Sequence record: PQ671644.1
DNA from: Escherichia phage DCP80
Direction: 5' to 3' (one strand)
Length of the DNA stretch: 64,000 bases
Shown here: positions 1 through 64,000 of the stretch, one piece after another
How the letters are laid out: each line of letters begins with the position of its first letter
Position numbering within the stretch: position 1 is the stretch's first letter
Translations under genes and position numbers: made by a program
The notes under the pieces: model-generated
The model's database searches: none
Told to the model about the DNA's origin: nothing
Seen by the model: only the letters and a program-made list of their open reading frames with translations

Positions 1-173
1 GCACAAATGATTTCGGTTACATAATCATAGCCGTCTGCACTTGATATTGATTTAACTTCAAACCAACCGCCATTTTCTTGGATGATGTCGACCATACTAG
101 CATTCGATGAACTAATATCAATGAAAGATTTAATACGATGTGGATTGAACTCATATTTTTTGCCGATTTCCAT
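1..173 (-). CDS. hypothetical protein, N-terminal part only (gene runs off the window start)
   Basis: Minus-strand ATG at 171-173 preceded by GAGGAA RBS; open frame to position 1 (MEIGKKYEFNPHRIKSF...). Lies downstream of gene 32 in transcription, where T4 has small frd-side ORFs. Confidence 0.45.
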   Translation of the reverse strand, partial: MEIGKKYEFNPHRIKSFIDISSSNASMVDIIQENGGWFEVKSISSADGYDYVTEIIC

Positions 174-211
174 TTTTATTTCCTCAGTTGTTATCAGTAG
201 TTGATGGAACC

Positions 212-241
212 ATTATGCCTTAGCTCAAGGGACTTGTACAC
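212..241 (-). promoter_or_regulatory. T4-type early promoter (-35 GTGTAC, 18-nt spacer, -10 CATAAT)
   Basis: Minus strand reads GTGTAC-18nt-CATAAT followed by conserved CATCAACTACTGA leader and GAGGA RBS; same architecture recurs at more than 12 sites in the window. Confidence 0.5.
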
Positions 242-250
242 TACTTTTTG

Positions 251-280
251 AAAATAAAAAAGGGACCCGAAGGTCCCCTT
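251..280 (-). terminator. rho-independent terminator after gene 32
   Basis: GGGACC-CGAA-GGTCCC hairpin (CUUCGG loop on the minus strand) followed by a U-run on the minus strand, directly after the gene 32 stop. Confidence 0.6.
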
Positions 281-283
281 ATA

Positions 284-1195
284 TTAAAGGCCAGCCAGAA
301 GGTCGTCAAGACCATCATCAGAAGGCTCTGGAGTGCTTGGAGCAGTCGCAGTGCGTTCAGACTTAGCAGGTTTGCTGGAAGTGAAGTCTTCCATATCTTT
401 ATCAAAATCGTCCAGGTCAGCACCCAGTTTATCGGCTTGCGCAGCAGCTTTAGAAGCAGCACCACCGAGAGCAGCTGTACCCATTACTTTAGAGAATTTC
501 TTCTGATTCTCTTCAAGAGATTTAAATACCAGCAATTCATTCAGGTCAGACATTTCGTCCCAAAGTTTTTTCTGGAATGCTTCATCATTGATGCCAGCGA
601 TTTCAGACTGGTTCATGAATTTGGAATCATCGTAGTTTTTATAACCGGAAACCATTTTAGATTTCAGTACGAAGTTCGCACCTTCAAAAGGACAGGTTAC
701 ATCAATAGCTGTTTCGCCCATGTCAACATCGACTTCAACCATCTGGTTGATTTTGTCCATGATTTTCTTACCAAAGCGATATTTGAATACTTGGCCTTCG
801 TTAGACGGAACAGCAGGGTCTTTAATGACCAGGATGTTAGCCCAGTAAGAAGTATTACGCTTCAGTTTACGATATTCGGATTCGTTTGTGTTGTACAGGT
901 CATTCTTGTTCATGTACGCACACACAGGGCAGTTTTCATAATCGCCGTGGGTAGAAGTACAGTTTTCAATATACCATTGACCGCCATTTTTAAAGCCGTG
1001 GTTAACGAGCTTGATGAACGGAGATGGATTTTCTTCATTCTTAGAAGGTAGGAAACGAATAACCGCAGAGCCGACGCCATCAGTATCTTTCAGTTTCCAT
1101 TCTTTTTTATCGTCAGAAGAGAAACCAGCACCACCTTTAAGAGCGTTAAGGGAAGCGGCGAGGTCAGCTGGGTTTTTACGTTTAAACATAGACAT
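284..1195 (-). CDS. 32: single-stranded DNA-binding protein gp32
   Basis: 303-aa ORF; translation matches T4 gp32 from memory (MFKRK..., [22 protein letters not shown], acidic C-terminus); AAGGA RBS 7 nt upstream; canonical 59-32 order. Confidence 0.92.
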
Positions 1196-1255
1196 ATGAT
1201 TTTCCTTAGATTATTTGATTTTTAGCAGTTGTTTTGATTACGTATTAATTATACT

Positions 1256-1924
1256 TCAAAGTGTTTGAAGCGTTATTTGACAGTTTTTAACGGTCTCGAT
1301 GAACAATTTACGAGCTTCAAGAGAATCTATATTTAAGATTTTCTTATAGGCATTTAGTTTGGTTGAATACTTTTCCCAAACCAAGTCGTTAGTCTGTTCA
1401 TCATGTTTATTTATAATACCTAAAAATGAATCAAGCAAACAAAACGTTTCAAATGAGATAACATTCGATTGGAGAAGTTTGAAAATATAACTTGTATTCA
1501 CTTTAGTATTATATTCGAAAATCTCTTGGAGCGATTTGACTTCGACTTTCTTACTGAAGTAATAGATGTTCTTTATATCATCTTCGTATACTTGTCTAAT
1601 TCTTTTAAGTCTGCCAATGTATTCTCTATAAAATATCAGAGCATCAGCATCACTTATATCGCCTATCCATGCATCCTGGTTTGCGACCAGGTTTGACATG
1701 AATATTAACGTTAATTCTTTAAGAGTGTACTTATCGCTAAGCTTTTCGAAAAAATACTTATCGCGACGTTTTTGATAAGCACTATCGGAGATTCGCATGG
1801 TCCAGTTATATTTGATAATATCATAACGACCCGAAAAATGCTGTTTGATGGATAAGTACAGTTGGTATACTGATTTACCATTTATATATCGGTTGTTATT
1901 TGGAGGCATGCGAATCGTAATCAT
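1256..1924 (-). CDS. 59: helicase loader gp59
   Basis: 222-aa ORF; strong match to T4 gp59 (KSVYKLYL, YNWCMR, FISNLVANQDAWIGDISDADAL, IFKLLQSN); lies between 33 and 32. Confidence 0.9.
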   Translation of the reverse strand: MITIRMPPNNNRYINGKSVYQLYLSIKQHFSGRYDIIKYNWTMRISDSAYQKRRDKYFFEKLSDKYTLKELTLIFMSNLVANQDAWIGDISDADALIFYREYIGRLKRIRQVYEDDIKNIYYFSKKVEVKSLQEIFEYNTKVNTSYIFKLLQSNVISFETFCLLDSFLGIINKHDEQTNDLVWEKYSTKLNAYKKILNIDSLEARKLFIETVKNCQITLQTL

Positions 1925-2214
1925 AACAAAAAGTCCAGCGTATTAGTTTTCTGTGTACGAGACATACTCGGACGAAGCAGGTTATCATCATATGCTTCAT
2001 TCATAATCTTATCGACGATTCCCGCAGGGATATATCGCGCAAAATTGCCCTCAGGAATTCCACGTTCTTCCAACCAGGCAGTTGTAGCTTCCAGATAAGA
2101 CATTTCAGTTGACTCAACCATGGCTTCAATATCAAGCCCGTTTTGCTGCTTACTAATCGCCCCGGAAGGCGATTCAGTTTTCTGTGTATCAAAATTAACT
2201 AAAGAGGACATCAT
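1921..2214 (-). CDS. 33: late transcription coactivator gp33 (start uncertain; ORF extends to 2307)
   Basis: C-terminus ...MSYLEATTAWLEE...NLLRP...KTNTLDFLL matches T4 gp33; ATG at 2214 has GGAG 4 nt upstream; alternative ATGs at 2241 and 2307 would overlap dsbA more. Confidence 0.7.
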   Translation of the reverse strand: MMSSLVNFDTQKTESPSGAISKQQNGLDIEAMVESTEMSYLEATTAWLEERGIPEGNFARYIPAGIVDKIMNEAYDDNLLRPSMSRTQKTNTLDFLL

Positions 2215-2464
2215 AGAGCTCCACAGCTTCGGTTTTTTCATCTTCAAAACGCTCACGGGTGCCTTTATGATACAGGCCGAGCTGTGTATTGAACATCTTA
2301 CCGTCAACGCCTAATTCGGTTTTTGCCTTGTCTTTAAGGTCTTTAATTTCGTCTGCATATGCTTCCATTTTTAATTTGGTATCGGAAGCAGCTTTAATCA
2401 GCTTGGCTAGTTCAGCGCCATGAGTATCAGGACAAAATTCAACTTTCACTTTTTTCTCTTTCAT
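2195..2464 (-). CDS. dsbA: dsDNA-binding protein DsbA
   Basis: 89-aa ORF (T4 DsbA is 89 aa) in the conserved position between rnh and 33; identification mainly by position and size. Confidence 0.75.
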   Translation of the reverse strand: MKEKKVKVEFCPDTHGAELAKLIKAASDTKLKMEAYADEIKDLKDKAKTELGVDGKMFNTQLGLYHKGTRERFEDEKTEAVELYDVLFS

Positions 2465-2472
2465 AATATACC

Positions 2473-3417
2473 TTAATAAAATTCAGCAATGTTTGCAGTT
2501 AGTTTAGACAGACCAGACTTAACAAAGTAAGGATAAACTTTACTTTTGGCTGGGATAACGTAGTTATTATATCGTTCTAAGATTGAAGCAGATATTTCCG
2601 TTGGGATAAAGTCCATATCAATCAACAATTGGTTTTCACAGAATCTATTATATTGCTCTTCTGTTAAAAGCGTTTTCAGCACGTCATGGTCGTAATAGTT
2701 GAGCGCAATTTGTTCAAGCTCGGCGGCACGTGTCGGTGGAGTACGTTCACCTTCTTCGTGAGTGTAATAAAAATCACCACGAACCTTGATGCTCGACACG
2801 TTATCTTTTTTGTCACCTTTAACAACCTTTGTCACGCAATCCATAAGGGCATCGCCTGATTTGGTTTTGACATATTTTTTCTGCATCGGGGACCATTGTT
2901 TCACCCCAGGGAATTTATGTAACTGGGTAAAGTCACCATCTGAAGAAACAACCATAACCGGATGGCCGAGACCAGTGAGCAATTTTGTTAATACCGCAAT
3001 ATGGTCATCAGCCTCGACTTTATCTATATTCATCACGATGTAAGGCATATGTTTTTCCATTTCATCGATGATGATGTGCATGGCAGCATGTAGACCTTCC
3101 CAATCGAATTGAGACTCTTCACGAGCTTTCGCACGGTTTTTCTTATAATAATAAGATTTAGTCCGCCGCCAATAGCCATTCTTCGAGTTATCAACACAAA
3201 TAATTGGAATCGTATAACCGAGCTTCTTGAACTGCACAATATTTTTTCTGATGGAGTTCAGAACCAGGTGTCTGGTCATTGCAGTTGTTACCTTCGGAAA
3301 GCCTGCGTCTTTGCCGAATTCCTGGAAGGCTGCAGCCATGATGAGCTGACTAAAATCGAGTAACTGAAAACCATCTTTTTGACGGTCTTCTTCAGGGAGT
3401 AAAAAATCTAAATTCAT
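2473..3417 (-). CDS. rnh: RNase H (5'-3' exonuclease / flap endonuclease)
   Basis: 314-aa ORF; matches T4 RNase H (GYWRR, YYKKNR.KAREES, DWEG, ADDHIAVL, SSDGDFTQLHK, KGDKKDNV, AGLSKLT). Confidence 0.9.
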   Translation of the reverse strand: MNLDFLLPEEDRQKDGFQLLDFSQLIMAAAFQEFGKDAGFPKVTTAMTRHLVLNSIRKNIVQFKKLGYTIPIICVDNSKNGYWRRTKSYYYKKNRAKAREESQFDWEGLHAAMHIIIDEMEKHMPYIVMNIDKVEADDHIAVLTKLLTGLGHPVMVVSSDGDFTQLHKFPGVKQWSPMQKKYVKTKSGDALMDCVTKVVKGDKKDNVSSIKVRGDFYYTHEEGERTPPTRAAELEQIALNYYDHDVLKTLLTEEQYNRFCENQLLIDMDFIPTEISASILERYNNYVIPAKSKVYPYFVKSGLSKLTANIAEFY

Positions 3418-3474
3418 ATGAACCTCTGTTCAATTAGTTGACTCGATTATATTAGCATAAAATTTTTAAAGCAA

Positions 3475-3482
3475 TATAAATA
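3475..3482 (+). promoter_or_regulatory. late promoter TATAAATA for gene 34
   Basis: Exact TATAAATA about 30 nt upstream of the gene 34 ATG. Confidence 0.6.
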
Positions 3483-3512
3483 CACGTATACCAATCAATA
3501 AGGATAAAGCAC

Positions 3513-4510
3513 ATGGCCGATATTTTAAAACCAGCATTCAGAGCAACATCCGGTCTCGATGCTGCTGGTGAGAAAGTCATTAATGTCGCGAAAGCTGATT
3601 ACTCAGTTTTATCAGACGGCGTTAACGTAGATTTCTTTATAGAAGAAAACACAGTTCAACAATATGATGCGACACGAGGATACAAAAAGAACTTTGCAGT
3701 TATTAACGATAACCGTATTTGGGTTGCTCAACGTGATATCGCGGCTCCGGCAGGAGCATTTACCCCTCAGTATTGGTTAGCAACCCGTACTGACCCGAAA
3801 TGGGAAACTGTTGCATCTCCAACTCGTCAGCTTAGCTCGGGTGAATTTATCGCGGTCGACTCAGCTGCAAGCTTTACCACATTTACATTGCCTCCGAACC
3901 CGACTGATGGTGATACCATCGTTATTAAAGATATCGGTGGCAATACCGGTTATAATGAAATCAAAGTTCAATCGAGCAATGTACCTGGTCAAGGTAACCA
4001 AAAGATTGTTCGTTTCGGTAACCAATTTACTGAAATATTAATCAGTAAGCCGTTCTCTTATAATATGCTTATTTTCTCTAACCGCTTATGGCAGTTCTGG
4101 GAAGCAGGTAACGAAGAACGCGGAATAAGAATTGAACCAAGCTCTGGCAAATATCGTGCACAGGCAGCAGACTTTATTATGCGCCATTACACGACCGCAG
4201 AGAAGATTACATTTGTTCTTCCTAAGTATGCTAACCAAGGCGATATTGTCAAATCAGTAGATATAGATGGATTAGGGCCATTATACCACCTGGATGTTGA
4301 AACGTTTGACGAGTCAAGTTCTCTGGGTAAACAAGGCCAACACAGTATGGAATTCCGTACTACTGGTGATGGTTTCTTCGTTTATAATGCCACCGAAAAA
4401 TTGTGGGTGACCTGGGACGGTGATAATAAAACTCGTTTGCGTGTAATTCGTGACAATGTAAAATTGTTACCAAACGAAAGTATCATCGTGTTCGGTAATG
4501 ATAACAACAC
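3513..4510 (+). CDS. 34: long tail fiber proximal subunit gp34, N-terminal 332 aa (truncated by N-run)
   Basis: Translation matches T4 gp34 N-terminus (DGVNVD, ENTVQQYD.TRGY, PAGAF, IFSNRLWQ, PLYH); AAGGA RBS; divergent to rnh as in T4. Confidence 0.9.
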
Positions 4511-4520
4511 NNNNNNNNNN
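4511..4520. other. N-run (scaffold junction)
   Basis: 10 n; flanking genes (34 fragment vs unrelated minus-strand gene) are not adjacent in T4. Confidence 0.95.
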
Positions 4521-4632
4521 TTAGAAACACGTACAATATCACCAGCTTCAACTTTCATAATTTTCTCTCTTGGTTAATAAGTTTATTCTCCAGCAGGGTC
4601 ATTATACTCTGACCCCAAGAGTTTGTACACAC

Positions 4633-5388
4633 TTAATTAAAAATTTCAACAACCATGGAACGTGGGACGACAGTAAATTCACCAGCATGGACAACGTTCA
4701 GGAGTTCAACACCATCTTCAATCCACTGATCTGTTACCCAACCACAAATGGAACTGTTAAATGGGCGTTTGATTTGAACTGGTTTACATAGCAAGTCAAT
4801 AGGGTCACCCAGTTCGCTAACTTCTTTCAGCAGTACAGATTCACGCGGATAAAGGATAGCTTCAAGATTGTCACCTGATTCATTAACCGCAGTAAATTCA
4901 AAGATGCTTTGGTGATTGTGGTACTTAACTGTTTTAACGGTAAATGGAGCAAATCCAAAAATACCTTTTAGTACACGCCAACCAGCATGCATTGCAACGG
5001 TCTTTCCAAACTGACTGGCATCTTCAATAAGCTGATAGGTTTTACCAACTTTGATAGGAGTTTCTTCAACTTCTTTGAAGAGTTCAATCTCAGCTTCATA
5101 AACCATAATTTTTTCTACTTCATTTGTATCAAGGCGACGTGCATGTAGAATATATGCTTTATCAAACCAGTTACTTTTTACAAAAGTTTCAACAATAAAT
5201 TCACCTTCGCCTAAAGCATCAGTCAGAGTATTATACCCAGAAACCATAGCTGCGTTTTGAATAATAGGTTCAATCAGTTGATAAGTTTTGTTAATTTCAA
5301 TAGTCATATTTTGTTTCTCAAGTTTTAATGGTTTAATTGGACGAACATACATACTTACAATATCAAAGTCAATAAATTCTGGTTTCAT
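4633..5388 (-). CDS. hypothetical protein (251 aa) with internal duplication
   Basis: Long ORF downstream of dexA in the early operon; contains repeated KTYQLIE segments; no family recognised. Confidence 0.5.
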   Translation of the reverse strand: MKPEFIDFDIVSMYVRPIKPLKLEKQNMTIEINKTYQLIEPIIQNAAMVSGYNTLTDALGEGEFIVETFVKSNWFDKAYILHARRLDTNEVEKIMVYEAEIELFKEVEETPIKVGKTYQLIEDASQFGKTVAMHAGWRVLKGIFGFAPFTVKTVKYHNHQSIFEFTAVNESGDNLEAILYPRESVLLKEVSELGDPIDLLCKPVQIKRPFNSSICGWVTDQWIEDGVELLNVVHAGEFTVVPRSMVVEIFN

Positions 5389-5645
5389 TATGCAACCTTA
5401 TTGAACATCGCCAGTTGATTAGGTTGTACAACCATAATTTCACGACGACCTTTTGCGTTTGACACGTTTAGGTAGATGCCTTTGTTCATGTCTGTTTCTT
5501 TATCATATACCGCAATTTTATTGACAGTAAAGATTTTACCACGAATATTTGCAAATGCACATTCAAACGCTTTAGTCAGACCTGCTTCAGCAGCTTGAAG
5601 AGCAGACATTTCATATTGTTGGCCAATTTCAAAAGAAGTAATCAT
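5388..5645 (-). CDS. hypothetical protein (85 aa)
   Basis: ATG at 5645 with GAGGA RBS inside the conserved leader; track ORF starts further upstream at 5693 within the promoter region. Confidence 0.5.
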   Translation of the reverse strand: MITSFEIGQQYEMSALQAAEAGLTKAFECAFANIRGKIFTVNKIAVYDKETDMNKGIYLNVSNAKGRREIMVVQPNQLAMFNKVA

Positions 5646-5676
5646 TTTGTTGTCCTCATCAGTAGTTGATGAGATG

Positions 5677-5706
5677 ATTATGTCTCTTTCCATTGACCTT
5701 GTACAC
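5677..5706 (-). promoter_or_regulatory. T4-type early promoter
   Basis: Minus strand GTGTAC-18nt-CATAAT followed by CATCAACTACTGATGAGGA. Confidence 0.5.
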
Positions 5707-5712
5707 TACTTT

Positions 5713-6396
5713 TTATCGTTTTTTCGGTAAAGATAACGGGTCTGCATCTTCTTCGGAAGGAACTTCATCCAAACCAAGGGCATAGCGCTGGGCATACTTC
5801 AACATCAAAATATCTTTCGCGCAGTCATGTACCGAATCGTGCGCCACGAATCCATCTAAAGCCCCTTTCGGTAATGGGGTTTCACACATCTTACGGACGA
5901 GTGACAAGGCTTCGATTGCCGTCCTGATATCACGCTGGTTCCAGAATACAACCGGCTCCAGGCCATAAGTGTTCAATTCACGCTCAGGAATCCCCTCATT
6001 GCGCTGTAGGTCGCGGATAAGGTCGACAAACAACGGGAAGTCAAAAGACATTCCACGGCACCACATAAGGCTTTCGTATTTGTTAATTCCATTACCGTTC
6101 AGATAGTCAATCGCCTGTTGGATACCGGTCAGAGTATCAACATCATGTGCAGAAGGAGCCAGGTTAACACGAGCTTCTGCTGATTGCTTTTTCCACCAAC
6201 CCATGGTTGTTGTGTCGAACAGACGCTTACCTTTTTGATATTCGAGACTGAACTTAATACGTTTGCCGCGATTAACCAGGGTTTCGAATGATTCCACAAT
6301 AGCAGGGTCAGATTCGAATGTAATCAGAGCCAGGTCAATAACGGCTCCCTTCGAGCCGTTTCCCAGAGTTTCAAAGTCAATAATAGCATCAATCAT
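5713..6396 (-). CDS. dexA: exonuclease A (DexA, DEDD-type)
   Basis: 227 aa (same length as T4 DexA); IIDFETLG motif near N-terminus; position immediately downstream of dda. Confidence 0.75.
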   Translation of the reverse strand: MIDAIIDFETLGNGSKGAVIDLALITFESDPAIVESFETLVNRGKRIKFSLEYQKGKRLFDTTTMGWWKKQSAEARVNLAPSAHDVDTLTGIQQAIDYLNGNGINKYESLMWCRGMSFDFPLFVDLIRDLQRNEGIPERELNTYGLEPVVFWNQRDIRTAIEALSLVRKMCETPLPKGALDGFVAHDSVHDCAKDILMLKYAQRYALGLDEVPSEEDADPLSLPKKR

Positions 6397-6628
6397 CGCA
6401 CATCTCTTTTAATTTCTGAATTTCGCCAGCAACATAGTCGGAGATAAAAATCCCTGGCTCTTCATTGTTAAAATATTCAATCGCGGCCATACGTTTCCGA
6501 ATAAGGTCCAGTTCCAGTAAAACGTAATTGCCCTGTTGGACGATAGTCGGATTATCTTCGAAAAATTCAACGGCATCTTTAATACCGTAGATGAGATTAT
6601 CTAAATCTTCTTTATGTACCTTATACAT
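6389..6628 (-). CDS. hypothetical protein (79 aa; dexA.2 position)
   Basis: Start chosen at the Met shared with the duplicate copy (52561..52800); 8-nt overlap with dda. Confidence 0.5.
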   Translation of the reverse strand: MYKVHKEDLDNLIYGIKDAVEFFEDNPTIVQQGNYVLLELDLIRKRMAAIEYFNNEEPGIFISDYVAGEIQKLKEMCDD

Positions 6629-7949
6629 AATATGCGTCGTACCTCGCTCGTGTGATTCCAACATAAGCCAACTGGCTCGCTAATGAAGCTTCGGCCATAT
6701 GGATGCATGGAGTATAGATGAATGCTTTGTCCACTGAAACGCCCTGGGCCTTGTGGATTGTACTAACCGGAAGAGCACGAACTTTCAAGAAGGTCCGGCG
6801 AGCTTTCCAGAAGTCTTTCCACTCTGGACGTTTACCAGCGGCTTTCATCTGTTTGTATGTGTCAGCAACTTTAGCCAGATATGCCTGGAATTTCGGTTGC
6901 TGGTCTTCTGGTAAAACTTTGATGCGGTCAACCTGATATTCTTCATCTTCATCAATTGACTCAACTTCCAGGTCCCAGTAATTAATCACTAACTGGTGCG
7001 ATTCACCTTTACAACGGAGAATTGTGGAAGTGTATTTGCAATCCTTGATGCGAACCAACTGACCATTATTAAAAATGGTTTCGCTGAATTTCTTGCCTTC
7101 AAATTCCAGCTCTTTCATGTGTGGCTCTTGCATAACCAGGACTTCATACGGTAAAAATGCTTTATCCGTTTCATAGAGCTTGCGACGAATAATATTGTTC
7201 AGTTTTTCAACTGATTTATTCGTGTACGCATACATCCTGTTTTCCATCAACATATCAGCATCTTTTACAATACCGAAATAGTTTACCATGAAATCCTTTA
7301 AAGCGGTTTGTGAGGTAAAACCCTGCACACCATGACCATCATACATACAGTCGCGGAACCAACCACCATTGCGAATTTCTGTCGCCACTTCAATGATAGG
7401 AGCATTGCTTCGCATGACTTCAGTCAGATGAATCTGTTTGAACTTAGGATGCGTAAAGAATGGGCTTATCTTTTGTTGTGTGCTTCCTGGGTCAACTGGC
7501 TGCAGCTGGTGCATATCACCAATCCCAAGAATAGTACACCATTCAGGAACAGAGTTAAGAATAATCTTAAACAGAGCCCCGTCATACATACTTGCTTCAT
7601 CACAAACCAGAACATTGCATTTTGACATGTCAGGCATTTCGCGCTGTTCAAAAACGTTTTGGTCTTCATATGTGGTCGGGTTAATCTTCAGAATACTATG
7701 GATTGTATTCGCCGTTTGACCAGACAATTTAGATAAAACTTTTTTCGCCTGGTGAGTTGGTGCAGCAAGTACAATTCCCATAACTCCATTACGCACTAAA
7801 TGGTCAATGACAAATTTTGTCAGAGTAGTTTTACCTGTACCAGCTGGACCATTCAGAGTGATACATTCCCCTGAACGTCGCTGAATAGCTTCAGTGATAT
7901 AATCAAAAGCTTCTTTTTGTCCTGTGTTCAAGTCTTCAAATTTAATCAT
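6621..7949 (-). CDS. dda: Dda DNA helicase (SF1)
   Basis: 442 aa; matches T4 Dda (GPAGTGKTTLTKF, LAAPTH.AKK.LSKLSG, CDE.SMYD, PFFTH, FNNGQLVRI, TPCIH, YVG.TR.RYD). Confidence 0.92.
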   Translation of the reverse strand: MIKFEDLNTGQKEAFDYITEAIQRRSGECITLNGPAGTGKTTLTKFVIDHLVRNGVMGIVLAAPTHQAKKVLSKLSGQTANTIHSILKINPTTYEDQNVFEQREMPDMSKCNVLVCDEASMYDGALFKIILNSVPEWCTILGIGDMHQLQPVDPGSTQQKISPFFTHPKFKQIHLTEVMRSNAPIIEVATEIRNGGWFRDCMYDGHGVQGFTSQTALKDFMVNYFGIVKDADMLMENRMYAYTNKSVEKLNNIIRRKLYETDKAFLPYEVLVMQEPHMKELEFEGKKFSETIFNNGQLVRIKDCKYTSTILRCKGESHQLVINYWDLEVESIDEDEEYQVDRIKVLPEDQQPKFQAYLAKVADTYKQMKAAGKRPEWKDFWKARRTFLKVRALPVSTIHKAQGVSVDKAFIYTPCIHMAEASLASQLAYVGITRARYDAYYV

Positions 7950-8245
7950 GCCAATTTTACTCGCTTAACATATAAAGTATCTAAAACTAATTTCAATTCT
8001 CGTGCGTGTTCTTCAGTAGGAAAAACAGTTTTTGTTTCCCGCTTATCAAACCACCATTTTCTGGGAATATACCGTGTTTCAATACGTCCCATGCGTAAAT
8101 AGCGGTTTGTAGTATATGAATAGTTGGCAAGTTCATACTCTGCGCCCGGTTTTGTGGTGTATAAGGTAACCTTTCCATCATACTCCAATGGGCGTTCAAA
8201 ACCATCTTTATCTTTGTGGACCAGCACATATGCGTAGTACATCAC
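7946..8245 (-). CDS. hypothetical protein (99 aa; dda.1 position)
   Basis: ORF overlapping dda start by 4 nt; 93% identical to duplicate at 50944..51243. Confidence 0.5.
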   Translation of the reverse strand: MMYYAYVLVHKDKDGFERPLEYDGKVTLYTTKPGAEYELANYSYTTNRYLRMGRIETRYIPRKWWFDKRETKTVFPTEEHARELKLVLDTLYVKRVKLA

Positions 8246-8246
8246 A

Positions 8247-8990
8247 TTAACCTCTAATCAGTTTAAAAATTGACGCGTTCAAAGGTAGACCTTTTTTCAG
8301 TTTAAGGCGGTCAATGAATGACAACTTATCTAAACGCTCCAGACCTTGAATAATTTTATCATACATATCGTAACGCGTTTCAGCGTCAGATGATTTCATT
8401 TTCAGACGCCAGTCAGGACCACCCATAACCATTTTCAGCCCGCGTTGACTAGTTCCGATGGAAGCCATTTGTCCATGGATACGAGCCTTGACTGCAATCA
8501 CAGAAGGGGTGGTATCTTTAGCGCCACTTTTATAAAGCTCTTTTAAATGTTTTTGACGCTTCTTGATTCCACGTTCGGTATCTTTAATATTTTTAACAAT
8601 TTTGCGAATTTTATAATAGTCAGCAGGAGTTACTTTAAAACTATTGGGCATCTTAGAACCGCCATTAATACGCACCGCCAAACGAGTCTGCGCACGTTTA
8701 AGTTCATCAAGAGATAAATCAGCACGTAAACCGTTGTACTTAGTTTTGACAGGGATAACATTGCCTTCAATATAACCTATATCATTGTTAAAGCGTTCAA
8801 AGGAAACTTTATCTTGAGTTGAATTTTCATCAAAACGTTCACCAGAATACGCACAGAATTCTTGTTTCAAAAGATTGGCGATATACTTACTAGACAGATT
8901 GAAATCCTTGTTACGACGTTTTGCAGACGTTTTGGTATGCTCGCGACGTTTGTAAACTTTCAATTCAAACTCTTCTTTTGACATATTCAT
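8247..8990 (-). CDS. hypothetical protein (247 aa) at the srd position
   Basis: ORF with own early promoter; conserved N-terminal block (AKRR.KDFNL, CAYSGE, ERFNNDIGYI.GNVIPV) and C-terminus shared with the diverged copy at 50196..50942. Confidence 0.55.
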   Translation of the reverse strand: MNMSKEEFELKVYKRREHTKTSAKRRNKDFNLSSKYIANLLKQEFCAYSGERFDENSTQDKVSFERFNNDIGYIEGNVIPVKTKYNGLRADLSLDELKRAQTRLAVRINGGSKMPNSFKVTPADYYKIRKIVKNIKDTERGIKKRQKHLKELYKSGAKDTTPSVIAVKARIHGQMASIGTSQRGLKMVMGGPDWRLKMKSSDAETRYDMYDKIIQGLERLDKLSFIDRLKLKKGLPLNASIFKLIRG

Positions 8991-9036
8991 GATATTTTTC
9001 TCATCTTACGGACGATTGAAAACTCAGTATGGATTC

Positions 9037-9065
9037 ATTATACACTATACATCTTTTATGTACAC
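9037..9065 (-). promoter_or_regulatory. T4-type early promoter
   Basis: Minus strand GTGTAC-17nt-TATAAT followed by GATTCATACTGAGTT leader. Confidence 0.5.
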
Positions 9066-9146
9066 TACTTTTTAGCCTTTAACGCTTTTATTTTTACTGT
9101 GTATAATGGTTCTAAGGTCTTTGGCCTTTTGTTAACCCAGAATACT

Positions 9147-9659
9147 TCAGTAAGAAAGAACGGAAAGATTCCATAATTTATAGTCTTCCCATCTATAAAT
9201 GCTCTCAATAGAGTCCACGCGTAGCGTAGTTCCCGCAGGGAACATCATCTCATCTTCATCATTTACTAATTGTAAGTTTGAAGAACGAGTTATTTCAGGA
9301 TATAGTCCGTTGAACTCTTCAGGAGGTGCCGCACAAATCATTTTAAAAATCGCTTCCTGATAATCAAATGCGAATGGTGCATCATTAATACAGAAAATAT
9401 TTTTGGTTCCATAGAAGCTAAAGGAAGCAAAGTTACGCGCAACACTGAAATCTTTGGAGAAACTCATTACACGGTCAAACTCAATCGTAGCACCAACACA
9501 TCCTACGGTTTCAAGATATGCCAAAGTTTTCTTAGAAATCCCGCGATATAACTTACCAGGCACAGCAGAAGTCAAATTCTTACGAATAATTTTGTTCAAA
9601 GTTTCCTGGATAGTGTCTGGCTTATTTTCCATGCACTGCCAGAGTGTACTCTGTTCCAA
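9147..9659 (-). CDS. ADP-ribosyltransferase-like protein (ModA/ModB-like, R-S-E class)
   Basis: 170 aa; candidate catalytic triad pattern: Arg in LYRGISKK, SFSKDFS (S-x-S), and EDE (ExE) near the C-terminus; position upstream of srd/dda as modA/modB in T4. Confidence 0.5.
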   Translation of the reverse strand: MEQSTLWQCMENKPDTIQETLNKIIRKNLTSAVPGKLYRGISKKTLAYLETVGCVGATIEFDRVMSFSKDFSVARNFASFSFYGTKNIFCINDAPFAFDYQEAIFKMICAAPPEEFNGLYPEITRSSNLQLVNDEDEMMFPAGTTLRVDSIESIYRWEDYKLWNLSVLSY

Positions 9660-9759
9660 CTCAGAGTAAATTTCATCAATTTCAATCTGGGTATTTTCGC
9701 GAAAATATTCACATTTAACTGCATTGATGTACTCTGCTAATTGGTGACTTGCGTACAGC

Positions 9760-9800
9760 NNNNNNNNNNNNNNNNNNNNNNNNNNNNNNNNNNNNNNNNN
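9760..9800. other. N-run (scaffold junction)
   Basis: 41 n. Confidence 0.95.
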
Positions 9801-9818
9801 TGGGTCAAAACAAACATA

Positions 9819-10178
9819 TTAACCTCGCTTCATGAAGGCATTAAAAATCTGGTCATCAATATCAGTAGGCGGTTCTTGAGCTTTGACCCAAGCCCCTTCC
9901 AGAATGTCATTTGCTTCAGTAGATATCATGACCCCAATTTCAGGGTTTCCGGTTATCCATACTGCACAATCGCGGACATTCTTTTTATCAAATGGATAAC
10001 CACGATTATCTTCACAAGGCCCATTCATTGTCATAAATGAACGAGCCTTTATGATAACATCATCTTTAACGATAATATAACCAATCGCCTGATTATAACG
10101 AGGCTCACGAAATTCATAGTGAGCATTACCATTATTATTGCTCACCAGTTCAAAATTCAGAAAATTATAATAACTCAT
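9819..10178 (-). CDS. hypothetical protein (119 aa)
   Basis: ORF ending ...DDQIFNAFMKRG; C-terminal 11 aa shared with the upstream neighbour. Confidence 0.5.
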   Translation of the reverse strand: MSYYNFLNFELVSNNNGNAHYEFREPRYNQAIGYIIVKDDVIIKARSFMTMNGPCEDNRGYPFDKKNVRDCAVWITGNPEIGVMISTEANDILEGAWVKAQEPPTDIDDQIFNAFMKRG

Positions 10179-10179
10179 A

Positions 10180-10620
10180 TTAATCTCGCTTCATGAAGGC
10201 ATTAAAAATTTGGTCGTCAACTGAATATACAGGGGTTTCCAGAAGTTTCAAAAGACTGTTTTTAATGTACTTACCCGGGATACCCATATTAACAATACTG
10301 TCATTCAATTCATTATCAGGGTTGATGTCTTTAAATTCAAACCCATCAAATTCAACCTTGTCAGGAATACCATCAGCGAAAAAATAAACCAATTGGTGCA
10401 TTGTATTGCGCGAAAATAATTTAGACTTGACCGCAATAAGTTCTTGCCAATGGTTTAATTCTTTGTTAAGAAGTTTATGAGCAAACGTAATTCTATTATC
10501 ACTATCAACAAGAAAATAACCCAGGTATTGAATGGGTTCGTCGCTCCAAAACATCCTGTATGCTTGTGCATTTTGATTTTTACAACGAAGTTTTTTGATA
10601 ACTAGAGTTCTGTTAATCAT
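10180..10620 (-). CDS. hypothetical protein (147 aa; 61.2 position)
   Basis: ATG at 10620 lies 1 nt after the sp stop (TAAAATG coupling); ends ...DDQIFNAFMKRD. Confidence 0.5.
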   Translation of the reverse strand: MINRTLVIKKLRCKNQNAQAYRMFWSDEPIQYLGYFLVDSDNRITFAHKLLNKELNHWQELIAVKSKLFSRNTMHQLVYFFADGIPDKVEFDGFEFKDINPDNELNDSIVNMGIPGKYIKNSLLKLLETPVYSVDDQIFNAFMKRD

Positions 10621-10621
10621 T

Positions 10622-10915
10622 TTATTCACCTGTAACCCATTGAACAATCTTGCTGTTGTCAAATGAAGCATCGCAATACAGAACATAGTTATACTGCATA
10701 ACATCACCAGAAGTCAATTGGTCAGATACTTCTTTAACCATATCAGGACGGTCACGTTTAGTAATATTCATGATGTCAGCATAAATCTGATGTTCAACAT
10801 CAGCCTGGTCAGCAGTCATGGACCACTCGCAAAGGTCTTTATCAAGTCCAGCAGTAACTGGAGCTGTGCCACATGATGCTACGGTAAGAATTGCTGCGAT
10901 TAATAACTTTTTCAT
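10622..10915 (-). CDS. sp: spackle periplasmic protein (Sp)
   Basis: 97 aa (as T4 Sp) with signal peptide MKKLLIAAILTVASC and DKDLCEWSMTADQ, DIMNI.KRDRP, VMQYNYVLYCD motifs. Confidence 0.85.
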   Translation of the reverse strand: MKKLLIAAILTVASCGTAPVTAGLDKDLCEWSMTADQADVEHQIYADIMNITKRDRPDMVKEVSDQLTSGDVMQYNYVLYCDASFDNSKIVQWVTGE

Positions 10916-10943
10916 TTCAATCTCCTCAGTAGTTGATAGGGAT

Positions 10944-10973
10944 AATATACTGCATTATCCCTATGTTGTACAC
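10944..10973 (-). promoter_or_regulatory. T4-type early promoter
   Basis: Minus strand GTGTAC-18nt-GATAAT, then CTATCAACTACTGAGGAG leader. Confidence 0.45.
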
Positions 10974-11177
10974 TTATTTTTCGTTAGAACGATAATCATA
11001 TTCAAAAACTTTATTGTCATTAACAAAGGCTTTAACCAGTGCATTATTCACTTCTGCATACTGCACTGTAATCCATTCAATCATATTTTTGTCACTGACA
11101 TCTAGCGCGGTTTCTTTGGTAAACATATTACCATTTTCAAACCAACCAATAAACACTACGTTCTCTAATTTATACAT
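10974..11177 (-). CDS. dmd: Dmd (discriminator of mRNA degradation; antitoxin of RnlA/LsoA)
   Basis: 67 aa; matches T4 Dmd (VVFMGWF.N..MFTKE, QYAEVN.ALVKAF.DD.KV). Confidence 0.8.
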   Translation of the reverse strand: MYKLENVVFIGWFENGNMFTKETALDVSDKNMIEWITVQYAEVNNALVKAFVNDNKVFEYDYRSNEK

Positions 11178-11495
11178 TTAGATTTCCTCACAAAACGCCC
11201 AGGCGGCGTGATAAACTGTTGCACCTTTAGTGTCATTTAAACAAACCACGTCAACAGGTGCAATCACACGATAAAGACGGGGTTCTCCTCCATATGAGCG
11301 AGCTGCTCTTCCTGCATAGATACGCGCCAAACCAATATCTTCAGTAAAAAACACACGCCCTAAATTTTTCTTACGCCCAACTTCTGACAGAACACCAGTT
11401 GCATCAGGAGGACAAAGCATATTTTGGATTCCAGCATTAGAGCTTGAGCCATGATAATAAACTTTGTATTCTGCCTTGCAATCAATGGTTTTCAT
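11178..11495 (-). CDS. hypothetical protein (105 aa) with H-G-S / Y / E pattern
   Basis: Stop abuts the dmd start (co-transcribed); GGAG RBS; contains VYYHGSSS, RVFFTED, RLYRV segments loosely reminiscent of H-Y-E-type NAD-binding folds (speculative). Confidence 0.5.
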   Translation of the reverse strand: MKTIDCKAEYKVYYHGSSSNAGIQNMLCPPDATGVLSEVGRKKNLGRVFFTEDIGLARIYAGRAARSYGGEPRLYRVIAPVDVVCLNDTKGATVYHAAWAFCEEI

Positions 11496-11530
11496 TTTAT
11501 TCTCCAGTAGTTGATAGGGTCATTATAACA

Positions 11531-11558
11531 TAAGAAAAAGGGGCTTACAGCCCCTTTG
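11531..11558 (-). terminator. hairpin terminator after the 100-aa gene
   Basis: GGGGC-TTACA-GCCCC hairpin followed by U-run on the minus strand. Confidence 0.5.
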
Positions 11559-11563
11559 TTCAC

Positions 11564-11866
11564 TTACGCCAACTCATAGTTGTGCATAGTCAGACAACGA
11601 ATTTTCCCAGTAGTTGGGTGCATAACAGTCACACTAATTGTGTAATCATCACACACGTTAACAAAAGGTTCGGCGATAACATATACTGCCCCACCTGCCA
11701 ACAGGTACTCACGAAGAGAGCTGCGAACAGATGAAGGTTGAACATCGCTTTTGAGCTTTATTAATTTACCAGTTTGAATGCCTGATGCGATAAGAGCAGC
11801 ACAGTTTTCATCACGGCGAGCGAACTGACCAAAATAGTAACGGTTCATATCGGTTTGATTAAACAT
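11564..11866 (-). CDS. hypothetical protein (100 aa)
   Basis: ORF with early promoter upstream and terminator downstream; no family recognised. Confidence 0.5.
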   Translation of the reverse strand: MFNQTDMNRYYFGQFARRDENCAALIASGIQTGKLIKLKSDVQPSSVRSSLREYLLAGGAVYVIAEPFVNVCDDYTISVTVMHPTTGKIRCLTMHNYELA

Positions 11867-11915
11867 ATGGTTTTCCTTTTAACAGTTGGTTTATTGTGTA
11901 ACTCAGTATGGAATC

Positions 11916-11945
11916 ATTATGTCCTAAGACAAGGGGCTTGTACAC
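11916..11945 (-). promoter_or_regulatory. T4-type early promoter
   Basis: Minus strand GTGTAC-18nt-CATAAT then GATTCCATACTGAGTTAC leader. Confidence 0.5.
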
Positions 11946-12193
11946 TATTTTAATTCATTAATTAAATGAAAATCTTGTGCATTGAAAGTAATGAAAAAAT
12001 AATCATTCCCTTCAACTGAAGCATGACAGGCAACACTACACCAGCGCCTTGCTCTGTTCAAGGAGCAATCCAAAATTTTAAAAGGCTTCAGACCAACAAT
12101 GGCAGCTGTTCTTTTATTATGCTCACAAATATCAGCATACTTTTGGAGAGCTTCTTCAGATTTGAACTGGTAATGCACATTAACTAATAACAT
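11945..12193 (-). CDS. hypothetical protein (82 aa)
   Basis: ORF with GAGGA RBS and own early promoter between gene 41 and dmd. Confidence 0.5.
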   Translation of the reverse strand: MLLVNVHYQFKSEEALQKYADICEHNKRTAAIVGLKPFKILDCSLNRARRWCSVACHASVEGNDYFFITFNAQDFHLINELK

Positions 12194-12224
12194 TTTATTA
12201 TCCTCATCAGTAGTTGATGGGATA

Positions 12225-12254
12225 ATAGTACACCCTTTTTATGGTGATGTAAAC
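12225..12254 (-). promoter_or_regulatory. T4-type early promoter (GTTTAC / TACTAT)
   Basis: Minus strand GTTTAC-18nt-TACTAT then CATCAACTACTGATGAGGA leader. Confidence 0.4.
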
Positions 12255-12261
12255 CTCTAAA

Positions 12262-12286
12262 TGAAAAAGACCCGAAGGTCTTTAGA
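12262..12286 (-). terminator. terminator after gene 41
   Basis: AAGACC-CGAA-GGTCTT hairpin with U-run on the minus strand just past the gene 41 stop. Confidence 0.5.
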
Positions 12287-13721
12287 ATTTCATTTGAGCA
12301 GCAAGGTCGTCCAGGTCGCTCCTGTTGACCCTGGTTTGTCTATTCATTTCAGCCTGACGATTCATCTCACCGGTGGCTTCTTTAACCGTAGGGCCTTGTT
12401 TAGGAGCTGAATCATCATCAACCTCGTACCAGCGCTGATTACCTTTCTTAACACCCATCTTGAATTTATTATAGTAGTTCTTATCGCCATAACGAGACTT
12501 AAGCTGTTTGATTAACTGTAGTCCCATTTGAGCGAATTCTTCGGTCTCAACAACACCCAACATAAAGTCGGCCGTGTGAGCAATACCAAAGGATTCTGCG
12601 ATGTCAGCCATATCAATCTCAGCTGCAACGTTCGCACCCCTGGTTGTCTGCGCTGCAGTCCACAGGACTACATTTTTCTCAACAGCCAGACCACGAAGTT
12701 CTTCTGCAACCATCTTAATCAGGCCGTAACTGTTTTCGGTAAACGTTTTCAGTCTTGAGCTTGCACAGATTGCCAGGTAGTCAACAATAATCACATCCGG
12801 CACAAACCCTTGCTTCAGTTTGTATTCATTCAATAATGCACGGAAGGTATCTGCATGAGCGCCGCCAGTTGGATATTGTTTTATCTTCAGAGTCCCAAGA
12901 GTCCCGGAAGCACGCCACTTTTCCATCTTAGCTTTATATTCCGCCCATGATATATGACCTTCATCAATATCATCCAGAGATACATCCAGCAAGTTGGCAT
13001 CAATACGTTTGGCACATACTTCTTCAGCCATTTCCATGCTTATATAAAGAACATTATGACCAGTCTGAAGATAGTCAGCAGCTAACGAACAAAGTCCAAG
13101 AGATTTACCGACGTTTGTCCCGGCCAGTAAAACGTTCTCTGTACCGTACTCAACCCCACCCTTTGTGATTTTATTCAGGATGTTAATACGGAACGGAACC
13201 TTCTTCGATTTGTTCAGATAAGTCTGGAATCGAGCTTCGTAATCGTTTAACCAGTCATGGCCCAGAGCAGAGTCAAAACAGATAGACAATGCATCGCGCA
13301 TGATGTCGGGGATAGCACCAATATCCGGGATTCGTTTATCACGTTTATCTTTCGGAAGTTCGGCATTACTCTGGATTTCGATAATCCTGGATGTGGCATT
13401 GAACATCGCAGACTTCTGCACATACTTCTCGGTTTCTTTAACCAACCATTCCTGGTCTTCTGGAGTATCGGCCAGGACTCCTAAGAGTTTCTTTGTGCCT
13501 TCATATTCGACTTCAGAAAGGTCAGAACTGTCGAGCGCGATATCAAGTGCAGTCTTAGTTGGTACCGCTTGATATTCTTTTACGTGTTCGTTAATCGTAT
13601 TAAAAAGAGTCTTCGCGGGACCCTTTTCAAAATATGTGTTATTCAGATACGGCCAGACTTTAACAAAATATTCCTTGTTAAAGAGTAGCTGGGATAAAAT
13701 AGTTTCTACCACTTCCACCAC
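12282..13721 (-). CDS. 41: replicative DNA helicase gp41 (DnaB-like)
   Basis: 479 aa; matches T4 gp41 length and motifs (Walker A GTNVGKS, ISMEMAEE); uvsX-40-41 order. Confidence 0.92.
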   Translation of the reverse strand: MVEVVETILSQLLFNKEYFVKVWPYLNNTYFEKGPAKTLFNTINEHVKEYQAVPTKTALDIALDSSDLSEVEYEGTKKLLGVLADTPEDQEWLVKETEKYVQKSAMFNATSRIIEIQSNAELPKDKRDKRIPDIGAIPDIMRDALSICFDSALGHDWLNDYEARFQTYLNKSKKVPFRINILNKITKGGVEYGTENVLLAGTNVGKSLGLCSLAADYLQTGHNVLYISMEMAEEVCAKRIDANLLDVSLDDIDEGHISWAEYKAKMEKWRASGTLGTLKIKQYPTGGAHADTFRALLNEYKLKQGFVPDVIIVDYLAICASSRLKTFTENSYGLIKMVAEELRGLAVEKNVVLWTAAQTTRGANVAAEIDMADIAESFGIAHTADFMLGVVETEEFAQMGLQLIKQLKSRYGDKNYYNKFKMGVKKGNQRWYEVDDDSAPKQGPTVKEATGEMNRQAEMNRQTRVNRSDLDDLAAQMKF

Positions 13722-14050
13722 CTCTTTTTCATTTTAATTTTATCAATTTCATCTTGTATTTGCATTGTAACACACTTTTCTACATGCACAGCAAGCTCCG
13801 CTTTGCGGTCTTCAGAAGGGGTGCCGAAATCAACTGAAACTTTTCCAGATGGTTCAATTTTAATTCCGGTTACGTACACAATGTGACTGGACCCATCAGG
13901 GAGTGATAACAGAATTTCCTGTCGTACGGTTCCCATGGATTGCCGGATAATCTCCAAACTTTTTTCGTAGTAAGGTACAGAAGGAGCCTTAGCTCCCTCC
14001 GCATCTTTCTCGAAATTATCTAAATCAGATAAATCGATATCATTCATCAA
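13706..14050 (-). CDS. 40: gp40-position protein (head vertex assembly factor in T4)
   Basis: 114-aa ORF between uvsX and 41 as in T4; identification by position and size only. Confidence 0.55.
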   Translation of the reverse strand: MMNDIDLSDLDNFEKDAEGAKAPSVPYYEKSLEIIRQSMGTVRQEILLSLPDGSSHIVYVTGIKIEPSGKVSVDFGTPSEDRKAELAVHVEKCVTMQIQDEIDKIKMKKRWWKW

Positions 14051-15030
14051 GGTCTTCCATCATATCTAAATCGTTTTCGATATCTGCCGCAGACGGTTTT
14101 GTCTTACCTTCAGGAGCAGTGTATTTTTCAACCTTGGAGGCAATAAGCGCATCAACTTCGGCATCAACAACAGCATTGCTATCGATTGCACCCAGCTGGT
14201 AATGGCGTTTGATTGCGTCACGGAAAGGTTCGTGCTTGAACAACGGGCCCCAGAATTCGGTGCAGTTAGTATCTTTTGCGCGCCATGATTTTTCTTCGCG
14301 GACCATTTCACCGGTCTCAACATCAAGATATTCACGGTTATACCAACCAACTTTCGGTTTCACCACAAATCCGATTTCCATTGCCATATCAAGCAGGCCA
14401 GAATACGGGTCAATACCGCCATCGAATTTTACATCAATGAAGAATTTACTTTTCTCTTTGACCATACGAGATTTTTCGGCGTTCAGAACAAATTGGAAAC
14501 CTTCAAGTTCTTTACCAGTTTCTTTAATCTGGCGTTTGCCGATAATGAATACGGTGTCTGCGGAATACATAACACCTGTACCACCGGTCATAACGGTTTT
14601 GCTATACATCTCAATCGTCTCGATTGTATGGTTAACCGCGACACAAGGAATATCCTTGATGCTAAAATATGGAGTAACAATACGGAACAGAGATTTCAGG
14701 GATTTGGCACGAGTCATATCGCCAACAACTTTTTCGTTCATCGCATCTTCTGTTTCTTTTTTCGACGCCATGTTACCGATTGAGTCAATAAAGATAATGA
14801 CTTTTTCACCACGCTCAATTGCTTCAAGCTGGTTAACCATATCAACTTTCAATTGTTCAACCGACTGGATTGGTGTGTGGATAACACGTTCCGGGTCAAC
14901 TTTCATTGCACGAAGATAGGCTTCTGTGATACCAAATTCTGAATCATAGAACAAACAGATTGCATCGGGGTATTTGTTCATATATGCAGAGACCATCGTT
15001 AAACCCATATTGGATTTAAAGTGTTTTGAC
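14040..15030 (-). CDS. uvsX: UvsX recombinase (RecA-like), N-terminus lost in N-run
   Basis: RecA-fold core (FIDSIGNMASKKE) and C-terminal acidic tail; frame runs into the gap. Confidence 0.9.
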
Positions 15031-15080
15031 NNNNNNNNNNNNNNNNNNNNNNNNNNNNNNNNNNNNNNNNNNNNNNNNNN
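15031..15080. other. N-run (scaffold junction)
   Basis: 50 n; gene 62 and regA expected after 44 in T4 are absent, so the flanks are not contiguous. Confidence 0.95.
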
Positions 15081-15125
15081 ACGCAACCTCATGTTCGTTT
15101 AATTGAACGTCATCATCAAAGAGAC

Positions 15126-16085
15126 TTACAGCCATTTCATTTCCCCAGCCAGTTGAGCAAACAGATAAGTCAAGTGAACTTCGGTATTGGCCGCAATGCC
15201 ATGATACTGATTGTTCTCACCTACAATCTCATACATGCGGATGATACTTGCACCAGTCAGTTTGCCATACATTTCATCAGCCAGCTTTGCAATGAAGCTT
15301 GAATAATCATTTGCATGTTTAGGAGCCAGACCACGAAGAACTTTAAAGTTACGGTCTTTAAGGGCATCAATCACATCATCAATTGGCGTGCGATTGTTTG
15401 TCACGATACTCAGAATACCAGAATCGATAACACCCTTTGCAGAGTAACGGTCAAGCTCGTTAATTGTCTTACGCAGGTCCGGGAAGTTATGCTTAACCAG
15501 AGCAGCAACAACTTTCAGGTCTTCGATTTCAACGCCTTCGTTTTTACATACCGCAACTGCACGATGAATCATCTCTTTCATCATGGTAGTCTGGTCAGCC
15601 GGAGTTGCTTCACCGAACTTAATGACGCGACAACGAGACTGCAACGGAGTGATAATGCCATCGATATTGTTCGCGGTCATAATGATTGAACAGTTGCTCG
15701 AATAAGCTTCCATAAAGCTACGAAGATGCCGTTGTGATTCGGCCAGACCTGCACGGTCAAACTCATCGATAACGATTACCTTACGGCGACCTTCGATTGA
15801 TTTGGATGATGCAAAGCGAGTCAATTCATTACGCACAAAGTCAATTCGACAATCGGAGCCGTTAACAAACAGCATATCAGAATTCGTATCTGCGCACATA
15901 GCTTTTGCAACTGTTGTCTTACCAGTACCAGGGGAACTACTGACCAGAATCAAGTTAGGAATCAAACCTTTTTTAACAATCGCCTCTAATGTTTCTTTAT
16001 CATGAGCCGGGAGAATACACTCTGATAATGTACCTGGGCGGTATTTTTGTTCCCACATGAATTCTTTGTCATTAACCGTTAACAT
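15126..16085 (-). CDS. 44: clamp loader large subunit gp44 (AAA+)
   Basis: 319 aa (same as T4 gp44); N-terminus EQKYRP..L.ECILPA.DKET and Walker A SPGTGKTTVAKA. Confidence 0.92.
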   Translation of the reverse strand: MLTVNDKEFMWEQKYRPGTLSECILPAHDKETLEAIVKKGLIPNLILVSSSPGTGKTTVAKAMCADTNSDMLFVNGSDCRIDFVRNELTRFASSKSIEGRRKVIVIDEFDRAGLAESQRHLRSFMEAYSSNCSIIMTANNIDGIITPLQSRCRVIKFGEATPADQTTMMKEMIHRAVAVCKNEGVEIEDLKVVAALVKHNFPDLRKTINELDRYSAKGVIDSGILSIVTNNRTPIDDVIDALKDRNFKVLRGLAPKHANDYSSFIAKLADEMYGKLTGASIIRMYEIVGENNQYHGIAANTEVHLTYLFAQLAGEMKWL

Positions 16086-16119
16086 ATATTTTCCTCATAT
16101 TAGTTTCTACTTTGTACTC

Positions 16120-16137
16120 CATGGGGCCGAAGCCCCA
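16120..16137 (-). other. intercistronic C(UUCG)G RNA hairpin between genes 45 and 44
   Basis: GGGGC-UUCG-GCCCC on the minus strand; no following U-run. Confidence 0.5.
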
Positions 16138-16141
16138 TTTA

Positions 16142-16837
16142 TTAATCTTGGAATTCGTGGCTAGAGCCTTGTTCCATTGCAATCACATAGCTTGCTTGTG
16201 TGCCTTCAAACTTCGTAGCAAATTTATCATCTTTCGCCCAAAGCATAACACGGTAATCAGCCGGAATCATTTTCATGTTCAGTTTGTTAATGATAAATTT
16301 AAACGCTGCATCACCTTCGTAATCGCCACACACCAGGGAATACAATGGACGCGCCAATTCTTTATCTTCGAGCTGGTTATAACCATGGATAACAATCTTA
16401 CCGTCTTTGTTGGTGATTGCAAAAGTATCCAGAGACAAACCACCAGCCACACGCAGAAGCTGCTGCAGGTCACTGCCTTTCAGGTCGAAGATAACCTTAG
16501 CTACCGGGAAAGGAATCTTCTTAGCAGGGAACACGATAGTGCTCGGGTCAGCCGCAGGCCAGTGAATCGTTGAACGTTGGTCTTTGATAATGATATTTGA
16601 TGCGTCTTCAGCCAGAGATACTTCAGCTTGGTCAGTTACCAGGCCCAGGATACTTAAGAAGCCGTTCAGGTCATAAATCGCAGCTTCAAAGTCAATTGTA
16701 TCATTGATTTCGGATTCGCCATATGACGCTCCAGTTACAGAACGAGTCAGGATGGTATTACCCGGCTTAAGCATAATGCCAGAGTAAATGGAGGTGAAAT
16801 TTTTCAATACCGCGATTGTGTCCTTTGAGAATTTCAT
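16142..16837 (-). CDS. 45: sliding clamp gp45
   Basis: 231 aa; matches T4 gp45 nearly end to end (SGIMLK, IDF..AIYDLNGFL, WPAADPST, FINMKM.P..Y...LWAK, KFEG). Confidence 0.93.
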   Translation of the reverse strand: MKFSKDTIAVLKNFTSIYSGIMLKPGNTILTRSVTGASYGESEINDTIDFEAAIYDLNGFLSILGLVTDQAEVSLAEDASNIIIKDQRSTIHWPAADPSTIVFPAKKIPFPVAKVIFDLKGSDLQQLLRVAGGLSLDTFAITNKDGKIVIHGYNQLEDKELARPLYSLVCGDYEGDAAFKFIINKLNMKMIPADYRVMLWAKDDKFATKFEGTQASYVIAMEQGSSHEFQD

Positions 16838-16876
16838 GTAATTACCTTTTATTCAATATTCAGTTAATGAGAATTA

Positions 16877-16901
16877 ATTATACAACGTTTGTTAACAAGC
16901 A
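16877..16901 (-). promoter_or_regulatory. middle promoter (MotA box TGCTTGT + -10 TATAAT) for gene 45
   Basis: MotA-box-like TGCTTGT 12 nt upstream of TATAAT on the minus strand; T4 gene 45 is known to have a middle promoter. Confidence 0.5.
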
Positions 16902-16902
16902 G

Positions 16903-17310
16903 TTAAGCAACAACTACCATTTGTTTGCGGATAGCTTCCGGAAGAGATTCAATATACTCTGGAAGTTGCGCAGCAATAATAGAACCAGCTTGCACCAGAT
17001 GGTCGTCCGAGTTAACACAATAATCATCTTCAAGACGTTCGGAACCATCACGGTCGATAACCAGTTTAGCACCAGCGGCCAGTGAATCATTGTAGTGATT
17101 ACGCATCAGTTCAATCCACTTATCAGATACATCAGTATCAATCACACCGTACAGCATGAATTTAATTTCTTGTGGCAGAGACTGCAGACGGGTAGCAGAT
17201 GCTTCATCACATGCCAGGACCCAGGATTTGCGAACACGGTTTTGGTTATGTGGGTTAGCGTCGGTGCGGATGGTTTTAACTTGGATATCTTTAGCAGTTA
17301 CGTTGTTCAT
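16903..17310 (-). CDS. rpbA: RNA polymerase-binding protein RpbA-like (by position)
   Basis: ORF between 46-side genes and 45; start set to ATG 17310 (GAGAG RBS); track ORF starts at TTG 17334. Confidence 0.45.
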   Translation of the reverse strand: MNNVTAKDIQVKTIRTDANPHNQNRVRKSWVLACDEASATRLQSLPQEIKFMLYGVIDTDVSDKWIELMRNHYNDSLAAGAKLVIDRDGSERLEDDYCVNSDDHLVQAGSIIAAQLPEYIESLPEAIRKQMVVVA

Positions 17311-17334
17311 AATATTCTCTCTATTCATTATCAA

Positions 17335-17586
17335 TTAATCAAAGTATTCATATGCGAACCAGGCATTGTGTCTGTTCGCGATTATTTTAACATATTCTTC
17401 GCCGAAAGCGTTTTGTAAGTCACGTTCAGTAACAAGGTGTTCATCTTTCGAAAAGGTATTAACTAACACATACCGTTTAATTTCAGGGACAGCCAGTAAA
17501 TGCTGCCCGGTTAAGAAGTCAGCCATAATAGCCTCTATTATAACATCCTTGTTTAAAGCATTATTCCATAACAGTGAATCGACCAA
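17335..17586 (-). CDS. hypothetical protein (83 aa)
   Basis: ORF overlapping gene 46 3' end; small conserved-position ORF. Confidence 0.45.
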   Translation of the reverse strand: MVDSLLWNNALNKDVIIEAIMADFLTGQHLLAVPEIKRYVLVNTFSKDEHLVTERDLQNAFGEEYVKIIANRHNAWFAYEYFD

Positions 17587-19255
17587 CTTTTTTCATCTGG
17601 AGATGTTGCCCGTATGCTTCCGGGTCATGGTCTCGGTGACTGATAATAAAGATGTTGGTGTCTTCCAATTTGTTCAGGATGGTAGCAATTGCTTTAACAC
17701 CCTCTACATCCGTAGCCGAGTCAAAAACTTCGTCCAGAATCAAGGTGTTAATATTAACACCAGATACTTTCGCAGCAATATCACGCCATGTAAACAGCAA
17801 TGCAATATCGATACGAGCTTTTTCACCCTGGCTAAATGATGCATAGCTGAAGTCTTCACGTCCACGAGATTTAATCGTTTCGTTGAACTCTTCATCTAAC
17901 GTAAAACTATAATCAGCTTCCATAACTTTAAGATAAGCGTTTATCTGCTTATTAAAGATAGGAATATATTTCTTAATAATCGCACCCTTGATACCAGAAT
18001 CTTTCAACATATCCGTTAGGATACCACGTTGATATTTTTCCATCACAAGGTCAGATTTCTGTTTGACTATTTTATCAAGCTGGTCTTGAAGCATTTTAAT
18101 GTCTGCAGCATGGTCAATGAATTCTGACTTGGCTTGCTCGATTAATGCTTTAACCTTTTTAGCTTTTTCGACAGTCTGGACTAAGGTTTGTTTCTTGGTT
18201 TGAATGTCTTGAGCTATTGTACGCTGGTTTTGTCTTGCCTTGGTATACGCATCAAATTGCTCCTGAACAGCGTTCTGGCGAGCTTTATGGTTATCAGCTG
18301 ATACATTACATTCTTCAATCTTTGACTCAATCCTGGCGACAATAGGGTCTCCTGGATGCAACTGACTGGCACAAGTCTGACAGCAACCACCTTTCTCGTA
18401 CAGACCAACAACCTTTCGGTAATCGTCTATCTTCGATTTAATCAGGAATGATTCCTGCTTTAACTTCGTGAGTTCATGCTCAGGGTCTTCTCCCAAGATT
18501 ATCTCGGTCAGTCTTGTCGTTGCTTCTTCGATAGTCGTCTTGATTCCACGTGCTTCTGTGGCAAGTTCATCATACATCGTTTGCAGCCGCAACAGATTAT
18601 CACCTGATAATTTTCTTTGGCGGTCTTCGTTGTCCTGATAGATTTTAATCTGTTGAACAATACCATCATGCTGCACATCCATCACCTGGATTTGACTATT
18701 GACTTCGCGGATAAGAGATTTGTTCAGCTTATCCATATCGGCCAGTACAGAAACCTCTAAAAGGTCTTCGACAAGTTTTCTTCTTGCAGGAGTGGATAGG
18801 CCCATAAAAGGGGTATATCCAGCTGTGCCGAGTACGACAATCTGTTTGAAGCTTGCATAGGACATTCCGATAAGCTGTTCAAATTCCGCTTGGAAGTCTT
18901 TACTGCTGGCAGATTCATCAAGACGTTTACCGCCACAAGAGATTTCAAAAACATTGGGTTTTTGCCCGCGTTTGATATAGTATTCTTTTCCATCATATTC
19001 CATCCACAATTCAACGAGCATATCTTTTTTATTGCTCGAGTTAATCAGCTGGCCTTTCTTTACATCACGGAAAGGCTTACCGAACATAGCAAAGGTAACC
19101 GCTTCAAGGAACGTAGATTTCCCCGCGCCGTTCTTACCGGTGACCAGAGTTTTCTGGACTTTATCCAGTTCAACAGTAATCGGTTTGGCGCCAACCGACA
19201 TAATATTTTTATAGATAACTTTCTTAAGCTTAAAAGTCTTCATCGTAATAAGCAT
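17561..19255 (-). CDS. 46: recombination endonuclease subunit gp46 (Rad50/SbcC-like)
   Basis: 564 aa; Walker A GKNGAGKST at N-terminus, coiled-coil middle with CxxC zinc hook, ABC signature and Walker B (LILDE) at C-terminus. Confidence 0.92.
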   Translation of the reverse strand: MLITMKTFKLKKVIYKNIMSVGAKPITVELDKVQKTLVTGKNGAGKSTFLEAVTFAMFGKPFRDVKKGQLINSSNKKDMLVELWMEYDGKEYYIKRGQKPNVFEISCGGKRLDESASSKDFQAEFEQLIGMSYASFKQIVVLGTAGYTPFMGLSTPARRKLVEDLLEVSVLADMDKLNKSLIREVNSQIQVMDVQHDGIVQQIKIYQDNEDRQRKLSGDNLLRLQTMYDELATEARGIKTTIEEATTRLTEIILGEDPEHELTKLKQESFLIKSKIDDYRKVVGLYEKGGCCQTCASQLHPGDPIVARIESKIEECNVSADNHKARQNAVQEQFDAYTKARQNQRTIAQDIQTKKQTLVQTVEKAKKVKALIEQAKSEFIDHAADIKMLQDQLDKIVKQKSDLVMEKYQRGILTDMLKDSGIKGAIIKKYIPIFNKQINAYLKVMEADYSFTLDEEFNETIKSRGREDFSYASFSQGEKARIDIALLFTWRDIAAKVSGVNINTLILDEVFDSATDVEGVKAIATILNKLEDTNIFIISHRDHDPEAYGQHLQMKKVGRFTVME

Positions 19256-19493
19256 CCTTGATACATGATTCAGCCATATGGATTAATGCCTCTGGGGTAT
19301 CATCTTCCATTACATTAAAGCTAAATTCTACGGCCCAATCGGTGACTACATAGACTTTGATAAGTTGACCAGTTTCCCGGTCAGTGATAGCTTCAAACCA
19401 ATACTTAATAGTATTCGGTTGATTATCGTCGTCAACCACATCACATTCGCGGATATGCTCAAGCCCCGCTTCATTAAAATCATAAAGTCTCAT
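19230..19493 (-). CDS. hypothetical protein (87 aa)
   Basis: ORF between 47 and 46, overlapping both ends. Confidence 0.45.
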   Translation of the reverse strand: MRLYDFNEAGLEHIRECDVVDDDNQPNTIKYWFEAITDRETGQLIKVYVVTDWAVEFSFNVMEDDTPEALIHMAESCIKDAYYDEDF

Positions 19494-20285
19494 GGTTGCA
19501 CCTCAAGATATAATTTGTTGGCCAATGCTTTGAGAGCTTTTGATTCTTTCTCATTGGCGTCAGGTAATGCATCGATATATTCTGCCATCATATCTGTTAA
19601 GCGTTTTATGTCTAACTCTTCATCAGAGTCTGACGTATCAACACTGTTATCAACCTTATTGACAACACGCAATTCGTGCACACGCTTTTCTAATTCAGAT
19701 TCGAACTTGGTCAGGTCTTTATCGACTTTTTCTACAATAACACGGACTGATAAGTCTTTGAAGTCGTCGTAGTTAATAGTTTCGTTTGGATAAAAAATCT
19801 TCCGATGCCAGGTGGTTTCATTCGGAATAAATTTCATCTCTTCGGTTTCTGTATCAAATTCCCAGAATCCGCGCGGGTCATTCTCATCACCTGCTGTTAA
19901 TGTCCATGGCGTTCCTATGTACTTAACGTTCGCAGCTTCTGAAATGGTATGGAAGTGCCCAGACCAAACTTGCTTGTACTTCTTAAGGAAATCAGGCTCA
20001 AGTCCGTGGGATTTCAATCCTTTATAGAAATAAAACCCGGTTAATTCCCAGTGACCGATGCAATATTCGGCACCAGAAGTTTTGATGTGTTGATGAATGT
20101 CAGTCGCGTTCTCGTCACACATCCATGGAATCATATCAATCTGACAACCGTCAAAATCAACAGTCGTTGGCTTATCGTAGATTTTAACATGGTCATACTT
20201 ATTCAGGAGTTCAGTGATAGCATTAGGATGAATCTTATTCTTCAGATTCATGTCATGGTTCCCGACTATCGTGTGCATAGTAATT
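19490..20285 (-). CDS. 47: recombination endonuclease subunit gp47 (Mre11/SbcD-like), N-terminal ~75 aa missing at N-run
   Basis: Matches T4 gp47 (HTIVGNHD, FDGC.ID.IPWMC, GHWEL.GFYFYKG, SGHFHT, GTPWTLTAGDENDPRGFW). Confidence 0.9.
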
Positions 20286-20300
20286 NNNNNNNNNNNNNNN
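20286..20300. other. N-run (scaffold junction)
   Basis: 15 n; gp47 N-terminus is replaced by an unrelated holin fragment after the gap. Confidence 0.95.
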
Positions 20301-20383
20301 TTCCCGGTCGCATTATCTTTAAAAATTCTATCAAGAAGTCCAAAAAGTAGGTCTGATAATGAAAATCCTACTTTTGGTTCCAT
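20301..20383 (-). CDS. t: holin t, N-terminal 27 codons (truncated by N-run)
   Basis: MEPKVGFSLSDLLFGLLDRIFKDNATG matches T4 holin N-terminus (..SFSPSDILFGVLDRLFKDNATG); AAGGAG RBS. Confidence 0.75.
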
Positions 20384-20402
20384 ACTTTTCTCCTTTAAAG
20401 AT

Positions 20403-20410
20403 ATTTATAA
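20403..20410 (-). promoter_or_regulatory. late promoter TATAAATA for gene t
   Basis: Exact TATAAATA on the minus strand 20 nt upstream of the t ATG. Confidence 0.6.
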
Positions 20411-20419
20411 TATGGGGTA

Positions 20420-21220
20420 TTATACTCTGCTTCCGTATATCGTACCAACGTTTTGCCAGTTAGGAGCATTACCGGCGACTGCTGCCCCAGCATTACCACC
20501 AGCACCAACTTTAAGCACTTTACCTCCATCATTCCAAGCGTTTTGGCCTTTAGCACCGACATTCCCACCAGCACCTGAATGCGCGTTACCATAATTATAA
20601 CCACCACCTGCTCCGGTAAGAGATGCCGCCCCACCGGAGTATCCTCCGCCACCAGCTGCACCAAATGGTCTACCGCCGCCAGCGCCTATATCTTGCCAGT
20701 TAGCACCTGAATGGGGTCTATACGCGATGCCACCACCACCGCCACCACCACCGGCTATAGCGCCATTATTACGGATACGAAGTTTAGTTCCGGCATTGTT
20801 TTGTATGGCTATTCCGCCGGCCTCACCATTACCATTGCCGTCGCTATGGGTCCAGCCTCCTCGGCCTCCTCGACCATAAACGGTAACACCGCTATTAATA
20901 TTAAGTTGTATATAAGCATTAGGTAAGTTGCTAGGGAATTCCAGACATGGGTTTCCGCGGTTGTTAGATACCAAGTCACCAGTAATTGTAATAACAACAG
21001 GCGCACTGCCTTGTGCTCTCATCCAGTTTATAAGGGTGTTTTTATCATAGTTATGATTAGCCCCTATAGATAAGTAAATTTCTTTTGATTGGTTAGCCAT
21101 CGAACCCATCCAACCCGGGACAGCTACACGAACATCTCGCATTGCTGCATCCATCCAACGTTGGCCAGTTTCGTCAACTGCAGATTGTCCGACCCAACCA
21201 GGTAATCCTACAATTGCCAT
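20420..21220 (-). CDS. 38: gp38 tail-fiber adhesin, T2/T6 type (glycine-rich motifs)
   Basis: 266 aa; conserved N-terminal attachment domain (VG.PGW.G.SAV.ETGQRWM) and C-terminal polyglycine stretches (GGGGGGGG) separating variable segments, as in T2-type gp38 adhesins. Confidence 0.8.
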   Translation of the reverse strand: MAIVGLPGWVGQSAVDETGQRWMDAAMRDVRVAVPGWMGSMANQSKEIYLSIGANHNYDKNTLINWMRAQGSAPVVITITGDLVSNNRGNPCLEFPSNLPNAYIQLNINSGVTVYGRGGRGGWTHSDGNGNGEAGGIAIQNNAGTKLRIRNNGAIAGGGGGGGGIAYRPHSGANWQDIGAGGGRPFGAAGGGGYSGGAASLTGAGGGYNYGNAHSGAGGNVGAKGQNAWNDGGKVLKVGAGGNAGAAVAGNAPNWQNVGTIYGSRV

Positions 21221-21251
21221 AATAAATCCTTAGGGCCCGAAGGCCCTTTTC

Positions 21252-24200
21252 TTAATTTAATTTAGCTTCAAGTTCTCTAACTTTAGCCGACAGGGTTTTA
21301 ACTGCTTCAATTAACAGAGCAACTTGTGCCTGAGTCGAAACTGTCAGAACCATATTTTCCTGCGAATCTAAAGACTCATGCACCGCTTCAGGTAATACTT
21401 CTTTAAGATTCTGAGCAATAACACCTGCTTCAGTTTGAACCGCTTCACCACCGATATATTCAGCTTTATCATAGATTAAACCGTCGAGCTGTTCAACCTT
21501 TTCAAGAGCATTTTCAATAGGCCTGAAGTTTGATTTCAAACGAATGTCAGAACGAATATAAACGTTTGGAGCATTTATATTTTTATATGAGTACAAATCA
21601 CCGTTTTGGAAACGGAAAGTCTGTACGCCATTCGCATATATGTCTAATAATCCATCGCCATTTTGCTTAATACCGGTATCACTATCGCCAATTGTTATAC
21701 TACTTCCACCGAGTGAGTTAGTTGTATTAACACCAAAGGCACTTGTTTGTGGCATCTGTACTTTACCCGGGCAATCTAAAATGCCATCCATTGTAAATCG
21801 CCATCTTGCTTGTTGGCCGTTAGCGTTATCTCCGCGAATACGAATAATACCTTCTCGCCAACCAGCTGTGGTACCAGAGCCGACCCATCCAAATTCAAAG
21901 GTTTGACGATATCCAGAGGAACCATAGTTGCTGTATGCACCTACAATAGGATAATAACTACCTGAATTAGATAAATCACCATGGTCTGCCATAAAGGTGA
22001 TTTTAGATTTCATTGTATCTGAGGTATCTCCCCAACCAGAGGCACCGCGCCAACCTGCAACCACACGAGACGAGATATTGCCTAAACTAGTATTACCACT
22101 GGTGACATTAAGGCCGCCCGCCACGTTCAGACCACCACCAGTAATATTCAGACCACTGCCCATGCCTACACGACCATCAGCCATGTTGATAGAGAAAGGT
22201 CTTAAGCCATTCCACAACCCGTCAGTTGCATTCGGGTTTTCTTCCGTGTTTTTATCCGTAACTAAAATATGAAAATTTTCACCGTCGTTTCTAATCAAAG
22301 CGGCATTAGAACCTATATCATTACCGCTGGATTTGATACGCATACCTTTTTGGTTATTGGTAACGTATTCACCACGTGTAACAATATCCGATTCGCCGGC
22401 AGCAAACATTCCGTCAATGTTGTTCAGCATTCTTACAGATTTACCTACAACATGACCTTCAGGTAATGTTTCTACCAAAGGCTGGACACCGCTATTAATA
22501 CCCACTACGGTTACTTTACTATTGCTACTGCATGTATATTCTACCGCCAAAGAATTAGAATACCCACCTAAGTAAACGTAAATATCATAGGTATCTTCGC
22601 TTGTATTAACAGAAGCAATCTGAGAAATAGCTTCAGAAGTTCTATTCCACAGCGTAGCATTAAGGCCTTTAGGGTTATTATTGCCGGTTCTAAGGACTAT
22701 TTCGGCTATTGAAGCCTGACCATAACTTTTAAAATTAAATCCAGAACCACCTGATATTTTAAAGGATGCTGTACCCGTCGCTTGTGGAATTTCTACAGTA
22801 GCAAATTTATACCAACCTGTAGTAGCGCCGCCAGCCCAACCGCCTGTGTTAACTTTACGGTCTAACGTTGTGTTCAGGTTTTTAAAGTTATCTAATGCAG
22901 TGCTGCCTGTAATATTACCGTCAGGACCAATACGAACATCGGAACCAATTTTAAGTGCCTTGGTTATATCAACAGTATCAGAGTTTAATGCAATACCATG
23001 GGAGTATGTATAGTTATGTAAACGAACAACGTTGCCGCCGTCGCCAATACCGAGATACCATTTTGTAACATCTGCTTTACGTCCTTGGATAAAGTTGGAT
23101 GATGCCTGGGATGAAGCATTTACCACAATGGCATCAGAATCCATATTAACACGCAGTCTACAGTCGGTCTGGACAAATTTACTTACGTTGTCTACTGTAA
23201 AAAGTGGACCATACCCGGCACTTTTATTCCCCATTATAACCGTGCCGGTGGCTAAATTGATAGATAGCGGACGAAGGTCACTTATTCCACCATTTTCTCC
23301 AGCGTTCTGAAGAGTAGGAATAAGATGGAATGAAGCAGAAGAACCTGTTTCTGAACGACGGAAAATCATACCATATTCGGCATTCCAAATTCTTAATGCA
23401 TCAGCGGTACCGCCTATTTTAACTTGACCGTTAAAAGTGGCGCCACCATTTATATTCAATCCGTTTGCTGAAGTGATACTACCTTCCGATGAAATACTAC
23501 CAGCAGTAGTCAATCCACCATTTACACGGAATTGAATAGAACCTACGGTTTGGGAACTTGTGGGAGCAACGCGTTGTGAATAAAAATGCCAACCCTGTCC
23601 ATCGCCTAATTCAAATACAGTTTCTCTGCTTTTATTAGTGTCATCCTCAAATGCGTTACCCCATACTTTCATGGTCACATAGCTTTTGTTCTGACCCGGG
23701 CGGGTGCCTGCGTTCCAAACAATCGTTTTTGTGCCATTGATAGTGGAAGAAGCGCCGAACTTTATACCTTTATTGTTGTTGTTAGTATTAAAAAATAATT
23801 CGTTATCTAATTTAACTGGTTGGGTCGAGGAAACTGTGCCATCGGCTCTAAGATTCAGTTCATTAACCCCGGTTTTAATATTCAAAATACCTGGTTCAAT
23901 AATCATGCCTTCTGCCATAGAAATGGCTACACGACCTGTACCACGGAAATAATGATAAAGTTTACCATTAGAATTATAACCTAAATGGGTTTGGCCATCC
24001 CCAGAGTTATTACCGTCTATTTCGGTTCTAATAGAAACCATAGAAGAGTTCTGGCCAGGCAGAAGCCAAGTAAGACCTTGGTCATTACTACGGCCAAATA
24101 TGGTTTTACTAGTCCCACGGAAGCCGTCGGAAGTAATAGATGCAACGGAATAACCTCCACCAACTAAATCATAAACACCTTGCTTAATATATTTCAGACC

Positions 24201-25004
24201 GGTTACAGTGTCACCGAGAACAAGATACTTATCGCCCATTACACCGACGTTACCATAATCACTAGACGGGAAACCCGTAGTGAATGTACCTAATGCAAGG
24301 CTATTACGGCCTGCCATTCGTCCGTCATTACGAATGCCATATTGTTTAGATGATGGAGTATTACCTGTCCACCATGACATTTCATCAGCTTGACCTGTCT
24401 GGGCGGTGCAAAGCTCATGCCACATAGTGCCACCAGACTTGGCGCGAACTTTACGAAGATAGTTTACACCATTCGTTTCGCCTGTGCCTGGGTATACATA
24501 ATTAACTAATGAATCTGTATCATATACACCAAAGGCTTTGCCACCGTGGATAACTGTATCGACTGCAATGCGTTTAGTTACTAATGAATCTGATGCTAAA
24601 ATACGGTTGGCCTGAAATTCACCACCATTTATAGAACGGAAATAGAATTCACTATTAGCAGTACCTTCTGTCCCCTGTTTAATCCTAATGCGTAATTCAC
24701 CAGCATTTGTAGTTTGAGGACGTGCATATATAACACCGCGTTCACTGCCATCAGCATTTTCAAACCATAAATGGGCATTTGATGTTGTATCGTTTGAAGC
24801 TCTTGAATAAAACGAGCCTTGCAACGCTCTAAAAGTTTGAGCCGAAATACTAGTGCCTGCTGTAATCGACCCGCTTGTAGAAAAGTTTCCAAAATTGTTT
24901 AATGGGCCGTTAATGCGTAAAGTTCCATTAATAGTTACATCCCCGTCAACCTGCCCACCTTTAGCAAAGCCCAAATCAATAATCTGTCCCTGGTCTGACT
25001 TAGT
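21252..25004 (-). CDS. 37: long tail fiber distal subunit gp37, T2-type with C-terminal intramolecular chaperone domain; N-terminal ~40 aa lost in N-run
   Basis: N-terminal region near-identical to T4 gp37 ([24 protein letters not shown]); C-terminus ...[19 protein letters not shown]...[15 protein letters not shown]... resembles self-cleaving intramolecular chaperone domains of tail fibres. Confidence 0.85.
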
Positions 25005-25040
25005 NNNNNNNNNNNNNNNNNNNNNNNNNNNNNNNNNNNN
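25005..25040. other. N-run (scaffold junction)
   Basis: 36 n. Confidence 0.95.
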
Positions 25041-25056
25041 GCGGAAAGGGGGTGTT

Positions 25057-25224
25057 ATGAAAACATTCAAAGATTTTATCAACGAAGATATGGTTGCAGG
25101 TGATGCAGGTGGAAACCCAACTAATATCACAACAGGTACCACTTCCGGGGCAGTTGTCAATAAAGGCCCTGAACAAATCCCATCAAAAAAGCGTAAGAAC
25201 AAAGACGATAAACCTACAGTATAA
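25057..25224 (+). CDS. hypothetical protein (55 aa)
   Basis: ATG at 25057; short ORF upstream of primase followed by a UUCG hairpin at 25228-25241. Confidence 0.4.
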   Translation: MKTFKDFINEDMVAGDAGGNPTNITTGTTSGAVVNKGPEQIPSKKRKNKDDKPTV

Positions 25225-25256
25225 TGGTCCTTCGGGGCCATTGAAATGAGGAAACT

Positions 25257-26285
25257 ATGTCATATATTGATAAAGAATTTGCAGTCAGAGCTTTATCGTA
25301 TCAACCACGTTATAGAGAAGTCACCGGGAGCACATTTAAAGCAAACTGCAGATGTAAAGTTTGTGGCGACTCCCAGAAAGATTCACATAAAGCCAGATTC
25401 TGGGCGTATACTAATCCGGCTGATGGCGCGGTTTACGTGAAATGTTTTAACTGTGACTACTCCACGCATATAAGCAAATACATAAAAGAGTTTGAGCCGG
25501 ATTTGCACCGGGAATATATGGTTGAGAAGTACAAGGAGAACGCCTTCGGGCGACAACGCACTGAAGTTGTCGAAACTCCGAAAGAACCAGAAAAAACTCC
25601 GGTTATCGAACAGCTTGCTTTTTGTGAAAGACTCGATACTTTACCAGAAGCACATCCGATAGTTAAGTATGTAAAAAGTCGATGTATTCCAAGCAATGTT
25701 TGGAACCGGTTATGGTTTACAAACCAATGGCCCGCATTAGTTAACTCCGTCAATCCTGGGACGTATAAGAATGAAACGAATGAACCACGCTTGGTTATTC
25801 CTATCTTCAACGGCAAAAAAGAAATCGAATCTTTCCAAGGACGAGCTCTTCGCAAAGATGCACCACAAAAATATATCACAATCAAAGCTCACCCAGAAGC
25901 TTCCAAAGTCTATGGCGTAGACAAGATTGATGAGCGTAAACGCGTATGGGTAATGGAAGGTCCAATTGATAGTTTGTTTATCCCTAACAGCATTGCGATA
26001 ACTGGTGGCACATTGTCATTGGAAGCAGTTCCTTATGCTGAAACCAGAGTATGGGTAATGGACAACGAGCCAAGACATCCGGATACGATTAAACGTATGA
26101 AGAAGCTCGTTGAAGCTGGCGAAGCTGTTATGTTCTGGGACAATGCACCATGGCATACGAAAGACATAAATGAGATGGTTAAATCAGAAGGGGCAACCCC
26201 TGAACAAATCGAATCATATATGGCCGATAACGTTGCTCAAGGATTGATGGCGAGAATGCGACTTTCGAAGTACGCAAAAGTTTAG
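25257..26285 (+). CDS. 61: DNA primase gp61
   Basis: 342 aa (as T4 gp61); zinc ribbon CxxCGDS...CxNC, LKEFEPDL.REY, EPRLVIPI, FQGRAL.KDAPQKYITI, MAKMRLSKYAK. Confidence 0.93.
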   Translation: MSYIDKEFAVRALSYQPRYREVTGSTFKANCRCKVCGDSQKDSHKARFWAYTNPADGAVYVKCFNCDYSTHISKYIKEFEPDLHREYMVEKYKENAFGRQRTEVVETPKEPEKTPVIEQLAFCERLDTLPEAHPIVKYVKSRCIPSNVWNRLWFTNQWPALVNSVNPGTYKNETNEPRLVIPIFNGKKEIESFQGRALRKDAPQKYITIKAHPEASKVYGVDKIDERKRVWVMEGPIDSLFIPNSIAITGGTLSLEAVPYAETRVWVMDNEPRHPDTIKRMKKLVEAGEAVMFWDNAPWHTKDINEMVKSEGATPEQIESYMADNVAQGLMARMRLSKYAKV

Positions 26286-26393
26286 GAAGGGATTCCGGTA
26301 AAGTAACCGATGATGGAATGAATATGTTCTATTGTGACCTGGGGTAAGTGCACCCCTTGTGTTGCAGCGATAGGCACAACCAGTAAGTTCCAC

Positions 26394-26591
26394 CTATATA
26401 AGGCCGATTAATGCTAGTGAAACATCTACAACTGATTCGAGCGCGACGACTGGCAATATAACACCATGTGCCAATGCAATAGGGGCAACAATGAAATTCC
26501 AGAGTAGAACAAAACAGAGTATCGAAAGGACCAGAATCGTTCGCTTACGACTGCCTTTGATGGCTTGAATTAGACTAGATAGTTTGAGCAT
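26394..26591 (-). CDS. small membrane protein (65 aa), convergent to gene 61
   Basis: AAGGAGG RBS; hydrophobic segments predicted; conserved in duplicate at 59152..59349. Confidence 0.45.
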   Translation of the reverse strand: MLKLSSLIQAIKGSRKRTILVLSILCFVLLWNFIVAPIALAHGVILPVVALESVVDVSLALIGLI

Positions 26592-26613
26592 ACATCCTCC
26601 TTTCTTGTATTTA

Positions 26614-26637
26614 TGCTTTAAACCAATATGATATAAT
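26614..26637 (+). promoter_or_regulatory. middle promoter (MotA box TGCTTTA + -10 TATAAT) for gene 56
   Basis: ATGCTTTA then 11 nt then TATAAT upstream of the gene 56 RBS. Confidence 0.5.
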
Positions 26638-26675
26638 TAACATACAAACAATATGAATTGATAAGGAAAAATATA

Positions 26676-27194
26676 ATGGCTCATTTTAACGAGTGTTCTC
26701 AACTGATTGCTGGTGTTGATAAAGCGCAAGATGCGTATAATGATGTCCTAAAAGGCAATGATGACCCTCTGCAGATTATGCTTGATATGCAGAAATCTTT
26801 GCAGGTTCGTCTGGCTACAGAAAAACCAGAATATAACGCACATCCAGATGAATTGGCAACCGCAGGCGATGTTGTTGCATGGCTTCGTAACCAGAAAGAT
26901 TATGTCGACGACGAATTCCGTGAACTTCTGACTTCGCTCGGTGGCATGTCTAATGGTGAGAAAGCCGCATCCAGTTGCTGGAAGCCGTGGAAAGCGCAAC
27001 ATGCTGAATATCGTAATCGTCGTATTGATGAACTGTCTCCTGAAGACCAGCTCGAAATTAAATTCGAAATGATTGATATTCTGCACTTCGTTCTGAATAT
27101 GTTTCAAGGTCTGGGTCTTTCTGCTGAAGAAATCTTTAAACTGTATTACTTGAAAAATGCCGAGAACTTTGCTCGCCAAGACCGAGGTTATTAA
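26676..27194 (+). CDS. 56: dCTP pyrophosphatase gp56 (MazG-like)
   Basis: Start at MAHFNE (AAGGA RBS); matches T4 gp56 (VDKAQ, DPLQ.MLDMQ, ETAGDVV.W.R.QKD, DDEFRELLTSLG, SPEDQLEIKFE, EEIFKLYYLKN.ENFARQDRGY). Confidence 0.92.
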   Translation: MAHFNECSQLIAGVDKAQDAYNDVLKGNDDPLQIMLDMQKSLQVRLATEKPEYNAHPDELATAGDVVAWLRNQKDYVDDEFRELLTSLGGMSNGEKAASSCWKPWKAQHAEYRNRRIDELSPEDQLEIKFEMIDILHFVLNMFQGLGLSAEEIFKLYYLKNAENFARQDRGY

Positions 27195-27475
27195 TGGCTC
27201 GTTTAAATAAACGTCAACTTAAGAAAGCTCGTAAGAAGCATATTAATGCTATAATTGAAAACGCTAATGTTGAAATCTTTGTAGAACTCTTAGCCAATCA
27301 ACTAAAAAATTTATCTAAACAAGAAATTGATATGAATACTGAAAATGCTAAAAATGTAATCGAAACTCATAATGTTTTTGCTCAAGCTACAGCCGAATAC
27401 ATTGCCAATCCTACTGCTGAAAATCTAGCTAAAATGACTGAAGCCAATAAAGCAGTCCAAGCCGCCAAATTGTAA
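27194..27475 (+). CDS. hypothetical protein (93 aa)
   Basis: ORF overlapping the gene 56 stop (ATG/TAA overlap); helical, basic N-terminus. Confidence 0.5.
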   Translation: MARLNKRQLKKARKKHINAIIENANVEIFVELLANQLKNLSKQEIDMNTENAKNVIETHNVFAQATAEYIANPTAENLAKMTEANKAVQAAKL

Positions 27476-27516
27476 GTTATAAATACACCTGTAATTAAAC
27501 AACAAAGGAGTTTATT

Positions 27517-27750
27517 ATGGGTGGTTTCGTTAATATCAAAACCTTCACGCATCCAGCTGGTGAAGGTAAAGAAGTTAAAGGCGTTGAAGTATCAGTTCCG
27601 TTTGAAATCTATTCGAACGAGCACCGTATTGCTGATGCGCACTATCAGACTTTCCCTTCGGCCGTTGCAGCATATACTACTGTAGTGACTGATGCAGCCG
27701 ATTGGCGAACTAAGAACGCGGCAATGTTTACGCCTACCCCAGTAGTTTAA
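27517..27750 (+). CDS. soc: small outer capsid protein Soc
   Basis: 77 aa; matches T4 Soc (VNIKTF, AHYQTFPS, AAY.TV); AAGGAG RBS. Confidence 0.8.
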   Translation: MGGFVNIKTFTHPAGEGKEVKGVEVSVPFEIYSNEHRIADAHYQTFPSAVAAYTTVVTDAADWRTKNAAMFTPTPVV

Positions 27751-27754
27751 TTAT

Positions 27755-27780
27755 AGGGAACCTTCGGGTTCCCTTTTTTG
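27755..27780 (+). terminator. rho-independent terminator after soc
   Basis: GGGAACC-UUCG-GGUUCCC hairpin followed by UUUUUU. Confidence 0.65.
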
Positions 27781-27827
27781 CTTTTAATAGAGATGGTATA
27801 ATTATTTCAACTACAGAGGAGAATACT

Positions 27828-28025
27828 ATGTTAAACCGTTGGATTAAACCAAATAAAACTTTAGATGAAGTTATTGCCCATGATGTGCATTTTAAGTATG
27901 GTCTGGGTGTGTTTGACGAGGTTGTCGTGCACTCGTTCATGATGCACGATGATGATTCTTTAGAATTCAATATTGAAATCCGTTATGATGATGGTCAAGT
28001 TGAATTTAAACGAGGTTTCCTATGA
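27828..28025 (+). CDS. hypothetical protein (65 aa)
   Basis: ORF with GAGGAG RBS after a -10 TATAAT and CAACTAC leader. Confidence 0.45.
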   Translation: MLNRWIKPNKTLDEVIAHDVHFKYGLGVFDEVVVHSFMMHDDDSLEFNIEIRYDDGQVEFKRGFL

Positions 28026-28381
28026 TTAGTTGGCTCAAGAATTTATTCAAGACTAAACCTGGTGAAGGGGTGGTTCCTGTTAGCCTGCCAGATGTTAAAC
28101 TAAGAGAATATGTTTACATGGGCGATGGTATGATGGAAGAAGTTCGTCGCCGCCCAGAAAAAGCCGGTAATGTCGGACCAGGCGCATTGCCATTGAATTC
28201 GAAAAAGTTAAAAGAGCATCTGGATTCAAGACGTTCTACAAGCCATGTCGATACTACACCGCATATTGATATGACTCCGATTGTGGTTACTGCGGCCGCT
28301 GTCAGTTCGTGGACTGGTGATTCGTCTTATTCCTCCTATGATTCAGGAAGCTGCGATTCATCTTCCAGCTCGTGTGATTAA
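28022..28381 (+). CDS. hypothetical protein (118 aa), Ser/Cys-rich C-terminus
   Basis: ORF overlapping upstream stop; ends in S/C-rich tail. Confidence 0.5.
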   Translation: MISWLKNLFKTKPGEGVVPVSLPDVKLREYVYMGDGMMEEVRRRPEKAGNVGPGALPLNSKKLKEHLDSRRSTSHVDTTPHIDMTPIVVTAAAVSSWTGDSSYSSYDSGSCDSSSSSCD

Positions 28382-28576
28382 ATGAGAATTACAAGTTGGC
28401 TTAAAGATTGGTTGGTTACCCCGGGGATTGATGATTCCTGGGTGGCCAGAGCCGAGGAAGAAATGCAGCGCGAAGCTGAAGAATGGGCCGCCGCAAGCGT
28501 CAAAGATATGCAGGAAAAGAAGACCGAACGAGCTGTGCTTAAACTGATGCGTGATATCTACGGAGATAAATCATGA
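28382..28576 (+). CDS. hypothetical protein (64 aa)
   Basis: ATG directly after the preceding stop; acidic/helical. Confidence 0.45.
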
Positions 28577-28722
28577 CACAAGAAGAAGCTGAACGTCAGG
28601 CAAAAGAAGCACTGGATTTGCTTTTGAAAATTGGCAGTAAAATGATGGAAGAAAATGAAAAGTACATCAAGGAAAATAAAGTTCCTGATGGTCCATTAGT
28701 TGGTAAGAGGAAAACATTATGA
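28573..28722 (+). CDS. hypothetical small protein (49 aa)
   Basis: Short ORF read from sequence ([17 protein letters not shown]...); fills the gap between neighbours with start/stop overlaps; below ORF-track cutoff. Confidence 0.3.
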
Positions 28723-29207
28723 AAGTATATGAATTAGAATTCTATGTCCGTGATTCTGCTGGGCAAACACGACCTTACGATGCAACAGCCTGTCTTATCT
28801 TTGCATATAATGGCATGGATTCGGTTACTGAGTTGGAAACAAAATTAATGAACCTGACGATGCCAGAAAATGTCATGATGAAGGTATTTCATAACAAAAA
28901 CGTTAATGTGGCTGAAGGGTGTCCGTTTACTGTTTCCGAAGCTCTACACATTAAAGGCTATCGTCACCCGGACCCTTATGCAGAAGGTACTGCGGATATC
29001 TTCTATAAAGATACCGATAGAATTTCAGAAGAACGCCTTAAAGGTCGCACATATCTGATTTCCACTACCGACGACCTTGCTGAAGTTGAACGTCAGATTT
29101 GGAAGCACTTTGATATCGGTCTGCGCTTTACTTTAACAGAAGAAGCTATTCAAGATACTAAAATGCGTGCTCGTATGTATGGTTACGGTCCGATTGGTGG
29201 TTACTAA
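28719..29207 (+). CDS. hypothetical protein (162 aa; mrh position and size)
   Basis: T4 has mrh (161 aa) downstream of soc; assignment by position and length only. Confidence 0.45.
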
Positions 29208-29383
29208 TGGATTTATTTGAACTTTTTGAAGAGCCTAAAGCTCCCACAGAAGCCCGTGTGGACCTAGTTGACGAACTTGATGCGATTATACAGAAGCACG
29301 GTTTTAGTCTCCCATTGGAAGTTCTGCGCGACCTGGCCTCATATTACGACGACCCACCTCCATGGGCACCATGGAAACAGTAG
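29207..29383 (+). CDS. hypothetical small protein (58 aa)
   Basis: Short ORF ([13 protein letters not shown]...) with start overlapping upstream stop; below ORF-track cutoff. Confidence 0.3.
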   Translation: MDLFELFEEPKAPTEARVDLVDELDAIIQKHGFSLPLEVLRDLASYYDDPPPWAPWKQ

Positions 29384-29439
29384 TTTACTTACTCCCCTCC
29401 TAATGACATAATGACCTTTCTTACAACAGAGAGGTCATT

Positions 29440-29505
29440 ATGAACATCATCAAATCTGATACCGAACCCAACCAGTTAAAATTTAGTGAAATGGAGATAG
29501 CTTCA
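29440..29505 (+). CDS. hypothetical protein, N-terminal 22 codons (truncated by N-run)
   Basis: ATG 29440 with GAGAGG RBS embedded in a 10-bp inverted repeat. Confidence 0.35.
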
Positions 29506-29540
29506 NNNNNNNNNNNNNNNNNNNNNNNNNNNNNNNNNNN
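29506..29540. other. N-run (scaffold junction)
   Basis: 35 n. Confidence 0.95.
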
Positions 29541-29756
29541 ACTGAAGGCACAAGCCCCGGTGGCCAAGGTTCAAGTCAATCAGCAGGCCCTTCTAATGGT
29601 TCTGCACATGCATCACATTCTCAAGGTATAGAGAATATTAAATCCAGCTATGTAAATACCACTCACGGTAAAGCACAGGAAGCATGGGCGAAAGGTAGAG
29701 TAGTTACTGATTCTGTTTTCTGTCATATGCCAAAATATGTTGGTTGTAAGAAATAA
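29541..29756 (+). CDS. hypothetical protein, C-terminal 71 codons
   Basis: Stop-free frame from the gap to TAA at 29754 (..SAHASHSQGIENIK..CHMPKYVGCKK); may be the same gene as the 29440 fragment. Confidence 0.5.
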   Translation, partial: TEGTSPGGQGSSQSAGPSNGSAHASHSQGIENIKSSYVNTTHGKAQEAWAKGRVVTDSVFCHMPKYVGCKK

Positions 29757-29761
29757 TCTAA

Positions 29762-29783
29762 GGACCCTTCGGGGTCCTTTTTT
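29762..29783 (+). terminator. rho-independent terminator
   Basis: GGACCC-UUCG-GGGUCC followed by UUUUUU. Confidence 0.65.
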
Positions 29784-29796
29784 ATTTTAAAAAGTA

Positions 29797-29826
29797 GTGT
29801 ACAACCAGATGGTCATAAGACATAAT
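29797..29826 (+). promoter_or_regulatory. T4-type early promoter
   Basis: GTGTAC-18nt-CATAAT then GATTCCATACTGAGTTACC leader and GGAG RBS. Confidence 0.55.
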
Positions 29827-29867
29827 GATTCCATACTGAGTTACCAAATAAACAAACGGAGAATAAA

Positions 29868-30074
29868 ATGTTAGAATTAATCAAAGCTGCTGGTGAAAAA
29901 GGTCTGATGGTTAACACTCGTGACCCTGAGCAACGTCAAGCATTTGGTGAGTTAAAAGCCAAAGGTCTGGTTAAAGCATCCCTTGGTATTGGTAATGCTT
30001 TGCGTGTGACTTTGACCCCTGCAGGTAAAGCAATGTTCTTCCCTAAACCATTACCAAAACGTCGTCGCAAGTGA
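29868..30074 (+). CDS. hypothetical protein (68 aa), basic C-terminal tail
   Basis: ORF with GGAG RBS; ends KPLPKRRRK. Confidence 0.5.
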   Translation: MLELIKAAGEKGLMVNTRDPEQRQAFGELKAKGLVKASLGIGNALRVTLTPAGKAMFFPKPLPKRRRK

Positions 30075-30080
30075 GGAATT

Positions 30081-30383
30081 ATGAAGAAGTATGAACTTGA
30101 CATGATTGAGGCATGTCTGAAATCTGCTGACCATTTTAAGTTGAAAATGCACAAGTTAAGAGGAATGGTCAAAACTCCAGAAGAGAAGAAGCGATATGCT
30201 CTTAAGGAGAAATGTAAAGCTCTTATCATGATGGATAAGCTGCAAATGGTCGCCGCAGAAGCTCACAGGACACGTAAAGCCGAGGCCCTTGGTGTTTATA
30301 TGGCAGAGCAGCTTCATCGTGCACAGCAAGCCGTTAAGAGCGTCTGGTTCAGCGGTGAAAATACTGAAAGAACTTTTAATTAA
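30081..30383 (+). CDS. hypothetical protein (100 aa)
   Basis: ORF with GAGGAA RBS; helical, Lys-rich. Confidence 0.5.
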   Translation: MKKYELDMIEACLKSADHFKLKMHKLRGMVKTPEEKKRYALKEKCKALIMMDKLQMVAAEAHRTRKAEALGVYMAEQLHRAQQAVKSVWFSGENTERTFN

Positions 30384-30385
30384 AT

Positions 30386-30415
30386 GTGTACATAGTATGG
30401 GGATAGACGTATAAT
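30386..30415 (+). promoter_or_regulatory. T4-type early promoter
   Basis: GTGTAC-18nt-TATAAT then GTTCCCATACTGAGTTACC leader. Confidence 0.55.
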
Positions 30416-30451
30416 GTTCCCATACTGAGTTACCAAATACTGGAGAATAAA

Positions 30452-30976
30452 ATGGACGCAAAATCAATCTTTAATCTGATTAATTACAATAATGGTAATT
30501 TTAAATCAGAAGCGCAAAGCAAGTTCTTTAATGATGTTGCTTGTGCAGGTGAGATTACAGTATCAGGTGGTCAGACTTATAAAAACGCCTGGAACTGGAT
30601 TGTGACTGTTGATTCAGTTGGTATTGTTGATGTGTATAAAAACACCAACAAAAACCGCTCTTTGTTCTGGTCAAGAGAGACTAATGCAGAATATCAAGCG
30701 ACAAGAGCGAAGAAAAATATGCCTACTGAATCTGATGTACAAAACATCAAATCAGATATCCAATATTATGATGGTCTGATTGCTGAACAACAAGCGGTGC
30801 TTGATAAGTTCAATGAAATCAAGGCGTGTAAAGAGATTCCTGAATTCATGAGGGAATCAGTTAATGAACAATACAATCTCACTTCAGAGCGTATTGAAAC
30901 CTATACCAAACAAAGAGCAGAGCGCCAGGTACTCCTTCAGAAGTTTGAAGAGCGTTTAAAGACGGTTCTCGCATAA
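30452..30976 (+). CDS. hypothetical protein (174 aa)
   Basis: ORF with GGAG RBS; no family recognised. Confidence 0.55.
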   Translation: MDAKSIFNLINYNNGNFKSEAQSKFFNDVACAGEITVSGGQTYKNAWNWIVTVDSVGIVDVYKNTNKNRSLFWSRETNAEYQATRAKKNMPTESDVQNIKSDIQYYDGLIAEQQAVLDKFNEIKACKEIPEFMRESVNEQYNLTSERIETYTKQRAERQVLLQKFEERLKTVLA

Positions 30977-30978
30977 AC

Positions 30979-31002
30979 GCTTTATACCAAGGATGGTATA
31001 AT
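30979..31002 (+). promoter_or_regulatory. putative middle promoter (MotA-box-like GCTTTA + TATAAT)
   Basis: GCTTTA then 12 nt then TATAAT; shares CCAAGGATGG with the promoter at 32984. Confidence 0.45.
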
Positions 31003-31039
31003 GGTTCTGACCTTTGATTAATCTATTGAGGAAATTATT

Positions 31040-31882
31040 ATGTCACAAGCAATTAATGAAATTCGTTCTGAAGTTAAAAAAGTTATTAAATTTGGTCGTA
31101 TTCCAAGCACTAAAGATGTGGTTGAAAAGGTTCTATATATGATGTGGGACAAGTTCAATGTTTGTACTGTTAAAAATGACTTCACTAAAATCTTTGACAA
31201 GACTAAAGGTTCGTTTACATTAGAAGACCGAGTCATGAAAACTCTTCGTAAAACAGGTATGTTGTCTCGTGCTAATGCCAAAATTATTCTTAAAAAATAT
31301 AACAAAGGCTACGACCTTTATGGTCGTGCGATTAACACCATGACGTTTGATGAAGTGGTTAAAGACCTTCATGCCAACCAACGACGTTTACTAGCACTAG
31401 GTGCTCGCCTTGCAAAAGGTCAAGATAAACAAATGACCTTTAAAACCAATAATTCTTTAGATTATAAAGTATTCAATGTTATTAAAGGTCAAAATGAAGG
31501 CGAATACAGTATTTCTTCTTTTAGTGGTTGTCAATATGACAACTGGAAGTTCCATCTCCGATTGGCCTTGTCTGAATTAGAACAGCACGGTGTTCTTAGT
31601 TTTGGTGATGCCGAAACTGGAGCAGGTCAGCGTATTAAACTTTATAAAATTAAAGACCTGGCTGAAGACTCTTCAGAACAAGCTCCTAAAATGGAACCTG
31701 TTCCAGTGCGAAGCAATGAAAAATATTCAGAGCAAATTGAGCTTTTCACTAAACAGATTGAAGAGCTTAACATCACCATCCAGCAGCAAGATGATGAAAT
31801 TTTCCGCCTGTCAGGACTGAACGGCGCGGCAAAAGCTGAACGTCAGAAACTGATGGACGTTATTAAATTGCTTAAGGCTTAA
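31040..31882 (+). CDS. hypothetical protein (280 aa), coiled-coil C-terminus
   Basis: ORF with GAGGAA RBS; C-terminal heptad-like region. Confidence 0.55.
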   Translation: MSQAINEIRSEVKKVIKFGRIPSTKDVVEKVLYMMWDKFNVCTVKNDFTKIFDKTKGSFTLEDRVMKTLRKTGMLSRANAKIILKKYNKGYDLYGRAINTMTFDEVVKDLHANQRRLLALGARLAKGQDKQMTFKTNNSLDYKVFNVIKGQNEGEYSISSFSGCQYDNWKFHLRLALSELEQHGVLSFGDAETGAGQRIKLYKIKDLAEDSSEQAPKMEPVPVRSNEKYSEQIELFTKQIEELNITIQQQDDEIFRLSGLNGAAKAERQKLMDVIKLLKA

Positions 31883-31883
31883 T

Positions 31884-32099
31884 ATGACCATTTTGATTAT
31901 CAGTATTATTTTTGGTTATCTTGTGACGGGTTTTATTACTACCCTGTTGCTTCACAAGTTTGATAGTCCCTACGAAAGTGGGGACGAGTATGATGCGGTG
32001 TTCACAACATTTTGCTGGCCTATATTCTGGGTAGTCGCTGTTATAATGTGTGTGACCTGGCCTTTTGCTAAACTCTATGAAAAATTATTTGGACTATGA
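31884..32099 (+). CDS. small membrane protein (71 aa)
   Basis: Two hydrophobic helices (ILIISIIFGYLVTGFITTLLL; WPIFWVVAVIMCVTW). Confidence 0.5.
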   Translation: MTILIISIIFGYLVTGFITTLLLHKFDSPYESGDEYDAVFTTFCWPIFWVVAVIMCVTWPFAKLYEKLFGL

Positions 32100-32100
32100 T

Positions 32101-32982
32101 ATGAACATTAAAACACGTAAAGAATATTCTCGATTTGAACAGCGTGAAGGACGTGCAACCCGTCTTATCGCGATGAATTCTCTGGTTAACTTTGGCAAAA
32201 TCAAATCAGGTTCTGCCACCCAGGGGTATGGACAACGTATTGTAAGAATTAACTCTCTGAATGATTACTGCCGCCGCCCGGCGTTTTTGTTTGGTGCCAC
32301 AGTTCGTAAGAGCATCAAGGAAATCCTGGCCGCTGGACTTCGTATTCGTAAAGCTCCAGTTAACATCAAGAACTATAATTTTACCTCCAGTAACTTGATT
32401 ATCAATATCAAGAATGATGGTGTGCAGATTAAGTTCAAGCCAACCACCAAGGGTGATGTTGCTCTTTGTGATACCTTTAAAGAGGTTATGGGTATTGCGC
32501 TGTTTTATATGCGCCATGCTGTTGAAGCATACACGTTTGAAGAAGATACAAATTATATCCACCAAACGGAAAAATTCCTTAAAACTATAACCATTGATAT
32601 TAAATTGACTAAAGAATATCTTTTGTCTTACGCTCCTTATCAGGAGAAAAAGGAACCAGAAATGACAGAACGTATCCCTACCGCATCATATGGCCCAGCA
32701 TTTGCAGGTCAGTTTAAATCTTACGACCAGGCTAAAATTTCACCGTTGGACGTTAAAAACATGTACAAATGGAAAGTTCAACCATCCAGCTCTCTTGAAA
32801 TCTTTAACCCACCAATGAAGCCTATTGAGAGCTATCATGCTGATGCTATCCAGGAATCAGTCAACCGCTTAAATGGTCTGATTGAAGATGAGAAAAAGGG
32901 TATCCAGGATGTTCTGAATCGCATCAAGAACATGGAAACACAACGCAATAAATTGCAGGCGGCGATTTTAGCATTAAAATAA
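32101..32982 (+). CDS. hypothetical protein (293 aa)
   Basis: ATG 1 nt after upstream stop; track ORF starts earlier at 32065 in overlap. Confidence 0.55.
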   Translation: MNIKTRKEYSRFEQREGRATRLIAMNSLVNFGKIKSGSATQGYGQRIVRINSLNDYCRRPAFLFGATVRKSIKEILAAGLRIRKAPVNIKNYNFTSSNLIINIKNDGVQIKFKPTTKGDVALCDTFKEVMGIALFYMRHAVEAYTFEEDTNYIHQTEKFLKTITIDIKLTKEYLLSYAPYQEKKEPEMTERIPTASYGPAFAGQFKSYDQAKISPLDVKNMYKWKVQPSSSLEIFNPPMKPIESYHADAIQESVNRLNGLIEDEKKGIQDVLNRIKNMETQRNKLQAAILALK

Positions 32983-32983
32983 T

Positions 32984-33013
32984 GTTTACTTCCAAGGATG
33001 GAGGGAGTATAAT
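32984..33013 (+). promoter_or_regulatory. T4-type early promoter (consensus GTTTAC / TATAAT)
   Basis: GTTTAC-18nt-TATAAT followed by GAGGAG RBS. Confidence 0.55.
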
Positions 33014-33040
33014 GAATTCCTACTTTATGAGGAGAACACT

Positions 33041-33784
33041 ATGACACGTAACGAATATATCCAGGCCTTTAACGCAACTATCGACACAAAAGTAAAACCA
33101 TTGACAGGCGAATCGGCTATCCTTTTAATTATCAATTATTGGTTAAATCAGATTGATTCGACGATTGTTGCATCTGGTCGCTTCAAGAAAGACATTGCAA
33201 CTATTGCGAGTCGTGCCGGTAATGATGATATCAAGAAAACTTTTAAAGGTTCCAGAGTCCTGGCGTACCTGGTTAATAAAGACCTTCTTCATAAGTTTGG
33301 TGTTGAATCCAACCGCGGTAAAGGTACAATTGGGTATCATTGGTTTGGCGATGTTGAAAAATACTACCTTGATAAACAAGGCTATACTGTTTCTGAATTC
33401 GCACATTGCTGGGCTCGTGAATTCAGAGATAACAAAATGTCTATCATAAAATCAGCGACAAAATTGATGGGCGGTGATTTTCGCACTATCTCCCATTTGG
33501 CTGAGCACATGATAAAGGTTAAAGAGTCTGGTGAAAACCAGGTAATTATTACAGTTAAGCATGAGTTCTTTACGCCGGTGGCTACTCCAGAAAATGTCAA
33601 AAAGTATCTTGATGTTGCCTGTACGCTTTCTCATCAGCTGGTGTGTGCCCTTAACTATATGCGCACTGTTGAAAAAATTAAAGTAGACCCTATCACCAGT
33701 GCTCATGGTTGGAAAGGTTGGAAAATTGTGGTGACATTACCGACGATGAAGATGAGGACGATGAATAATGTTTATTATCCCTGA
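33041..33784 (+). CDS. hypothetical protein (247 aa) at the position of T4 genes 20/67
   Basis: ORF overlapping the gene 68 start by 17 nt; no resemblance to portal gp20 or gp67 noticed. Confidence 0.55.
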
Positions 33785-34196
33785 TGATTACGAATTAACT
33801 CTTGAAAACATTGAAAGTGTTTCCGAAGAAGCTCAGGGACAATTTGATTCATTATCTGAAGCCTTAGAAAAAGACGATATAAATATTATTGTAGAAAACA
33901 TGTTTGCAGCCGGTGAATACGAAAAAGCAACGGTTATCGGCGCTCTGAATGAAGGTGTTCAGCTTAACGAATTTATCGTTAAACATGTATCGTCTCGCGG
34001 TGAGTTAACCCGCACAAAAGACCGAGCTACTCGTAAGCGTAATGCTTTCCAAACAACTGGTCTTTCTAAAGCTAAACGTCGTCAAATTGCCCGTCTGGCT
34101 ACTAAAACGAAAAGAGCAAACCCATCTACGCAAATCAGAGCAGAGCGCAAGCGCAAAAAAGCTCGAGCTAAGCGTAAAGCATTCGGACTTGATTAA
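33768..34196 (+). CDS. 68: prohead core protein gp68
   Basis: 142 aa (T4 gp68 is 141 aa), basic C-terminal tail; immediately upstream of gene 21 as in T4. Confidence 0.7.
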
Positions 34197-34834
34197 TGGA
34201 ACAGAAACCAGAGTTACTAATCGAACACTGGGGTCAACCGGGCGAAATTAAAGATGGTGTACCGATGTTGGAATCTCATGATGGTTCCAGCAGCGGTTTA
34301 AAGCCAGGACTTTATATTGAAGGTATTTTCCTACAAGCTGAAGTTGTTAACCGTAATAAACGACTTTATCCTAAACATATTTTGGAAAAAGCCGTTGCGG
34401 ACTATATCGCCGAACAGGTTGAAACCAAGCAGTCTCTTGGAGAATTAAACCATCCACCTCGCGCAAACGTTGACCCTATGCAGGCAGCAATTATTATCGA
34501 GGAAATGTGGTGGAAAGGGAATGATGTATATGGCCGCGCGCGTATTATCGAAGGCGACCATGGCCCAGGTGATAAACTTGCTGCGAATATAAGAGCAGGT
34601 TGGATTCCTGGTGTATCTAGTCGTGGACTTGGTTCCTTGACTAAATCAGCAAAAGGTTATAGCATCGTTAATGAAGGTTTTAAATTGACGGTTGGAGTAG
34701 ATGCAGTATGGGGGCCAAGTGCTCCGGACGCTTGGGTCAAACCAAAGCAGATTACAGAATCACAAACGGCAGTTGCCGATACCAGTGCCGATGACGCCTT
34801 TATGGCTCTCGCAGAGGCTTTAAAGACGTTATAA
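34196..34834 (+). CDS. 21: prohead protease gp21
   Basis: 212 aa; matches T4 gp21 closely (GQPGEI.DGVPMLESHDG, LKPGLYIEGIF.QAEVVNRNKRLYPK, GELNHPPRANVDP, GDHGPGDKLAANIRAGWIPGVSSRGLGSL). Confidence 0.93.
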   Translation: MEQKPELLIEHWGQPGEIKDGVPMLESHDGSSSGLKPGLYIEGIFLQAEVVNRNKRLYPKHILEKAVADYIAEQVETKQSLGELNHPPRANVDPMQAAIIIEEMWWKGNDVYGRARIIEGDHGPGDKLAANIRAGWIPGVSSRGLGSLTKSAKGYSIVNEGFKLTVGVDAVWGPSAPDAWVKPKQITESQTAVADTSADDAFMALAEALKTL

Positions 34835-34837
34835 ATA
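34830..34837 (+). promoter_or_regulatory. late promoter TATAAATA for gene 22
   Basis: Exact TATAAATA overlapping the gene 21 stop, 30 nt upstream of the gene 22 ATG. Confidence 0.55.
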
Positions 34838-34866
34838 AATGTATATCTTAACAACAGGACTACAAA

Positions 34867-35685
34867 ATGCTTAAAGAACAACTCATTTCTGAAGCTCAGA
34901 ATATCGATGCTTCCGTTGCTCTTGATAGTATTTTCGAATCAGTTAATTTGTCCCCGGAAGCGAAAGCTACCTTCGGCACTGTATTCGAAGCTACCGTCAA
35001 GCAACACGCCATCAAACTGGCAGAATCTCACATTCACGCCATCGCTGAAAAAGCTGAAGAAGAAGTCGAAAAGAATAAAGAAGAAGCCGACGAAAAAGCA
35101 GAGAAAAAACTGAAAGAATCTGCAGCTAAATTCCTGGACCACGTTGCTAAAGAATGGCTCGCTGAAAATAAACTGGCTGTCGACCGCGGCATTAAAGCTG
35201 ACCTGTTCGAATCCATGTTCACCGGCATGAAAGAACTGTTCGTTGAGCACAACGTTGTTGTTCCAGAAGAATCTGTCGATGTTGTTGCAGAAATGCAGGA
35301 AGAACTGGCTGAACAGAAAGAAGAAACCGCTAATCTGTTCGAAGAAGTTGCTAAGCGTGATGCTTATATCAATTATGTCCAACGTGAAGTTGCGTTGACT
35401 GAAGCGACTAAAGACCTGACTGAATCCCAAAAAGAAAAAGTTGGTTCTCTGGTAGAAGGCATGGAATACTCTGATGCATTCGGTACCAAAATTGGCGCTA
35501 TCGTTGAAATGGTTAAAGGTCAGGTAGAACCCACCAACAAACCAATCACCGAAGCCGCTATAAATAAAAATGTAGACGATGCTGCGGCACTGAATTACAT
35601 TTCAGAAGCAGTTGAAGAAAAAGGCGCCAAGCCTACCCTGTCCTTCGCGGACTTGTCTGCTCTCGCAGCATCACGAATTTCTTAA
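34867..35685 (+). CDS. 22: prohead core scaffold protein gp22
   Basis: 272 aa, acidic helical protein between 21 and 23 (T4 gp22 269 aa). Confidence 0.85.
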   Translation: MLKEQLISEAQNIDASVALDSIFESVNLSPEAKATFGTVFEATVKQHAIKLAESHIHAIAEKAEEEVEKNKEEADEKAEKKLKESAAKFLDHVAKEWLAENKLAVDRGIKADLFESMFTGMKELFVEHNVVVPEESVDVVAEMQEELAEQKEETANLFEEVAKRDAYINYVQREVALTEATKDLTESQKEKVGSLVEGMEYSDAFGTKIGAIVEMVKGQVEPTNKPITEAAINKNVDDAAALNYISEAVEEKGAKPTLSFADLSALAASRIS

Positions 35686-35706
35686 TTTAATAAGGTTATA
35701 CAACAC

Positions 35707-37266
35707 ATGAAAAAGAATGCATTAGTTCAAAAATGGTCCGCTCTGTTGGAAAACGAAGCTCTTCCGGAAATCGTTGGTGCTTCTAAACAAGCTATCATCG
35801 CTAAAATCTTTGAAAACCAGGAACAAGATATTCTGACCGCTCCTGAATACCGTGACGAAAAAATCTCCGAGGCATTTGGTTCTTTCCTGACCGAAGCTGA
35901 AATCGGTGGTGACCATGGTTATGATGCTACCAATATCGCTGCTGGCCAGACCTCTGGTGCAGTAACTCAGATTGGGCCGGCAGTTATGGGCATGGTTCGT
36001 CGTGCTATCCCGCATCTGATTGCGTTTGATATTTGTGGCGTACAGCCTCTGAACAACCCGACTGGCCAGGTATTTGCCCTGCGTGCAGTATACGGTAAAG
36101 ACCCTGTAGCTGCTGGTGCTAAAGAAGCTTTCCACCCGATGTATGCTCCGAACGCTATGTTCTCTGGTCAGGGCGCTGCTGAAGCTTTTGAAGCACTGGC
36201 TGCAAGCAAAGTTCTGGAAGTTGGTAAAATTTATTCTCACTTCTTCGAAGCAACCGGTTCTGCACACTTCCAGGCTGTTGAAGCTGTAACTGTTGATGCT
36301 GCTGCTACTGATGCCGCTAAACTTGACGCCGAAGTTACCAAACTGCTCGAAGCTGGTAAGCTGGCCGAAATCGCTGAAGGTATGGCTACCTCTATCGCCG
36401 AATTGCAGGAAGGCTTCAACGGTTCTACTGATAACCCGTGGAACGAAATGGGCTTCCGTATCGATAAACAAGTTATCGAAGCTAAATCCCGTCAGCTGAA
36501 AGCAAGTTACTCCATCGAACTGGCACAGGACCTGCGCGCTGTTCATGGTATGGATGCTGATGCCGAATTGAGTGGTATTCTGGCTACCGAAATTATGCTG
36601 GAAATCAACCGCGAAGTTATCGATTGGATTAACTACTCCGCACAGGTTGGTAAATCTGGTATGACCAACACCGTTGGCGCTAAAGCTGGTGTGTTTGACT
36701 TCCAGGACCCGATTGATATCCGTGGCGCTCGTTGGGCTGGTGAAAGCTTCAAAGCCTTACTGTTCCAGATTGATAAAGAAGCCGCTGAAATCGCTCGTCA
36801 GACTGGCCGTGGTGCAGGTAACTTCATCATCGCTTCCCGTAACGTAGTTAACGTGCTGGCTGCTGTTGATACTTCTGTTAGTTATGCTGCTCAGGGTCTG
36901 GGTAAAGATTTCAACGTTGACACCACTAAAGCTGTGTTCGCCGGTGTTCTGGGTGGCAAATACCGTGTATACATCGACCAGTATGCTCGTGCAGACTATT
37001 TCACCATCGGTTATAAAGGCGCTAACGAAATGGATGCTGGTATCTACTACGCACCATATGTTGCACTGACCCCGCTGCGTGGCTCTGACCCGAAAAACTT
37101 CCAGCCGGTTATGGGCTTCAAAACCCGTTACGGTATCGGTATCAACCCGTTTGCTGACCCTGCTGCTCAGGCTCCGACCAAGCGCATTCAGAACGGCATG
37201 CCGGACATCGTTAACAGCCTTGGCTTGAACGGTTACTTTAGACGTGTATATGTTAAGGGAATTTAA
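35707..37266 (+). CDS. 23: major capsid protein gp23
   Basis: 519 aa; near-identical to T4 gp23 over most of its length (GASKQAIIAKIFENQE, GQTSGAVTQIGPAVMGMVRRAIP, ...FRRVYVKGI). Confidence 0.97.
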   Translation: MKKNALVQKWSALLENEALPEIVGASKQAIIAKIFENQEQDILTAPEYRDEKISEAFGSFLTEAEIGGDHGYDATNIAAGQTSGAVTQIGPAVMGMVRRAIPHLIAFDICGVQPLNNPTGQVFALRAVYGKDPVAAGAKEAFHPMYAPNAMFSGQGAAEAFEALAASKVLEVGKIYSHFFEATGSAHFQAVEAVTVDAAATDAAKLDAEVTKLLEAGKLAEIAEGMATSIAELQEGFNGSTDNPWNEMGFRIDKQVIEAKSRQLKASYSIELAQDLRAVHGMDADAELSGILATEIMLEINREVIDWINYSAQVGKSGMTNTVGAKAGVFDFQDPIDIRGARWAGESFKALLFQIDKEAAEIARQTGRGAGNFIIASRNVVNVLAAVDTSVSYAAQGLGKDFNVDTTKAVFAGVLGGKYRVYIDQYARADYFTIGYKGANEMDAGIYYAPYVALTPLRGSDPKNFQPVMGFKTRYGIGINPFADPAAQAPTKRIQNGMPDIVNSLGLNGYFRRVYVKGI

Positions 37267-37280
37267 TCCTTAATAAATTT

Positions 37281-37310
37281 AAGGGACTCTTCGGAGTCCC
37301 TTTCTTGTTT
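37281..37310. terminator. bidirectional terminator between gene 23 and convergent small gene
   Basis: GGGACUC-UUCG-GAGUCCC hairpin with U-runs on both strands. Confidence 0.6.
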
Positions 37311-37592
37311 TCATACCATACCATTTAAATGAACTTCTACCCGGCGCTTGATGAGGTCTCTGAAGTTAACATTGTTTTCTTGAAGTTTCAACCAATTACC
37401 ATTTTTATCTTTAGTGTGAGTAGAATAATTACCATTCCACCAGAAATCAGTGTCATATGCTAAGTTTTCATATTTTTTAACTAGTTTGTTCAGAGCATTA
37501 CCATTAACACCATTTGGGTATTTGTTGACCAATGCAATAACTTCAATTTCCAGATTTTTAAAGGTGTTCAGAAGGAAAGTTGATTTGTTCAT
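37311..37592 (-). CDS. hypothetical protein (93 aa), early gene antisense to the late capsid operon
   Basis: ORF with GGAG RBS and own early promoter between genes 23 and 24 (segD position in T4, but no GIY-YIG motif). Confidence 0.5.
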   Translation of the reverse strand: MNKSTFLLNTFKNLEIEVIALVNKYPNGVNGNALNKLVKKYENLAYDTDFWWNGNYSTHTKDKNGNWLKLQENNVNFRDLIKRRVEVHLNGMV

Positions 37593-37629
37593 TTTTAAAC
37601 TCCATTGTTTGGTAACTCAGTATGGAATC

Positions 37630-37659
37630 ATTATGTCTTATCTTAATCTGGTTGTAAAC
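37630..37659 (-). promoter_or_regulatory. T4-type early promoter
   Basis: Minus strand GTTTAC-18nt-CATAAT then GATTCCATACTGAGTTACC leader. Confidence 0.5.
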
Positions 37660-37665
37660 AACTTT

Positions 37666-37673
37666 TATAAATA
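37666..37673 (+). promoter_or_regulatory. late promoter TATAAATA for gene 24
   Basis: Exact TATAAATA about 27 nt upstream of the gene 24 ATG. Confidence 0.6.
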
Positions 37674-37699
37674 AAGTATATCACAAAAGGAAAGCGCAA

Positions 37700-37899
37700 A
37701 TGGCAAAGATTAACAAATTACTGCGCGAGTCAACTACCACTACCAGCAACTCCTTGGGCCGCCCGAATCTTGTTGCTTTGACCCGCGCTACAACCAAATT
37801 GATTTACCGCGATATTATCGCTGAACAACGTACAAGCCAGCCAGTTGCGGCGCTGTATGGTGTTAAATATCTTACTCCTGATAATGAATTCAGTTTCCA
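37700..37899 (+). CDS. 24: head vertex protein gp24, N-terminal 66 codons (truncated by N-run)
   Basis: MAKINKLLRESTTT.SNS.GRPNLVALTRATTKLIY.DI matches the T4 gp24 N-terminus. Confidence 0.88.
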
Positions 37900-37940
37900 N
37901 NNNNNNNNNNNNNNNNNNNNNNNNNNNNNNNNNNNNNNNN
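37900..37940. other. N-run (scaffold junction)
   Basis: 41 n. Confidence 0.95.
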
Positions 37941-38023
37941 TTCCCGGTCGCATTATCTTTAAAAATTCTATCAAGAAGTCCAAAAAGTAGGTCTGATAAT
38001 GAAAATCCTACTTTTGGTTCCAT
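37941..38023 (-). CDS. t: holin t, N-terminal 27 codons (second copy, truncated by N-run)
   Basis: Identical to 20301..20383. Confidence 0.75.
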
Positions 38024-38042
38024 ACTTTTCTCCTTTAAAGAT

Positions 38043-38050
38043 ATTTATAA
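38043..38050 (-). promoter_or_regulatory. late promoter TATAAATA for gene t
   Basis: Identical to 20403..20410. Confidence 0.6.
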
Positions 38051-38063
38051 TGCTTTTGCGCTA

Positions 38064-38615
38064 CTATTTTTTAAACCATCTTTTGAAGAATGATTTTTTC
38101 TCTTTTTCTGGCCAAGCCGGGAATTCACCACCGAGGTGTTCGTGTTTTTCTAAAAGAGCAAAGAAACGTTTAAGATTCTGGTGATAGAATTTTTCTTTCT
38201 TATCGGCGACTGAGGCTTCAACCATATTACTTAATACCTGGAATTCTTTATACAAATCGTCAATTTTTCGATTGCGAATCATTACTCGTTTATATGTTTC
38301 ATCTTCTTTCCAGCCATCATCTGTCCATATATCAAACTCGCCAGGTTTATCGAAAGTTATACCGACTGGGCTTCCTATGTCATTTATTAAGATTTCTTCT
38401 TTATTAAAAGTCCATGCACGTTTGCCTCGATGGTCTTCTTCATAAATCCAATCTTGAATGCGTTCGTCAAATACAACGGCATACCCTTCTTTAGGTTCTA
38501 AAGGTTTTTTAGCTGTTGAATGGGCCGGAAGGCCAAGGCCTTTAATGGGTTTATAATTTTCTTCTTTGTAGAATTCTTTTGTGTCAAAATAAAAATGATA
38601 AATTTTCATATTCAA
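38064..38615 (-). CDS. 38: gp38, T4 type (tail-fiber assembly chaperone, not a virion adhesin)
   Basis: 183 aa (as T4 gp38); near-identical to T4 gp38 (KIYH.YFDTKEFYKEENYKP.KGLGLPAHST.KKPLEPKEGYAVVFDER.QDWIYEEDHRGKRAWTFNKEEI). Confidence 0.9.
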   Translation of the reverse strand: MNMKIYHFYFDTKEFYKEENYKPIKGLGLPAHSTAKKPLEPKEGYAVVFDERIQDWIYEEDHRGKRAWTFNKEEILINDIGSPVGITFDKPGEFDIWTDDGWKEDETYKRVMIRNRKIDDLYKEFQVLSNMVEASVADKKEKFYHQNLKRFFALLEKHEHLGGEFPAWPEKEKKSFFKRWFKK

Positions 38616-38636
38616 AAGGGGCCGAAGCCCCTCTCC

Positions 38637-41600
38637 TTATGCTAAACGAACGATATAGTTAAAAGCAATGTTTTTAACCGTGTTTTCTGTATTACCTGTA
38701 CTATTTACGGTAATGGTATGCCCATGTGAACCAATCGCTACAGTATGAGTGTGAGCACCGATACCTACCGTATGCGTGTGAGCACCAATACCTACAGTAT
38801 GAGCGTGGTTACCTGTGGCACTTGTGGTCCCTGACCAACTATGAGTATGAGCACCGTCTGAAGAAGTTTTGGCTATATTCGACCCTGCAGTAGCACCGCT
38901 CACGGTTCCAGTGATTTTAGCGTTGGCGTTTGCACCTACACTATTATATCCGTCATAGAATATGTTATTGGGTACGCCGGCTTGCATCTGAGGGCCTGAA
39001 CGCGCGTGTTGGTGTGCTCCGGCTGAACTGGTAGTACCACTCACTGTATGGTTATGGTTACCGGTGGTATTACTGGTCTTAGTACCATAATCAAAGCTTG
39101 AAGATGTTTTAGTGCCATAATCAAAGCTTGATGTGGTTTTAGTACCCAAGTCAGTACTCGAAGCAGATGCGCCATGGTTATGAGACTTAATACCATCAGC
39201 TTCTGCACTCAACACTGCGCGGCCACTTGGTTTACCCTTGATAGTTTGTCCACGCATATCAGGAATAGTACCAGAAGGATATGCAACAGCAAGCTTAGGA
39301 TAAGCACCTGTATCAAAGGTCTGACCTTCCATCAAAGCATAACCATTAGGAGGAGTATCCGTTGGCCATGGAATTGGGGCTCCAATAGGATAACTTGAAA
39401 CAATATCAGTTTTAAGTGATTCAATTGTACTGTTTAAGTTAGCAAAGTTACCAGAGCCACCGGTGATATTACCATCAGTTCCTAAAGTTGTGTTGCCTAC
39501 AATAATTTTACCAGGTAAGCGGAAGTCACCGGTGCGGCGGAATTCCCAACTTAAATCAGTTCCGGTAGTACTATTGCCCTGGTGATAATGAACGCGGAAG
39601 TCTCCTTGAGAAATTAAGGTGCCAATAGAATAAGTGCTATCACCATTTACATACCGTTGTTTAACAATAGGAATGTATTCAGAAGTAGCAGTACGCTCTA
39701 TATTCATATAAATTGGAGCCCTGACATCTGCGTAATTCTGAGATGCAAACGAACCAGCTCCTGCTGGGCGTACCGTATCAGTACATTCGGCCTCAATATA
39801 TGTCGACTGCCCCAATTTCATTCTAAAATTGGCATTAATGCGAGAGTTACTGTTTATCGTAGTTAAAGCATTATTTTGATCTACTATAAAAGAATCTCTT
39901 CCTAATCCAACCATACCATCGTTTAATCCTATTCTCACAGGTCTCAAAGAGCTGTGAATGTCTCCACTTTCGCCTTCATTTTGATTGGTTGGAAGAATAT
40001 AAAAGTTACTTTCTGAACGACGGAAAATAGCGCCATATTCAGCATTCCAAATTCTTAATGCATCTGCTGTTCCACCAATTTTTACTTGTCCGGTAATAGA
40101 AGAACCACCTTGGACAAACAAACCGTTAGACATAGTAACATTGCCACCAAAAGAACCTGTACCGGAGGCACTTATATTTCCAAGGCCTATGATATGGTCT
40201 GTTTCAACAGCTCCGTTAAATTTAAAGTTAACTGGACCTACTGTTTGACCTGACGCAGGATTAGTACGTTGAGCGTAGAAATAATAACCTTGTGAATCTG
40301 AAACTTCGAATACAGTTTCTCTATTACCGCCACCTGTATTAAATGAATTACCCCACGCTTTAATAGATATATAGTTTTTATTCTGTCCTGCGCGAGTACC
40401 AGCGCCCCACAGTATAGTTTTAGTGCCATCTAATGATGTAGGTGCATCAAGTTGAATACCGTCAGCTCTAGCCCCGGTAAGAAGTACCCCGTTATCAAAT
40501 TTAATTCTTTGAATAGAAGAAATAGTGCCGTCAGCATAAAGCTGTACATTATTAGCGCCGGTTACCAGTTTAAGAATACCTGGGTTAAGTTCCATGCCTT
40601 CTTGGGTGTTAATATTGGTTTGACCTCTACCGCGGAAATAGTGCGACATTTTTCCGCCAGAGTTATAACCAATATGCGTCTGACCATCGCCAGCTGTATT
40701 CCCGTCAGCCTGAGTTTGAGCTGATAAAAATGCAGCATTGGTTCCAGGCATAATCCATGTGGTGCCTTGGTCTTCTGAACGACCAAATAAACCTTTACGA
40801 GTACTACGGAAACTATCTGGAGTAATAGAAGCAACTGAATTCCCTGAACCAACTAAATCATAAACACCGGTTTTTTTGTATGACAGCCCCGTCCCGTTAT
40901 CGCCTAGAGCTAAATAAACACCGAATCCTAAAGCGGCACCATTACCATAGTCGCTTGACGGGTATCCTTCAGTCACAGTACCAATGGCCAAGCTATTGCG
41001 AACAATCATTCTGCCGTCATTACGAATACCATATAGTTTATATGTTGGTGTATTACCAGACCACCAAGAAACCTCATCAGCTTGGCCTAATTGGGCCGTA
41101 CAAATTTCATGATACATTGTACCACCAGACTTGGCGCGAACTTTACGAAGATAGTTTACACCATTCGTTTCGCCTGTGCCTGGGTATGTATATTTAACTA
41201 ATGAATCAGTGTCATATACACCAAATGCTTTGGCATCGTGAATAACTGTATCAGCTGCAATGCGTTTTGTTAATAACGCATCCGAAGCTAAAATACGGTT
41301 AGCCTGAAATTCACCGCCGTTTATAGAACGGAAATAGAATTCACTATTAGCAGTGCCTTCTGTCCCCTGTTTAAGCCTAATGCGTAATTCACCAGCATTT
41401 GTAGTTTGAGGGCGAGTATATATAACACCACGTTCAGTGCCATCGGCATTTTCAAACCAAAGGTGGGCATTTGACGTATCGTTTGTTGCTCTTGAATAAA
41501 ACGAACCCTGTAATGCTCTAAAAGTTTGAGCCGAAATACTCGTGCCTGCTGTAATCGACCCGCTTGTGGAAAAGTTTCCAAAATTGTTTAATGGGCCATT

Positions 41601-41810
41601 AATGCGTAAAGTTCCAGTAATAGTTACATCGCCATCAACTTGTCCACCTTTTGCAAAGCCCAAATCAATAATCTGTCCCTGGTCGGACTTGGTAAAAATA
41701 GTGCGGTCACGCAAGTTAATAGCCAGTTCGCCTTCATCTAACTGAGCTGCAGTAGGCTTGGCTCCTGGTGTTTTACTTCTTTTAAATTGTATCGATTTTA
41801 AAGTAGCCAT
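38637..41810 (-). CDS. 37: long tail fiber distal subunit gp37, T4 type (His-x-His C-terminal tip)
   Basis: 1057 aa; matches T4 gp37 from MATLK.IQFKRSK to the [48 protein letters not shown]-terminus. Confidence 0.95.
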
Positions 41811-41818
41811 AATGCCTC

Positions 41819-42023
41819 TTAATAATATCCAAAATCTTCAGATGTACCTCTAAGAACAACCTGGTCAATACGAGGAACGTGTTCGTTCAATGTTCCTGGG
41901 TTCCTAGATATGAAATTCGGGGCTGAAAGAACACCAGCCATAGATTGTATGTTACTATTATTTATTTGGACCTGTTTTGCGTTATCCACATCACTTAATC
42001 CAACTTGTGCTTTTGTCGGGGTA
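41819..42023 (-). CDS. 36: tail fiber protein gp36, C-terminal fragment
   Basis: Stop-free frame from the N-run to a stop 8 nt upstream of the gene 37 start; assignment by position. Confidence 0.6.
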
Positions 42024-42080
42024 NNNNNNNNNNNNNNNNNNNNNNNNNNNNNNNNNNNNNNNNNNNNNNNNNNNNNNNNN
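42024..42080. other. N-run (scaffold junction)
   Basis: 57 n. Confidence 0.95.
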
Positions 42081-42254
42081 ATTAACCCAGCCAAAGACCA
42101 TCCGGTTTGGCGTGAATGTGTTGAGCAAGGGTTTATCTATGTTCACTTTATGTCTAAGTTTAAACCAGATGGGCGAATGAGATTTGTGTTCACTTATCAC
42201 AAACGCCTGGATTTGCTTTTGGAAGATGTGGCATATAATAGAGCCAACGACTAA
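42081..42254 (+). CDS. hypothetical protein, C-terminal fragment (gene upstream of ligase)
   Basis: Stop-free frame from the gap to a stop at 42254, 3 nt before the ligase ATG. Confidence 0.4.
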   Translation: MNPAKDHPVWRECVEQGFIYVHFMSKFKPDGRMRFVFTYHKRLDLLLEDVAYNRAND

Positions 42255-42257
42255 GAG

Positions 42258-43796
42258 GTGATTATGATTTTAGATATTTTAAATGAAATTGCTGCAACCG
42301 ATTCCACTAAAGAGAAACAAGCTATCCTGGAATCGTATTCTGACAATGAAACCCTTAAACGCGTGTATCGTTTGACATATTCCAAAGGCATCCAGTTCTA
42401 TATTAAGAAATGGCCTAAACCTGGGGCAACGACACAAAGCTTTGGTATGCTGAATATCGATGATATGCTTGACTTTATCGAATTCACATTGGCCTCTCGC
42501 AAATTGACAGGTAATGCTGCAATCGAGGAATTATCTGGCTATATTGCAGATGGTAAAAAGGCTGATGTTGAAGTTCTTCGCCGTGTGATGATGCGTGACC
42601 TGGAATGCGGAGCATCCGTATCAATTGCGAATAAGGTTTGGAAAGGTTTAATTCCTGAACAACCACAGATGCTCGCTTCTTCCTATGATGAAGCCGGTAT
42701 TGCCAAGAACATTAAGTTCCCGGCCTTTGCACAATTGAAAGCCGACGGCGCTCGGTGTTTTGCAGAAGTTCGTGGCGATGAGTTGGATGATGTTCGATTG
42801 TTATCCCGAGCTGGCAACGAATACCTCAAGCTTGACCTCCTTAAAAAGGAATTGATTGAAGCTACCCGTGAAGCGCGTGAGAGACATCCTGAGGGCGTTT
42901 TGATTGACGGCGAGTTAGTATACCATGAACAGAAAGTAGCTCCCCAGAATGACGGTTTGGGTTTCCTTTTTGACGATTCAGATGAGATTGCTCCTGCAAA
43001 AGAAACCGCAGAATCAAGAACATTTTCGAATGGTATGGCAAACAAATCATTAAAAGGAACCATTTCTGCAACAGAAGCTTCTTGCATGAAATTCCAGGTT
43101 TGGGATTATGTTCCGCTGATTGAAGTCTATTCTGATGTTAAGATTCTCAATCCGTTGAAATACGATGTGCGTTTTGCTGTTCTGGAAAAGATGATTGCAG
43201 ATAACGTGGTGTTGCATGGTTTCGACCGCATGATTCTGATTGAAAACCATGTTGTTAACAATCTCGATGAAGCGAAGGTTATCTATAAGAAATATGTGGA
43301 TGAAGGTCTTGAAGGTATTATCCTTAAGAACATGGCATCGATTTGGGAAAACAAGCGCTCAAAGAACTTGTATAAGTTCAAAGAAGTAATTGACATCGCA
43401 ATGGAAATCATTGGATATTACGAGCACGATAAAGACCCGAATAAGATTGGTGGTGTTGTGCTTCGTTCTTCTTGTGGTAAGATTACAAATAACTGTGGTT
43501 CTGGTTTTAAAGACACAACTCAAGTTAAAGATAAGAAAACCAAAAAATGGGTTACTATTCCGATTGAGGAGCGTCATAAACTAGACCGTGAAGCCTTGAT
43601 GGTTAAAGCCCGCAAAGGTGAATTGGTTGGAATGATTGCTGACTGTGAATGCAATGGTTGGTTGACTTCCGAGACTCGTAAAGATAATACGGTTGCATTG
43701 TTCCTGCCGATTATCAAAGGGTTCCGTTTCGATAAAGACCATGCAGACACATTCGAAGATGTATTTGGTGACTGGTCAAAGACTGGACTAAACTAA
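42258..43796 (+). CDS. 30: ATP-dependent DNA ligase gp30
   Basis: 512 aa; matches T4 ligase (STK.KQAILE, KRVYRLTYS, YIKKWPKPG, FPAFAQLKADGARCFAEVRGDELDDVRLLSRAGNEY with active-site Lys in KADG, FEDVFGD). Confidence 0.93.
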   Translation: MIMILDILNEIAATDSTKEKQAILESYSDNETLKRVYRLTYSKGIQFYIKKWPKPGATTQSFGMLNIDDMLDFIEFTLASRKLTGNAAIEELSGYIADGKKADVEVLRRVMMRDLECGASVSIANKVWKGLIPEQPQMLASSYDEAGIAKNIKFPAFAQLKADGARCFAEVRGDELDDVRLLSRAGNEYLKLDLLKKELIEATREARERHPEGVLIDGELVYHEQKVAPQNDGLGFLFDDSDEIAPAKETAESRTFSNGMANKSLKGTISATEASCMKFQVWDYVPLIEVYSDVKILNPLKYDVRFAVLEKMIADNVVLHGFDRMILIENHVVNNLDEAKVIYKKYVDEGLEGIILKNMASIWENKRSKNLYKFKEVIDIAMEIIGYYEHDKDPNKIGGVVLRSSCGKITNNCGSGFKDTTQVKDKKTKKWVTIPIEERHKLDREALMVKARKGELVGMIADCECNGWLTSETRKDNTVALFLPIIKGFRFDKDHADTFEDVFGDWSKTGLN

Positions 43797-43797
43797 T

Positions 43798-43820
43798 AAA
43801 AGGGCTTCGGCCTTTTTTTC
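43798..43820 (+). terminator. rho-independent terminator after gene 30
   Basis: AAAGGGC-UUCG-GCCUUU hairpin followed by a U-run. Confidence 0.6.
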
Positions 43821-43821
43821 G

Positions 43822-43829
43822 TATAAATA
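43822..43829 (+). promoter_or_regulatory. late promoter TATAAATA for alt
   Basis: Exact TATAAATA 25 nt upstream of the alt ATG; Alt is a late, packaged protein in T4. Confidence 0.6.
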
Positions 43830-43854
43830 CATCATATTTTATAAGGAAAACAAT

Positions 43855-45732
43855 ATGACCGAATTATTGTCAGAGGTTTTTGAAGGGGAATCTAATATCC
43901 CGGCCATTAACCTTTCAAAGTCAAAAGTTCCACAGATTTGGAATATTCAGGTCCCTGGGAACGATAATCTTATTGCTCGTATGGTTTCTTACGCATCCGA
44001 AGGCGATGCTATCAAACAGGTCAAAACTGGTGATAAGTATGCTCACGTTATTTTGATGTCGTTAAATTCAAACGGTACTCCAGCTATTCTTAAAGGGGGT
44101 CTTGGTGATAACCCGATTGGAGCAATTAAATCCATTTTTGATGTAGTTTACGAACAAGTAAAACTGATGAAAATGGATGCAATTATGTTCCGCTTCCCGA
44201 CCCGTAAAATGAAGGGGCAAGAACGAACCATTCAGCGTGTTCTTGCTCGACTTATTATGGCTCGCGCGGGTGGCCAATTCAAAGTCCTGGATGATATGTA
44301 TCAATACACAGGTAAACATACTTACGTATTGATTTATCGTAAATCCAAACCGATTGAATCTATCGCCGGAATTCCAGGCATCAACACTGAGCTATACACA
44401 AAAGTGGAATCGAAAGTTGGTGATGTTTATGTGGATAAAGCCAGCGGTGAAACTGTTACCAAAAATGAAGCTATTGCAGCATCCATTGCAAAGGTTGAAG
44501 AAAAACGTACAGACCAGGCAGTTGTTGTTAAAACCAAGTTTTCTAAACGCGCGGCTATTAATGCGTTGTATTCGGGGAACGAACCAACTGGGCTTGCTAA
44601 ATTCTCGCCAGAACATAAAGAGATTTATACAAAGCTCTCGACTACCAGCGCAGTGCATTCAACAGATGATGCCAGAGAAAGTCAGATAGCTAAAGCTTCG
44701 ATAAAAGTAATCGACCGAGCAGGTGATGAATATGCAGATTATTTTGATTTAGTCGCGCAAGGCGATGTCGGTGAAGATAAGACAAAAACTCGTGTAGCTA
44801 TGGATGTGCTTAATGCTCTTAAAGAAGTCGGCATGGAACACAAAATAAGTGAGTTTTCGAACGTCCTGCGAGCCTCAAAGAATCCTGTTGATACATTGCG
44901 CAGGATTGCGGATATGTTGCTCGACGACTCCATTGTGGGGACCTGGGCTCGCGAAGATAAGACTAAAGAAGCTATTCGTATTATTGCGGATGAAATTTAT
45001 ACCAAGGCAATCCAACCGTTATTCCATATCTCCGATAACCCTGAAATAACCGACGACCAGGCCGAAGCAATTAAGGCATATACTCGCGGAAAATATACTG
45101 CAATCAATAATTTCCTTTTAGGGAAAGCTGATGCAAAAGAAAGCGAAATCAAAATGATTTCCGATATGGATAAAGTGTTTGAAAACGGTGTTAAGCTTCC
45201 GAAAGGAACTATTATCTACCGTGCTCAAGTTATGCCAACTGACATGGCGATTAATTCCATCAAAAATAAAACGATGTATCTTCCTATGTTTGCAAGTACA
45301 TCTCTTGCGCCAAATATTTTTGGTCGTATGGGCCATACTGCAGCAAACCTTGACCCGAATGCATTATCAAGTGATATCGATGACGGGGCAATTGATGCAA
45401 CTATTAAGAGTGCAACTGGTTCAGCAAAGCCTACAATCAAGATTGGTATGATTATCAAAGGTGCAGAAAATATCAAGGTAGTTATCCCTGGTGACTTGGC
45501 AAACTGGTCCGTTGAAACCGAAGTTATTCTTCCTCGTGGAACGATGCTTAAGATTGATAAGGTCTATGGTGCTACTGCTGGCATGATGGGTTCGATGGGT
45601 AAATACATTCTTGTTGAATGCTCTATCTTAGAAAATGACCAGATAGACGAATCAAATTCGCTTTTGAAAAAATATGACAGAATCTCTTATGATTTGTCTA
45701 TGGAAAAACTTGTACACCTTCTTAATTATTAA
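43855..45732 (+). CDS. alt: Alt-like ADP-ribosyltransferase (packaged internal protein)
   Basis: 625 aa next to gene 30 as in T4; R-S-E motifs (YTRGKY, MFASTSL, ETEVILP) in the C-terminal half. Confidence 0.8.
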   Translation: MTELLSEVFEGESNIPAINLSKSKVPQIWNIQVPGNDNLIARMVSYASEGDAIKQVKTGDKYAHVILMSLNSNGTPAILKGGLGDNPIGAIKSIFDVVYEQVKLMKMDAIMFRFPTRKMKGQERTIQRVLARLIMARAGGQFKVLDDMYQYTGKHTYVLIYRKSKPIESIAGIPGINTELYTKVESKVGDVYVDKASGETVTKNEAIAASIAKVEEKRTDQAVVVKTKFSKRAAINALYSGNEPTGLAKFSPEHKEIYTKLSTTSAVHSTDDARESQIAKASIKVIDRAGDEYADYFDLVAQGDVGEDKTKTRVAMDVLNALKEVGMEHKISEFSNVLRASKNPVDTLRRIADMLLDDSIVGTWAREDKTKEAIRIIADEIYTKAIQPLFHISDNPEITDDQAEAIKAYTRGKYTAINNFLLGKADAKESEIKMISDMDKVFENGVKLPKGTIIYRAQVMPTDMAINSIKNKTMYLPMFASTSLAPNIFGRMGHTAANLDPNALSSDIDDGAIDATIKSATGSAKPTIKIGMIIKGAENIKVVIPGDLANWSVETEVILPRGTMLKIDKVYGATAGMMGSMGKYILVECSILENDQIDESNSLLKKYDRISYDLSMEKLVHLLNY

Positions 45733-45740
45733 GGGTAAAA

Positions 45741-46130
45741 ATGTCTGAACAATTAAATGAACTCTTTGACAAATATATCGAAGCCTTCGGTTATCCTGTC
45801 ATTAATATGAATCCAAAATACAAGGTCCCGCAGGTTTGGCAATTCGGTGTTCCTGGGACCAATTCTCTTATGGCCCGTTTGATGCAATTCACGGGCAAAG
45901 AAACAGTTAAACAATATAAACGTGGTGATGCAATTGCCGAGGTATTCCTGCTCTCCGGGACTTCACACGGCCACGCTGTTCCTCTGAAGGGTGGTCTAGG
46001 TGAAAAACCTCTTGATGCAATTAACCTGATTTTTGTTACAGTCTGGGAAAGCATTAAACTAGGCAAACCTGATGTAGTCTTGTTCCGTTTCCCATCCAAA
46101 AAGATGAAAGGACAAGACCAAGCTGTTATT
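45741..46130 (+). CDS. Alt-like paralog, N-terminal 130 codons (truncated by N-run)
   Basis: N-terminal region about 45% identical to Alt (KVPQ.W...VPG.N.L.AR, LKGGLG..P..AI, FRFP..KMKGQ). Confidence 0.65.
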
Positions 46131-46160
46131 NNNNNNNNNNNNNNNNNNNNNNNNNNNNNN
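46131..46160. other. N-run (scaffold junction)
   Basis: 30 n. Confidence 0.95.
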
Positions 46161-46246
46161 CAGTAAACTATTCCTGCATAATGATGACCCCGGAGATTTG
46201 AAACTTTGATGTCACGGTCTGACACATTGAAATGCTTAATCATAAT

Positions 46247-46444
46247 TTATTCACCAAAATAAGAGATACGAACTGCCAGTACATGAGCATAAGCGCCCAT
46301 CGCGTCTAGTTGTGCAATCAAAAGACCTTGTTGACGAGCATCGAGAGTTTCAAAAACACCGCCCTTAATAAATTCTTCAAGAGCATTGATTTTCAAAACC
46401 AGCTGGTCATGTTCTTCAACTGCACGTGCTTGGAAACCTAACAT
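46247..46444 (-). CDS. hypothetical protein (65 aa) downstream of rIIB
   Basis: ORF following a GGGGC-UUCG-GCCCC hairpin (46456-46469). Confidence 0.4.
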   Translation of the reverse strand: MLGFQARAVEEHDQLVLKINALEEFIKGGVFETLDARQQGLLIAQLDAMGAYAHVLAVRISYFGE

Positions 46445-46477
46445 AAAGCCTCATTAGGGGCCGAAGCCCCGATTAAT

Positions 46478-47452
46478 TTAGAATTGTTCAGTTACATCAT
46501 CAAGAACCAGGTAACCACAAACCCTCATCTTACTATCACCATAATCCACCGGGATGCTTACAACATCACGCGGGTGAACTTTACAGGATACGATGCGGCC
46601 ATCACCATGGCCAAAGCCACTTCCGATATAACCTTTAGAACAAACGTGCAGCCCAGTTGAACAGGTCTGTTCGTCATTGTCATTCACACGAGAGCGCGGC
46701 ATTTTAACATATTGGCCAGGGCTGTTGTCGAATGTGTTTGAGTGGCAATCTTTGTAGGTTGAACGAACCATTTTCCATGCGATGAAATGACCGTCTTCGG
46801 TGATTTCGATATCGTTTGCAACCAGGAAGTCAAACAAACGCTGTACAGCTTTCTCACTCGGGTTCTCAAGGAGATTCTCAAGGAACGGCAGATAGAATTC
46901 AAAGTCTTCGCCATTTTGCATTGAATCAATGATACGAGTAACCAGGCCGGAGCGCAGTTCAATTCCCTGATAGAACAGACTACCACCTTCAATACGCACA
47001 TCGCCTTTCACATATTTTTGTACTGCAGCTTTGATTGAAATAAACTCGATAGCATCTTCATAACGGAATTCAATCAATGCCTGAATAATATCATCAAAGT
47101 GTTTATGGTCTTTTGTTGCGTTCCAGACTGTACGACCTTCAGTGATGGAAACGAATTTGCTTGATGCGTTCCATACGATTTCTGGACGGCTGCCGCCGAT
47201 TGTATCTTCAACAACCGGAACTTCAACCGTTACTGTCACTGGAGCATTAATCGCCACCCCGACAGCGGCTTTCAATGATGCAGAAATGGTTTTAGCTAAT
47301 TTTGATTCTTTATCATTTTTCAAAACGCGGCGAATGGTGTCAACGGACACAGCAAAATATTCTGCCAATTCAGGCTGGGTATAATTGCCAGTTGAATACA
47401 TCTGGACCACATCAGCTTGTTCGGCTTTAGACATACATTTGATATTAAACAT
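46478..47452 (-). CDS. rIIB: rIIB protein
   Basis: 324 aa; matches T4 rIIB (NIKC..K.EQA..V..YS.GNYTQ.ELA, VSVDTIRRVLKN, DVRIEGGSLFYQ.IELRSGLV.RI.DSM, FLENLLENPS.KAV.RLFDFLVANDIEITEDG, HPRDVVSIP.DY). Confidence 0.92.
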   Translation of the reverse strand: MFNIKCMSKAEQADVVQMYSTGNYTQPELAEYFAVSVDTIRRVLKNDKESKLAKTISASLKAAVGVAINAPVTVTVEVPVVEDTIGGSRPEIVWNASSKFVSITEGRTVWNATKDHKHFDDIIQALIEFRYEDAIEFISIKAAVQKYVKGDVRIEGGSLFYQGIELRSGLVTRIIDSMQNGEDFEFYLPFLENLLENPSEKAVQRLFDFLVANDIEITEDGHFIAWKMVRSTYKDCHSNTFDNSPGQYVKMPRSRVNDNDEQTCSTGLHVCSKGYIGSGFGHGDGRIVSCKVHPRDVVSIPVDYGDSKMRVCGYLVLDDVTEQF

Positions 47453-47453
47453 A

Positions 47454-49688
47454 TTATTCCTTATTGGCCGCTTCCACGGCCTTCATGATTTGAGCAACGT
47501 TCTGTACTTGTTCAGTTGACATAGCGTTACGGTTATATAAAAAGTGTGAAACAATCGGGTGATTCTTTTCAAATTCAAAAACCATTTTATCGCTTGTTAC
47601 CGAAGCGTTTTTGGTCAGGTCGTCATAAATCTTATTACAAAGGACCAGCGTTTCCTGCATGGTCTTATCAACCGTTCCACTGTTATATGCGTTATAAGCA
47701 AAGAACTTATTGAACTGCATTAGTTCGGCATAGTCAGTATTCACATCTTTCTGAACATCTTTCGCATAAAAATACTTGAACATAAAATTCAGTTCTGCAT
47801 ATTCAGACAGGATAGGAATATAATAACGCGAACGGCTTGAAGCGGCAATGTACTGGTCCGCATCAACCGCATCAATCAATTCCACATAACGATTGACTGC
47901 AGCTTCAATCAGACAATCACATTGCGCCAGCTTGGTAACCTTTTTCTGAAGCTGTGGACGAATAACACAGAATTCATTGATTTCCAACAGGTTTGCCAGT
48001 TTACACAATGTCTGGGTCCCGAAGGTCGTGGTGCCATATTCCTGATTCAACGGGGAAATGCTACTGCGGTTAATGAATACAGCATAACCATCGATTTCCT
48101 CTGCATCAGCTGCACATGTAAATTCTTCAACAGACTGCCATTTGCCATTAGTTTTAGTCCAACGAATCAATGATGGAGTCTTTGACTTAACGCGCGCTTT
48201 CGGGTCAGCAACCGGAATCCAGTCTTTTACAAGGGCAATCAGTTCAGATGTACGATAGATATTAACCGTATCGCCTTCAAATCGTTCCTGGAGTTGAACC
48301 ATCAGACGTGTTTGAATTTCGCTGGTTGGGTCAACGAACAATAGACTACTACCTTGTACAGTCGGAACTTTACCAGATGCTTTGAGCTTTTTGGCTTTCG
48401 CGCTGGTGTCATACAGCATTGAACTGATACCACGAATCATCGCAATTCGCCCTTTAGCATCGTCAATAACAATATTCAAGGTATCATTATGAATACCAAA
48501 CATGCTTGTCAGGCTTGCAGTATTCGTGTTCGAGCTTGAGTTACGCAGACGTTTCAGACGGGTGGTGCTATAGATATCATAGACAACCCCGGCATTAATA
48601 AGGTCTTTGTCCAGCTCAAACATTTCGTACATCTGGTTAAAAGTCAATTGTGATTTTGTAAATTTCGTTTCAGCATTACGAGCTTTCAGAAAATTACGAG
48701 CTTCATAATTCAGATTCTGTAATTCGCGATACGTGTGGCGGATACATTCTGATTCCTGCCATTTCTTACAATCATCTTCCATAACTTTCTTATCAAGGGA
48801 TTCAATACGTTCAACGATATTTGCGACCGTACGTTTGTCCAGCGATAATGCTTCACGAGAAGGAGCGATATCCAGCGAACCCATCGGGAACTTAATAAAG
48901 ACAACATCATTTTTGGCAGTCATCCAGGTTTTCTTTGTATAACCGTCGGCAATTGGATAAACAATTCCACCGTAAATTGCATAAAGACCATAACGTTCTG
49001 GGCTACTATAATTAATACGCTCTGGAGCATAATAATCATCAAATTCTGGGAAGTAATTAATTTCGCCTACGCCTTGTACTTCAGCCAGTCCGGCAAATGG
49101 GCGCATGATATATGCAATCTCGTGGCGGAACTTACCAAAATCATTACTATCAACCGGGACAACAACTTCAATCCCCGTCCGGTCACCAGGTTTCATTGGT
49201 TCGCTAAAGGTTGGCTTAATCTGTGGGCCATCGCCGTCCATATAAGCGACATAACCATTAACTTGACCATCGTGATATGAAATCAGGCTAAACGTCTCTG
49301 TATAACTAAACGGAGATTTAGAACCCAGACCAAAGCCACCAATAAAATCATTGGATTCTGCCTTGGATGATGCAAAGAAACTGTTATACAGACCTGGGGT
49401 ATTTTCATCACCACGAATCTGGAAATCACTCATACCCGGACCAAAGTCACGACATACAAAACGTGGGTCCAGTTCACCAGGAGCTTGCACAATGAATTTA
49501 TCCTGACAGCCATTGAGCATATGAGCATCAATCATATTGGTAATCAGCTCACGGACAACCGCGCGCACCTTGTTTGTATAAAGGTCGCTGGTCAGAATCT
49601 TAAACACCTTCGGAGATGCCTGGATTGTGAATGCTGACGCCTTGGCACCATTACCAAGGATTGTTTCCTTTTCAGTTTCTAAAATCAT
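47454..49688 (-). CDS. rIIA: rIIA protein
   Basis: 744 aa; matches T4 rIIA (ETEKETILGNG.K..AF.I.ASPKVFKIL.SDLYTNK.RAVVRELITNMIDAH, FVCRDFGPGMSDF, GGFGLGSKSPFSYT, MGSLDIAPSREALSLD). Confidence 0.93.
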   Translation of the reverse strand: MILETEKETILGNGAKASAFTIQASPKVFKILTSDLYTNKVRAVVRELITNMIDAHMLNGCQDKFIVQAPGELDPRFVCRDFGPGMSDFQIRGDENTPGLYNSFFASSKAESNDFIGGFGLGSKSPFSYTETFSLISYHDGQVNGYVAYMDGDGPQIKPTFSEPMKPGDRTGIEVVVPVDSNDFGKFRHEIAYIMRPFAGLAEVQGVGEINYFPEFDDYYAPERINYSSPERYGLYAIYGGIVYPIADGYTKKTWMTAKNDVVFIKFPMGSLDIAPSREALSLDKRTVANIVERIESLDKKVMEDDCKKWQESECIRHTYRELQNLNYEARNFLKARNAETKFTKSQLTFNQMYEMFELDKDLINAGVVYDIYSTTRLKRLRNSSSNTNTASLTSMFGIHNDTLNIVIDDAKGRIAMIRGISSMLYDTSAKAKKLKASGKVPTVQGSSLLFVDPTSEIQTRLMVQLQERFEGDTVNIYRTSELIALVKDWIPVADPKARVKSKTPSLIRWTKTNGKWQSVEEFTCAADAEEIDGYAVFINRSSISPLNQEYGTTTFGTQTLCKLANLLEINEFCVIRPQLQKKVTKLAQCDCLIEAAVNRYVELIDAVDADQYIAASSRSRYYIPILSEYAELNFMFKYFYAKDVQKDVNTDYAELMQFNKFFAYNAYNSGTVDKTMQETLVLCNKIYDDLTKNASVTSDKMVFEFEKNHPIVSHFLYNRNAMSTEQVQNVAQIMKAVEAANKE

Positions 49689-49695
49689 GTTTTTC

Positions 49696-49905
49696 TCACT
49701 TTATGCTACGTTTGATTAATTCTGCAACTTCAAGAAGTTCATCCTTTGTTGCGGTGTCTGAAGCTATTTTATTACGGATTTCTTTGAAGCGTTCTTTAAA
49801 CTCTTCGGCTTCTCTTATATCAAAAAATCGTTGGATAACGCGGTATTCTTTATGAACAGCTTTATCAAACAGTTCCATATTAACTTTGAAGTTCGTCATT
49901 TCCAA
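49696..49905 (-). CDS. hypothetical protein (69 aa; rIIA.1 position)
   Basis: Small ORF immediately upstream of rIIA. Confidence 0.45.
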   Translation of the reverse strand: MEMTNFKVNMELFDKAVHKEYRVIQRFFDIREAEEFKERFKEIRNKIASDTATKDELLEVAELIKRSIK

Positions 49906-49972
49906 TCTCCTGTAATATTTTTCTCATACTACGCATGGTAGCTTTATGTTCTTGGTCATGGTATATCAATGC

Positions 49973-50000
49973 NNNNNNNNNNNNNNNNNNNNNNNNNNNN
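49973..50000. other. N-run (scaffold junction)
   Basis: 28 n. Confidence 0.95.
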
Positions 50001-50119
50001 GACTATAAATTATGGAATCTTTCCGTTCTTTCTTACTGAAGTATTCTGGGTTAACAAAAGGCCAAAGACCTTAGAACCATTATACACAGTAAAAATAAAA
50101 GCGTTAAAGGCAAAAAGTA

Positions 50120-50148
50120 GTGTACATAAAAGATGAATAGTATATAAT
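50120..50148 (+). promoter_or_regulatory. T4-type early promoter (second copy of 9037..9065)
   Basis: GTGTAC-17nt-TATAAT then GATTCCGTACTGAGTT leader. Confidence 0.5.
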
Positions 50149-50195
50149 GATTCCGTACTGAGTTATTCAATCGTCCGTAAGATGAGAAAAATATC

Positions 50196-50942
50196 ATGAC
50201 TTTATCAAAAACCAAAACGCTGAAAGTTAAACGTCGTCTGGAACACACTCAAGCTTCCGCTAAACGTCGCGGTAAGGACTTTAACCTGGATTTTGATTAT
50301 CTGGTTAACATTCTTGACCAAAAAGTTTGTGCTTATTCTGGTGAGACATTTAATAACTCTATTGAAGGTGAGAAGTTATCATTAGAGCGTTTTAACAATG
50401 ATATTGGTTATATCAAGGGTAATGTTATTCCTGTTAAAAAGAAATACAATACCATGCGTTCTGATTGGACCCTGGATGAGCTTAAACAACGCCGTGATGA
50501 TGTTGCTGTAAAAATTGCTCGCCCTTCTGCCAAGAAGATTGATAAGTTAAATCTGACTGCAGAGAAATGGGAACAGATTAAAAAGTCATATACTCATATC
50601 AAGAACATCCAGCATAAACGTGATAATCGCGTTAAGCATTATGCTCAAATGAGTAAATCAGAGCAGTCCAAAGAAAACCAATTAAAAATGGTTGCTCTGA
50701 AGGCTCGCATTGATGGTTCCCGTGTTGCGGAAGGTCATGAGCTTACTAAATTGAACGTTTTGCTCAAAGGCAATGACTGGAAAGTTACCAAGAAATTAAC
50801 TGATGCTGAAACGCTTTTTGATTGCTATGATAAAATCATTCAAGGTCTTGAGCGTTTTGAGAAGATTGGTTTTATTGGTAAATTAAAACTGAAACGTGGT
50901 CTGCCTTTGAACGCGTCAATTTTTAAACTGATTAGAGGTTAA
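50196..50942 (+). CDS. hypothetical protein (248 aa) at the srd position, diverged copy
   Basis: About 55% identical to 8247..8990 with identical last ~25 aa; flanks near-identical. Confidence 0.55.
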   Translation: MTLSKTKTLKVKRRLEHTQASAKRRGKDFNLDFDYLVNILDQKVCAYSGETFNNSIEGEKLSLERFNNDIGYIKGNVIPVKKKYNTMRSDWTLDELKQRRDDVAVKIARPSAKKIDKLNLTAEKWEQIKKSYTHIKNIQHKRDNRVKHYAQMSKSEQSKENQLKMVALKARIDGSRVAEGHELTKLNVLLKGNDWKVTKKLTDAETLFDCYDKIIQGLERFEKIGFIGKLKLKRGLPLNASIFKLIRG

Positions 50943-50943
50943 T

Positions 50944-51243
50944 GTGATGTACTACGCATATGTGCTAGTCTACAAAGATAAAGATGGTTTTGAACATCCA
51001 TTGGAGTATGATGGAAAGGTGACCTTATACACCACAAAAGTGGGCGCAGAATATGAACTTGCCAACTATTCATATACTACAAAACGCTATTTAAGTATGG
51101 GACGTATTGAAACACGGTATATTCCCAGAAAATGGTGGTTTGATAAGCGTGAAACAAAAACAGTTTTTCCTACTGAAGAACGTGCCCGCGAACTGAAATT
51201 AATTTTAGATACTTTATATGTTAAGCGAGTAAAATTGGCATGA
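50944..51243 (+). CDS. hypothetical protein (99 aa; dda.1 position), second copy
   Basis: 93% identical to 7946..8245. Confidence 0.5.
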   Translation: MMYYAYVLVYKDKDGFEHPLEYDGKVTLYTTKVGAEYELANYSYTTKRYLSMGRIETRYIPRKWWFDKRETKTVFPTEERARELKLILDTLYVKRVKLA

Positions 51244-52568
51244 TTAAATTTGAAGACTTGAACACAGGACAAAAAGAAGCTTTTGATTATATCACTGAAG
51301 CTATTCAGCGACGTTCGGGGGAATGTATCACTCTGAATGGCCCAGCTGGCACAGGTAAGACCACTCTGACAAAATTTGTCATTGACCACTTAGTGCGTAA
51401 TGGAGTTATGGGAATTGTGCTTGCTGCACCAACTCACCAGGCGAAAAAAGTTTTATCTAAATTGTCTGGTCAAACGGCGAATACAATCCATAGTATTCTG
51501 AAGATTAACCCGACCACATATGAAGACCAAAACGTTTTTGAACAGCGCGAAATGCCTGACATGTCAAAATGCAATGTTCTGGTTTGTGATGAAGCAAGTA
51601 TGTATGACGGGGCTCTGTTTAAGATTATTCTTAACTCTGTTCCTGAATGGTGTACTATTCTTGGGATTGGTGATATGCACCAGCTGCAACCAGTTGACCC
51701 AGGAAGTACACAACAAAAGATAAGCCCATTCTTTACGCATCCTAAGTTCAAACAGATTCATCTGACTGAGGTCATGCGAAGCAATGCTCCTATCATTGAA
51801 GTGGCGACAGAAATTCGTAATGGTGGCTGGTTCCGTGACTGTATGTATGATGGTCATGGTGTGCAGGGTTTTACCTCACAAACCGCTTTAAAGGATTTCA
51901 TGATAAACTATTTCGGTATTGTAAAAGATGCTGATATGTTGATGGAAAACCGGATGTATGCGTACACGAATAAATCAGTTGAAAAACTGAACAATATCAT
52001 TCGCCGTAAGCTCTATGAAACAGATAAAGCATTTTTACCGTATGAAGTCCTGGTTATGCAAGAGCCACACATGAAAGAGCTGGAATTTGAAGGCAAGAAA
52101 TTCAGCGAAACCATTTTTAATAATGGTCAGTTGGTTCGCATCAAGGATTGCAAATACACTTCCACAATTCTCCGTTGTAAAGGCGAATCGCACCAGTTGG
52201 TGATTAATTACTGGGACCTGGAAGTTGAGTCAATTGATGAAGATGAAGAATATCAGGTTGACCGCATCAAAGTTTTACCAGAAGACCAGCAACCAAAATT
52301 CCAGGCATACCTGGCTAAAGTTGCTGACACATACAAACAGATGAAAGCCGCTGGTAAACGTCCAGAGTGGAAAGACTTCTGGAAAGCTCGCCGGACCTTC
52401 TTGAAAGTTCGTGCTCTTCCGGTCAGTACAATCCATAAGGCACAGGGTGTTTCAGTGGACAAAGCATTCATCTATACTCCATGCATCCATATGGCCGAAG
52501 CTTCATTAGCGAGCCAGTTGGCTTATGTAGGAATCACACGAGCGAGGTACGACGCATATTATGTATAA
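51240..52568 (+). CDS. dda: Dda DNA helicase, second copy
   Basis: Differs from 6621..7949 by a single residue (V to I). Confidence 0.92.
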   Translation: MIKFEDLNTGQKEAFDYITEAIQRRSGECITLNGPAGTGKTTLTKFVIDHLVRNGVMGIVLAAPTHQAKKVLSKLSGQTANTIHSILKINPTTYEDQNVFEQREMPDMSKCNVLVCDEASMYDGALFKIILNSVPEWCTILGIGDMHQLQPVDPGSTQQKISPFFTHPKFKQIHLTEVMRSNAPIIEVATEIRNGGWFRDCMYDGHGVQGFTSQTALKDFMINYFGIVKDADMLMENRMYAYTNKSVEKLNNIIRRKLYETDKAFLPYEVLVMQEPHMKELEFEGKKFSETIFNNGQLVRIKDCKYTSTILRCKGESHQLVINYWDLEVESIDEDEEYQVDRIKVLPEDQQPKFQAYLAKVADTYKQMKAAGKRPEWKDFWKARRTFLKVRALPVSTIHKAQGVSVDKAFIYTPCIHMAEASLASQLAYVGITRARYDAYYV

Positions 52569-52800
52569 GGTACATAAAGAAGATTTAGATAATCTCATCT
52601 ATGGTATTCAGGACGCGGTTGAATTTTTCGAAGATAATCCGACTATCGTCGTGCAGGGTAATTACGTTTTACTGGAACTGAATCTTATTCGGAAACGTAT
52701 GGCCGCGATTGAATATTTTAACAATGAAGAGCCAGGGATTTTTATCTCCGACTATGTTGCTGGTGAAATTCAGAAATTAAAAGAGATGTGCGATGATTGA
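52561..52800 (+). CDS. hypothetical protein (79 aa), second copy
   Basis: Matches 6389..6628. Confidence 0.5.
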   Translation: MYKVHKEDLDNLIYGIQDAVEFFEDNPTIVVQGNYVLLELNLIRKRMAAIEYFNNEEPGIFISDYVAGEIQKLKEMCDD

Positions 52801-53476
52801 TGCTATTATTGACTTTGAAACTCTGGGAAACGGCTCGAAGGGAGCCGTTATTGACCTGGCCCTGATTACATTCGAATCTGACCCTGCTATTGTGGAATCG
52901 TTCGAAACCCTGGTTAATCGCGGCAAACGCATTAAGTTCAGCCTTGAATATCAAAAAGGTAAGCGGCTGTTCGACACAACAACTATGGGTTGGTGGAAAA
53001 AGCAATCAGCCGAAGCACGTGTTAACCTGGTCCCTTCTGCGCAAGATGTTGATACTCTGACTGGTATCCAACAAGCAATTGACTATCTGAATGACAATGG
53101 AATTAACAAATACGAAAGCCTTATGTGGTGCCGTGGAATGTCTTTTGACTTCCCGTTGTTTGTCGACCTTATCCGCGACCTGCAGCGCAATGAGGGGATT
53201 CCTGAGCGCGAATTGAATACCTATAACCTGGAGCCGGTTGTATTCTGGAACCAGCGAGATATCAGAACAGCAATCGAAGCCCTGTCACTCGTCCGTAAAA
53301 TGTGTGAAACTCCATTACCAAAGGGGACTTTAGATGGATTCGTGGCGCACGATTCGGTACATGACTGTGCGAAAGATATTTTGATGCTTAAGTACGCCCA
53401 GCGCTATGCCCTTGGTTTAGATGAAGTTCCTTCCGAAGAAGATGCAGACCCATTATCTTTGCCGAAAAAACGATAA
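52793..53476 (+). CDS. dexA: exonuclease A (DexA), second copy
   Basis: 227 aa, a few substitutions relative to 5713..6396. Confidence 0.75.
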   Translation: MIDAIIDFETLGNGSKGAVIDLALITFESDPAIVESFETLVNRGKRIKFSLEYQKGKRLFDTTTMGWWKKQSAEARVNLVPSAQDVDTLTGIQQAIDYLNDNGINKYESLMWCRGMSFDFPLFVDLIRDLQRNEGIPERELNTYNLEPVVFWNQRDIRTAIEALSLVRKMCETPLPKGTLDGFVAHDSVHDCAKDILMLKYAQRYALGLDEVPSEEDADPLSLPKKR

Positions 53477-53482
53477 AAAGTA

Positions 53483-53512
53483 GTGTACAAGGCCAATGGA
53501 AAGAGACATAAT
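53483..53512 (+). promoter_or_regulatory. T4-type early promoter (second copy of 5677..5706)
   Basis: GTGTAC-18nt-CATAAT then CATCAACTACTGATGAGGA. Confidence 0.5.
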
Positions 53513-53543
53513 CATCTCATCAACTACTGATGAGGACAACAAA

Positions 53544-53696
53544 ATGATTACTTCTTTTGAAATTGGCCAACAATATGAAATGTCCGCTCTTCAAGCTGCT
53601 GAAGCAGGTCTGACTAAAGCGTTTGAATGTGCATTTGCAAATATTCGTGGTAAAATCTTTACTGTCAATAAAATTGCGGTATATGATAAAGAAACA
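53544..53696 (+). CDS. hypothetical protein, N-terminal fragment (copy of 5388..5645)
   Basis: ATG 53544 after GAGGA RBS; truncated by N-run. Confidence 0.45.
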
Positions 53697-53720
53697 NNNN
53701 NNNNNNNNNNNNNNNNNNNN
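53697..53720. other. N-run (scaffold junction)
   Basis: 24 n. Confidence 0.95.
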
Positions 53721-53721
53721 T

Positions 53722-54180
<459 letters not shown>

Positions 54181-54209
54181 AAGTAAAGCAAACTATTAGA
54201 GGACTCAAA

Positions 54210-56189
54210 ATGGCTTTATTATCCCCGGGCATTGAGCTCAAAGAAACAACGGTCCAAAGCACTGTTGTTCGTAACGCGACGGGTCGTGCGGCGCTGGTTG
54301 GTAAATTCCAGTGGGGCCCAGCTTTCCAGGTAACTCAGATTACAAACGAAGTGGAACTTGTCGATTTGTTTGGTGGCCCGAACAATATCACGGCTGACTA
54401 CTTTATGAGTGGAATGAACTTCCTTCAATATGGTAATGACCTGCGCACTGTTCGTGTTGTTAACCGTGATTTTGCTAAAAACGCATCTCCGGTAGCAGGG
54501 AACATCGAAAGTACAATCGCTACTGCTGGTTCTAACTATGCAGTCGGTGACGCTATCCAGGTTAAATACAACCAGACTGTTGTTGAAACTTCTGGCCGTA
54601 TCACCAAGGTTGACGTTGACGGGAAAATCCTCGCGGTCTTCATTCCGTCTGACAAAATTATTTCCTTTGCAAAATCTGTAAACCAGTATCCTGCTTTAGG
54701 CCCGGCTTGGGCTGCTGAAATCCTGACCACTTCTTCAGGTGTGTCTGGCACGATTACCCTCGGGAAAATTGTTACCGATTCTGGTATCCTGTTGACCGAA
54801 GCAGAAAATAGTGAAGAAGCTATTACCTCTCTGGAATTCCAGGCTTCCCTGCAGAAATATGCAATGCCGGGTGTTGTTGCTCTTTATCCTGGTGAAATCG
54901 GTTCGACTCTCGAAGTTGAAATCGTTTCCAAAGCTGCTTATGATGCTGGCTCTTCAAAGATGCTTGACATCTATCCGAATGGCGGTTCCCGTGCTTCTGT
55001 AGCTCGTGCAGTGTTTAACTATGGCCCACAGTCTGACGACCAGTATGCAATCATCGTTCGCCGTGATGGTGCTATCGTTGAAAACGTCGTTCTGTCAACT
55101 AAAGAAGGCGATAAAGACGTTTACGGCAACAACATTTATCTGGATGACTACTTTGCAAAAGGTACTTCCAATTACATCTATGCAACTTCTCTGAACTGGC
55201 CAAAAGGTTTTGCAGGCATCATCAATCTGATGGGCGGTATTTCTGCAAACGACCAGGTGACCGCTGGTGATTTGATGCAAGGTTGGGACCTGTTTGCTGA
55301 CCGTGAAGCACTGCATATTAACCTGCTTATTGCTGGTGCTTGTGCTGGTGAAGGTGATGCGACTGCTTCCACTGTTCAGAAGCACGTAGTTTCTATCGCT
55401 GACGAACGTCAGGATTGCTTGGCATTTATCTCTCCACCGAAAGGTCTGTTGGTTAACGTTCCACTGACCCGCGCAGTGGATAACCTGATTGACTGGCGTA
55501 CAGGTAGTGGTGCATTTGATACTGATAACATGAATATCAGCACGACTTATGCAGCGATTGATGGCAACTATAAATATCAGTATGATAAATATAACGACGT
55601 TAACCGTTGGGTTCCTCTGGCAGCTGATATGGCTGGTCTGTGTGCTCGTACTGATGATGTTTCTCAGCCTTGGATGTCTCCGGCCGGCTATAACCGTGGT
55701 CAGATTCTGAACGTTCTGAAATTGGCAATCGAACCACGTCAGACTCAACGTGACCGCATGTATCAGGAAGCTATCAACCCGGTTGTTGGTTTCGCAGGTG
55801 GCGATGGTTTTGTTCTGTACGGTGATAAGACTGCAACTAAAGTTCCATCTCCGATGGACCATATCAACGTTCGCCGTCTTACGAATATGCTGAAGAAAAA
55901 TATCGGTGACGCATCCAAATATAAACTGTTTGAGCTTAACGATAACTTCACTCGTGCATCATTCCGTATGGAAACTTCTCAATACTTGGATGGTATTCGT
56001 GCGCTCGGTGGCATTTATGAAGGTCGTGTAGTTTGTGATACTACTAACAACACCCCAGCGGTCATAGACCGAAATGAGTTTGTTGCTAGTATATATTTTA
56101 AACCGGCAAGGGCGATAAATTATATCACACTTAATTTCGTAGCAACAAGCACGGGCGCTGATTTCGATGAGCTGATTGGACCACAATAA
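54210..56189 (+). CDS. 18: tail sheath protein gp18
   Basis: 659 aa (identical length to T4 gp18); N-terminus LLSPGIELKETTVQSTVV...GKFQWGPAFQ and FMS.MNFLQYGNDLR match T4. Confidence 0.95.
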   Translation: MALLSPGIELKETTVQSTVVRNATGRAALVGKFQWGPAFQVTQITNEVELVDLFGGPNNITADYFMSGMNFLQYGNDLRTVRVVNRDFAKNASPVAGNIESTIATAGSNYAVGDAIQVKYNQTVVETSGRITKVDVDGKILAVFIPSDKIISFAKSVNQYPALGPAWAAEILTTSSGVSGTITLGKIVTDSGILLTEAENSEEAITSLEFQASLQKYAMPGVVALYPGEIGSTLEVEIVSKAAYDAGSSKMLDIYPNGGSRASVARAVFNYGPQSDDQYAIIVRRDGAIVENVVLSTKEGDKDVYGNNIYLDDYFAKGTSNYIYATSLNWPKGFAGIINLMGGISANDQVTAGDLMQGWDLFADREALHINLLIAGACAGEGDATASTVQKHVVSIADERQDCLAFISPPKGLLVNVPLTRAVDNLIDWRTGSGAFDTDNMNISTTYAAIDGNYKYQYDKYNDVNRWVPLAADMAGLCARTDDVSQPWMSPAGYNRGQILNVLKLAIEPRQTQRDRMYQEAINPVVGFAGGDGFVLYGDKTATKVPSPMDHINVRRLTNMLKKNIGDASKYKLFELNDNFTRASFRMETSQYLDGIRALGGIYEGRVVCDTTNNTPAVIDRNEFVASIYFKPARAINYITLNFVATSTGADFDELIGPQ

Positions 56190-56227
56190 GGCTTTACATC
56201 TGATTTAATTTGGGCTATAATGCGCGT

Positions 56228-56878
56228 ATGTTAATAAATACGCGCAAGGATTTACAAGTGATTATAGATAAATTTGTTGAAGTTAAAATCATGTACTGTA
56301 ATTATCAGTATTTTTTGGATTTGGGATACGACTTGAAACCATTAGGTGCCGCTAAGTGGGGCTATAAATCACAAGTGATTATGGCTAAAGTTGAAGATAT
56401 GCTCCCGGGTTCAAACAAATATGTCAATTGTCAATGTGATAAATGTGGTGCTACATTTAAACAAAGAATTGCCAGGAACACAGATGTGTGCTATCCATGC
56501 CGCAAAAATTCTTTTATGAAGGGAAATAAATTAGGCGAAGCAAATAAAGGAAAGGTTATTTCCTGTATGCAAGGTGATAAACATCCAAGATGGAATCCTA
56601 ACAAAAAAGAATTTGATGCATATGGAAGACGTGTTAGATGGTTAACTCTCAAACAAAAAGATATTTGGTCAAAATGGGAAAATGCAGATAAGATAGGAAA
56701 ATGTGGTGTAGAAGGTGCATATCAACTTGACCACAAAGTTTCTATTGCATATGGATTTTATAATCACATACCAGAGACTGTTATCGCTTCGCTCAACAAT
56801 TTATCTATAGTCACTTGGGAATCTAATAGGTCCAAAGGAAAATCAAATAGTATTGACTTATGGGATATATTATCCTGA
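56228..56878 (+). CDS. HNH homing endonuclease (free-standing, inserted between genes 18 and 19)
   Basis: Zinc knuckles CQCDKCG / CYPCRK, then HNH core (GDKHPRWNPN ... YQLDHKVSIAYGF ... NLSIVTWESNRSKG); first in-frame ATG at 56228 (track ORF begins at TTG 56210); weak RBS. Confidence 0.7.
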   Translation: MLINTRKDLQVIIDKFVEVKIMYCNYQYFLDLGYDLKPLGAAKWGYKSQVIMAKVEDMLPGSNKYVNCQCDKCGATFKQRIARNTDVCYPCRKNSFMKGNKLGEANKGKVISCMQGDKHPRWNPNKKEFDAYGRRVRWLTLKQKDIWSKWENADKIGKCGVEGAYQLDHKVSIAYGFYNHIPETVIASLNNLSIVTWESNRSKGKSNSIDLWDILS

Positions 56879-56902
56879 CAGTAAATGTAATTAAGCAGTA
56901 AA

Positions 56903-56955
56903 CCGTAGAACCATTATACAATGCTATAAATAAAAGCATATCATCGGTTCTACGG
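56903..56955. repeat. 10-bp perfect inverted repeat (CCGTAGAACC / GGTTCTACGG) enclosing a late promoter
   Basis: Arms at 56903-56912 and 56946-56955; 33-nt loop contains TATAAATA at 56925-56932. Confidence 0.6.
56925..56932 (+). promoter_or_regulatory. late promoter TATAAATA (distal, upstream of gene 19)
   Basis: Exact TATAAATA inside the inverted-repeat loop. Confidence 0.45.
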
Positions 56956-57013
56956 ACTCCTCAGAGCTCCTCCAGCGACCTAAATACATTTATTGATGAA
57001 TCATATTACCTAG

Positions 57014-57021
57014 TATAAATA
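57014..57021 (+). promoter_or_regulatory. late promoter TATAAATA (proximal, for gene 19)
   Basis: Exact TATAAATA 52 nt upstream of the gene 19 ATG. Confidence 0.55.
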
Positions 57022-57073
57022 CATGCATCAGGGACGCGTTCGCGCGACCTGTGTCTATAAAGAGGATTCCTTA

Positions 57074-57104
57074 ATGGAGTTGACCGATATCACACGCGCT
57101 TTCG
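57074..57104 (+). CDS. 19: tail tube protein gp19, first 10 codons (truncated by N-run)
   Basis: MELTDITRAF resembles the T4 gp19 N-terminus (..DDVTRAFESGDF); GAGGA RBS; follows gene 18. Confidence 0.55.
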
Positions 57105-57140
57105 NNNNNNNNNNNNNNNNNNNNNNNNNNNNNNNNNNNN
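57105..57140. other. N-run (scaffold junction)
   Basis: 36 n. Confidence 0.95.
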
Positions 57141-57170
57141 CTTTTGCCTGACGTTCAGCTTCTTCTTGTG

Positions 57171-57365
57171 TCATGATTTATCTCCGTAGATATCACGCAT
57201 CAGTTTAAGCACAGCTCGTTCGGTCTTCTTTTCCTGCATATCTTTGACGCTGGCGGCGGCCCATTCTTCAGCTTCGCGCTGCATTTCTTCCTCGGCTCTG
57301 GCTACCCAGGAATCATCAATCCCTGGAGTAACCAACCAATCTTTAAGCCAACTTGTAATTCTCAT
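57171..57365 (-). CDS. hypothetical protein (64 aa), copy of 28382..28576
   Basis: Identical translation. Confidence 0.45.
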   Translation of the reverse strand: MRITSWLKDWLVTPGIDDSWVARAEEEMQREAEEWAAASVKDMQEKKTERAVLKLMRDIYGDKS

Positions 57366-57722
57366 TTAATCACACGAGCTGGAAGACGAATCGCAGCTTC
57401 CTGAATCATAGGAGGAATAAGACGAATCACCAGTCCACGAACTGACGGCAGCAGCGACTACAATCGGAGTCATATCAATATGCGGTGTAGTATCGACATG
57501 GCTTGTAGAACGTCTTGAATCCAGATGCTCTTTTAACTTTTTCGAATTCAATGGCAATGCACCTGGTCCGACATTACCGGCTTTTTCTGGTCGGCGACGA
57601 ACTTCTTCCATCATACCATCGCCCATGTAAACATATTCTCTTAGCTTGACATCTGGTAGGCTAACAGGAACCACGCCCTCGTTTGGTTTGGTCTTGAATA
57701 AATTCTTGAGCCAACTAATCAT
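57366..57722 (-). CDS. hypothetical protein (118 aa), copy of 28022..28381
   Basis: Near-identical translation (a few substitutions). Confidence 0.5.
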   Translation of the reverse strand: MISWLKNLFKTKPNEGVVPVSLPDVKLREYVYMGDGMMEEVRRRPEKAGNVGPGALPLNSKKLKEHLDSRRSTSHVDTTPHIDMTPIVVAAAVSSWTGDSSYSSYDSGSCDSSSSSCD

Positions 57723-57916
57723 AGGAAACCTCGTTTAAATTCAACTTGACCATCATCATAACGGATTTCAATATTGAATTCTAAAGAATCATCATCGTGC
57801 ATCATGAACGAGTGCACGACAACCTCATCAAACACACCCAGACCATACTTAAAATGTACATCATGGGCAATAACTTCGTCTAAAGTTTTGTTCGGTTTAA
57901 TCCAACGGTTTAACAT
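57719..57916 (-). CDS. hypothetical protein (65 aa), copy of 27828..28025
   Basis: Identical translation. Confidence 0.45.
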   Translation of the reverse strand: MLNRWIKPNKTLDEVIAHDVHFKYGLGVFDEVVVHSFMMHDDDSLEFNIEIRYDDGQVEFKRGFL

Positions 57917-57964
57917 AGTATTCTCCTCTGTAGTTGAGATAATTATACCATCTCTATTAAAAGC

Positions 57965-57987
57965 AAAAAGGGAACCCGAAGGTTCCC
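57965..57987 (-). terminator. rho-independent terminator after soc (second copy)
   Basis: GGGAACC-UUCG-GGUUCCC with U-run on the minus strand. Confidence 0.65.
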
Positions 57988-57992
57988 TATAA

Positions 57993-58226
57993 TTAAACTA
58001 CTGGGGTAGGCGTAAACATCGCCGCGTTCTTAGTTCGCCAATCGGCTGCATCAGTCACTACAGTAGTATAGGCTGCAACGGCCGAAGGGAAAGTCTGATA
58101 ATGAGCATCCGCAATACGGTGCTCGTTTGAATAGATTTCAAACGGAACAGATACTTCAACACCTTTAACTTCTTTACCTTCACCAGCTGGATGCGTAAAG
58201 GTTTTGATATTAACGAAACCACCCAT
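57993..58226 (-). CDS. soc: small outer capsid protein Soc, second copy
   Basis: Identical translation to 27517..27750. Confidence 0.8.
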   Translation of the reverse strand: MGGFVNIKTFTHPAGEGKEVKGVEVSVPFEIYSNEHRIADAHYQTFPSAVAAYTTVVTDAADWRTKNAAMFTPTPVV

Positions 58227-58267
58227 AATAAACTCCTTTGTTGTTTAATTACAGGTGTATTTATAAC

Positions 58268-58549
58268 TTACAATTTGGCGGCTTGGACTGCTTTATTGGC
58301 TTCAGTCATTTTAGCTAGATTTTCAGCAGTAGGATTGGCAATGTATTCGGCTGTAGCTTTAGCAAAAACATTATGAGTTTCGATTACATTTTTAGCATTT
58401 TCAATATTCATATCAATTTCTTGTTTAGATAAATTTTTTAGTTGATTGGCTAAGAGTTCTACAAAGATTTCAACATTAGCGTTTTCAATTATATCATTAA
58501 TATGCTTCTTACGAGCTTTCTTAAGCTGACGTTTATTTAAACGAGGCAT
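58268..58549 (-). CDS. hypothetical protein (93 aa), copy of 27194..27475
   Basis: Near-identical translation. Confidence 0.5.
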   Translation of the reverse strand: MPRLNKRQLKKARKKHINDIIENANVEIFVELLANQLKNLSKQEIDMNIENAKNVIETHNVFAKATAEYIANPTAENLAKMTEANKAVQAAKL

Positions 58550-59067
58550 TAATAACCTCGGTCCTGACGAGCAAAGTTCTCGGCATTTTTCAGGTAATAC
58601 AGTTTAAAGATTTCTTCTGCTGTCAGACCAAGACCATGGAACATGTTCAGAACGAAATGGAGAATATCAATCATTTCGAATTTAATTTCGAGCTGGTCTT
58701 CAGGAGAGAGTTCGTCAATACGACGGTTACGGAATTCGCCATGTTGAGCTTTCCAAGGCTTCCAACAACTTGATGCAGCTTTCTCGCCATTAGACATACC
58801 ACCGAGAGAAGTCAGAAGTTCACGGAATTCGTCGTCAACATAATCTTTCTGGTTGCGAAGCCATGCAACAACATCGCCTGCGGTTGCCAATTCATCTGGA
58901 TGTGCGTTATATTCTGGTTTTTCTGTAGCCAGACGAACCTGCAAAGATTTCTGCATATCAAGCATAATCTGCAGAGGGTCATCATTGCCTTTTAGGACAT
59001 CATTATACGCATCTTGCGCTTTATCAACACCAGCAATCAGTTGAGAACACTCGTTAAAATGAGCCAT
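58549..59067 (-). CDS. 56: dCTP pyrophosphatase gp56, second copy
   Basis: Near-identical to 26676..27194 (a few substitutions). Confidence 0.92.
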   Translation of the reverse strand: MAHFNECSQLIAGVDKAQDAYNDVLKGNDDPLQIMLDMQKSLQVRLATEKPEYNAHPDELATAGDVVAWLRNQKDYVDDEFRELLTSLGGMSNGEKAASSCWKPWKAQHGEFRNRRIDELSPEDQLEIKFEMIDILHFVLNMFHGLGLTAEEIFKLYYLKNAENFARQDRGY

Positions 59068-59105
59068 TATATTTTTCCTTATCAATTCATGTTGTTTGTA
59101 TGTTA

Positions 59106-59129
59106 ATTATATCATATTGGTTTAAAGCA
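59106..59129 (-). promoter_or_regulatory. middle promoter (MotA box + TATAAT) for gene 56, second copy
   Basis: Reverse complement of 26614..26637. Confidence 0.5.
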
Positions 59130-59151
59130 TAAATACAAGAAAGGAGGATGT

Positions 59152-59349
59152 ATGCTCAAACTATCTAGTCTAATTCAAGCCATCAAAGGCAGTCGTAAGC
59201 GAACGATTCTGGTCCTTTCGATACTCTGTTTTGTTCTACTCTGGAATTTCATTGTTGTCCCTATTGCATTGGCACATGGTGTTATATTGCCAGTCGTCGC
59301 GCTCGAATCAGTTGTAGATGTTTCACTAGCATTAATCGGCCTTATATAG
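59152..59349 (+). CDS. small membrane protein (65 aa), second copy
   Basis: One substitution relative to 26394..26591. Confidence 0.45.
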   Translation: MLKLSSLIQAIKGSRKRTILVLSILCFVLLWNFIVVPIALAHGVILPVVALESVVDVSLALIGLI

Positions 59350-59457
59350 GTGGAACTTACTGGTTGTGCCTATCGCTGCAACACAAGGGGTGCACTTACC
59401 CCAGGTCACAATGGAACATATTCATTCCATCATCGGTTACTTTACCGGAATCCCTTC

Positions 59458-60486
59458 CTAAACTTTTGCGTACTTCGAAAGTCGCATTCTCGCCATCAAT
59501 CCTTGAGCAACGTTATCGGCCATATATGATTCGATTTGTTCAGGGGTTGCCCCTTCTGATTTAACCATCTCATTTATGTCTTTCGTATGCCATGGTGCAT
59601 TGTCCCAGAACATAACAGCTTCGCCCGCTTCAACGAGCTTCTTCATACGTTTAATCGTATCTTTATGTCGCGGTTCATGGTCCATCACCCATACTCTGGT
59701 TTCTGGATAAGGAACAGCTTCCAATGCCAATGTGCCACCGGTTATCGCAATGCTGTTAGGGATAAACAAACTATCAATTGGACCTTCCATTACCCATACG
59801 CGTTTACGCTCATCAATCTTGTCTACGCCATAGACTTTGGAAGCTTCTGGGTGAGCTTTGATTGTGATATATTTTTGTGGTGCATCTTTGCGAAGAGCTC
59901 GTCCTTGGAAAGATTCGATTTCTTTTTTGCCGTTGAAGATAGGAATAACCAAGCGTGGTTCATTCGTTTCATTCTTATACGTCCCAGGATTGACGGAGTT
60001 AACTAATGCAGGCCATTTGTTTGTAAACCATAACCGGTTCCAAACATTGCTAGGAATACACCGACTTTTTACATACTTAATTATCGGATGTGCTTCTGGT
60101 AAAGTATCGAGTCTTTCACAAAAAGCAAGCTGCTCGATAACCGGAGTTTTTTCTGGTTCTTTCGGAGTTTCTGCAACTTCATTGCGCTGTCTGCCAAAGG
60201 CATTCTCCTTATACTTCTCAACCATATATTCCCGGTGTAAATCCGGCTCAAACTCTTTTATGTATTTGCTTATATGCGTGGAGTAGTCACAGTTAAAACA
60301 TTTCACGTAAACCGCGCCATCAGACGGATTGGTATACGCCCAGAATCGAGCTTTATGTGAATCTTTCTGGGAGTCGCCACAAACTTTACATCTGCAGTTT
60401 GCCTTAAATGTGCTCCCGGTGACTTCTCTATAACGTGGTTGATACGATAAAGCTCTGACTGCAAATTCTTTATCAATATATGACAT
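59458..60486 (-). CDS. 61: DNA primase gp61, second copy
   Basis: About 97% identical to 25257..26285. Confidence 0.93.
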   Translation of the reverse strand: MSYIDKEFAVRALSYQPRYREVTGSTFKANCRCKVCGDSQKDSHKARFWAYTNPSDGAVYVKCFNCDYSTHISKYIKEFEPDLHREYMVEKYKENAFGRQRNEVAETPKEPEKTPVIEQLAFCERLDTLPEAHPIIKYVKSRCIPSNVWNRLWFTNKWPALVNSVNPGTYKNETNEPRLVIPIFNGKKEIESFQGRALRKDAPQKYITIKAHPEASKVYGVDKIDERKRVWVMEGPIDSLFIPNSIAITGGTLALEAVPYPETRVWVMDHEPRHKDTIKRMKKLVEAGEAVMFWDNAPWHTKDINEMVKSEGATPEQIESYMADNVAQGLMARMRLSKYAKV

Positions 60487-60514
60487 AGTTTCCTCATTTC
60501 AATGGCCCCGAAGG

Positions 60515-60560
60515 NNNNNNNNNNNNNNNNNNNNNNNNNNNNNNNNNNNNNNNNNNNNNN
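60515..60560. other. N-run (scaffold junction)
   Basis: 46 n. Confidence 0.95.
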
Positions 60561-60561
60561 A

Positions 60562-60691
60562 GCGGACGAACGTTTGGAACGAGCTATCAAACAAGAAGCT
60601 ATTGCCAAACGAGCATTGATGAAGTCTCTTTATCTCTGCCTTCATGTCATTAATGCGCTGGAAGCTATTCGGTTTTATGTTTCATTTGCGT
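60562..60691 (+). CDS. nrdB: ribonucleotide reductase beta subunit NrdB, exon 1 (3' part only)
   Basis: Frame ...LYLCLHVINALEAIRFYVSFA aligns with the conserved R2 helix (E. coli ..LSLFLCGLMAEAIRFYVSFAC..); exon ends at U60691. Confidence 0.8.
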
Positions 60692-61000
60692 AAATTGCGC
60701 CTTTAAGTGGTAACACTTATCGAAAACTCCTTTAATTGCTGGAAAATCCGGAAACGGAAAACTAGCAGCCAAGGTTTTGCTTGCGCCTTTAATTAGTATC
60801 ATATTATAAATATGATTATACTTTTAAGAGGATGCACAATTGCAAAACAAGGTTCAACGACTAGTCTTCGGACGTAGGGCCAAGCGGCTCGAAATGGGGA
60901 GAATCCTTCTGGGATTGTGATATAGTCTGGTCTGCATGGTAACATGCAGCAGTTCATAAGAGAACGGGATAAGAAATAGCGAGCTTATTCGAACATAACG
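60692..61000 (+). ncRNA. group I self-splicing intron in nrdB (309 nt, no homing-endonuclease ORF)
   Basis: Interrupts the conserved FYVSFA|C..MEGNAK region exactly where a Cys codon is reconstituted (U + GU); exon U before 5' splice site, intron ends in G; P1-like pairing UUGCGU/GCGC; catalytic-core-like segments (UCAACGACUAGUC ... AUAGUCUGG); T4 nrdB is known to carry a group I intron. Confidence 0.7.
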
Positions 61001-61503
61001 GTACATTTAATTTCCATAAGAACATGGAAATCATGGAAGGTAATGCGAAGATAATGAAGTTCATCGCCCGTGATGAACAGCTCCACCTTAAGGGGACCCA
61101 ATATATTCTTCGTCAGTTGCAGACTGGTACTGACGGTGACGAATGGGTTAAAATCGCACATGAATGTGAAGCAGAAGCCGCAGCCATTTTCATGGAAGTT
61201 AATCGCCAGGAAAAAGAATGGGCCGTGCATCTGTTTAAAGATGGTGGACTCCCCGGGCTGAGCGTCGAGATTCTTAACCGGTTCATCGATTACCTGACGG
61301 TTTCTCGTATGAAGCAATGTGGTCTCCCGTGTGAAATCGTGTTAGAATCTACTAAGCACCCGATTCCATGGATTCGTGAATATCTTAACTCTGATAATGT
61401 GCAATCAGCACCACAAGAAGTTGAGTTGTCTGCTTACCTGGTAGCCCAGATTGACAATGACGTCGATGAGAATGTTCTTGCTGGTTTCCGTAAATATCTA
61501 TAA
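61001..61503 (+). CDS. nrdB: NrdB exon 2
   Basis: ..(C)TFNFHKNMEIMEGNAKIMKFIARDEQLHL...VELSAYLVAQIDNDVDENVLAGF matches the R2 C-terminal half and C-terminal tail. Confidence 0.85.
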
Positions 61504-61505
61504 GG

Positions 61506-61526
61506 AAAGGGCTTCGGCCCTTTTTG
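61506..61526 (+). terminator. rho-independent terminator after nrdB
   Basis: AAAGGGC-UUCG-GCCCUUUUU. Confidence 0.65.
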
Positions 61527-61529
61527 TCT

Positions 61530-61940
61530 ATGAAACAAATCGCTGACGAATACAGTTTTATAAAATACGCGGAGTTAGAGTTAGTCGATGGTAAAATCCC
61601 TATTCTTACTCTCGCAAACAAGAAAAATGTTATCTATGCTATTTCAGTTGATGATGAACTAGTGTATATTGGTAAGACGAACAACCTTAAGAAGCGTATC
61701 AACTATTACCGGACTGCAATTAACCGAATCGAACAGACGAGTGATTCAAACAAATCCCGGATGATACATGAAGCTTTACAAGAAGGTAAAAAGGTGGTAT
61801 TCTATGCACGACAATGTTTCAATCTGTCAATGACCAATGAACTTGGCACAATGTCAGTCGAAACGATGTCTCTAGAAGAGCCGATGTTCATCAAGCTTTT
61901 TAATCCCCCGTGGAATTACCAACATAAGGTGAAGAAATGA
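61530..61940 (+). CDS. denA: endonuclease II (DenA, GIY-YIG family)
   Basis: Start at ATG 61530 (track starts at TTG 61524); MKQIADEYSFIKY...VIYAISVDDELVYIGKTNNLKKRINYYRTAINR...FYARQCFNLSMTNELGT matches T4 EndoII. Confidence 0.9.
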   Translation: MKQIADEYSFIKYAELELVDGKIPILTLANKKNVIYAISVDDELVYIGKTNNLKKRINYYRTAINRIEQTSDSNKSRMIHEALQEGKKVVFYARQCFNLSMTNELGTMSVETMSLEEPMFIKLFNPPWNYQHKVKK

Positions 61941-63073
61941 TTGAATTATATGATAACTTAATGAAGCTTTGCGCCGAATCCGATAAAGGTAAGTTTTTCT
62001 ATACGGATTTTGTTTCTCCATTTGAAACCAAGTTCCGCATCTTTAGCTATAACTATGCTTCCTATAGTGATTGGCTTCTTGATGACGCACTGGAGTGCCG
62101 CGGCATTATGTTTGAAATGGATGACAATGGTCCAGTTCGCATTGCTGCCCGTCCTATGGAAAAATTCTTTAATCTGGGTGAGAACCCAATGACCATGGAC
62201 CTTAACCTTGATGAGGTTGTCCTGGTTACTGCAAAAGCTGATGGTAGCTTGGTTTCTACTTATATGGACCAGACTAATATTGCTTTTAAATCCAAAGGGT
62301 CAATCAAAAGCTCCCAGGCTGCTGAATCTCTGCAGGTGTTTAAACAACCGCACCGTGAAGCGTTCAGGGCTCGCGTAACTGAAATCACTGAAGCTGGTTA
62401 TACATGCAATATGGAATATGTTGCACCAACCAACCGCATTGTTTTGCCTTACCAGGAACGTGACCTGATTTTACTGAACGTTCGTCATAATGAAACTGGC
62501 GAATATATCCCATACCAGGAACTGTTCAAAGATGCTGCACTCCGTCCTTTCCTGGTTGAAGCATATGACCTGGTGAGCATTGAGAATGTTCGTGGCATGA
62601 AAGAGATTGAAGGCTTCGTCTACGAGCTGGCAAGTGGTCAGAAGTTCAAGCTGAAAACAGAATGGTATTGTGCTCTGCACCATACTAAAGACTCCATTAA
62701 TAATAATGAGCGTTTGTTTGAAGTTGTTGTTGCCGGCGGGGCTGATGATGTTATTGCCATGTTTACTGGTGATGATTATGCTCGCGAAAAAGTTAATGCC
62801 TTTACCATTGTACATCTGGATTATCTGTCCAATACGCTGGGATTGTTGCTTGACGCCCAGAAACAACTGGCAGGAAAAGACCGTCGCGAGTTTGCGATTA
62901 AAGGTCAAGAGTTGTGTAAACCGTACCCGGGATTGTTCTCCGTATTAATGAACACCTATCAACGCCCCCAGGAAACCGAACAAACGATTGCTCAAATCAA
63001 TAAAGTTTTCCTTAAAAATCATAAACTTTACATTCCGTCGGACTACCAAGCGGAAGTAATCCTTCCTGAATAA
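61937..63073 (+). CDS. rnlA: RNA ligase 1 (gp63; also tail-fiber attachment)
   Basis: 378 aa; matches T4 Rnl1 (FRIFSYNYASYSDWLL.DALECRGIMFEMD, PMEKFFNL.ENP, EDGSLVSTY with active-site Lys in TAKADG/TKEDG region, FKSKGSIKS, APTNRIVL.YQE, LLNVR.NETGEYI). Confidence 0.92.
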   Translation: MIELYDNLMKLCAESDKGKFFYTDFVSPFETKFRIFSYNYASYSDWLLDDALECRGIMFEMDDNGPVRIAARPMEKFFNLGENPMTMDLNLDEVVLVTAKADGSLVSTYMDQTNIAFKSKGSIKSSQAAESLQVFKQPHREAFRARVTEITEAGYTCNMEYVAPTNRIVLPYQERDLILLNVRHNETGEYIPYQELFKDAALRPFLVEAYDLVSIENVRGMKEIEGFVYELASGQKFKLKTEWYCALHHTKDSINNNERLFEVVVAGGADDVIAMFTGDDYAREKVNAFTIVHLDYLSNTLGLLLDAQKQLAGKDRREFAIKGQELCKPYPGLFSVLMNTYQRPQETEQTIAQINKVFLKNHKLYIPSDYQAEVILPE

Positions 63074-63082
63074 TAAAAAGGG

Positions 63083-63112
63083 GTGTACAAGCCCCTTCTT
63101 TCTATACATAAT
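63083..63112 (+). promoter_or_regulatory. T4-type early promoter
   Basis: GTGTAC-18nt-CATAAT then GGTTCCATCAACTACTGATGAGGA; -35 lies in the loop of the post-63 hairpin. Confidence 0.5.
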
Positions 63113-63143
63113 GGTTCCATCAACTACTGATGAGGACTAAAAC

Positions 63144-63377
63144 ATGTTAAACTTAATTACAAATGAAAGAGTTACACAGGCATATGGTGACAGAAATGAT
63201 GGAATCTATGTCTACAAGGGAGACCGCCGGATTGGTTTCATTACTGACCTGAAGGCCAAATTGTTAAAAGAATTGAAAGCTCAAACAGGTGATTCTGGGT
63301 TTAGAGCAAGAGCCAAAAAGAAAGATGAACGCCTGGGTGCCAACTCTTTTGGTCCTAGAGGTTACAACCGCTACTAA
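63144..63377 (+). CDS. hypothetical protein (77 aa), N-terminal paralog of the following gene
   Basis: ATG after GAGGA RBS; residues 6-42 about 65% identical to the N-terminus of 63391..63894. Confidence 0.5.
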   Translation: MLNLITNERVTQAYGDRNDGIYVYKGDRRIGFITDLKAKLLKELKAQTGDSGFRARAKKKDERLGANSFGPRGYNRY

Positions 63378-63390
63378 TGAGGAAAATATT

Positions 63391-63894
63391 ATGAATATGC
63401 AACTGATTTCAAATGAAATGATTGTTGATGTATATGGTGACCGCCATGACGGAATCTATGTTTATAAAGGTTCCAAAAATGTTGGGTTCCTTACTGACTT
63501 AAGAAAGAAACTGGCGTCTGATAATAAGTTGAAGGCGAAACAAAAAGAATATCGTGATAAGAAATCAGAAGAGCGGAAAGAAGCACTGCATGAATCTGTT
63601 CCTGAAATGGTTGACTTCTTAAAGAACCATTTGGTTAAATATGATGCAGAAGTGTTCATCAATCAGACCCAACCTAATGTGCATATCAATGGATGTGTTT
63701 GTTATGTTGTGGTTGAACCCCTGACACTTCAACACCGCCTGGGAATTAAACACCCAGTGTTAACCCAGGATGATATGGCGGATGAAGTTGGTAATCAGTT
63801 CCGCATTTCAGCATCTGACAGTACAAATCACATCCTCCTGAATGGTTTATCCCAGGATGATATTGTTGAGGTAATCATCAAGTTATGCAAATAA
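63391..63894 (+). CDS. alc: Alc-like protein (by position after gene 63 and length 167 aa)
   Basis: ATG 63391 with GAGGA RBS, 13 nt after upstream stop; T4 alc follows gene 63 and encodes 167 aa; no sequence recall to confirm. Confidence 0.5.
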   Translation: MNMQLISNEMIVDVYGDRHDGIYVYKGSKNVGFLTDLRKKLASDNKLKAKQKEYRDKKSEERKEALHESVPEMVDFLKNHLVKYDAEVFINQTQPNVHINGCVCYVVVEPLTLQHRLGIKHPVLTQDDMADEVGNQFRISASDSTNHILLNGLSQDDIVEVIIKLCK

Positions 63895-63922
63895 GTAATC
63901 TCACCACAGGGCTTATGCTCGC

Positions 63923-63980
63923 NNNNNNNNNNNNNNNNNNNNNNNNNNNNNNNNNNNNNNNNNNNNNNNNNNNNNNNNNN
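63923..63980. other. N-run (scaffold junction)
   Basis: 58 n. Confidence 0.95.
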
Positions 63981-64000
63981 AAAAATGGTTATACCTTCCT

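What the first reader, a model, noticed from the sequence alone, without database searches (positions are those of the whole stretch)
5388..9166. Two multi-kb regions present twice in opposite orientation at 97-99% identity: the scaffold mixes two related phage genomes
5388..9166 is the reverse complement of 50001..53696, and 25041..28576 is the reverse complement of 57141..60514, with scattered substitutions (Dda V/I; primase about 97%). Together with the two fiber cassettes and 14 N-runs joining non-adjacent genes, this indicates concatenated contigs from at least two closely related T-even phages rather than one collinear genome. Gene adjacency across N-runs should not be trusted.
Basis: seen in the sequence. 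Interest (0 to 1): 0.5.

Follow-up and report, generated by a model that had tools for sequence, protein, structure and literature searches.

The report
Two phage strains, contigs glued together
The "inverted duplications" are not a genome feature: the window is a string of separate assembly contigs from a mixture of at least two closely related T4-like E. coli/Shigella phages, so the same genes appear twice as alleles.

Summary
5493-9185 is the reverse complement of 50001-53696 (95.5% over 2.9 kb, then much lower across srd). 25229-28606 is the reverse complement of 57141-60514 (96.6%).

The window is not a scaffold. It holds at least 16 separate contigs in strictly descending length, each padded with N to a multiple of 60. 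All 14 N-runs fit that rule. One junction (33740|33741) has no N at all.

The two "second copies" are whole short contigs nested inside longer ones. All four of their ends are exactly 111 nt identical to the longer contig, and the two tail-fibre contigs share exactly their first 111 nt. That is the mark of alternative branches in a de Bruijn assembly graph.

The differences are natural alleles: 135 synonymous against 29 non-synonymous codons, every ORF intact, and Srd alleles only 49% identical. One copy is 100% identical to an independent metagenome contig on which the genes are collinear and single-copy. Complete Gaprivervirus genomes hold each region once.

This is an ordinary product of assembling mixed strains and then concatenating the contigs, not biology.

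The parts
4521..9759 (-). Contig 2 (5239 nt), haplotype A: motB.1, gp013, dexA (5716-6396), gp015, dda (6624-7949), dda.1, a divergent srd allele (8250-8990) and the start of modA. All genes are on the - strand.
   Evidence: Maps to SP18 6825-12071. tblastn of SP18 proteins. Best relatives are PSD2001 and P896 at 97.7%.
5493..9185 (.). The part of contig 2 that is matched, in reverse complement, by the whole of contig 12.
   Evidence: The terminal 111 nt at each end (5493-5603 and 9075-9185) are identical to 53586-53696 and 50001-50111, and the 112th base differs.
50001..53696 (+). Contig 12 (3696 nt), haplotype B of the same locus: an SP18-type srd allele (50196-50939), dda.1, dda (51240-52565), gp015, dexA (52793-53473) and part of gp013.
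   Evidence: Maps to SP18 11497-7802 at 96.7%. Best relative is phage 212 at 97.6%. 100% identical over all 3696 nt to L015, a contig from SRR20950710.
25041..29505 (+). Contig 6 (4465 nt), haplotype A: gp61.1, gp61 primase (25257-26282), gp56 dCTPase (26676-27191), soc (27517-27747), mrh.2, mrh.1, srh (28382-28573), mrh, modA.2 and the start of modB.
   Evidence: Maps to SP18 17251-12977. tblastn. Best relative is phage 212 at 98.4%.
25229..28606 (.). The part of contig 6 that is matched, in reverse complement, by the whole of contig 14.
   Evidence: 96.6% over 3378 nt. The terminal 111 nt (25229-25339 and 28496-28606) are identical to 60404-60514 and 57141-57251.
57141..60514 (-). Contig 14 (3374 nt), haplotype B of the primase-soc-srh locus.
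   Evidence: Maps to SP18 13739-17063. 99.95% identical to L015 over 2217 nt, on the same independent contig that carries the contig 12 sequence.
20301..25004 (-). Contig 5 (4704 nt): start of holin t, a gp38 adhesin of the T2/IME08 type (20420-21220), and gp37 cut off by the contig end.
   Evidence: Pfam PF05268 GP38 at 3.6e-67 plus PF21721. Relatives are fDHCT2, IME341 and IME08. Its first 111 nt are identical to those of contig 9.
37941..42023 (-). Contig 9 (4083 nt): the alternative fibre cassette, with start of holin t, a T4-type gp38 tail-fibre assembly protein (38064-38615), gp37 (38637-41810) and the end of gp36.
   Evidence: phrog_105 'tail fiber assembly' at 8e-44. 96.8% identical to phage 04086, with a T4-type layout. 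75.6% identical to contig 5 over 1.4 kb of gp37.
33740..33741 (.). Hidden contig junction with no N. Contig 7 (29541-33740, exactly 4200 nt, the nrdC.4-nrdC.9 region) abuts contig 8 (33741-37899, gp67 to gp24).
   Evidence: The SP18 mapping jumps from 44156 (- strand) to 102118 (+ strand) exactly at contig position 4200/4201. 4200 mod 60 = 0, so no padding was needed.
4511..63980 (.). The 14 N-runs: 4511-4520, 9760-9800, 15031-15080, 20286-20300, 25005-25040, 29506-29540, 37900-37940, 42024-42080, 46131-46160, 49973-50000, 53697-53720, 57105-57140, 60515-60560 and 63923-63980. They are padding to a 60-base boundary, not sized gaps.
   Evidence: The observed length equals (-length) mod 60 for all 14 complete contigs, counting the zero-length case. 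The first N-run follows a contig cut by the window start, so its rule cannot be checked, but it ends on the same 60-base boundary as the others.

Best explanation
The window is a slice of a multi-contig short-read assembly whose contigs were sorted by length, padded with N to full 60-base lines and concatenated. The sample held at least two co-occurring T-even phages of the SP18/VR20 type (Gaprivervirus-like, about 40% GC). They are about 95-97% identical in conserved genes, but carry different srd alleles and different tail-fibre tip modules.

Where the two genomes differ, the de Bruijn graph forked. The assembler emitted one path inside a longer contig and the other path as a separate short contig. 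That short contig stops exactly one k-mer overlap (111 nt) into the shared sequence on each side.

Contig strand is arbitrary, so two of the three allelic pairs happen to appear inverted and one (the fibres) appears direct. Nothing here is a duplication within a genome.

Shown by the tests: the concatenation rule, the nesting, the 111-nt ends, the allelic nature of the differences, single-copy status in relatives, and the independent existence of haplotype B.

Inferred: that the assembler used k = 111, and that exactly two genotypes account for everything.
For: Padding rule met 14 of 14, descending lengths, and a zero-N junction.

Neighbouring contigs are non-adjacent on SP18, with 8 in + and 7 in - orientation.

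Contigs 12 and 14 are nested whole inside contigs 2 and 6.

All five terminal identities are exactly 111 nt with a mismatch at base 112, while 0 of 551 internal identical runs is 111 nt long.

135 synonymous against 29 non-synonymous codon differences across nine genes. All ORFs keep their ATG and stop codons and have no internal stops.

The Srd alleles are 49% identical and both match the Srd family.

Complete genomes show one place per record for these queries.

On L015 (SRR20950710), contig 12 is 100% identical, contig 14 is 99.95% over 2217 nt, and contig 3 is 99.9% over 2119 nt. All three are collinear on one 12.8-kb contig.

Viral strain diversity is known to produce complex de Bruijn graphs and fragmented assemblies (PMC11443906).
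Against: No reads or coverage values are available, so relative abundance and the number of genotypes cannot be measured.

Identical runs of up to 269 nt lie inside the 'bubbles'. A pure k = 111 graph would have merged there, so the assembler must have phased across them with read pairs, and occasional haplotype switches inside contigs cannot be excluded.

The primase part of contig 14 is only 96.6% identical to L015, although the rest of contig 14 is 99.95% identical. Haplotype B is therefore not simply 'the L015 phage'.

The source record was not found in any searchable collection.
Confidence: 0.93

Rival explanations
1. A genuine pair of large, diverged inverted duplications within a single phage genome.
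For: Within the window the matches are long, inverted and diverged. On raw sequence alone that is how an old segmental duplication would look.
Against: Each second copy is a whole separate contig, so its orientation carries no meaning. Contig strands against SP18 are 8 + and 7 -.

Both ends of both copies stop after exactly 111 identical bases instead of running into distinct flanks.

More than 30 complete relatives hold each region once.

Haplotype B lies at the normal, allelic position between modA and motB.1 on an independent contig.

A third allelic pair, the fibre contigs, behaves the same way in direct orientation.
Confidence: 0.02
2. One phage genome only, with the second copies being assembly or sequencing-error artefacts such as error-rich reads or chimeric contigs.
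For: Short nested contigs are sometimes produced by systematic sequencing errors.
Against: The differences are 82% synonymous at the codon level and concentrated at third positions. Both versions keep every reading frame. Each version matches different published phages at 97-98%, and contig 12 is 100% identical to an independent sample. The srd and gp38 modules are different genes, not noisy copies.
Confidence: 0.01
3. The mixture arose not in one sample but in data handling: contigs from two separate phage assemblies or isolates were pooled into one file (a bin or a co-assembly) before concatenation.
For: The window itself shows post-assembly handling, namely sorting, padding and concatenation. 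The source could not be traced.
Against: The exact 111-nt identities at all five branch ends show that the two haplotypes were in the same assembly graph. Independently assembled genomes would give overlapping contigs with unrelated end points. A co-assembly of two read sets would still fit this pattern, and from the graph's point of view it is the same as the main explanation.
Confidence: 0.04

Closest known systems
Strain-variant branches ('bubbles') and redundant contigs in de Bruijn-graph assemblies of mixed viral populations
   Same: A short alternative contig nested inside a longer one. The ends are fixed at one k-mer overlap (111 nt) from the first and last variant. The assembly is fragmented into 3-5 kb pieces, and contig strand is arbitrary (background in PMC11443906).
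   Different: The branches here are kilobases long and cross internal identical runs of up to 269 nt, so the assembler did more than simple bubble calling. The assembler and its k value are inferred, not documented.
Gaprivervirus (Shigella phage SP18, Escherichia phage VR20) and close relatives PSD2001, P896 and phage 212 (Straboviridae, Tevenvirinae)
   Same: Every contig is collinear with SP18 within itself at 92-99% identity. Gene content is typical T-even: rIIA/B, dda, gp61, gp43-region genes, gp23 and gp34-38.
   Different: Neither haplotype is identical to a published genome; the best matches are 97.6-98.4%. Relative to SP18 there are local differences: segG is absent, there is a single soc gene, an extra 222-aa ORF lies between gp18 and gp19, and the fibre tips differ.
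Modular exchange of long-tail-fibre tips in T4-type phages (gp38 adhesin type against T4-type gp38 chaperone)
   Same: One contig carries a Pfam GP38 adhesin and the other a tail-fibre assembly gp38. Both sit at the same locus next to holin t. Trojet et al. 2011 (PMC3157838) describe the small gp38 adhesin as the predominant form in T4-type phages and as unrelated to T4's own version.
   Different: Here both types come from a single assembly and branch from an identical 111-nt stretch. Host-range differences were not tested.

Membership tests
Concatenated multi-FASTA (not a scaffold) | Spacer lengths are determined by the formatting rule rather than by gap estimates | tested here: met
   N-run length equals (-contig length) mod 60 for all 14 complete contigs, including a zero-length spacer after the 4200-nt contig.
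Concatenated multi-FASTA (not a scaffold) | Pieces are ordered by a bookkeeping criterion, not by genome position | tested here: met
   Lengths descend strictly: 5239, 5230, 5205, 4704, 4465, 4200, 4159, 4083, 4050, 3812, 3696, 3384, 3374, 3362. Map positions on SP18 are scattered and strands are mixed.
Allelic (strain-variant) contigs from one assembly graph | The alternative contig ends a fixed k-mer overlap into sequence shared with the other haplotype | tested here: met
   Five of five ends have exactly 111 identical bases and then a mismatch. 0 of 551 internal runs is 111 nt long.
Allelic (strain-variant) contigs from one assembly graph | Both versions occupy the same genomic position, meaning the same flanking genes, and the locus is single-copy in complete genomes | tested here: met
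   One place per record in complete genomes. Gene order is collinear on L005-L009 and L013-L015. Contigs 12 and 14 are collinear on L015.
Allelic (strain-variant) contigs from one assembly graph | Read coverage splits between the two branches and sums to the coverage of the shared flanks | not testable with these tools
   No reads or coverage values are available, and the source record was not found.
Genuine intragenomic inverted duplication | Each copy is joined to its own distinct flanking sequence within one molecule | tested here: not met
   The second copies have no flanks of their own. They end inside sequence identical to the first copy, and elsewhere they sit at the allelic position.
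Tevenvirinae, Gaprivervirus-like phage | High nucleotide identity and synteny with the genus type genomes | tested here: met
   92-99% identity to SP18 within contigs. The top database hits are SP18, VR20, PSD2001, P896 and phage 212. Whole-genome identity against the 70% genus and 95% species thresholds could not be computed from about 50 kb of fragments.

The most novel reading that the evidence does not exclude
The most novel reading not excluded is that the two haplotypes are a natural co-circulating pair in one habitat, caught exchanging modules. Their backbones are near-identical, with shared stretches of 111 nt or more next to each swap. They carry alternative Srd anti-sigma alleles (49% identical) and alternative receptor-binding tips (gp38 adhesin against T4-type gp38 chaperone). 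That would give a direct view of recombination boundaries between coexisting T-even phages. Haplotype B also recurs 100% identical in an independent run (SRR20950710), which hints at a widespread clone.
Probability: 0.35. Interest if true: 0.3.

Novelty: not a real feature. Interest (0 to 1): 0.1.

Why it matters
The value is practical. Any analysis that treats this window as one molecule will be wrong in several ways. It will infer false gene neighbourhoods across 15 junctions, one of which has no N. It will call chimeric ORFs that read through the padding, for example 21252-25241 and 19490-20383. It will report false 'inverted repeats' and an inflated gene copy number. Recognising the padding rule and the 111-nt overlaps lets the window be split cleanly into contigs, and three loci can then be assigned to two haplotypes. 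Biologically it documents ordinary strain co-occurrence and mosaicism in T-even phages.

Tried and rejected
(1) I searched for the source record with a 60-nt exact pattern from the distinctive srd allele of contig 2, in genome contigs, viral contigs and metagenome contigs. All three gave 0 hits. Exact-protein look-ups of both Dda alleles returned no contig of 5239 or 3696 nt, so the source is not in that collection either.

(2) I looked for suffix-to-prefix overlaps between contig ends that would allow the contigs to be rejoined. None of 15 nt or more was found. The only shared ends are the 111-nt prefixes of contigs 5 and 9.

(3) I tested a strict 'simple bubble at k = 111' model. It is rejected in its pure form, because 11 internal identical runs are 111 nt or longer. 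The assembler must have phased across them.

(4) I tested whether the drop in contig 14's identity to L015 at the primase gene is a haplotype switch to contig 6. It is not: L015's primase is 97.5% identical to contig 6 and 96.6% to contig 14, so it matches neither.

(5) I tried phasing all contigs into A and B by nearest published genome. This was abandoned because the relatives are mosaic. Contig 6 is closest to phage 212, while contig 2 is closest to PSD2001.

(6) I examined the short inter-contig repeats of 45-71 nt as possible mobile elements. They read as T4-type early promoter and leader sequences.
Full report
**1. The observation**

A gapped self-alignment of the window finds two long reverse-complement matches, both at BLAST E = 0.
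- 5493-8397 matches 53696-50792 at 95.5% over 2905 nt with no gaps. This match continues as 8696-9185 against 50487-50001 at 78.9%.
- 25229-28606 matches 60514-57141 at 96.6% over 3378 nt.

A full alignment gives the identity profile.
- Pair 1 is 88-100% per 100 nt up to about 8290. It falls to 31-60% across 8393-8956 and returns to 99-100% at the end.
- Pair 2 is 87-100% throughout, with only 4 gap columns.

The finding's boundaries (5388-9166 and 25041-28576) are therefore off by about 105/19 nt and 188/30 nt. The quoted 97-99% overstates the nucleotide identity. It does fit the proteins: Dda differs only by V222I, and primase by 9 of 342 residues.

The count of 14 N-runs is correct.

**2. 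What the window is**

The N-runs split the window into pieces. Every N-run length equals the number of bases needed to bring the preceding piece up to a multiple of 60.

One apparent piece, 29541-37899, maps to two unrelated parts of the reference. Positions 1-4200 map to SP18 48103-44156 on the minus strand, and positions 4201-8359 map to SP18 102118-106285 on the plus strand. Because 4200 is a multiple of 60, no padding was needed there. So 33740|33741 is a hidden junction with no N.

With that split, the pieces are in strictly descending length: 5239, 5230, 5205, 4704, 4465, 4200, 4159, 4083, 4050, 3812, 3696, 3384, 3374, 3362. The first piece is cut by the window start, and a sixteenth begins at 63981.

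This is a length-sorted multi-FASTA whose records were padded to full 60-base lines and joined. It is not a scaffold, and the Ns carry no linkage or gap-size information.

**3. The organism**

The contigs match T-even phages of the SP18/VR20 group (Straboviridae, Tevenvirinae, Gaprivervirus) and their close relatives PSD2001, P896 and phage 212, at 95-98% (taxonomy line).

I fetched the complete SP18 genome and mapped all the contigs onto it.
- Each contig is internally collinear with SP18.
- Neighbouring contigs in the window come from scattered positions: 147-152 kb, 7-12 kb, 18-23 kb, 28-33 kb, 158-161 kb, 13-17 kb, 44-48 kb, 102-106 kb and so on.
- Eight contigs are in plus orientation and seven in minus.

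The 'opposite orientation' of the two pairs is therefore only arbitrary contig strand. The third redundant pair, the fibre contigs, happens to be in the same orientation.

**4. The nature of the second copies**

Contig 12 (50001-53696) lies wholly within the span of contig 2 (4521-9759). Contig 14 (57141-60514) lies wholly within contig 6 (25041-29505).

At all four ends of the two short contigs, the sequence is identical to the long contig for exactly 111 nt, and the 112th base differs. Contigs 5 and 9 also share exactly their first 111 nt, inside the holin gene, and then diverge. None of the 551 identical runs inside the two alignments is 111 nt long, so five out of five cannot be coincidence.

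This is the overlap that a de Bruijn-graph assembler leaves where an alternative path rejoins shared sequence. I infer k of about 111.

One caveat applies. Eleven internal identical runs are 111 nt or longer, the longest being 269 nt. The assembler must therefore have carried phase across them with reads or read pairs, and phase errors inside contigs cannot be ruled out in principle. Against that, contig 12 is 100% identical over its whole length to an independent contig (section 6).

**5. The differences are natural alleles**

All SP18 proteins of these regions are found full-length in both copies. I compared nine genes codon by codon: dexA, gp015, dda, dda.1, srh, mrh.2, soc, gp56 and gp61.
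- 135 codon differences are synonymous and 29 are non-synonymous.
- Most nucleotide changes fall at third codon positions.
- Every ORF keeps its ATG and stop codon, and none has an internal stop.

The strongly divergent stretch of pair 1 is the srd gene. The contig 2 allele is 49% identical in protein to the contig 12 allele. Both match the PHROG Srd anti-sigma family strongly, at 2e-89 and 1e-98. This is an allelic replacement by recombination, not decay.

**6. The locus is single-copy elsewhere, and haplotype B exists independently**

Complete genomes show one place per record for contig 12, contig 6 and contig 14.

Exact look-ups of the two Dda alleles return many contigs from isolates and metagenomes. 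In all of the long ones, the order primase - dCTPase - soc - mrh - modB - modA - srd - dda.1 - dda - dexA - motB.1 is collinear and single-copy.

On L015, a 12.8-kb contig from run SRR20950710, three of the window's contigs lie collinear on one strand:
- contig 12 is 100% identical over all 3696 nt;
- contig 14 is 99.95% identical over 2217 nt;
- contig 3 is 99.9% identical over 2119 nt.

So the 'second copy' sequences belong to a real phage genotype, in which they occupy the ordinary allelic position.

**7. The fibre cassettes**

Contig 5 encodes a gp38 adhesin (Pfam PF05268 at 3.6e-67, plus PF21721) next to a gp37 of the IME08/IME341 type.

Contig 9 encodes a 183-aa gp38 that matches tail-fibre assembly proteins (phrog_105 at 8e-44), next to a T4-type gp37. 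It is 96.8% identical to phage 04086.

These are the two known architectures of the T-even fibre tip (PMC3157838). The two genotypes therefore probably differ in receptor recognition. That is inferred and was not tested.

**8. Verdict**

The redundancy reflects at least two closely related phages assembled together, and adjacency across junctions must not be trusted. Three corrections apply:
- there are 15 junctions in the window, not 14;
- the N-runs are formatting padding;
- nucleotide identity is 95-97%, with one replaced gene.

A genuine inverted duplication, or an origin in sequencing error, is effectively excluded. Whether the mixture arose in one sample or in a co-assembly cannot be told without the reads. 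The source record was not found.

This is an ordinary assembly and data-handling artefact laid over ordinary T-even mosaicism, so interest is low.

Noticed in passing
window 33740-33741: A contig junction with no N-run. A contig of exactly 4200 nt (the nrdC region, minus strand on SP18) abuts the gp67-gp24 contig directly. Anyone who splits the window on Ns would keep a chimeric 8359-nt piece.
   Followed up: yes
window 8250-8990 (-) and 50196-50939 (+): The two haplotypes carry Srd anti-sigma alleles that are only 49% identical in protein, while the flanking genes dda.1 and modA are near-identical. This is a sharply bounded allelic replacement. Both alleles also give weaker matches to HNH/endonuclease PHROGs.
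   Followed up: partly
window 29781-29851 (+), 37605-37675 (-), 11885-11951 (-): Three copies of a roughly 70-nt sequence at 83-87% identity, each upstream of an ATG in a different contig. It reads GTTTACA, about 17 nt, CATAAT, then a conserved leader GATTCCATACTGAGTTAC. It looks like a T4-type early promoter with a shared 5' leader, and a terminator-like hairpin sits just upstream at 29760-29779.
   Followed up: partly
window 56210-56878 (+): A 222-aa ORF between gp18 and gp19 that is absent from SP18, which has no match to contig positions 2470-3167. It matches phrog_5104 (unknown function) at 6e-81, and has a sub-threshold Pfam DUF4379 treble-clef zinc-finger hit. It may be a mobile or homing-endonuclease-like insertion.
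   Followed up: partly
window 1275-1286 (contig 1): Relative to SP18, about 620 nt that hold the segG homing endonuclease (SP18 148519-149157) are missing between gp32 and gp59. This is a typical presence/absence polymorphism of T-even homing endonucleases.
   Followed up: no
window 19490-20383, 21252-25241, 41819-42094 and others: Mechanical ORF calls read straight through the N padding and fuse unrelated contigs. An example is the '1329-aa' ORF 21252-25241, which is gp37 cut off at 25004 plus padding plus contig 6. These are artefacts of the concatenation.
   Followed up: yes
L015 (SRR20950710 contig 1140) against window 50001-53696, 57141-59357 and 9801-11919: An independent public run holds a phage segment that is 99.9-100% identical to three of the window's contigs, but it differs in the primase gene (96.6-97.5%). 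It is either a closely related clone or comes from the same study as the window's source.
   Followed up: partly
window 9815-9859 and 10176-10220: A 45-nt direct repeat at 93% identity, 361 nt apart within contig 3, in the region of small ORFs next to gp61.1. Its meaning is unknown. It may mark paralogous small genes.
   Followed up: no

What the first reader, a model, noticed from the sequence alone, without database searches (positions are those of the whole stretch)
8247..8990. Divergent gene at the srd position inside otherwise near-identical duplicated blocks
The two copies of the dexA-dda region are 93-100% identical at protein level for DexA, Dda and the 99-aa ORF, but the 247/248-aa gene (8247..8990 vs 50196..50942) is only about 55% identical, with conserved N-terminal blocks (CAYSGE, ERFNNDIGYI.GNVIPV) and identical last ~25 residues. 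Divergence confined to one gene between conserved flanks suggests diversifying selection or cassette exchange.
Basis: seen in the sequence. Interest (0 to 1): 0.5.

Follow-up and report, generated by a model that had tools for sequence, protein, structure and literature searches.

The report
Two srd alleles from two phages
The divergent gene is the known T4-family early gene srd, seen here as two old allele types carried by two closely related phages whose assembly pieces were joined in one window; this is ordinary phage gene swapping, not a duplication or an arms-race hotspot.

Summary
The sequence observation is real. The 247-aa and 248-aa ORFs are 49-50% identical, while DexA, Dda and Dda.1 are 98, 100 and 93% identical. 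Divergence runs from codon 2 to about 55 nt before the stop: 42.6% of sites differ inside against 3.8% in the flanks.

The "duplicated blocks" are not one genome. The window is a chain of N-separated assembly contigs that map to scattered places on a Gaprivervirus genome. Two pairs overlap the same locus, so at least two related phages are present. Every complete phage genome matched holds the locus once.

Both ORFs are Srd (PHROG 1400; 48% and 68% identical to T4 Srd). In T4, Srd stimulates host RNase E to degrade host mRNA. Each allele is 98-100% identical to genes already annotated as srd in GenBank.

Synonymous divergence is saturated inside srd (dS 1.29, against 0.10-0.26 in the flanks), and dN/dS is 0.36. 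Among isolates the flanking variation is unlinked to allele type. This supports cassette replacement by homologous recombination and does not support diversifying selection in place.

The Srd N-terminal domain has an HNH-like fold but lacks the catalytic His and the Zn-binding cysteines.

The parts
8247..8990 (-). srd, allele type A (247 aa), the Dhakavirus-like Srd lineage
   Evidence: PHROG 1400 'Srd anti-sigma factor', E 2e-89 over residues 6-247. 100% aa identity to phage P896 and P479 Srd. 79-85% to Dhakavirus Srd and 48% to T4 Srd, E 9e-74.
50196..50942 (+). srd, allele type B (248 aa), the T4/RB69-like Srd lineage
   Evidence: PHROG 1400, E 1e-98. 99% aa identity to SP18 and phage 212 Srd, 74% to Mosigvirus ST0 and 68% to T4 Srd, E 1e-127.
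8304..8986 (-). Exchanged cassette core in copy 1: the span that holds all srd-associated differences fixed between type A and type B carriers
   Evidence: 284 fixed differences, the first at 8986 and the last at 8304. Identity profile.
50200..50885 (+). Exchanged cassette core in copy 2
   Evidence: Same analysis as for copy 1. Junction alignment.
8700..8948 (-). Srd N-terminal HNH-like (beta-beta-alpha) domain, residues 15-97. It holds every residue that is invariant across Srd homologues.
8409..8699 (-). Variable linker and long helical hairpin, residues 98-194. This is the most divergent part of Srd.
   Evidence: 29% identity between the alleles. Helices 122-154 and 162-194 in the full-length model, pLDDT 86. 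dN 0.88 and dN/dS 0.53.
8247..8408 (-). Conserved C-terminal region, residues 195-247 plus stop. Its 3' part is the downstream homology patch for recombination.
   Evidence: 70% identity between the alleles, with the last 14 aa identical. Conserved in T4, Mosigvirus and Dhakavirus.
8988..9014 (-). Conserved 5' leader and ribosome-binding region, CGTCCGTAAGATGAGAAAAATATC + ATG. This is the upstream homology patch. The same sequence lies at 50172-50198 (+).
   Evidence: The core CGTCCGTAAGA..GAG.AAAATAT is nearly invariant in Gaprivervirus, Dhakavirus, Mosigvirus and T4. Coordinates.
9036..9065 (-). Early-promoter-like site upstream of srd (GTGTACA, 16-nt spacer, TATAAT). Its counterpart lies at 50120-50149 (+).
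   Evidence: Consensus scan scores 10/12. The hexamers are conserved in the related-phage alignment. Coordinates. This is a consensus match only.
7946..8245 (-). dda.1 (Pfam Phage_Y01A), the conserved flank. The copy-2 counterpart is 50944-51243 (+).
   Evidence: PF25693, E 1.5e-25. 93% aa identity between the copies.
6621..7949 (-). dda helicase, a conserved flank. The copy-2 counterpart is 51240-52568 (+).
   Evidence: 100% aa identity. dS 0.10.
5713..6396 (-). dexA exonuclease, a conserved flank. The copy-2 counterpart is 52793-53476 (+).
   Evidence: 98% aa identity. dS 0.26.
9147..9759 (-). modA ADP-ribosyltransferase, truncated by the contig end. In copy 2 only the last 12 codons are present, at 50001-50039 (+).
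   Evidence: PHROG 832, E 4e-39. Synteny with P479 and SP18..
9760..9800 (.). N run marking a contig join. Others that bound the two loci are 4511-4520, 49973-50000 and 53697-53720.
   Evidence: The adjoining segments map to non-adjacent parts of the P479 genome.

Best explanation
The window is a string of assembly contigs from at least two co-assembled Gapriverviruses (T4-like coliphages of the SP18/VR7/P479 group). Each phage contributes one copy of the single-copy early region modA-srd-dda.1-dda-dexA.

The two phages carry different allele classes of srd.
- Type A (8247-8990) belongs to the Srd lineage of the Dhakaviruses.
- Type B (50196-50942) belongs to the lineage of T4 and the RB69-like phages.

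The classes are old, since synonymous sites are saturated. Both are under purifying selection. They are swapped as a cassette of about 690 nt by homologous recombination during mixed infection. The crossovers fall in two sequence patches that are conserved in all T-even srd genes: the 5' leader and ribosome-binding site immediately upstream of the ATG, and the last 55-100 nt of the gene plus dda.1.

Function is inferred by homology to T4 Srd. It is an early protein that binds the N-terminal catalytic half of host RNase E and stimulates it, which speeds host mRNA decay. The conserved N-terminal HNH-fold domain and the C-terminal region are probably the functional core. The helical hairpin (residues about 98-194) is the freely diverging part.

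Shown here: gene identity, synteny, the contig structure of the window, the localisation of divergence, the dS/dN pattern, the allele distribution among isolates, and the fold.

Inferred: the recombination mechanism, RNase E activation by these particular alleles, and which allele is native to Gaprivervirus.
For: 1. Window structure.
- There are 14 N runs.
- Each segment maps to a different place and orientation of P479.
- Segment 4521-9759 maps to P479 52384-47141; segment 50001-53696 maps to 47715-51407.
- A second overlapping pair is 25041-29505 and 57141-60514.
- All 84 matched complete genomes hold the locus once.

2. Identity as Srd.
- PHROG 1400, E 2e-89 and 1e-98, full length.
- BLASTP to T4 Srd, E 9e-74 and 1e-127.
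- The same modA-srd-dda.1-dda order holds in P479, SP18, VR7, phage 212, QL01, dhaeg, VR5, MN04, ST0 and T4.

3. Two deep lineages.
- Srd A against B is 44-52% identical.
- A is 79-85% identical to Dhakavirus Srd.
- B is 74% identical to Mosigvirus Srd and 68% to T4 Srd.
- Dda is 98-100% identical among all Gapriverviruses.

4. Age, not rate.
- srd dS is 1.29, against 0.20, 0.10 and 0.26 in dda.1, dda and dexA.
- dN/dS is 0.36 between the types and 0.07-0.19 within them.

5. Population pattern in 10 Gaprivervirus sequences.
- In the flanks, between-type divergence equals within-type diversity (about 0.02-0.09).
- Inside srd, between-type divergence is 0.24-0.55 while within-type diversity is 0.00-0.06.
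- SNP haplotypes immediately upstream and downstream are shared across allele types.
- W1 and P479 differ in their 3' junction.

6. Both alleles are common in isolates.
- The type A core is 98.4-99.6% identical in 8 records.
- The type B core is 94-98% identical in 25 records.

7. The homology patches at both ends are conserved even in T4.

8. T4 Srd function, from Qi et al. 2015 as summarised in PMC13232886, PMC7430671 and PMC9409239.
Against: - No donor with near-identical srd was found for either allele.
- The closest non-Gaprivervirus type A is 90% aa identical but has dS 1.18.
- The closest non-Gaprivervirus type B is 74% aa identical.
- The direction and timing of the exchange therefore remain open.
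- Pairwise dN/dS averages cannot exclude episodic positive selection at a few hairpin sites.
- RNase E activation has been shown only for T4 Srd. Type A is 48% identical to it.
- I could not read the primary paper.
- The contig interpretation rests on mapping and N runs. No read data were available.
Confidence: 0.85

Rival explanations
1. In-place diversifying selection. A host-phage arms race drives rapid amino-acid change in Srd while the neighbouring genes stay constant.
For: - Divergence is confined to one gene.
- The hairpin region has relaxed constraint: dN/dS 0.53, against 0.12 in the N-terminal domain.
- Srd targets a host protein.
Against: - Synonymous sites are saturated only inside srd (dS 1.29, against 0.10-0.26 in the flanks).
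- dN/dS is below 1 in every region, and in every 30-codon window with a finite dS estimate.
- Within each type, dN/dS is 0.07-0.19.
- No intermediate alleles exist among 33 Gaprivervirus records. There are two discrete classes, each matching a lineage in another genus.
Confidence: 0.05
2. A true inverted duplication of the dexA-dda-srd block within one phage genome, followed by divergence of one srd paralogue.
For: Both blocks occur in one 64-kb window, in inverted orientation.
Against: - The blocks lie on separate N-delimited segments.
- All segments map to scattered P479 positions in descending length order.
- 84 complete genomes have one copy of the region, and nearly all of the 1162 srd-bearing records have a single srd.
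- Each block matches a different set of isolates at 96-99%.
- Other loci, including the primase-soc region and the tail fibres, also occur as two variants.
Confidence: 0.03
3. srd is, or recently was, a selfish HNH homing-endonuclease cassette. The sharp boundaries would then reflect endonuclease-driven gene conversion.
For: - The N-terminal domain has an HNH fold.
- It matches PHROG families labelled HNH endonuclease or endonuclease VII, E 1e-10 to 1e-20.
- T-even genomes are rich in homing endonucleases.
Against: - Srd sits at the same position, essentially once per genome, in more than 1100 T4-like records across many genera. Homing genes are sporadic.
- The alleles replace each other; this is not a presence/absence polymorphism.
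- There is no catalytic His and no Cys4 zinc site.
- Purifying selection acts over the full length.
- The known T4 phenotype depends on RNase E.
Confidence: 0.05
4. An assembly or annotation artefact: one copy is a chimeric or degraded sequence.
For: The window does contain at least one join without N, at about 33740, and many N runs.
Against: - Both ORFs are intact.
- Each is 98-100% identical over its full length to srd genes of independently sequenced isolates.
Confidence: 0.02

Closest known systems
Bacteriophage T4 Srd (the gene between modA and dda.1; historically annotated 'anti-sigma factor / decoy of sigma70 or sigmaS'; shown by Qi et al. 2015 to stimulate RNase E)
   Same: - Full-length homology: 48% (type A) and 68% (type B) identity, E 9e-74 and 1e-127.
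- Same length, same gene neighbourhood, same conserved leader and early-promoter-like site.
- Same invariant N-terminal motifs and C-terminus.
   Different: - Type A is a distinct deep lineage (the Dhakavirus type) whose hairpin region is only about 30% identical.
- RNase E activation has not been tested for either allele.
- No similarity to sigma-factor domains was detectable, so the 'anti-sigma' label has no support here.
srd of sequenced Gapriverviruses (P479, PSD2001, P896, MN01 for type A; SP18, VR7, VR20, phage 212 for type B)
   Same: 98-100% identical nucleotide and protein sequences with identical context.
   Different: Nothing material. The window adds one more example of each allele. 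W1 carries a slightly different 3' junction: AAA (Lys) where the other type A carriers have CGT.
Mosaic allele replacement in T4-like phage genomes (plastic early-gene regions exchanged by homologous recombination)
   Same: - A discrete gene-sized segment with a foreign phylogenetic affinity lies between near-identical flanks.
- Breakpoints fall in conserved patches.
- Neighbouring genes modA and dda.1 show the same behaviour in other isolates.
   Different: Here two allele classes co-exist at appreciable frequency within one genus (8 against 25 records), with no linkage to the flanks. I did not find this dimorphism described in the searchable literature. An earlier, looser search was uninformative.
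HNH / beta-beta-alpha-Me nucleases, closest solved structure PacI (PDB 3M7K/3LDY)
   Same: - Like PacI, it lacks the canonical His general base. PacI uses Tyr instead (PMC4081073).
- Invariant acidic and Asn residues sit where HNH enzymes place their metal ligands (E65, N86). That placement is inferred from secondary-structure position.
   Different: - Arg (R66) replaces the first His.
- Only one conserved Cys remains, so there is no Cys4 zinc site.
- No Pfam HNH model matches.
- No nuclease activity is known.

Membership tests
T4 Srd family (PHROG 1400) | Full-length sequence homology to T4 Srd | tested here: met
   PHROG 1400, E 2e-89 and 1e-98 over about 245 residues. BLASTP to T4T Srd, 48% (E 9e-74) and 68% (E 1e-127).
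T4 Srd family (PHROG 1400) | Conserved position between modA and dda.1-dda, essentially single copy | tested here: met
   Same order in 10 annotated reference loci including T4. 1165 places in 1162 srd-bearing records, so a single place in nearly all of them.
T4 Srd family (PHROG 1400) | Early expression from a sigma70-type T4 early promoter | tested here: inconclusive
   A TGTACA-16-TATAAT site lies at 9064-9037 (10/12 match) and is conserved in relatives. This is a consensus match only; there are no expression data.
T4 Srd family (PHROG 1400) | Binds the RNase E N-terminal half and stimulates host mRNA cleavage | not testable with these tools
   Known for T4 Srd only, through secondary citations of Qi et al. 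2015. The primary paper is not held.
Anti-sigma factor / sigma70 decoy (the historical annotation of Srd) | Detectable similarity to sigma70 regions or to known anti-sigma domains | tested here: not met
   No Pfam sigma or anti-sigma family at E <= 1 for the two proteins, or at E <= 0.1 for 45 homologues. No NCBIfam match.
HNH / beta-beta-alpha-Me nuclease superfamily | Beta-beta-alpha core fold | tested here: met
   [not shown]
HNH / beta-beta-alpha-Me nuclease superfamily | Catalytic His (general base) at the end of strand 1 | tested here: not met
   No invariant His in the domain. The end of strand 1 is E65-R66, and Arg is invariant in Srd and in distant stand-alone homologues. Positional equivalence is inferred from secondary structure, not from a superposition.
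HNH / beta-beta-alpha-Me nuclease superfamily | Metal-ligand Asn/His in the helix and an acidic residue before the general base | tested here: inconclusive
   N86 (helix) is invariant in Srd and in distant homologues; E65 (D in distant homologues) is conserved as an acidic residue. I could not superpose coordinates to confirm equivalence.
HNH / beta-beta-alpha-Me nuclease superfamily | Structural Cys4 (CxxC...CxxC) zinc site, typical of many HNH enzymes including PacI | tested here: not met
   Only C46 is conserved, and the CxxC partner is S49. PacI's Cys4 sites are described in PMC4081073.
HNH / beta-beta-alpha-Me nuclease superfamily | Match to curated HNH sequence models | tested here: not met
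   No Pfam HNH family even at E <= 10 on the isolated domain. PHROG families labelled endonuclease or HNH do match, E 1e-10 to 1e-20, but those labels are uncurated.
Free-standing homing endonuclease cassette | Sporadic presence/absence distribution among close relatives | tested here: not met
   Present at the same site in all 84 Gaprivervirus/Dhakavirus records and in more than 1100 T4-like records.
Intragenomic segmental duplication | Both copies on one contiguous molecule | tested here: not met
   Separate N-delimited segments that map as independent contigs. Single copy in complete genomes.
Diversifying-selection hotspot | dN/dS > 1 with synonymous divergence similar to the flanks | tested here: not met
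   dN/dS is 0.36. dS is 1.29, against 0.10-0.26 in the flanks.

The most novel reading that the evidence does not exclude
Srd may be more than a passive RNase E-binding adaptor.

Its N-terminal domain belongs to a large branch of the HNH fold that Pfam does not recognise. The branch signature is C..G...[D/E]R...GY..GN...N, and it has about 1565 cluster representatives at E <= 0.001. Srd keeps every residue that is invariant across that branch. It could therefore bind, or even cleave, nucleic acid with a non-His mechanism in the manner of PacI.

In addition, the two ancient alleles differ mainly in the helical hairpin. They might be kept side by side in Gapriverviruses by balancing selection, for example through different host RNase E or degradosome contexts, or through escape from a host defence that senses Srd.
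Probability: 0.15. Interest if true: 0.55.

Novelty: already known. Interest (0 to 1): 0.22.

Why it matters
For genome scanning, the main lesson is a caution. Two near-identical blocks in a window built from concatenated contigs can be two strains, not a duplication.

Biologically this is a clean, well-bounded example of gene-sized allele replacement in T4-like phages. It shows that localised divergence with saturated synonymous sites points to exchange, not to an arms race.

There are two modest leads:
1. srd is dimorphic within the genus Gaprivervirus (8 against 25 sequenced records), and the allele type is unlinked to the flanking sequence.
2. The conserved N-terminal domain of Srd has an HNH-like fold. 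This is unexpected for a protein known only as an activator of host RNase E, and it may help explain how it works.

Tried and rejected
- Pfam and NCBIfam scans of both proteins, of 45 homologues and of the isolated N-domain gave no family.
- A profile search against PDB sequences returned one spurious hit at E 0.42.
- I looked for a recent donor of type A. Metagenomic contig ERZ27245996 has an Srd 90% identical to W1 against much more distant flanks (Dda 68%). However, dS is 1.18, so it is not a recent donor. The direction of transfer stays unresolved.
- The lower nucleotide diversity of type A (about 0.01, against 0.03 in its flanks) hints at a more recent spread. The sample is small, so I did not build on it.
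- The literature search 'Gaprivervirus OR srd' was swamped by SRD5A papers.
- Qi et al. 2015 (PMC4649665) is not held.
- 'Srd + HNH + phage' gave only two papers, and neither title or abstract concerns Srd's fold; I did not open them.
- Pfam scans of ten multi-domain carriers of the N-domain showed no informative partner domains.
- I considered and rejected the pseudogene or chimera reading, because both ORFs are intact and match isolates.

Full report
**1. The observation**

The two ORFs exist as described. One lies at 8247-8990 on the minus strand (247 aa) and the other at 50196-50942 on the plus strand (248 aa). BLASTP gives 123/249 identities, or 49%, with E 2e-80.

The neighbouring proteins are almost the same in both blocks. 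DexA is 98% identical, Dda 100% and the 99-aa Dda.1 93%.

A 60-nt sliding comparison of the two blocks shows a sharp hotspot. Identity is 90-100% on both sides and 43-82% inside srd. The drop begins at the start codon, and identity recovers by about 60 nt before the stop.

I then aligned ten Gaprivervirus sequences. All but one of the 285 differences fixed between the two allele classes lie between window positions 8986-8304, equivalent to 50200-50885. In that span 289 of 679 sites differ between the two window copies. In the flanks 113 of 3009 differ (Fisher p = 3e-143).

The claim of an identical last ~25 residues is overstated: only the final 14 residues are identical, and 20 of the last 25 match.

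**2. The blocks are not a duplication**

The window contains 14 runs of N. The segments between them map one by one to scattered places and orientations of the 172-kb genome of Escherichia phage P479, a Gaprivervirus. Their lengths fall in descending order, as in a sorted contig list. One join, near 33740, carries no N at all.

- Segment 4521-9759 covers P479 52384-47141.
- Segment 50001-53696 covers P479 47715-51407.
- A second pair, 25041-29505 and 57141-60514, overlaps P479 41.2-46.2 kb at 96.6% identity.
- Two tail-fibre segments are 75.6% identical over about 1.4 kb.

All 84 complete phage genomes that matched this region hold it once. The window therefore samples at least two related phages from one fragmented assembly.

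Copy 1 is 99.3% identical to P479 over 1860 nt. Copy 2 is 98.2% identical to phage 212 and 96.5% to Shigella phage SP18.

**3. What the gene is**

Both proteins match PHROG 1400 ('Srd anti-sigma factor') over their full length, at E 2e-89 and 1e-98. They align end to end with T4 Srd at 48% identity (E 9e-74) and 68% identity (E 1e-127).

The gene order modA-srd-dda.1-dda-(dexA.x)-dexA is the same in P479, SP18, VR7, phage 212, QL01, dhaeg, VR5, MN04, ST0 and T4.

A promoter-like site (TGTACA, 16-nt spacer, TATAAT) lies 47 nt upstream of the start codon. It is followed by a leader, CGTCCGTAAGATGAGAAAAATATC, that is almost invariant across all these genera.

No Pfam or NCBIfam family covers Srd, and nothing resembling a sigma or anti-sigma domain was detected.

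The only experimentally supported function concerns T4 Srd. It associates with the N-terminal half of RNase E and stimulates degradation of host mRNA. This comes from Qi et al. 2015, Genetics 201:977, as summarised in PMC13232886, PMC7430671 and PMC9409239. I could not read the primary paper.

**4. Why one gene differs**

Per-gene identity matrices show two deep Srd lineages.

- Type A comprises window copy 1 and P479. It is 79-85% identical to Dhakavirus Srd.
- Type B comprises window copy 2, SP18, VR7 and phage 212. It is 74% identical to the Mosigvirus ST0 protein and 68% to T4 Srd.
- A and B are 44-52% identical to each other.

Yet all Gapriverviruses share Dda at 98-100% and DexA at 97-100%.

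Codon analysis shows the difference is one of age, not rate.

| Gene | dS between the window copies |
|---|---|
| srd | 1.29 |
| dda.1 | 0.20 |
| dda | 0.10 |
| dexA | 0.26 |

- dN/dS is 0.36 between the alleles.
- It is 0.12 in the N-terminal third, 0.53 in the middle third and 0.53 in the C-terminal part.
- It is 0.07-0.19 within each allele class.
- No 30-codon window with a finite dS estimate exceeds 1.

This rules out simple diversification in place. It fits replacement of the gene by a long-separated homologue.

**5. Population picture**

The divergent core of type A is 98.4-99.6% identical in 8 GenBank records: P479, PSD2001, pEC-M719-6WT.2, ECML-359, vB_YenM_P8, P896, EAWsc9 and MN01. 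It is 78-80% identical in about 50 Dhakavirus records.

The type B core is 94-98% identical in 25 records: SP18, the VR7/20/25/26 phages, the TH series, phage 212 and others.

In a ten-sequence alignment, the flanks show between-type divergence equal to within-type diversity, at about 0.02-0.09. Inside srd, between-type divergence is 0.24-0.55 and within-type diversity is 0.00-0.06.

SNP haplotypes directly upstream and downstream are shared across allele types. For example, M719 and YenP8 (type A) carry the upstream haplotype of copy 2 and phage 212 (type B). Copy 1 also differs from the other type A carriers at the 3' junction: it has AAA, as in Dhakavirus, where they have CGT.

This pattern indicates repeated homologous recombination at both gene borders. 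Those borders are exactly the stretches conserved in every T-even srd.

The same mosaic behaviour appears next door. VR7 ModA is only 61-65% identical to the other Gaprivervirus ModA proteins. Dhakavirus dhaeg Dda.1 is 93-95% identical to the Gaprivervirus protein, while QL01 and MN04 are 74-77%.

I could not decide which allele is native to the genus.

- Type A matches the Dhakavirus-like affinity of its neighbours.
- Its diversity is lower than that of its own flanks.
- The closest outside relative is a 173-kb metagenomic contig whose Srd is 90% identical but whose Dda is only 68% identical. It is still separated from type A by dS 1.18.

**6. The HNH question**

A model of residues 1-105 alone has pLDDT 87. 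It has strands 62-66 and 78-82 followed by helix 83-89.

- McrA, Cas9 HNH domains, Gme HNH, DraIII, Cap5 and Hpy99I also appear among the top twelve hits.
- Foldseek agrees: PacI probability 0.99 and Gme HNH 0.95.

All 23 residues that are invariant across 45 Srd homologues lie in this domain.

There is no conserved His. The end of strand 1 is E65-R66. Only one Cys (C46) is conserved, so the canonical general base and the Cys4 zinc site are both absent.

Distant stand-alone homologues share the same signature, C..G...[D/E]R...GY..GN...N, including the Arg. None of them matches a Pfam HNH model. A search of 1.84 billion cluster representatives found 1565 relatives of the domain at E <= 0.001, in varied architectures.

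PacI is itself an HNH enzyme that uses Tyr instead of His as the general base (PMC4081073). Catalytic competence of Srd therefore cannot be excluded from sequence alone, but it is unproven.

I found no paper in the searchable library that links Srd to this fold.

**7. Verdict**

The sequence observation is correct, and the hotspot is real and highly non-random. Its setting was misread: these are two phage genomes, not a duplication.

The gene is the well-known srd, and both alleles are already in GenBank under that name. The best explanation is allele (cassette) replacement by homologous recombination between T-even phages. Two ancient, functionally constrained Srd lineages segregate within Gaprivervirus.

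The finding is ordinary for T4-like phages. It leaves two small leads worth a note: the within-genus dimorphism of srd, and the HNH-like fold of Srd's conserved domain.

Noticed in passing
window 1-64000 (N runs at 4511, 9760, 15031, 20286, 25005, 29506, 37900, 42024, 46131, 49973, 53697, 57105, 60515, 63923): The window is a concatenation of contigs in descending length order. They map to scattered places and orientations of a Gaprivervirus genome. Segment 29541-37899 joins P479 10.4-14.4 kb to 127.6-123.4 kb at about 33740 with no N between.
   Followed up: yes
window 25041-29505 and 57141-60514: This is a second pair of overlapping contigs, covering the primase-dCTPase-soc-mrh region, 96.6% identical to each other. 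Both lack the roughly 890-bp segF homing-endonuclease segment of P479 (about 284 bp in its place). Both are only 82% identical to P479 over the dCTPase gene.
   Followed up: partly
window 20301-25004 and 37941-42023: These tail-fibre-region contigs are only 71-74% identical to P479. Their first 111 nt are 100% identical to each other, while 23572-25004 and 40267-41693 are 75.6% identical. They look like two divergent receptor-binding alleles, consistent with two strains.
   Followed up: no
L009 3386-4000 (VR7 modA) against L001/L010; L005 4022-4318 (dhaeg dda.1): The genes next to srd are also mosaic among isolates. VR7 ModA is 61-65% identical to the other Gaprivervirus ModA proteins. Dhakavirus dhaeg Dda.1 is 93-95% identical to Gaprivervirus Dda.1, while QL01 and MN04 are 74-77%.
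   Followed up: partly
window 43855-45732 (+) and 45741 onward: A 625-aa ORF sits in a stretch of about 1.9 kb that has no match in P479, after the DNA ligase gene. The start of a second, similar ORF follows it. My guess, from memory and untested, is tandem Alt-like paralogues.
   Followed up: no
window 15081-20285 (around segment positions 2437-2483): The gp46/gp47-gp45 region lacks the homing endonuclease gene that P479 has at 27149-27865.
   Followed up: no
L023 (ENA ERZ27245996 k123_278436, 173 kb): This metagenomic T4-like contig appears to represent a lineage distinct from both Dhakavirus (Dda 84%) and Gaprivervirus (Dda 68%). Its Srd is nevertheless 90% identical to Gaprivervirus type A, and it has two adjacent Mrh-domain genes.
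   Followed up: partly
Proteins P0057-P0188: The Srd N-terminal domain occurs in about 1565 cluster representatives. It is often found at the C-terminus or in 2-4 matched stretches of otherwise unannotated proteins of 300-1300 aa. Pfam has no model for it.
   Followed up: partly

Follow-up and report, generated by a model that had tools for sequence, protein, structure and literature searches.

The two tandem genes downstream of sp in the DNA of Escherichia phage DCP80 end alike because each has the C-terminal tail that is constant throughout the AdfA gene group. In outline the finding is thereby explained: the tail is a real C-terminal module of AdfA-type slot genes, and at the DNA level it is a recombination junction as well. 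The direct repeat that encodes it is probably the constant 3′ tail of all genes in one variable slot of T-even genomes, and at the same time a crossover point. The analysis covered a window of 64 kb (the whole stretch of 64,000 nucleotides), in which the genes follow one another on the minus strand in the order sp, a 146-aa gene, a 119-aa gene and a 17-nt gene stub running into a run of N. Each gene of this series begins one base past the preceding stop codon (TAA-N-ATG). The features are as follows.

10622-10915, minus strand: sp (spackle), which is conserved and flanks the variable slot on its upstream side, from the open reading frame list and the SP18 annotation.
10180-10620, minus strand: 146-aa gene (147 codons counting the stop), SP18 gp036, of the phrog_8539/JS98 gp030 family; one base separates it from the sp stop, and its protein ends in SVDDQIFNAFMKRD.
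10176-10220, minus strand: repeat copy 2, comprising the last 13 codons of the 146-aa gene, its stop (10180-10182), a spacer base and the ATG of the 119-aa gene (10176-10178), with a weak Shine-Dalgarno-like GAGA.
9819-10178, minus strand: 119-aa gene, SP18 gp035, of the phrog_4122/RB32ORF033c family, a single-domain AdfA relative; ends in DIDDQIFNAFMKRG.
9815-9859, minus strand: repeat copy 1, comprising the last 13 codons of the 119-aa gene, its stop (9819-9821), a spacer base and the ATG of the next gene (9815-9817), with a Shine-Dalgarno-like GAGG (cctc on the plus strand, 9823-9826).
9801-9817, minus strand: first 17 nt of the downstream gene, SP18 gp034 (DUF7279) by comparison with SP18, cut by the N run.
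9760-9800: N run joining non-adjacent pieces, where ~5.6 kb of an SP18-type genome is skipped (56, 61, 61.1, gp033 and most of gp034).
N runs in the window start at 4511, 9760, 15031, 20286, 25005, 29506, 37900, 42024, 46131, 49973, 53697, 57105, 60515 and 63923.

Repeat search revealed a direct repeat of 45 nt, 9815-9859 against 10176-10220, with 42 of the 45 positions identical at a spacing of 361. Read on the minus strand, the repeat holds the 13 final codons of one gene, TAA, one base and the ATG of the next gene. Its 25-nt exact core occurs at two sites only within the 64-kb window, both of them repeat copies (0 expected from 100 shuffles), and the back-translated peptide pattern picks out the same two sites, with none expected in shuffles. 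The identical peptide run between the 146-aa and 119-aa proteins is 11 aa long, and BLASTP of one protein against the other confined the similarity to the final 27 residues. The original prediction of tandem genes with a common C-terminal peptide and a 3′ direct repeat was thus borne out by repeat search and BLASTP. Its “~40-bp” repeat does exist, but the positions given for it (9812-9850 and 10180-10218) lay 7 nt out of register, and alignment of both 3′ regions yielded a shared segment slightly longer rather than shorter than claimed, 45 against ~40 nt.

To the right of the 9760-9800 N run, the sequence matches that of Shigella phage SP18, a Gaprivervirus of the Tevenvirinae, at 100% identity for 1.2 kb and at 98-99% farther on. 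The window as a whole is a composite with 14 N runs, every one of which ends at a multiple of 20, and the piece left of the 9760-9800 run maps to the dda-modA region of SP18, ~5.6 kb away. Since this run skips ~5.6 kb, a ModA-type ADP-ribosyltransferase gene (phrog_832; 9147-9759, minus strand), itself cut by the N run, is only an apparent neighbour, and the gene following the 119-aa gene is cut after 17 nt. The true downstream neighbours, taken from the SP18 record, are gp034 (DUF7279), gp033, 61.1 and primase 61; the full-length SP18 gp034 protein matches Pfam DUF7279 with an E-value of 3e-20. Elsewhere in the window, pieces recur in opposite orientation at ~96% identity (e.g. 5493-8397 versus 53696-50792, and 25229-28606 versus 60514-57141), which means that at least two related T-even genomes are mixed in it. 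Just upstream of sp lies dmd (10974-11177), adjoined by a 105-aa gene (11178-11495, minus strand; phrog_2110, JS98 gp034-like, without a Pfam match) at the place where T4 has 61.4/tifA; this gene is a candidate for a further anti-toxin gene of the island.

Further comparison of T-even genomes revealed that every slot gene examined, from sp to 61.1 or DUF7279, ends in [IV]DDQIFNAFM[NK][RK][GD] and the stop codon, with the same junction. The loci scanned were those of T4, RB14, RB51, RB69, phiD1, MX01, SP18 and three Yersinia phages, together with IMG/VR and metagenome contigs. Three families bear the tail, namely AdfA/gp61.2 (208-216 aa), the 118/119-aa RB32ORF033c family and the 146-aa JS98-gp030 family. 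T4 gp61.2, which is AdfA (anti-DarT factor A), has the C-terminus VSIDDQIFNAFMNRG, followed by the TAA-T-ATG of 61.1, and the Pfam AdfA model (PF23813) takes in the tail at HMM positions 198-211, the motif of which, IDDQIFNAFMNRG, is present in the tail-bearing proteins of the window. Searches by tblastn returned 627 records for AdfA (~487 near full length, the weaker matches falling mostly on 118-aa genes), 332 phage records for the 119 family and ~85 for the 146 family; in other T-even genomes, where the original prediction had pointed, the tail thus ends three gene families across hundreds of genomes. The tandem of 146-aa and 119-aa genes is found in SP18, VR20, VR25, TH54, RZ, P479 and others, all independently sequenced, and a tandem of AdfA and 118-aa genes in RB51, phiD1, slur14 and several metagenome contigs. 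T2 has a 118-aa tail-bearing gene in this slot, annotated 61.2, and RB-phage annotations already mark RB32ORF033c as “similar to gp61.2”.

Against PHROG profiles, both window proteins gave full-length matches, the 146-aa protein to phrog_8539 (E 3.4e-91 over residues 1-146) and the 119-aa protein to phrog_4122 (E 2.1e-53 over residues 1-119). The 146-aa protein had no match in Pfam or NCBIfam, and NCBIfam holds no matching model even for T4 AdfA. Homologue search with the 119-aa protein returned close relatives only, a tail-only profile matched short fragments only, and search of representative proteins gave 6 clusters among 1.84 billion proteins, so the 119-aa family is narrow. Host mimicry by the tail was considered and rejected, as the peptide-coding pattern occurs in 0 of 185,579 bacterial and archaeal genomes. 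A “157-aa protein” of Yersinia phage fPS-65 was likewise rejected as a fourth family. It is AdfA with a premature TAA at codon 19 (locus 4036-4662), annotated as an N-terminally truncated protein, and is a natural pseudogene or truncation.

Comparison of related genomes located breaks of homology at the tail. T4 and RB14 share 97% identity as far as the sp stop and, after a break, from 6 nt ahead of the tail onwards; the stretch between holds the AdfA body in T4 and a 118 body in RB14. RB51 equals T4 plus exactly one unit of 118 body and tail, with its two tails forming a 49-nt direct repeat, and MX01 and VR26 equal SP18 minus exactly one unit of 119 body and tail, 361 bp in length. The megablast matches of five such phages without the 119-type gene start precisely at 10176. 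In RB14, moreover, the 13 nt AGAGGTTAATATG (about 1979-1994), the 3′ end of a tail, stand directly after the sp stop, and are a deletion scar of the loss of AdfA. The gene that follows the tail varies among genomes (61.1, DUF7279, gp033-like or a 118 gene), and the junction and peptide are constant. A tail that serves as crossover point would explain why the slot differs so much among otherwise collinear T-even genomes.

Within one lineage the tails also tend to look alike. In Gaprivervirus, both tails have AAG/AAA-CGA (KR), compared to AAT-AGA in the AdfA and 118 tails of Tequatrovirus and AAT/AAC-CGA in the tails of Dhakavirus and Mosigvirus. These two codons follow the phage lineage and not the gene family, which suggests that tails become homogenised within a lineage or are co-adapted to one partner; the hint is a thin one, since it involves two codons, and other sites differ between the tails of a single genome (at 3-6 sites in RB51 and in locus L042).

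The bodies in front of the tail are in part related to AdfA. Against the Pfam AdfA model, T4 gp61.2 as positive control scored 450 bits, the 119-aa window protein scored 21.7 bits, under the gathering cut-off of 27 bits and over the tail (residues 106-119) only, and the 146-aa protein gave no match. The RB14 118-aa orthologue of the 119-aa protein passes the cut-off (32.2 versus 27 bits, HMM 113-211), and residues 74-208 of T4 AdfA align with the RB14 118-aa gene at ~31% identity. With the tails removed from both, the 119-family HMM scored 20.2 bits against AdfA, compared to a maximum of 10.4 in 1000 shuffles, and matched each half of AdfA separately. Taking this alignment, the Pfam score of the RB14 orthologue and the tail-less HMM score together, the 119 body is an AdfA-type domain as judged by sequence, and the 119-aa gene a one-domain, remote relative of the two-domain AdfA. 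Neither window protein, with 119 and 146 aa, has the two-domain architecture of AdfA (~208-216 aa). Without its tail, the 146 body displayed no significant sequence similarity to AdfA or the 119 family by HMM or hhalign; the hhalign comparisons of tail-less family alignments, which are very shallow, gave non-significant probabilities of 1.5%, 9% and 0.2%.

Structural models extend this picture. Foldseek search with the AlphaFold2 model of the 119-aa protein (pLDDT 81 overall) revealed similarity to a BFVD model of the 146 family (E 8.6e-5, TMq 0.59) and to AdfA models (E 6e-5 and 3e-4), and among solved structures none closely resembled the fold. The AlphaFold2 model of the 146-aa protein, made with no alignment, is poor (pLDDT 56), and its own Foldseek search added little. 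The order of elements is alike in the two models, with four β-strands, a helix, a strand, a helix and the tail helix. The 146 body may, weakly, share the AdfA fold; its place in an “AdfA superfamily” hangs on one Foldseek hit, given the lack of tail-less sequence similarity and the poor model of pLDDT 56. Accordingly, the earlier view that the rest of the two proteins differ, as two different N-terminal domains, is not fully right, the 119 body being a remote AdfA homologue and the 146 body perhaps having the same fold.

The tail stands out against these bodies. The 119 family has three subgroups that are 44-46% identical, and the tail is its longest invariant block; just before it, indels of up to 7 residues occur in the 119 family, and the linker of RB69-type AdfA is longer still. 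In the AlphaFold2 model of the 119-aa protein, the body has a pLDDT of ~90 and residues 101-119 one of ~50, with a helix at residues 107-117. The model fits a short amphipathic helix on a flexible linker, a low pLDDT being equally compatible with a poor model. Alternatively, the tail might be an integral structural or oligomerisation element of one fold, the three families being diverged paralogues and no separate partner being involved. The homology of the 119 body to the AdfA domain without the tail would agree with this, as would the TMq of 0.51-0.59 between the 119 model and AdfA or the 146 family, the similar order of secondary structure in both models and the I-F-x-A-F-M spacing that suits an amphipathic helix. 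However, the tail helix is not confidently packed (pLDDT ~50), the linker before it varies by 0-9 residues, and the bodies have diverged past recognition with the tail invariant, which is unusual for a mere core element. We therefore regard a purely structural tail as unlikely.

For the preferred reading, that of a constant tail on variable slot genes, we propose the following arrangement. The slot sits in an early operon running from sp through the slot to 61.1/DUF7279 and primase, and each slot gene is built of a globular body that differs from gene to gene, a hydrophilic linker whose length also varies, the invariant C-terminal peptide and TAA-N-ATG, the last two tail codons probably doubling as the Shine-Dalgarno sequence (GAGG) of the next gene. 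An SP18-type slot holds two tandem genes, one of the lineage-restricted 146-aa family and one a 119-aa one-domain AdfA relative. As to function, we infer that the bodies, those of the 119-aa and 146-aa proteins included, probably evolve rapidly and act within the “anti-toxin island” (dmd, tifA, adfA) as interchangeable modules for target binding, and that the tail peptide is probably a short amphipathic helix that docks the bodies to one conserved partner, or serves self-association. At the DNA level, comparison of the genomes shows the 45-49-bp tail to be a portable block of homology. T-even recombination at this block deletes the gene between two tails and exchanges bodies between co-infecting phages, and it probably also keeps tails similar within a lineage.

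In a more specific form of docking, the tail would tether interchangeable toxin-binding bodies (AdfA, 118/119-aa and 146-aa) to one conserved component, possibly a part of the replisome, where single-stranded DNA comes under attack by DarT-type toxins; we put this idea forward as rather improbable. If it holds true, the slot would be a “plug-in” array of anti-toxin specificities with one common anchor, and phages said to lack adfA, such as T2, would carry a one-domain version.

Selection appears to act on the tail at the peptide level. Across 20 different tail sequences, variation affects six of the nine core codons (DDQIFNAFM) and is entirely synonymous: GAT/GAC twice, CAA/CAG, ATT/ATA, GCT/GCC/GCA and TTT/TTC, with AAC as an extra synonymous variant in metagenomes. 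No core replacement was seen in full-length genes, and one 41-aa fragment has DVQIF; several loci were found through a pattern that requires the peptide, which biases the count of replacements, and the few loci found through homology of sp or of the bodies gave the same result. This synonymous-only variation indicates selection on the tail peptide. Constraint at the RNA level is plausible, we infer, only for the last two codons together with stop and start, where the GAGG Shine-Dalgarno sequence and coupled reinitiation would come into play.

These observations bear on the alternative of a neutral recombination footprint, in which the peptide is functionless and the tail persists only because the downstream gene needs its ribosome-binding site and coupled start there and because exchanges of bodies always cross over at this point. 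The GAGG, the stop, the single base and the ATG all lie inside the repeat, the homology breakpoints are located at the tail, and a published T4 adfA deletion, 61.2 Δ65-196 (PMC11257639), leaves by our count exactly the last 12 residues, all of which would be expected of such a site. But Shine-Dalgarno sequence and start need ~10 nt, whereas a further 27 nt upstream encode the invariant peptide with entirely synonymous variation, and the peptide stays constant though the downstream gene differs (61.1, DUF7279, gp033-like or a 118 gene). A functionless peptide thus seems quite improbable to us. The original prediction had offered a shared C-terminal module or a recombination footprint as two possibilities. 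The module is supported by the three families, the synonymous-only core codons, the variable linker and the low-confidence, detached helix of the model; the footprint is supported too, by the homology breaks and the gain and loss of body-plus-tail units, as a second property beside the peptide module and not as an alternative to it.

A nucleic-acid element, be it a regulatory hairpin, terminator, promoter, nuclease site or antisense ORF, is very improbable. The palindromic CTTCATGAAG in the SP18 copies and a loose likeness of the T4 copy to a MotA box plus −10 element might point to one, but each of these strings is confined to one lineage, and synonymous variants of other lineages destroy both palindrome and MotA-like box. 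Regulatory RNA structure in the tail was rejected, as folding of three tail copies was no better than that of shuffles (z-scores +0.39, +1.13 and −0.15). A MotA-box-like promoter and an antisense ORF were rejected as well, because neither is conserved across lineages; on the plus strand, the antisense ORF spans 64 aa in one copy and ~15 aa in the other.

An assembly artefact or recent whole-gene duplication can practically be dismissed, and as an artefact of this window is already refuted by sequence comparison: some public records of the slot do look artefactual (the duplicated 118-aa gene of phiD1 and the 285-aa ORF of 04086), but the SP18 bodies are unrelated at the DNA level and the same gene pair occurs in many independent genomes and in metagenome contigs. 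The concern that the 9819-10178 ORF is an assembly duplicate of its neighbour is thus excluded by the differing bodies and by the same tandem pair in SP18, VR20, VR25, TH54, RZ, P479 and other phages. As for those two records, the slot of Yersinia phage phiD1 (1364-2900) holds AdfA, a 118-aa gene, a 33-aa tail-bearing fragment with ambiguous bases and a second 118-aa gene, reflecting either tail-mediated tandem amplification or an assembly artefact. Escherichia phage 04086 (3001-3858) has a 285-aa ORF in which the C-terminal part of the 146 family is reiterated threefold and joined at X residues; mis-assembly of a mixed population is the probable cause, a real amplification a possible one.

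AdfA, a counter-defence protein named only recently, has been described as lacking recognisable relatives. The tail marks two more slot families as likely AdfA relatives or functional analogues, and so as candidate inhibitors of other DarT variants or toxins. Calls of adfA presence or absence would miss the one-domain form. The invariant peptide is a separable segment that can be altered on its own, and its DNA offers a natural swap site for anti-defence genes in phage engineering. The genes themselves belong to or adjoin a known family; for a constant tail of three families with a crossover role we could not find a description. In the literature, no paper containing QIFNAF or IFNAFM and nothing specific on gp61.2 or RB32ORF033c was found.

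Compared to known systems, the tail somewhat recalls the clamp-binding C-termini of T4 gp43 and gp55, which are likewise short hydrophobic/acidic end peptides after a flexible segment in replication-linked early genes. T4 gp43 ends in KASLDFLFG and gp55 in SPSLDFLYEAND (SLDFLYEAND). The tail departs from the gp45 clamp-binding consensus SLDFL[FY], with which DDQIFNAFMNRG has only S-[LI]-D in common; the match is too weak to count as more than a lead.

Arbiol et al. 2010 are said to have described mobile regulatory cassettes (PeSL) through which modules are shuffled in T4-type genomes. Similar to these, the tail repeat is a short gene-border repeat serving as crossover point for gene gain, loss and swapping. 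However, PeSL consist of an intergenic early promoter followed by a stem-loop, whereas the tail repeat lies inside coding sequence, folds no better than shuffles and shows selection at the peptide level. PeSL-like in appearance are three more direct repeats in the region, 10901-10949, 11489-11527 and 12185-12227 (3601-3649, 4189-4227 and 4885-4927 in SP18 locus coordinates), found by self-BLAST of the SP18 locus. They are 41-47 nt long and 81-83% identical, lie where sp, the 105-aa gene and goF begin or in the regions upstream of them, and look like reiterated early promoter/RBS modules.

In T4, dmd, tifA (61.4) and adfA form an anti-TA island, the other genes of which are candidate anti-toxins, and deletions and amplifications occur at 6-10-bp homologies in the same island (PMC9391042). 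The slot described here belongs to the same operon region and likewise evolves by recombination at short homologies; that study covers 6-10-bp microhomologies and laboratory amplifications, but no conserved coding repeat among slot genes.

Among single families, the nearest to the 119-aa gene is the 118-aa RB32ORF033c or “T2 gp61.2” family of Tequatrovirus, to which it is orthologous (43-46% identity, E ~1e-20) and which often stands in tandem behind a tail-bearing AdfA (RB51, phiD1, slur14). They differ in that the upstream partner in the SP18 type is the 146-aa gene and not AdfA, and in the tail, which reads NRG in that family and KRG in the SP18 type.

AdfA itself binds and neutralises DarT1, with specificity set at residue 164 (H164), and was described as without homology to known families, T2 being described as without an adfA homologue (PMC11257639). 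Activity against DarT1 is known for AdfA only (PMC11257639). AdfA further differs in its two domain copies and 208-216 aa, compared to the 119 and 146 aa of the window genes. Nevertheless, the window genes occupy the same slot directly after sp, downstream of sp and upstream of 61.1/primase as adfA does, with the same tail and the same stop/start junction. For the 119-aa family, the alignment covers the C-terminal half of the AdfA model, and comparison without the tail extends it to both halves.
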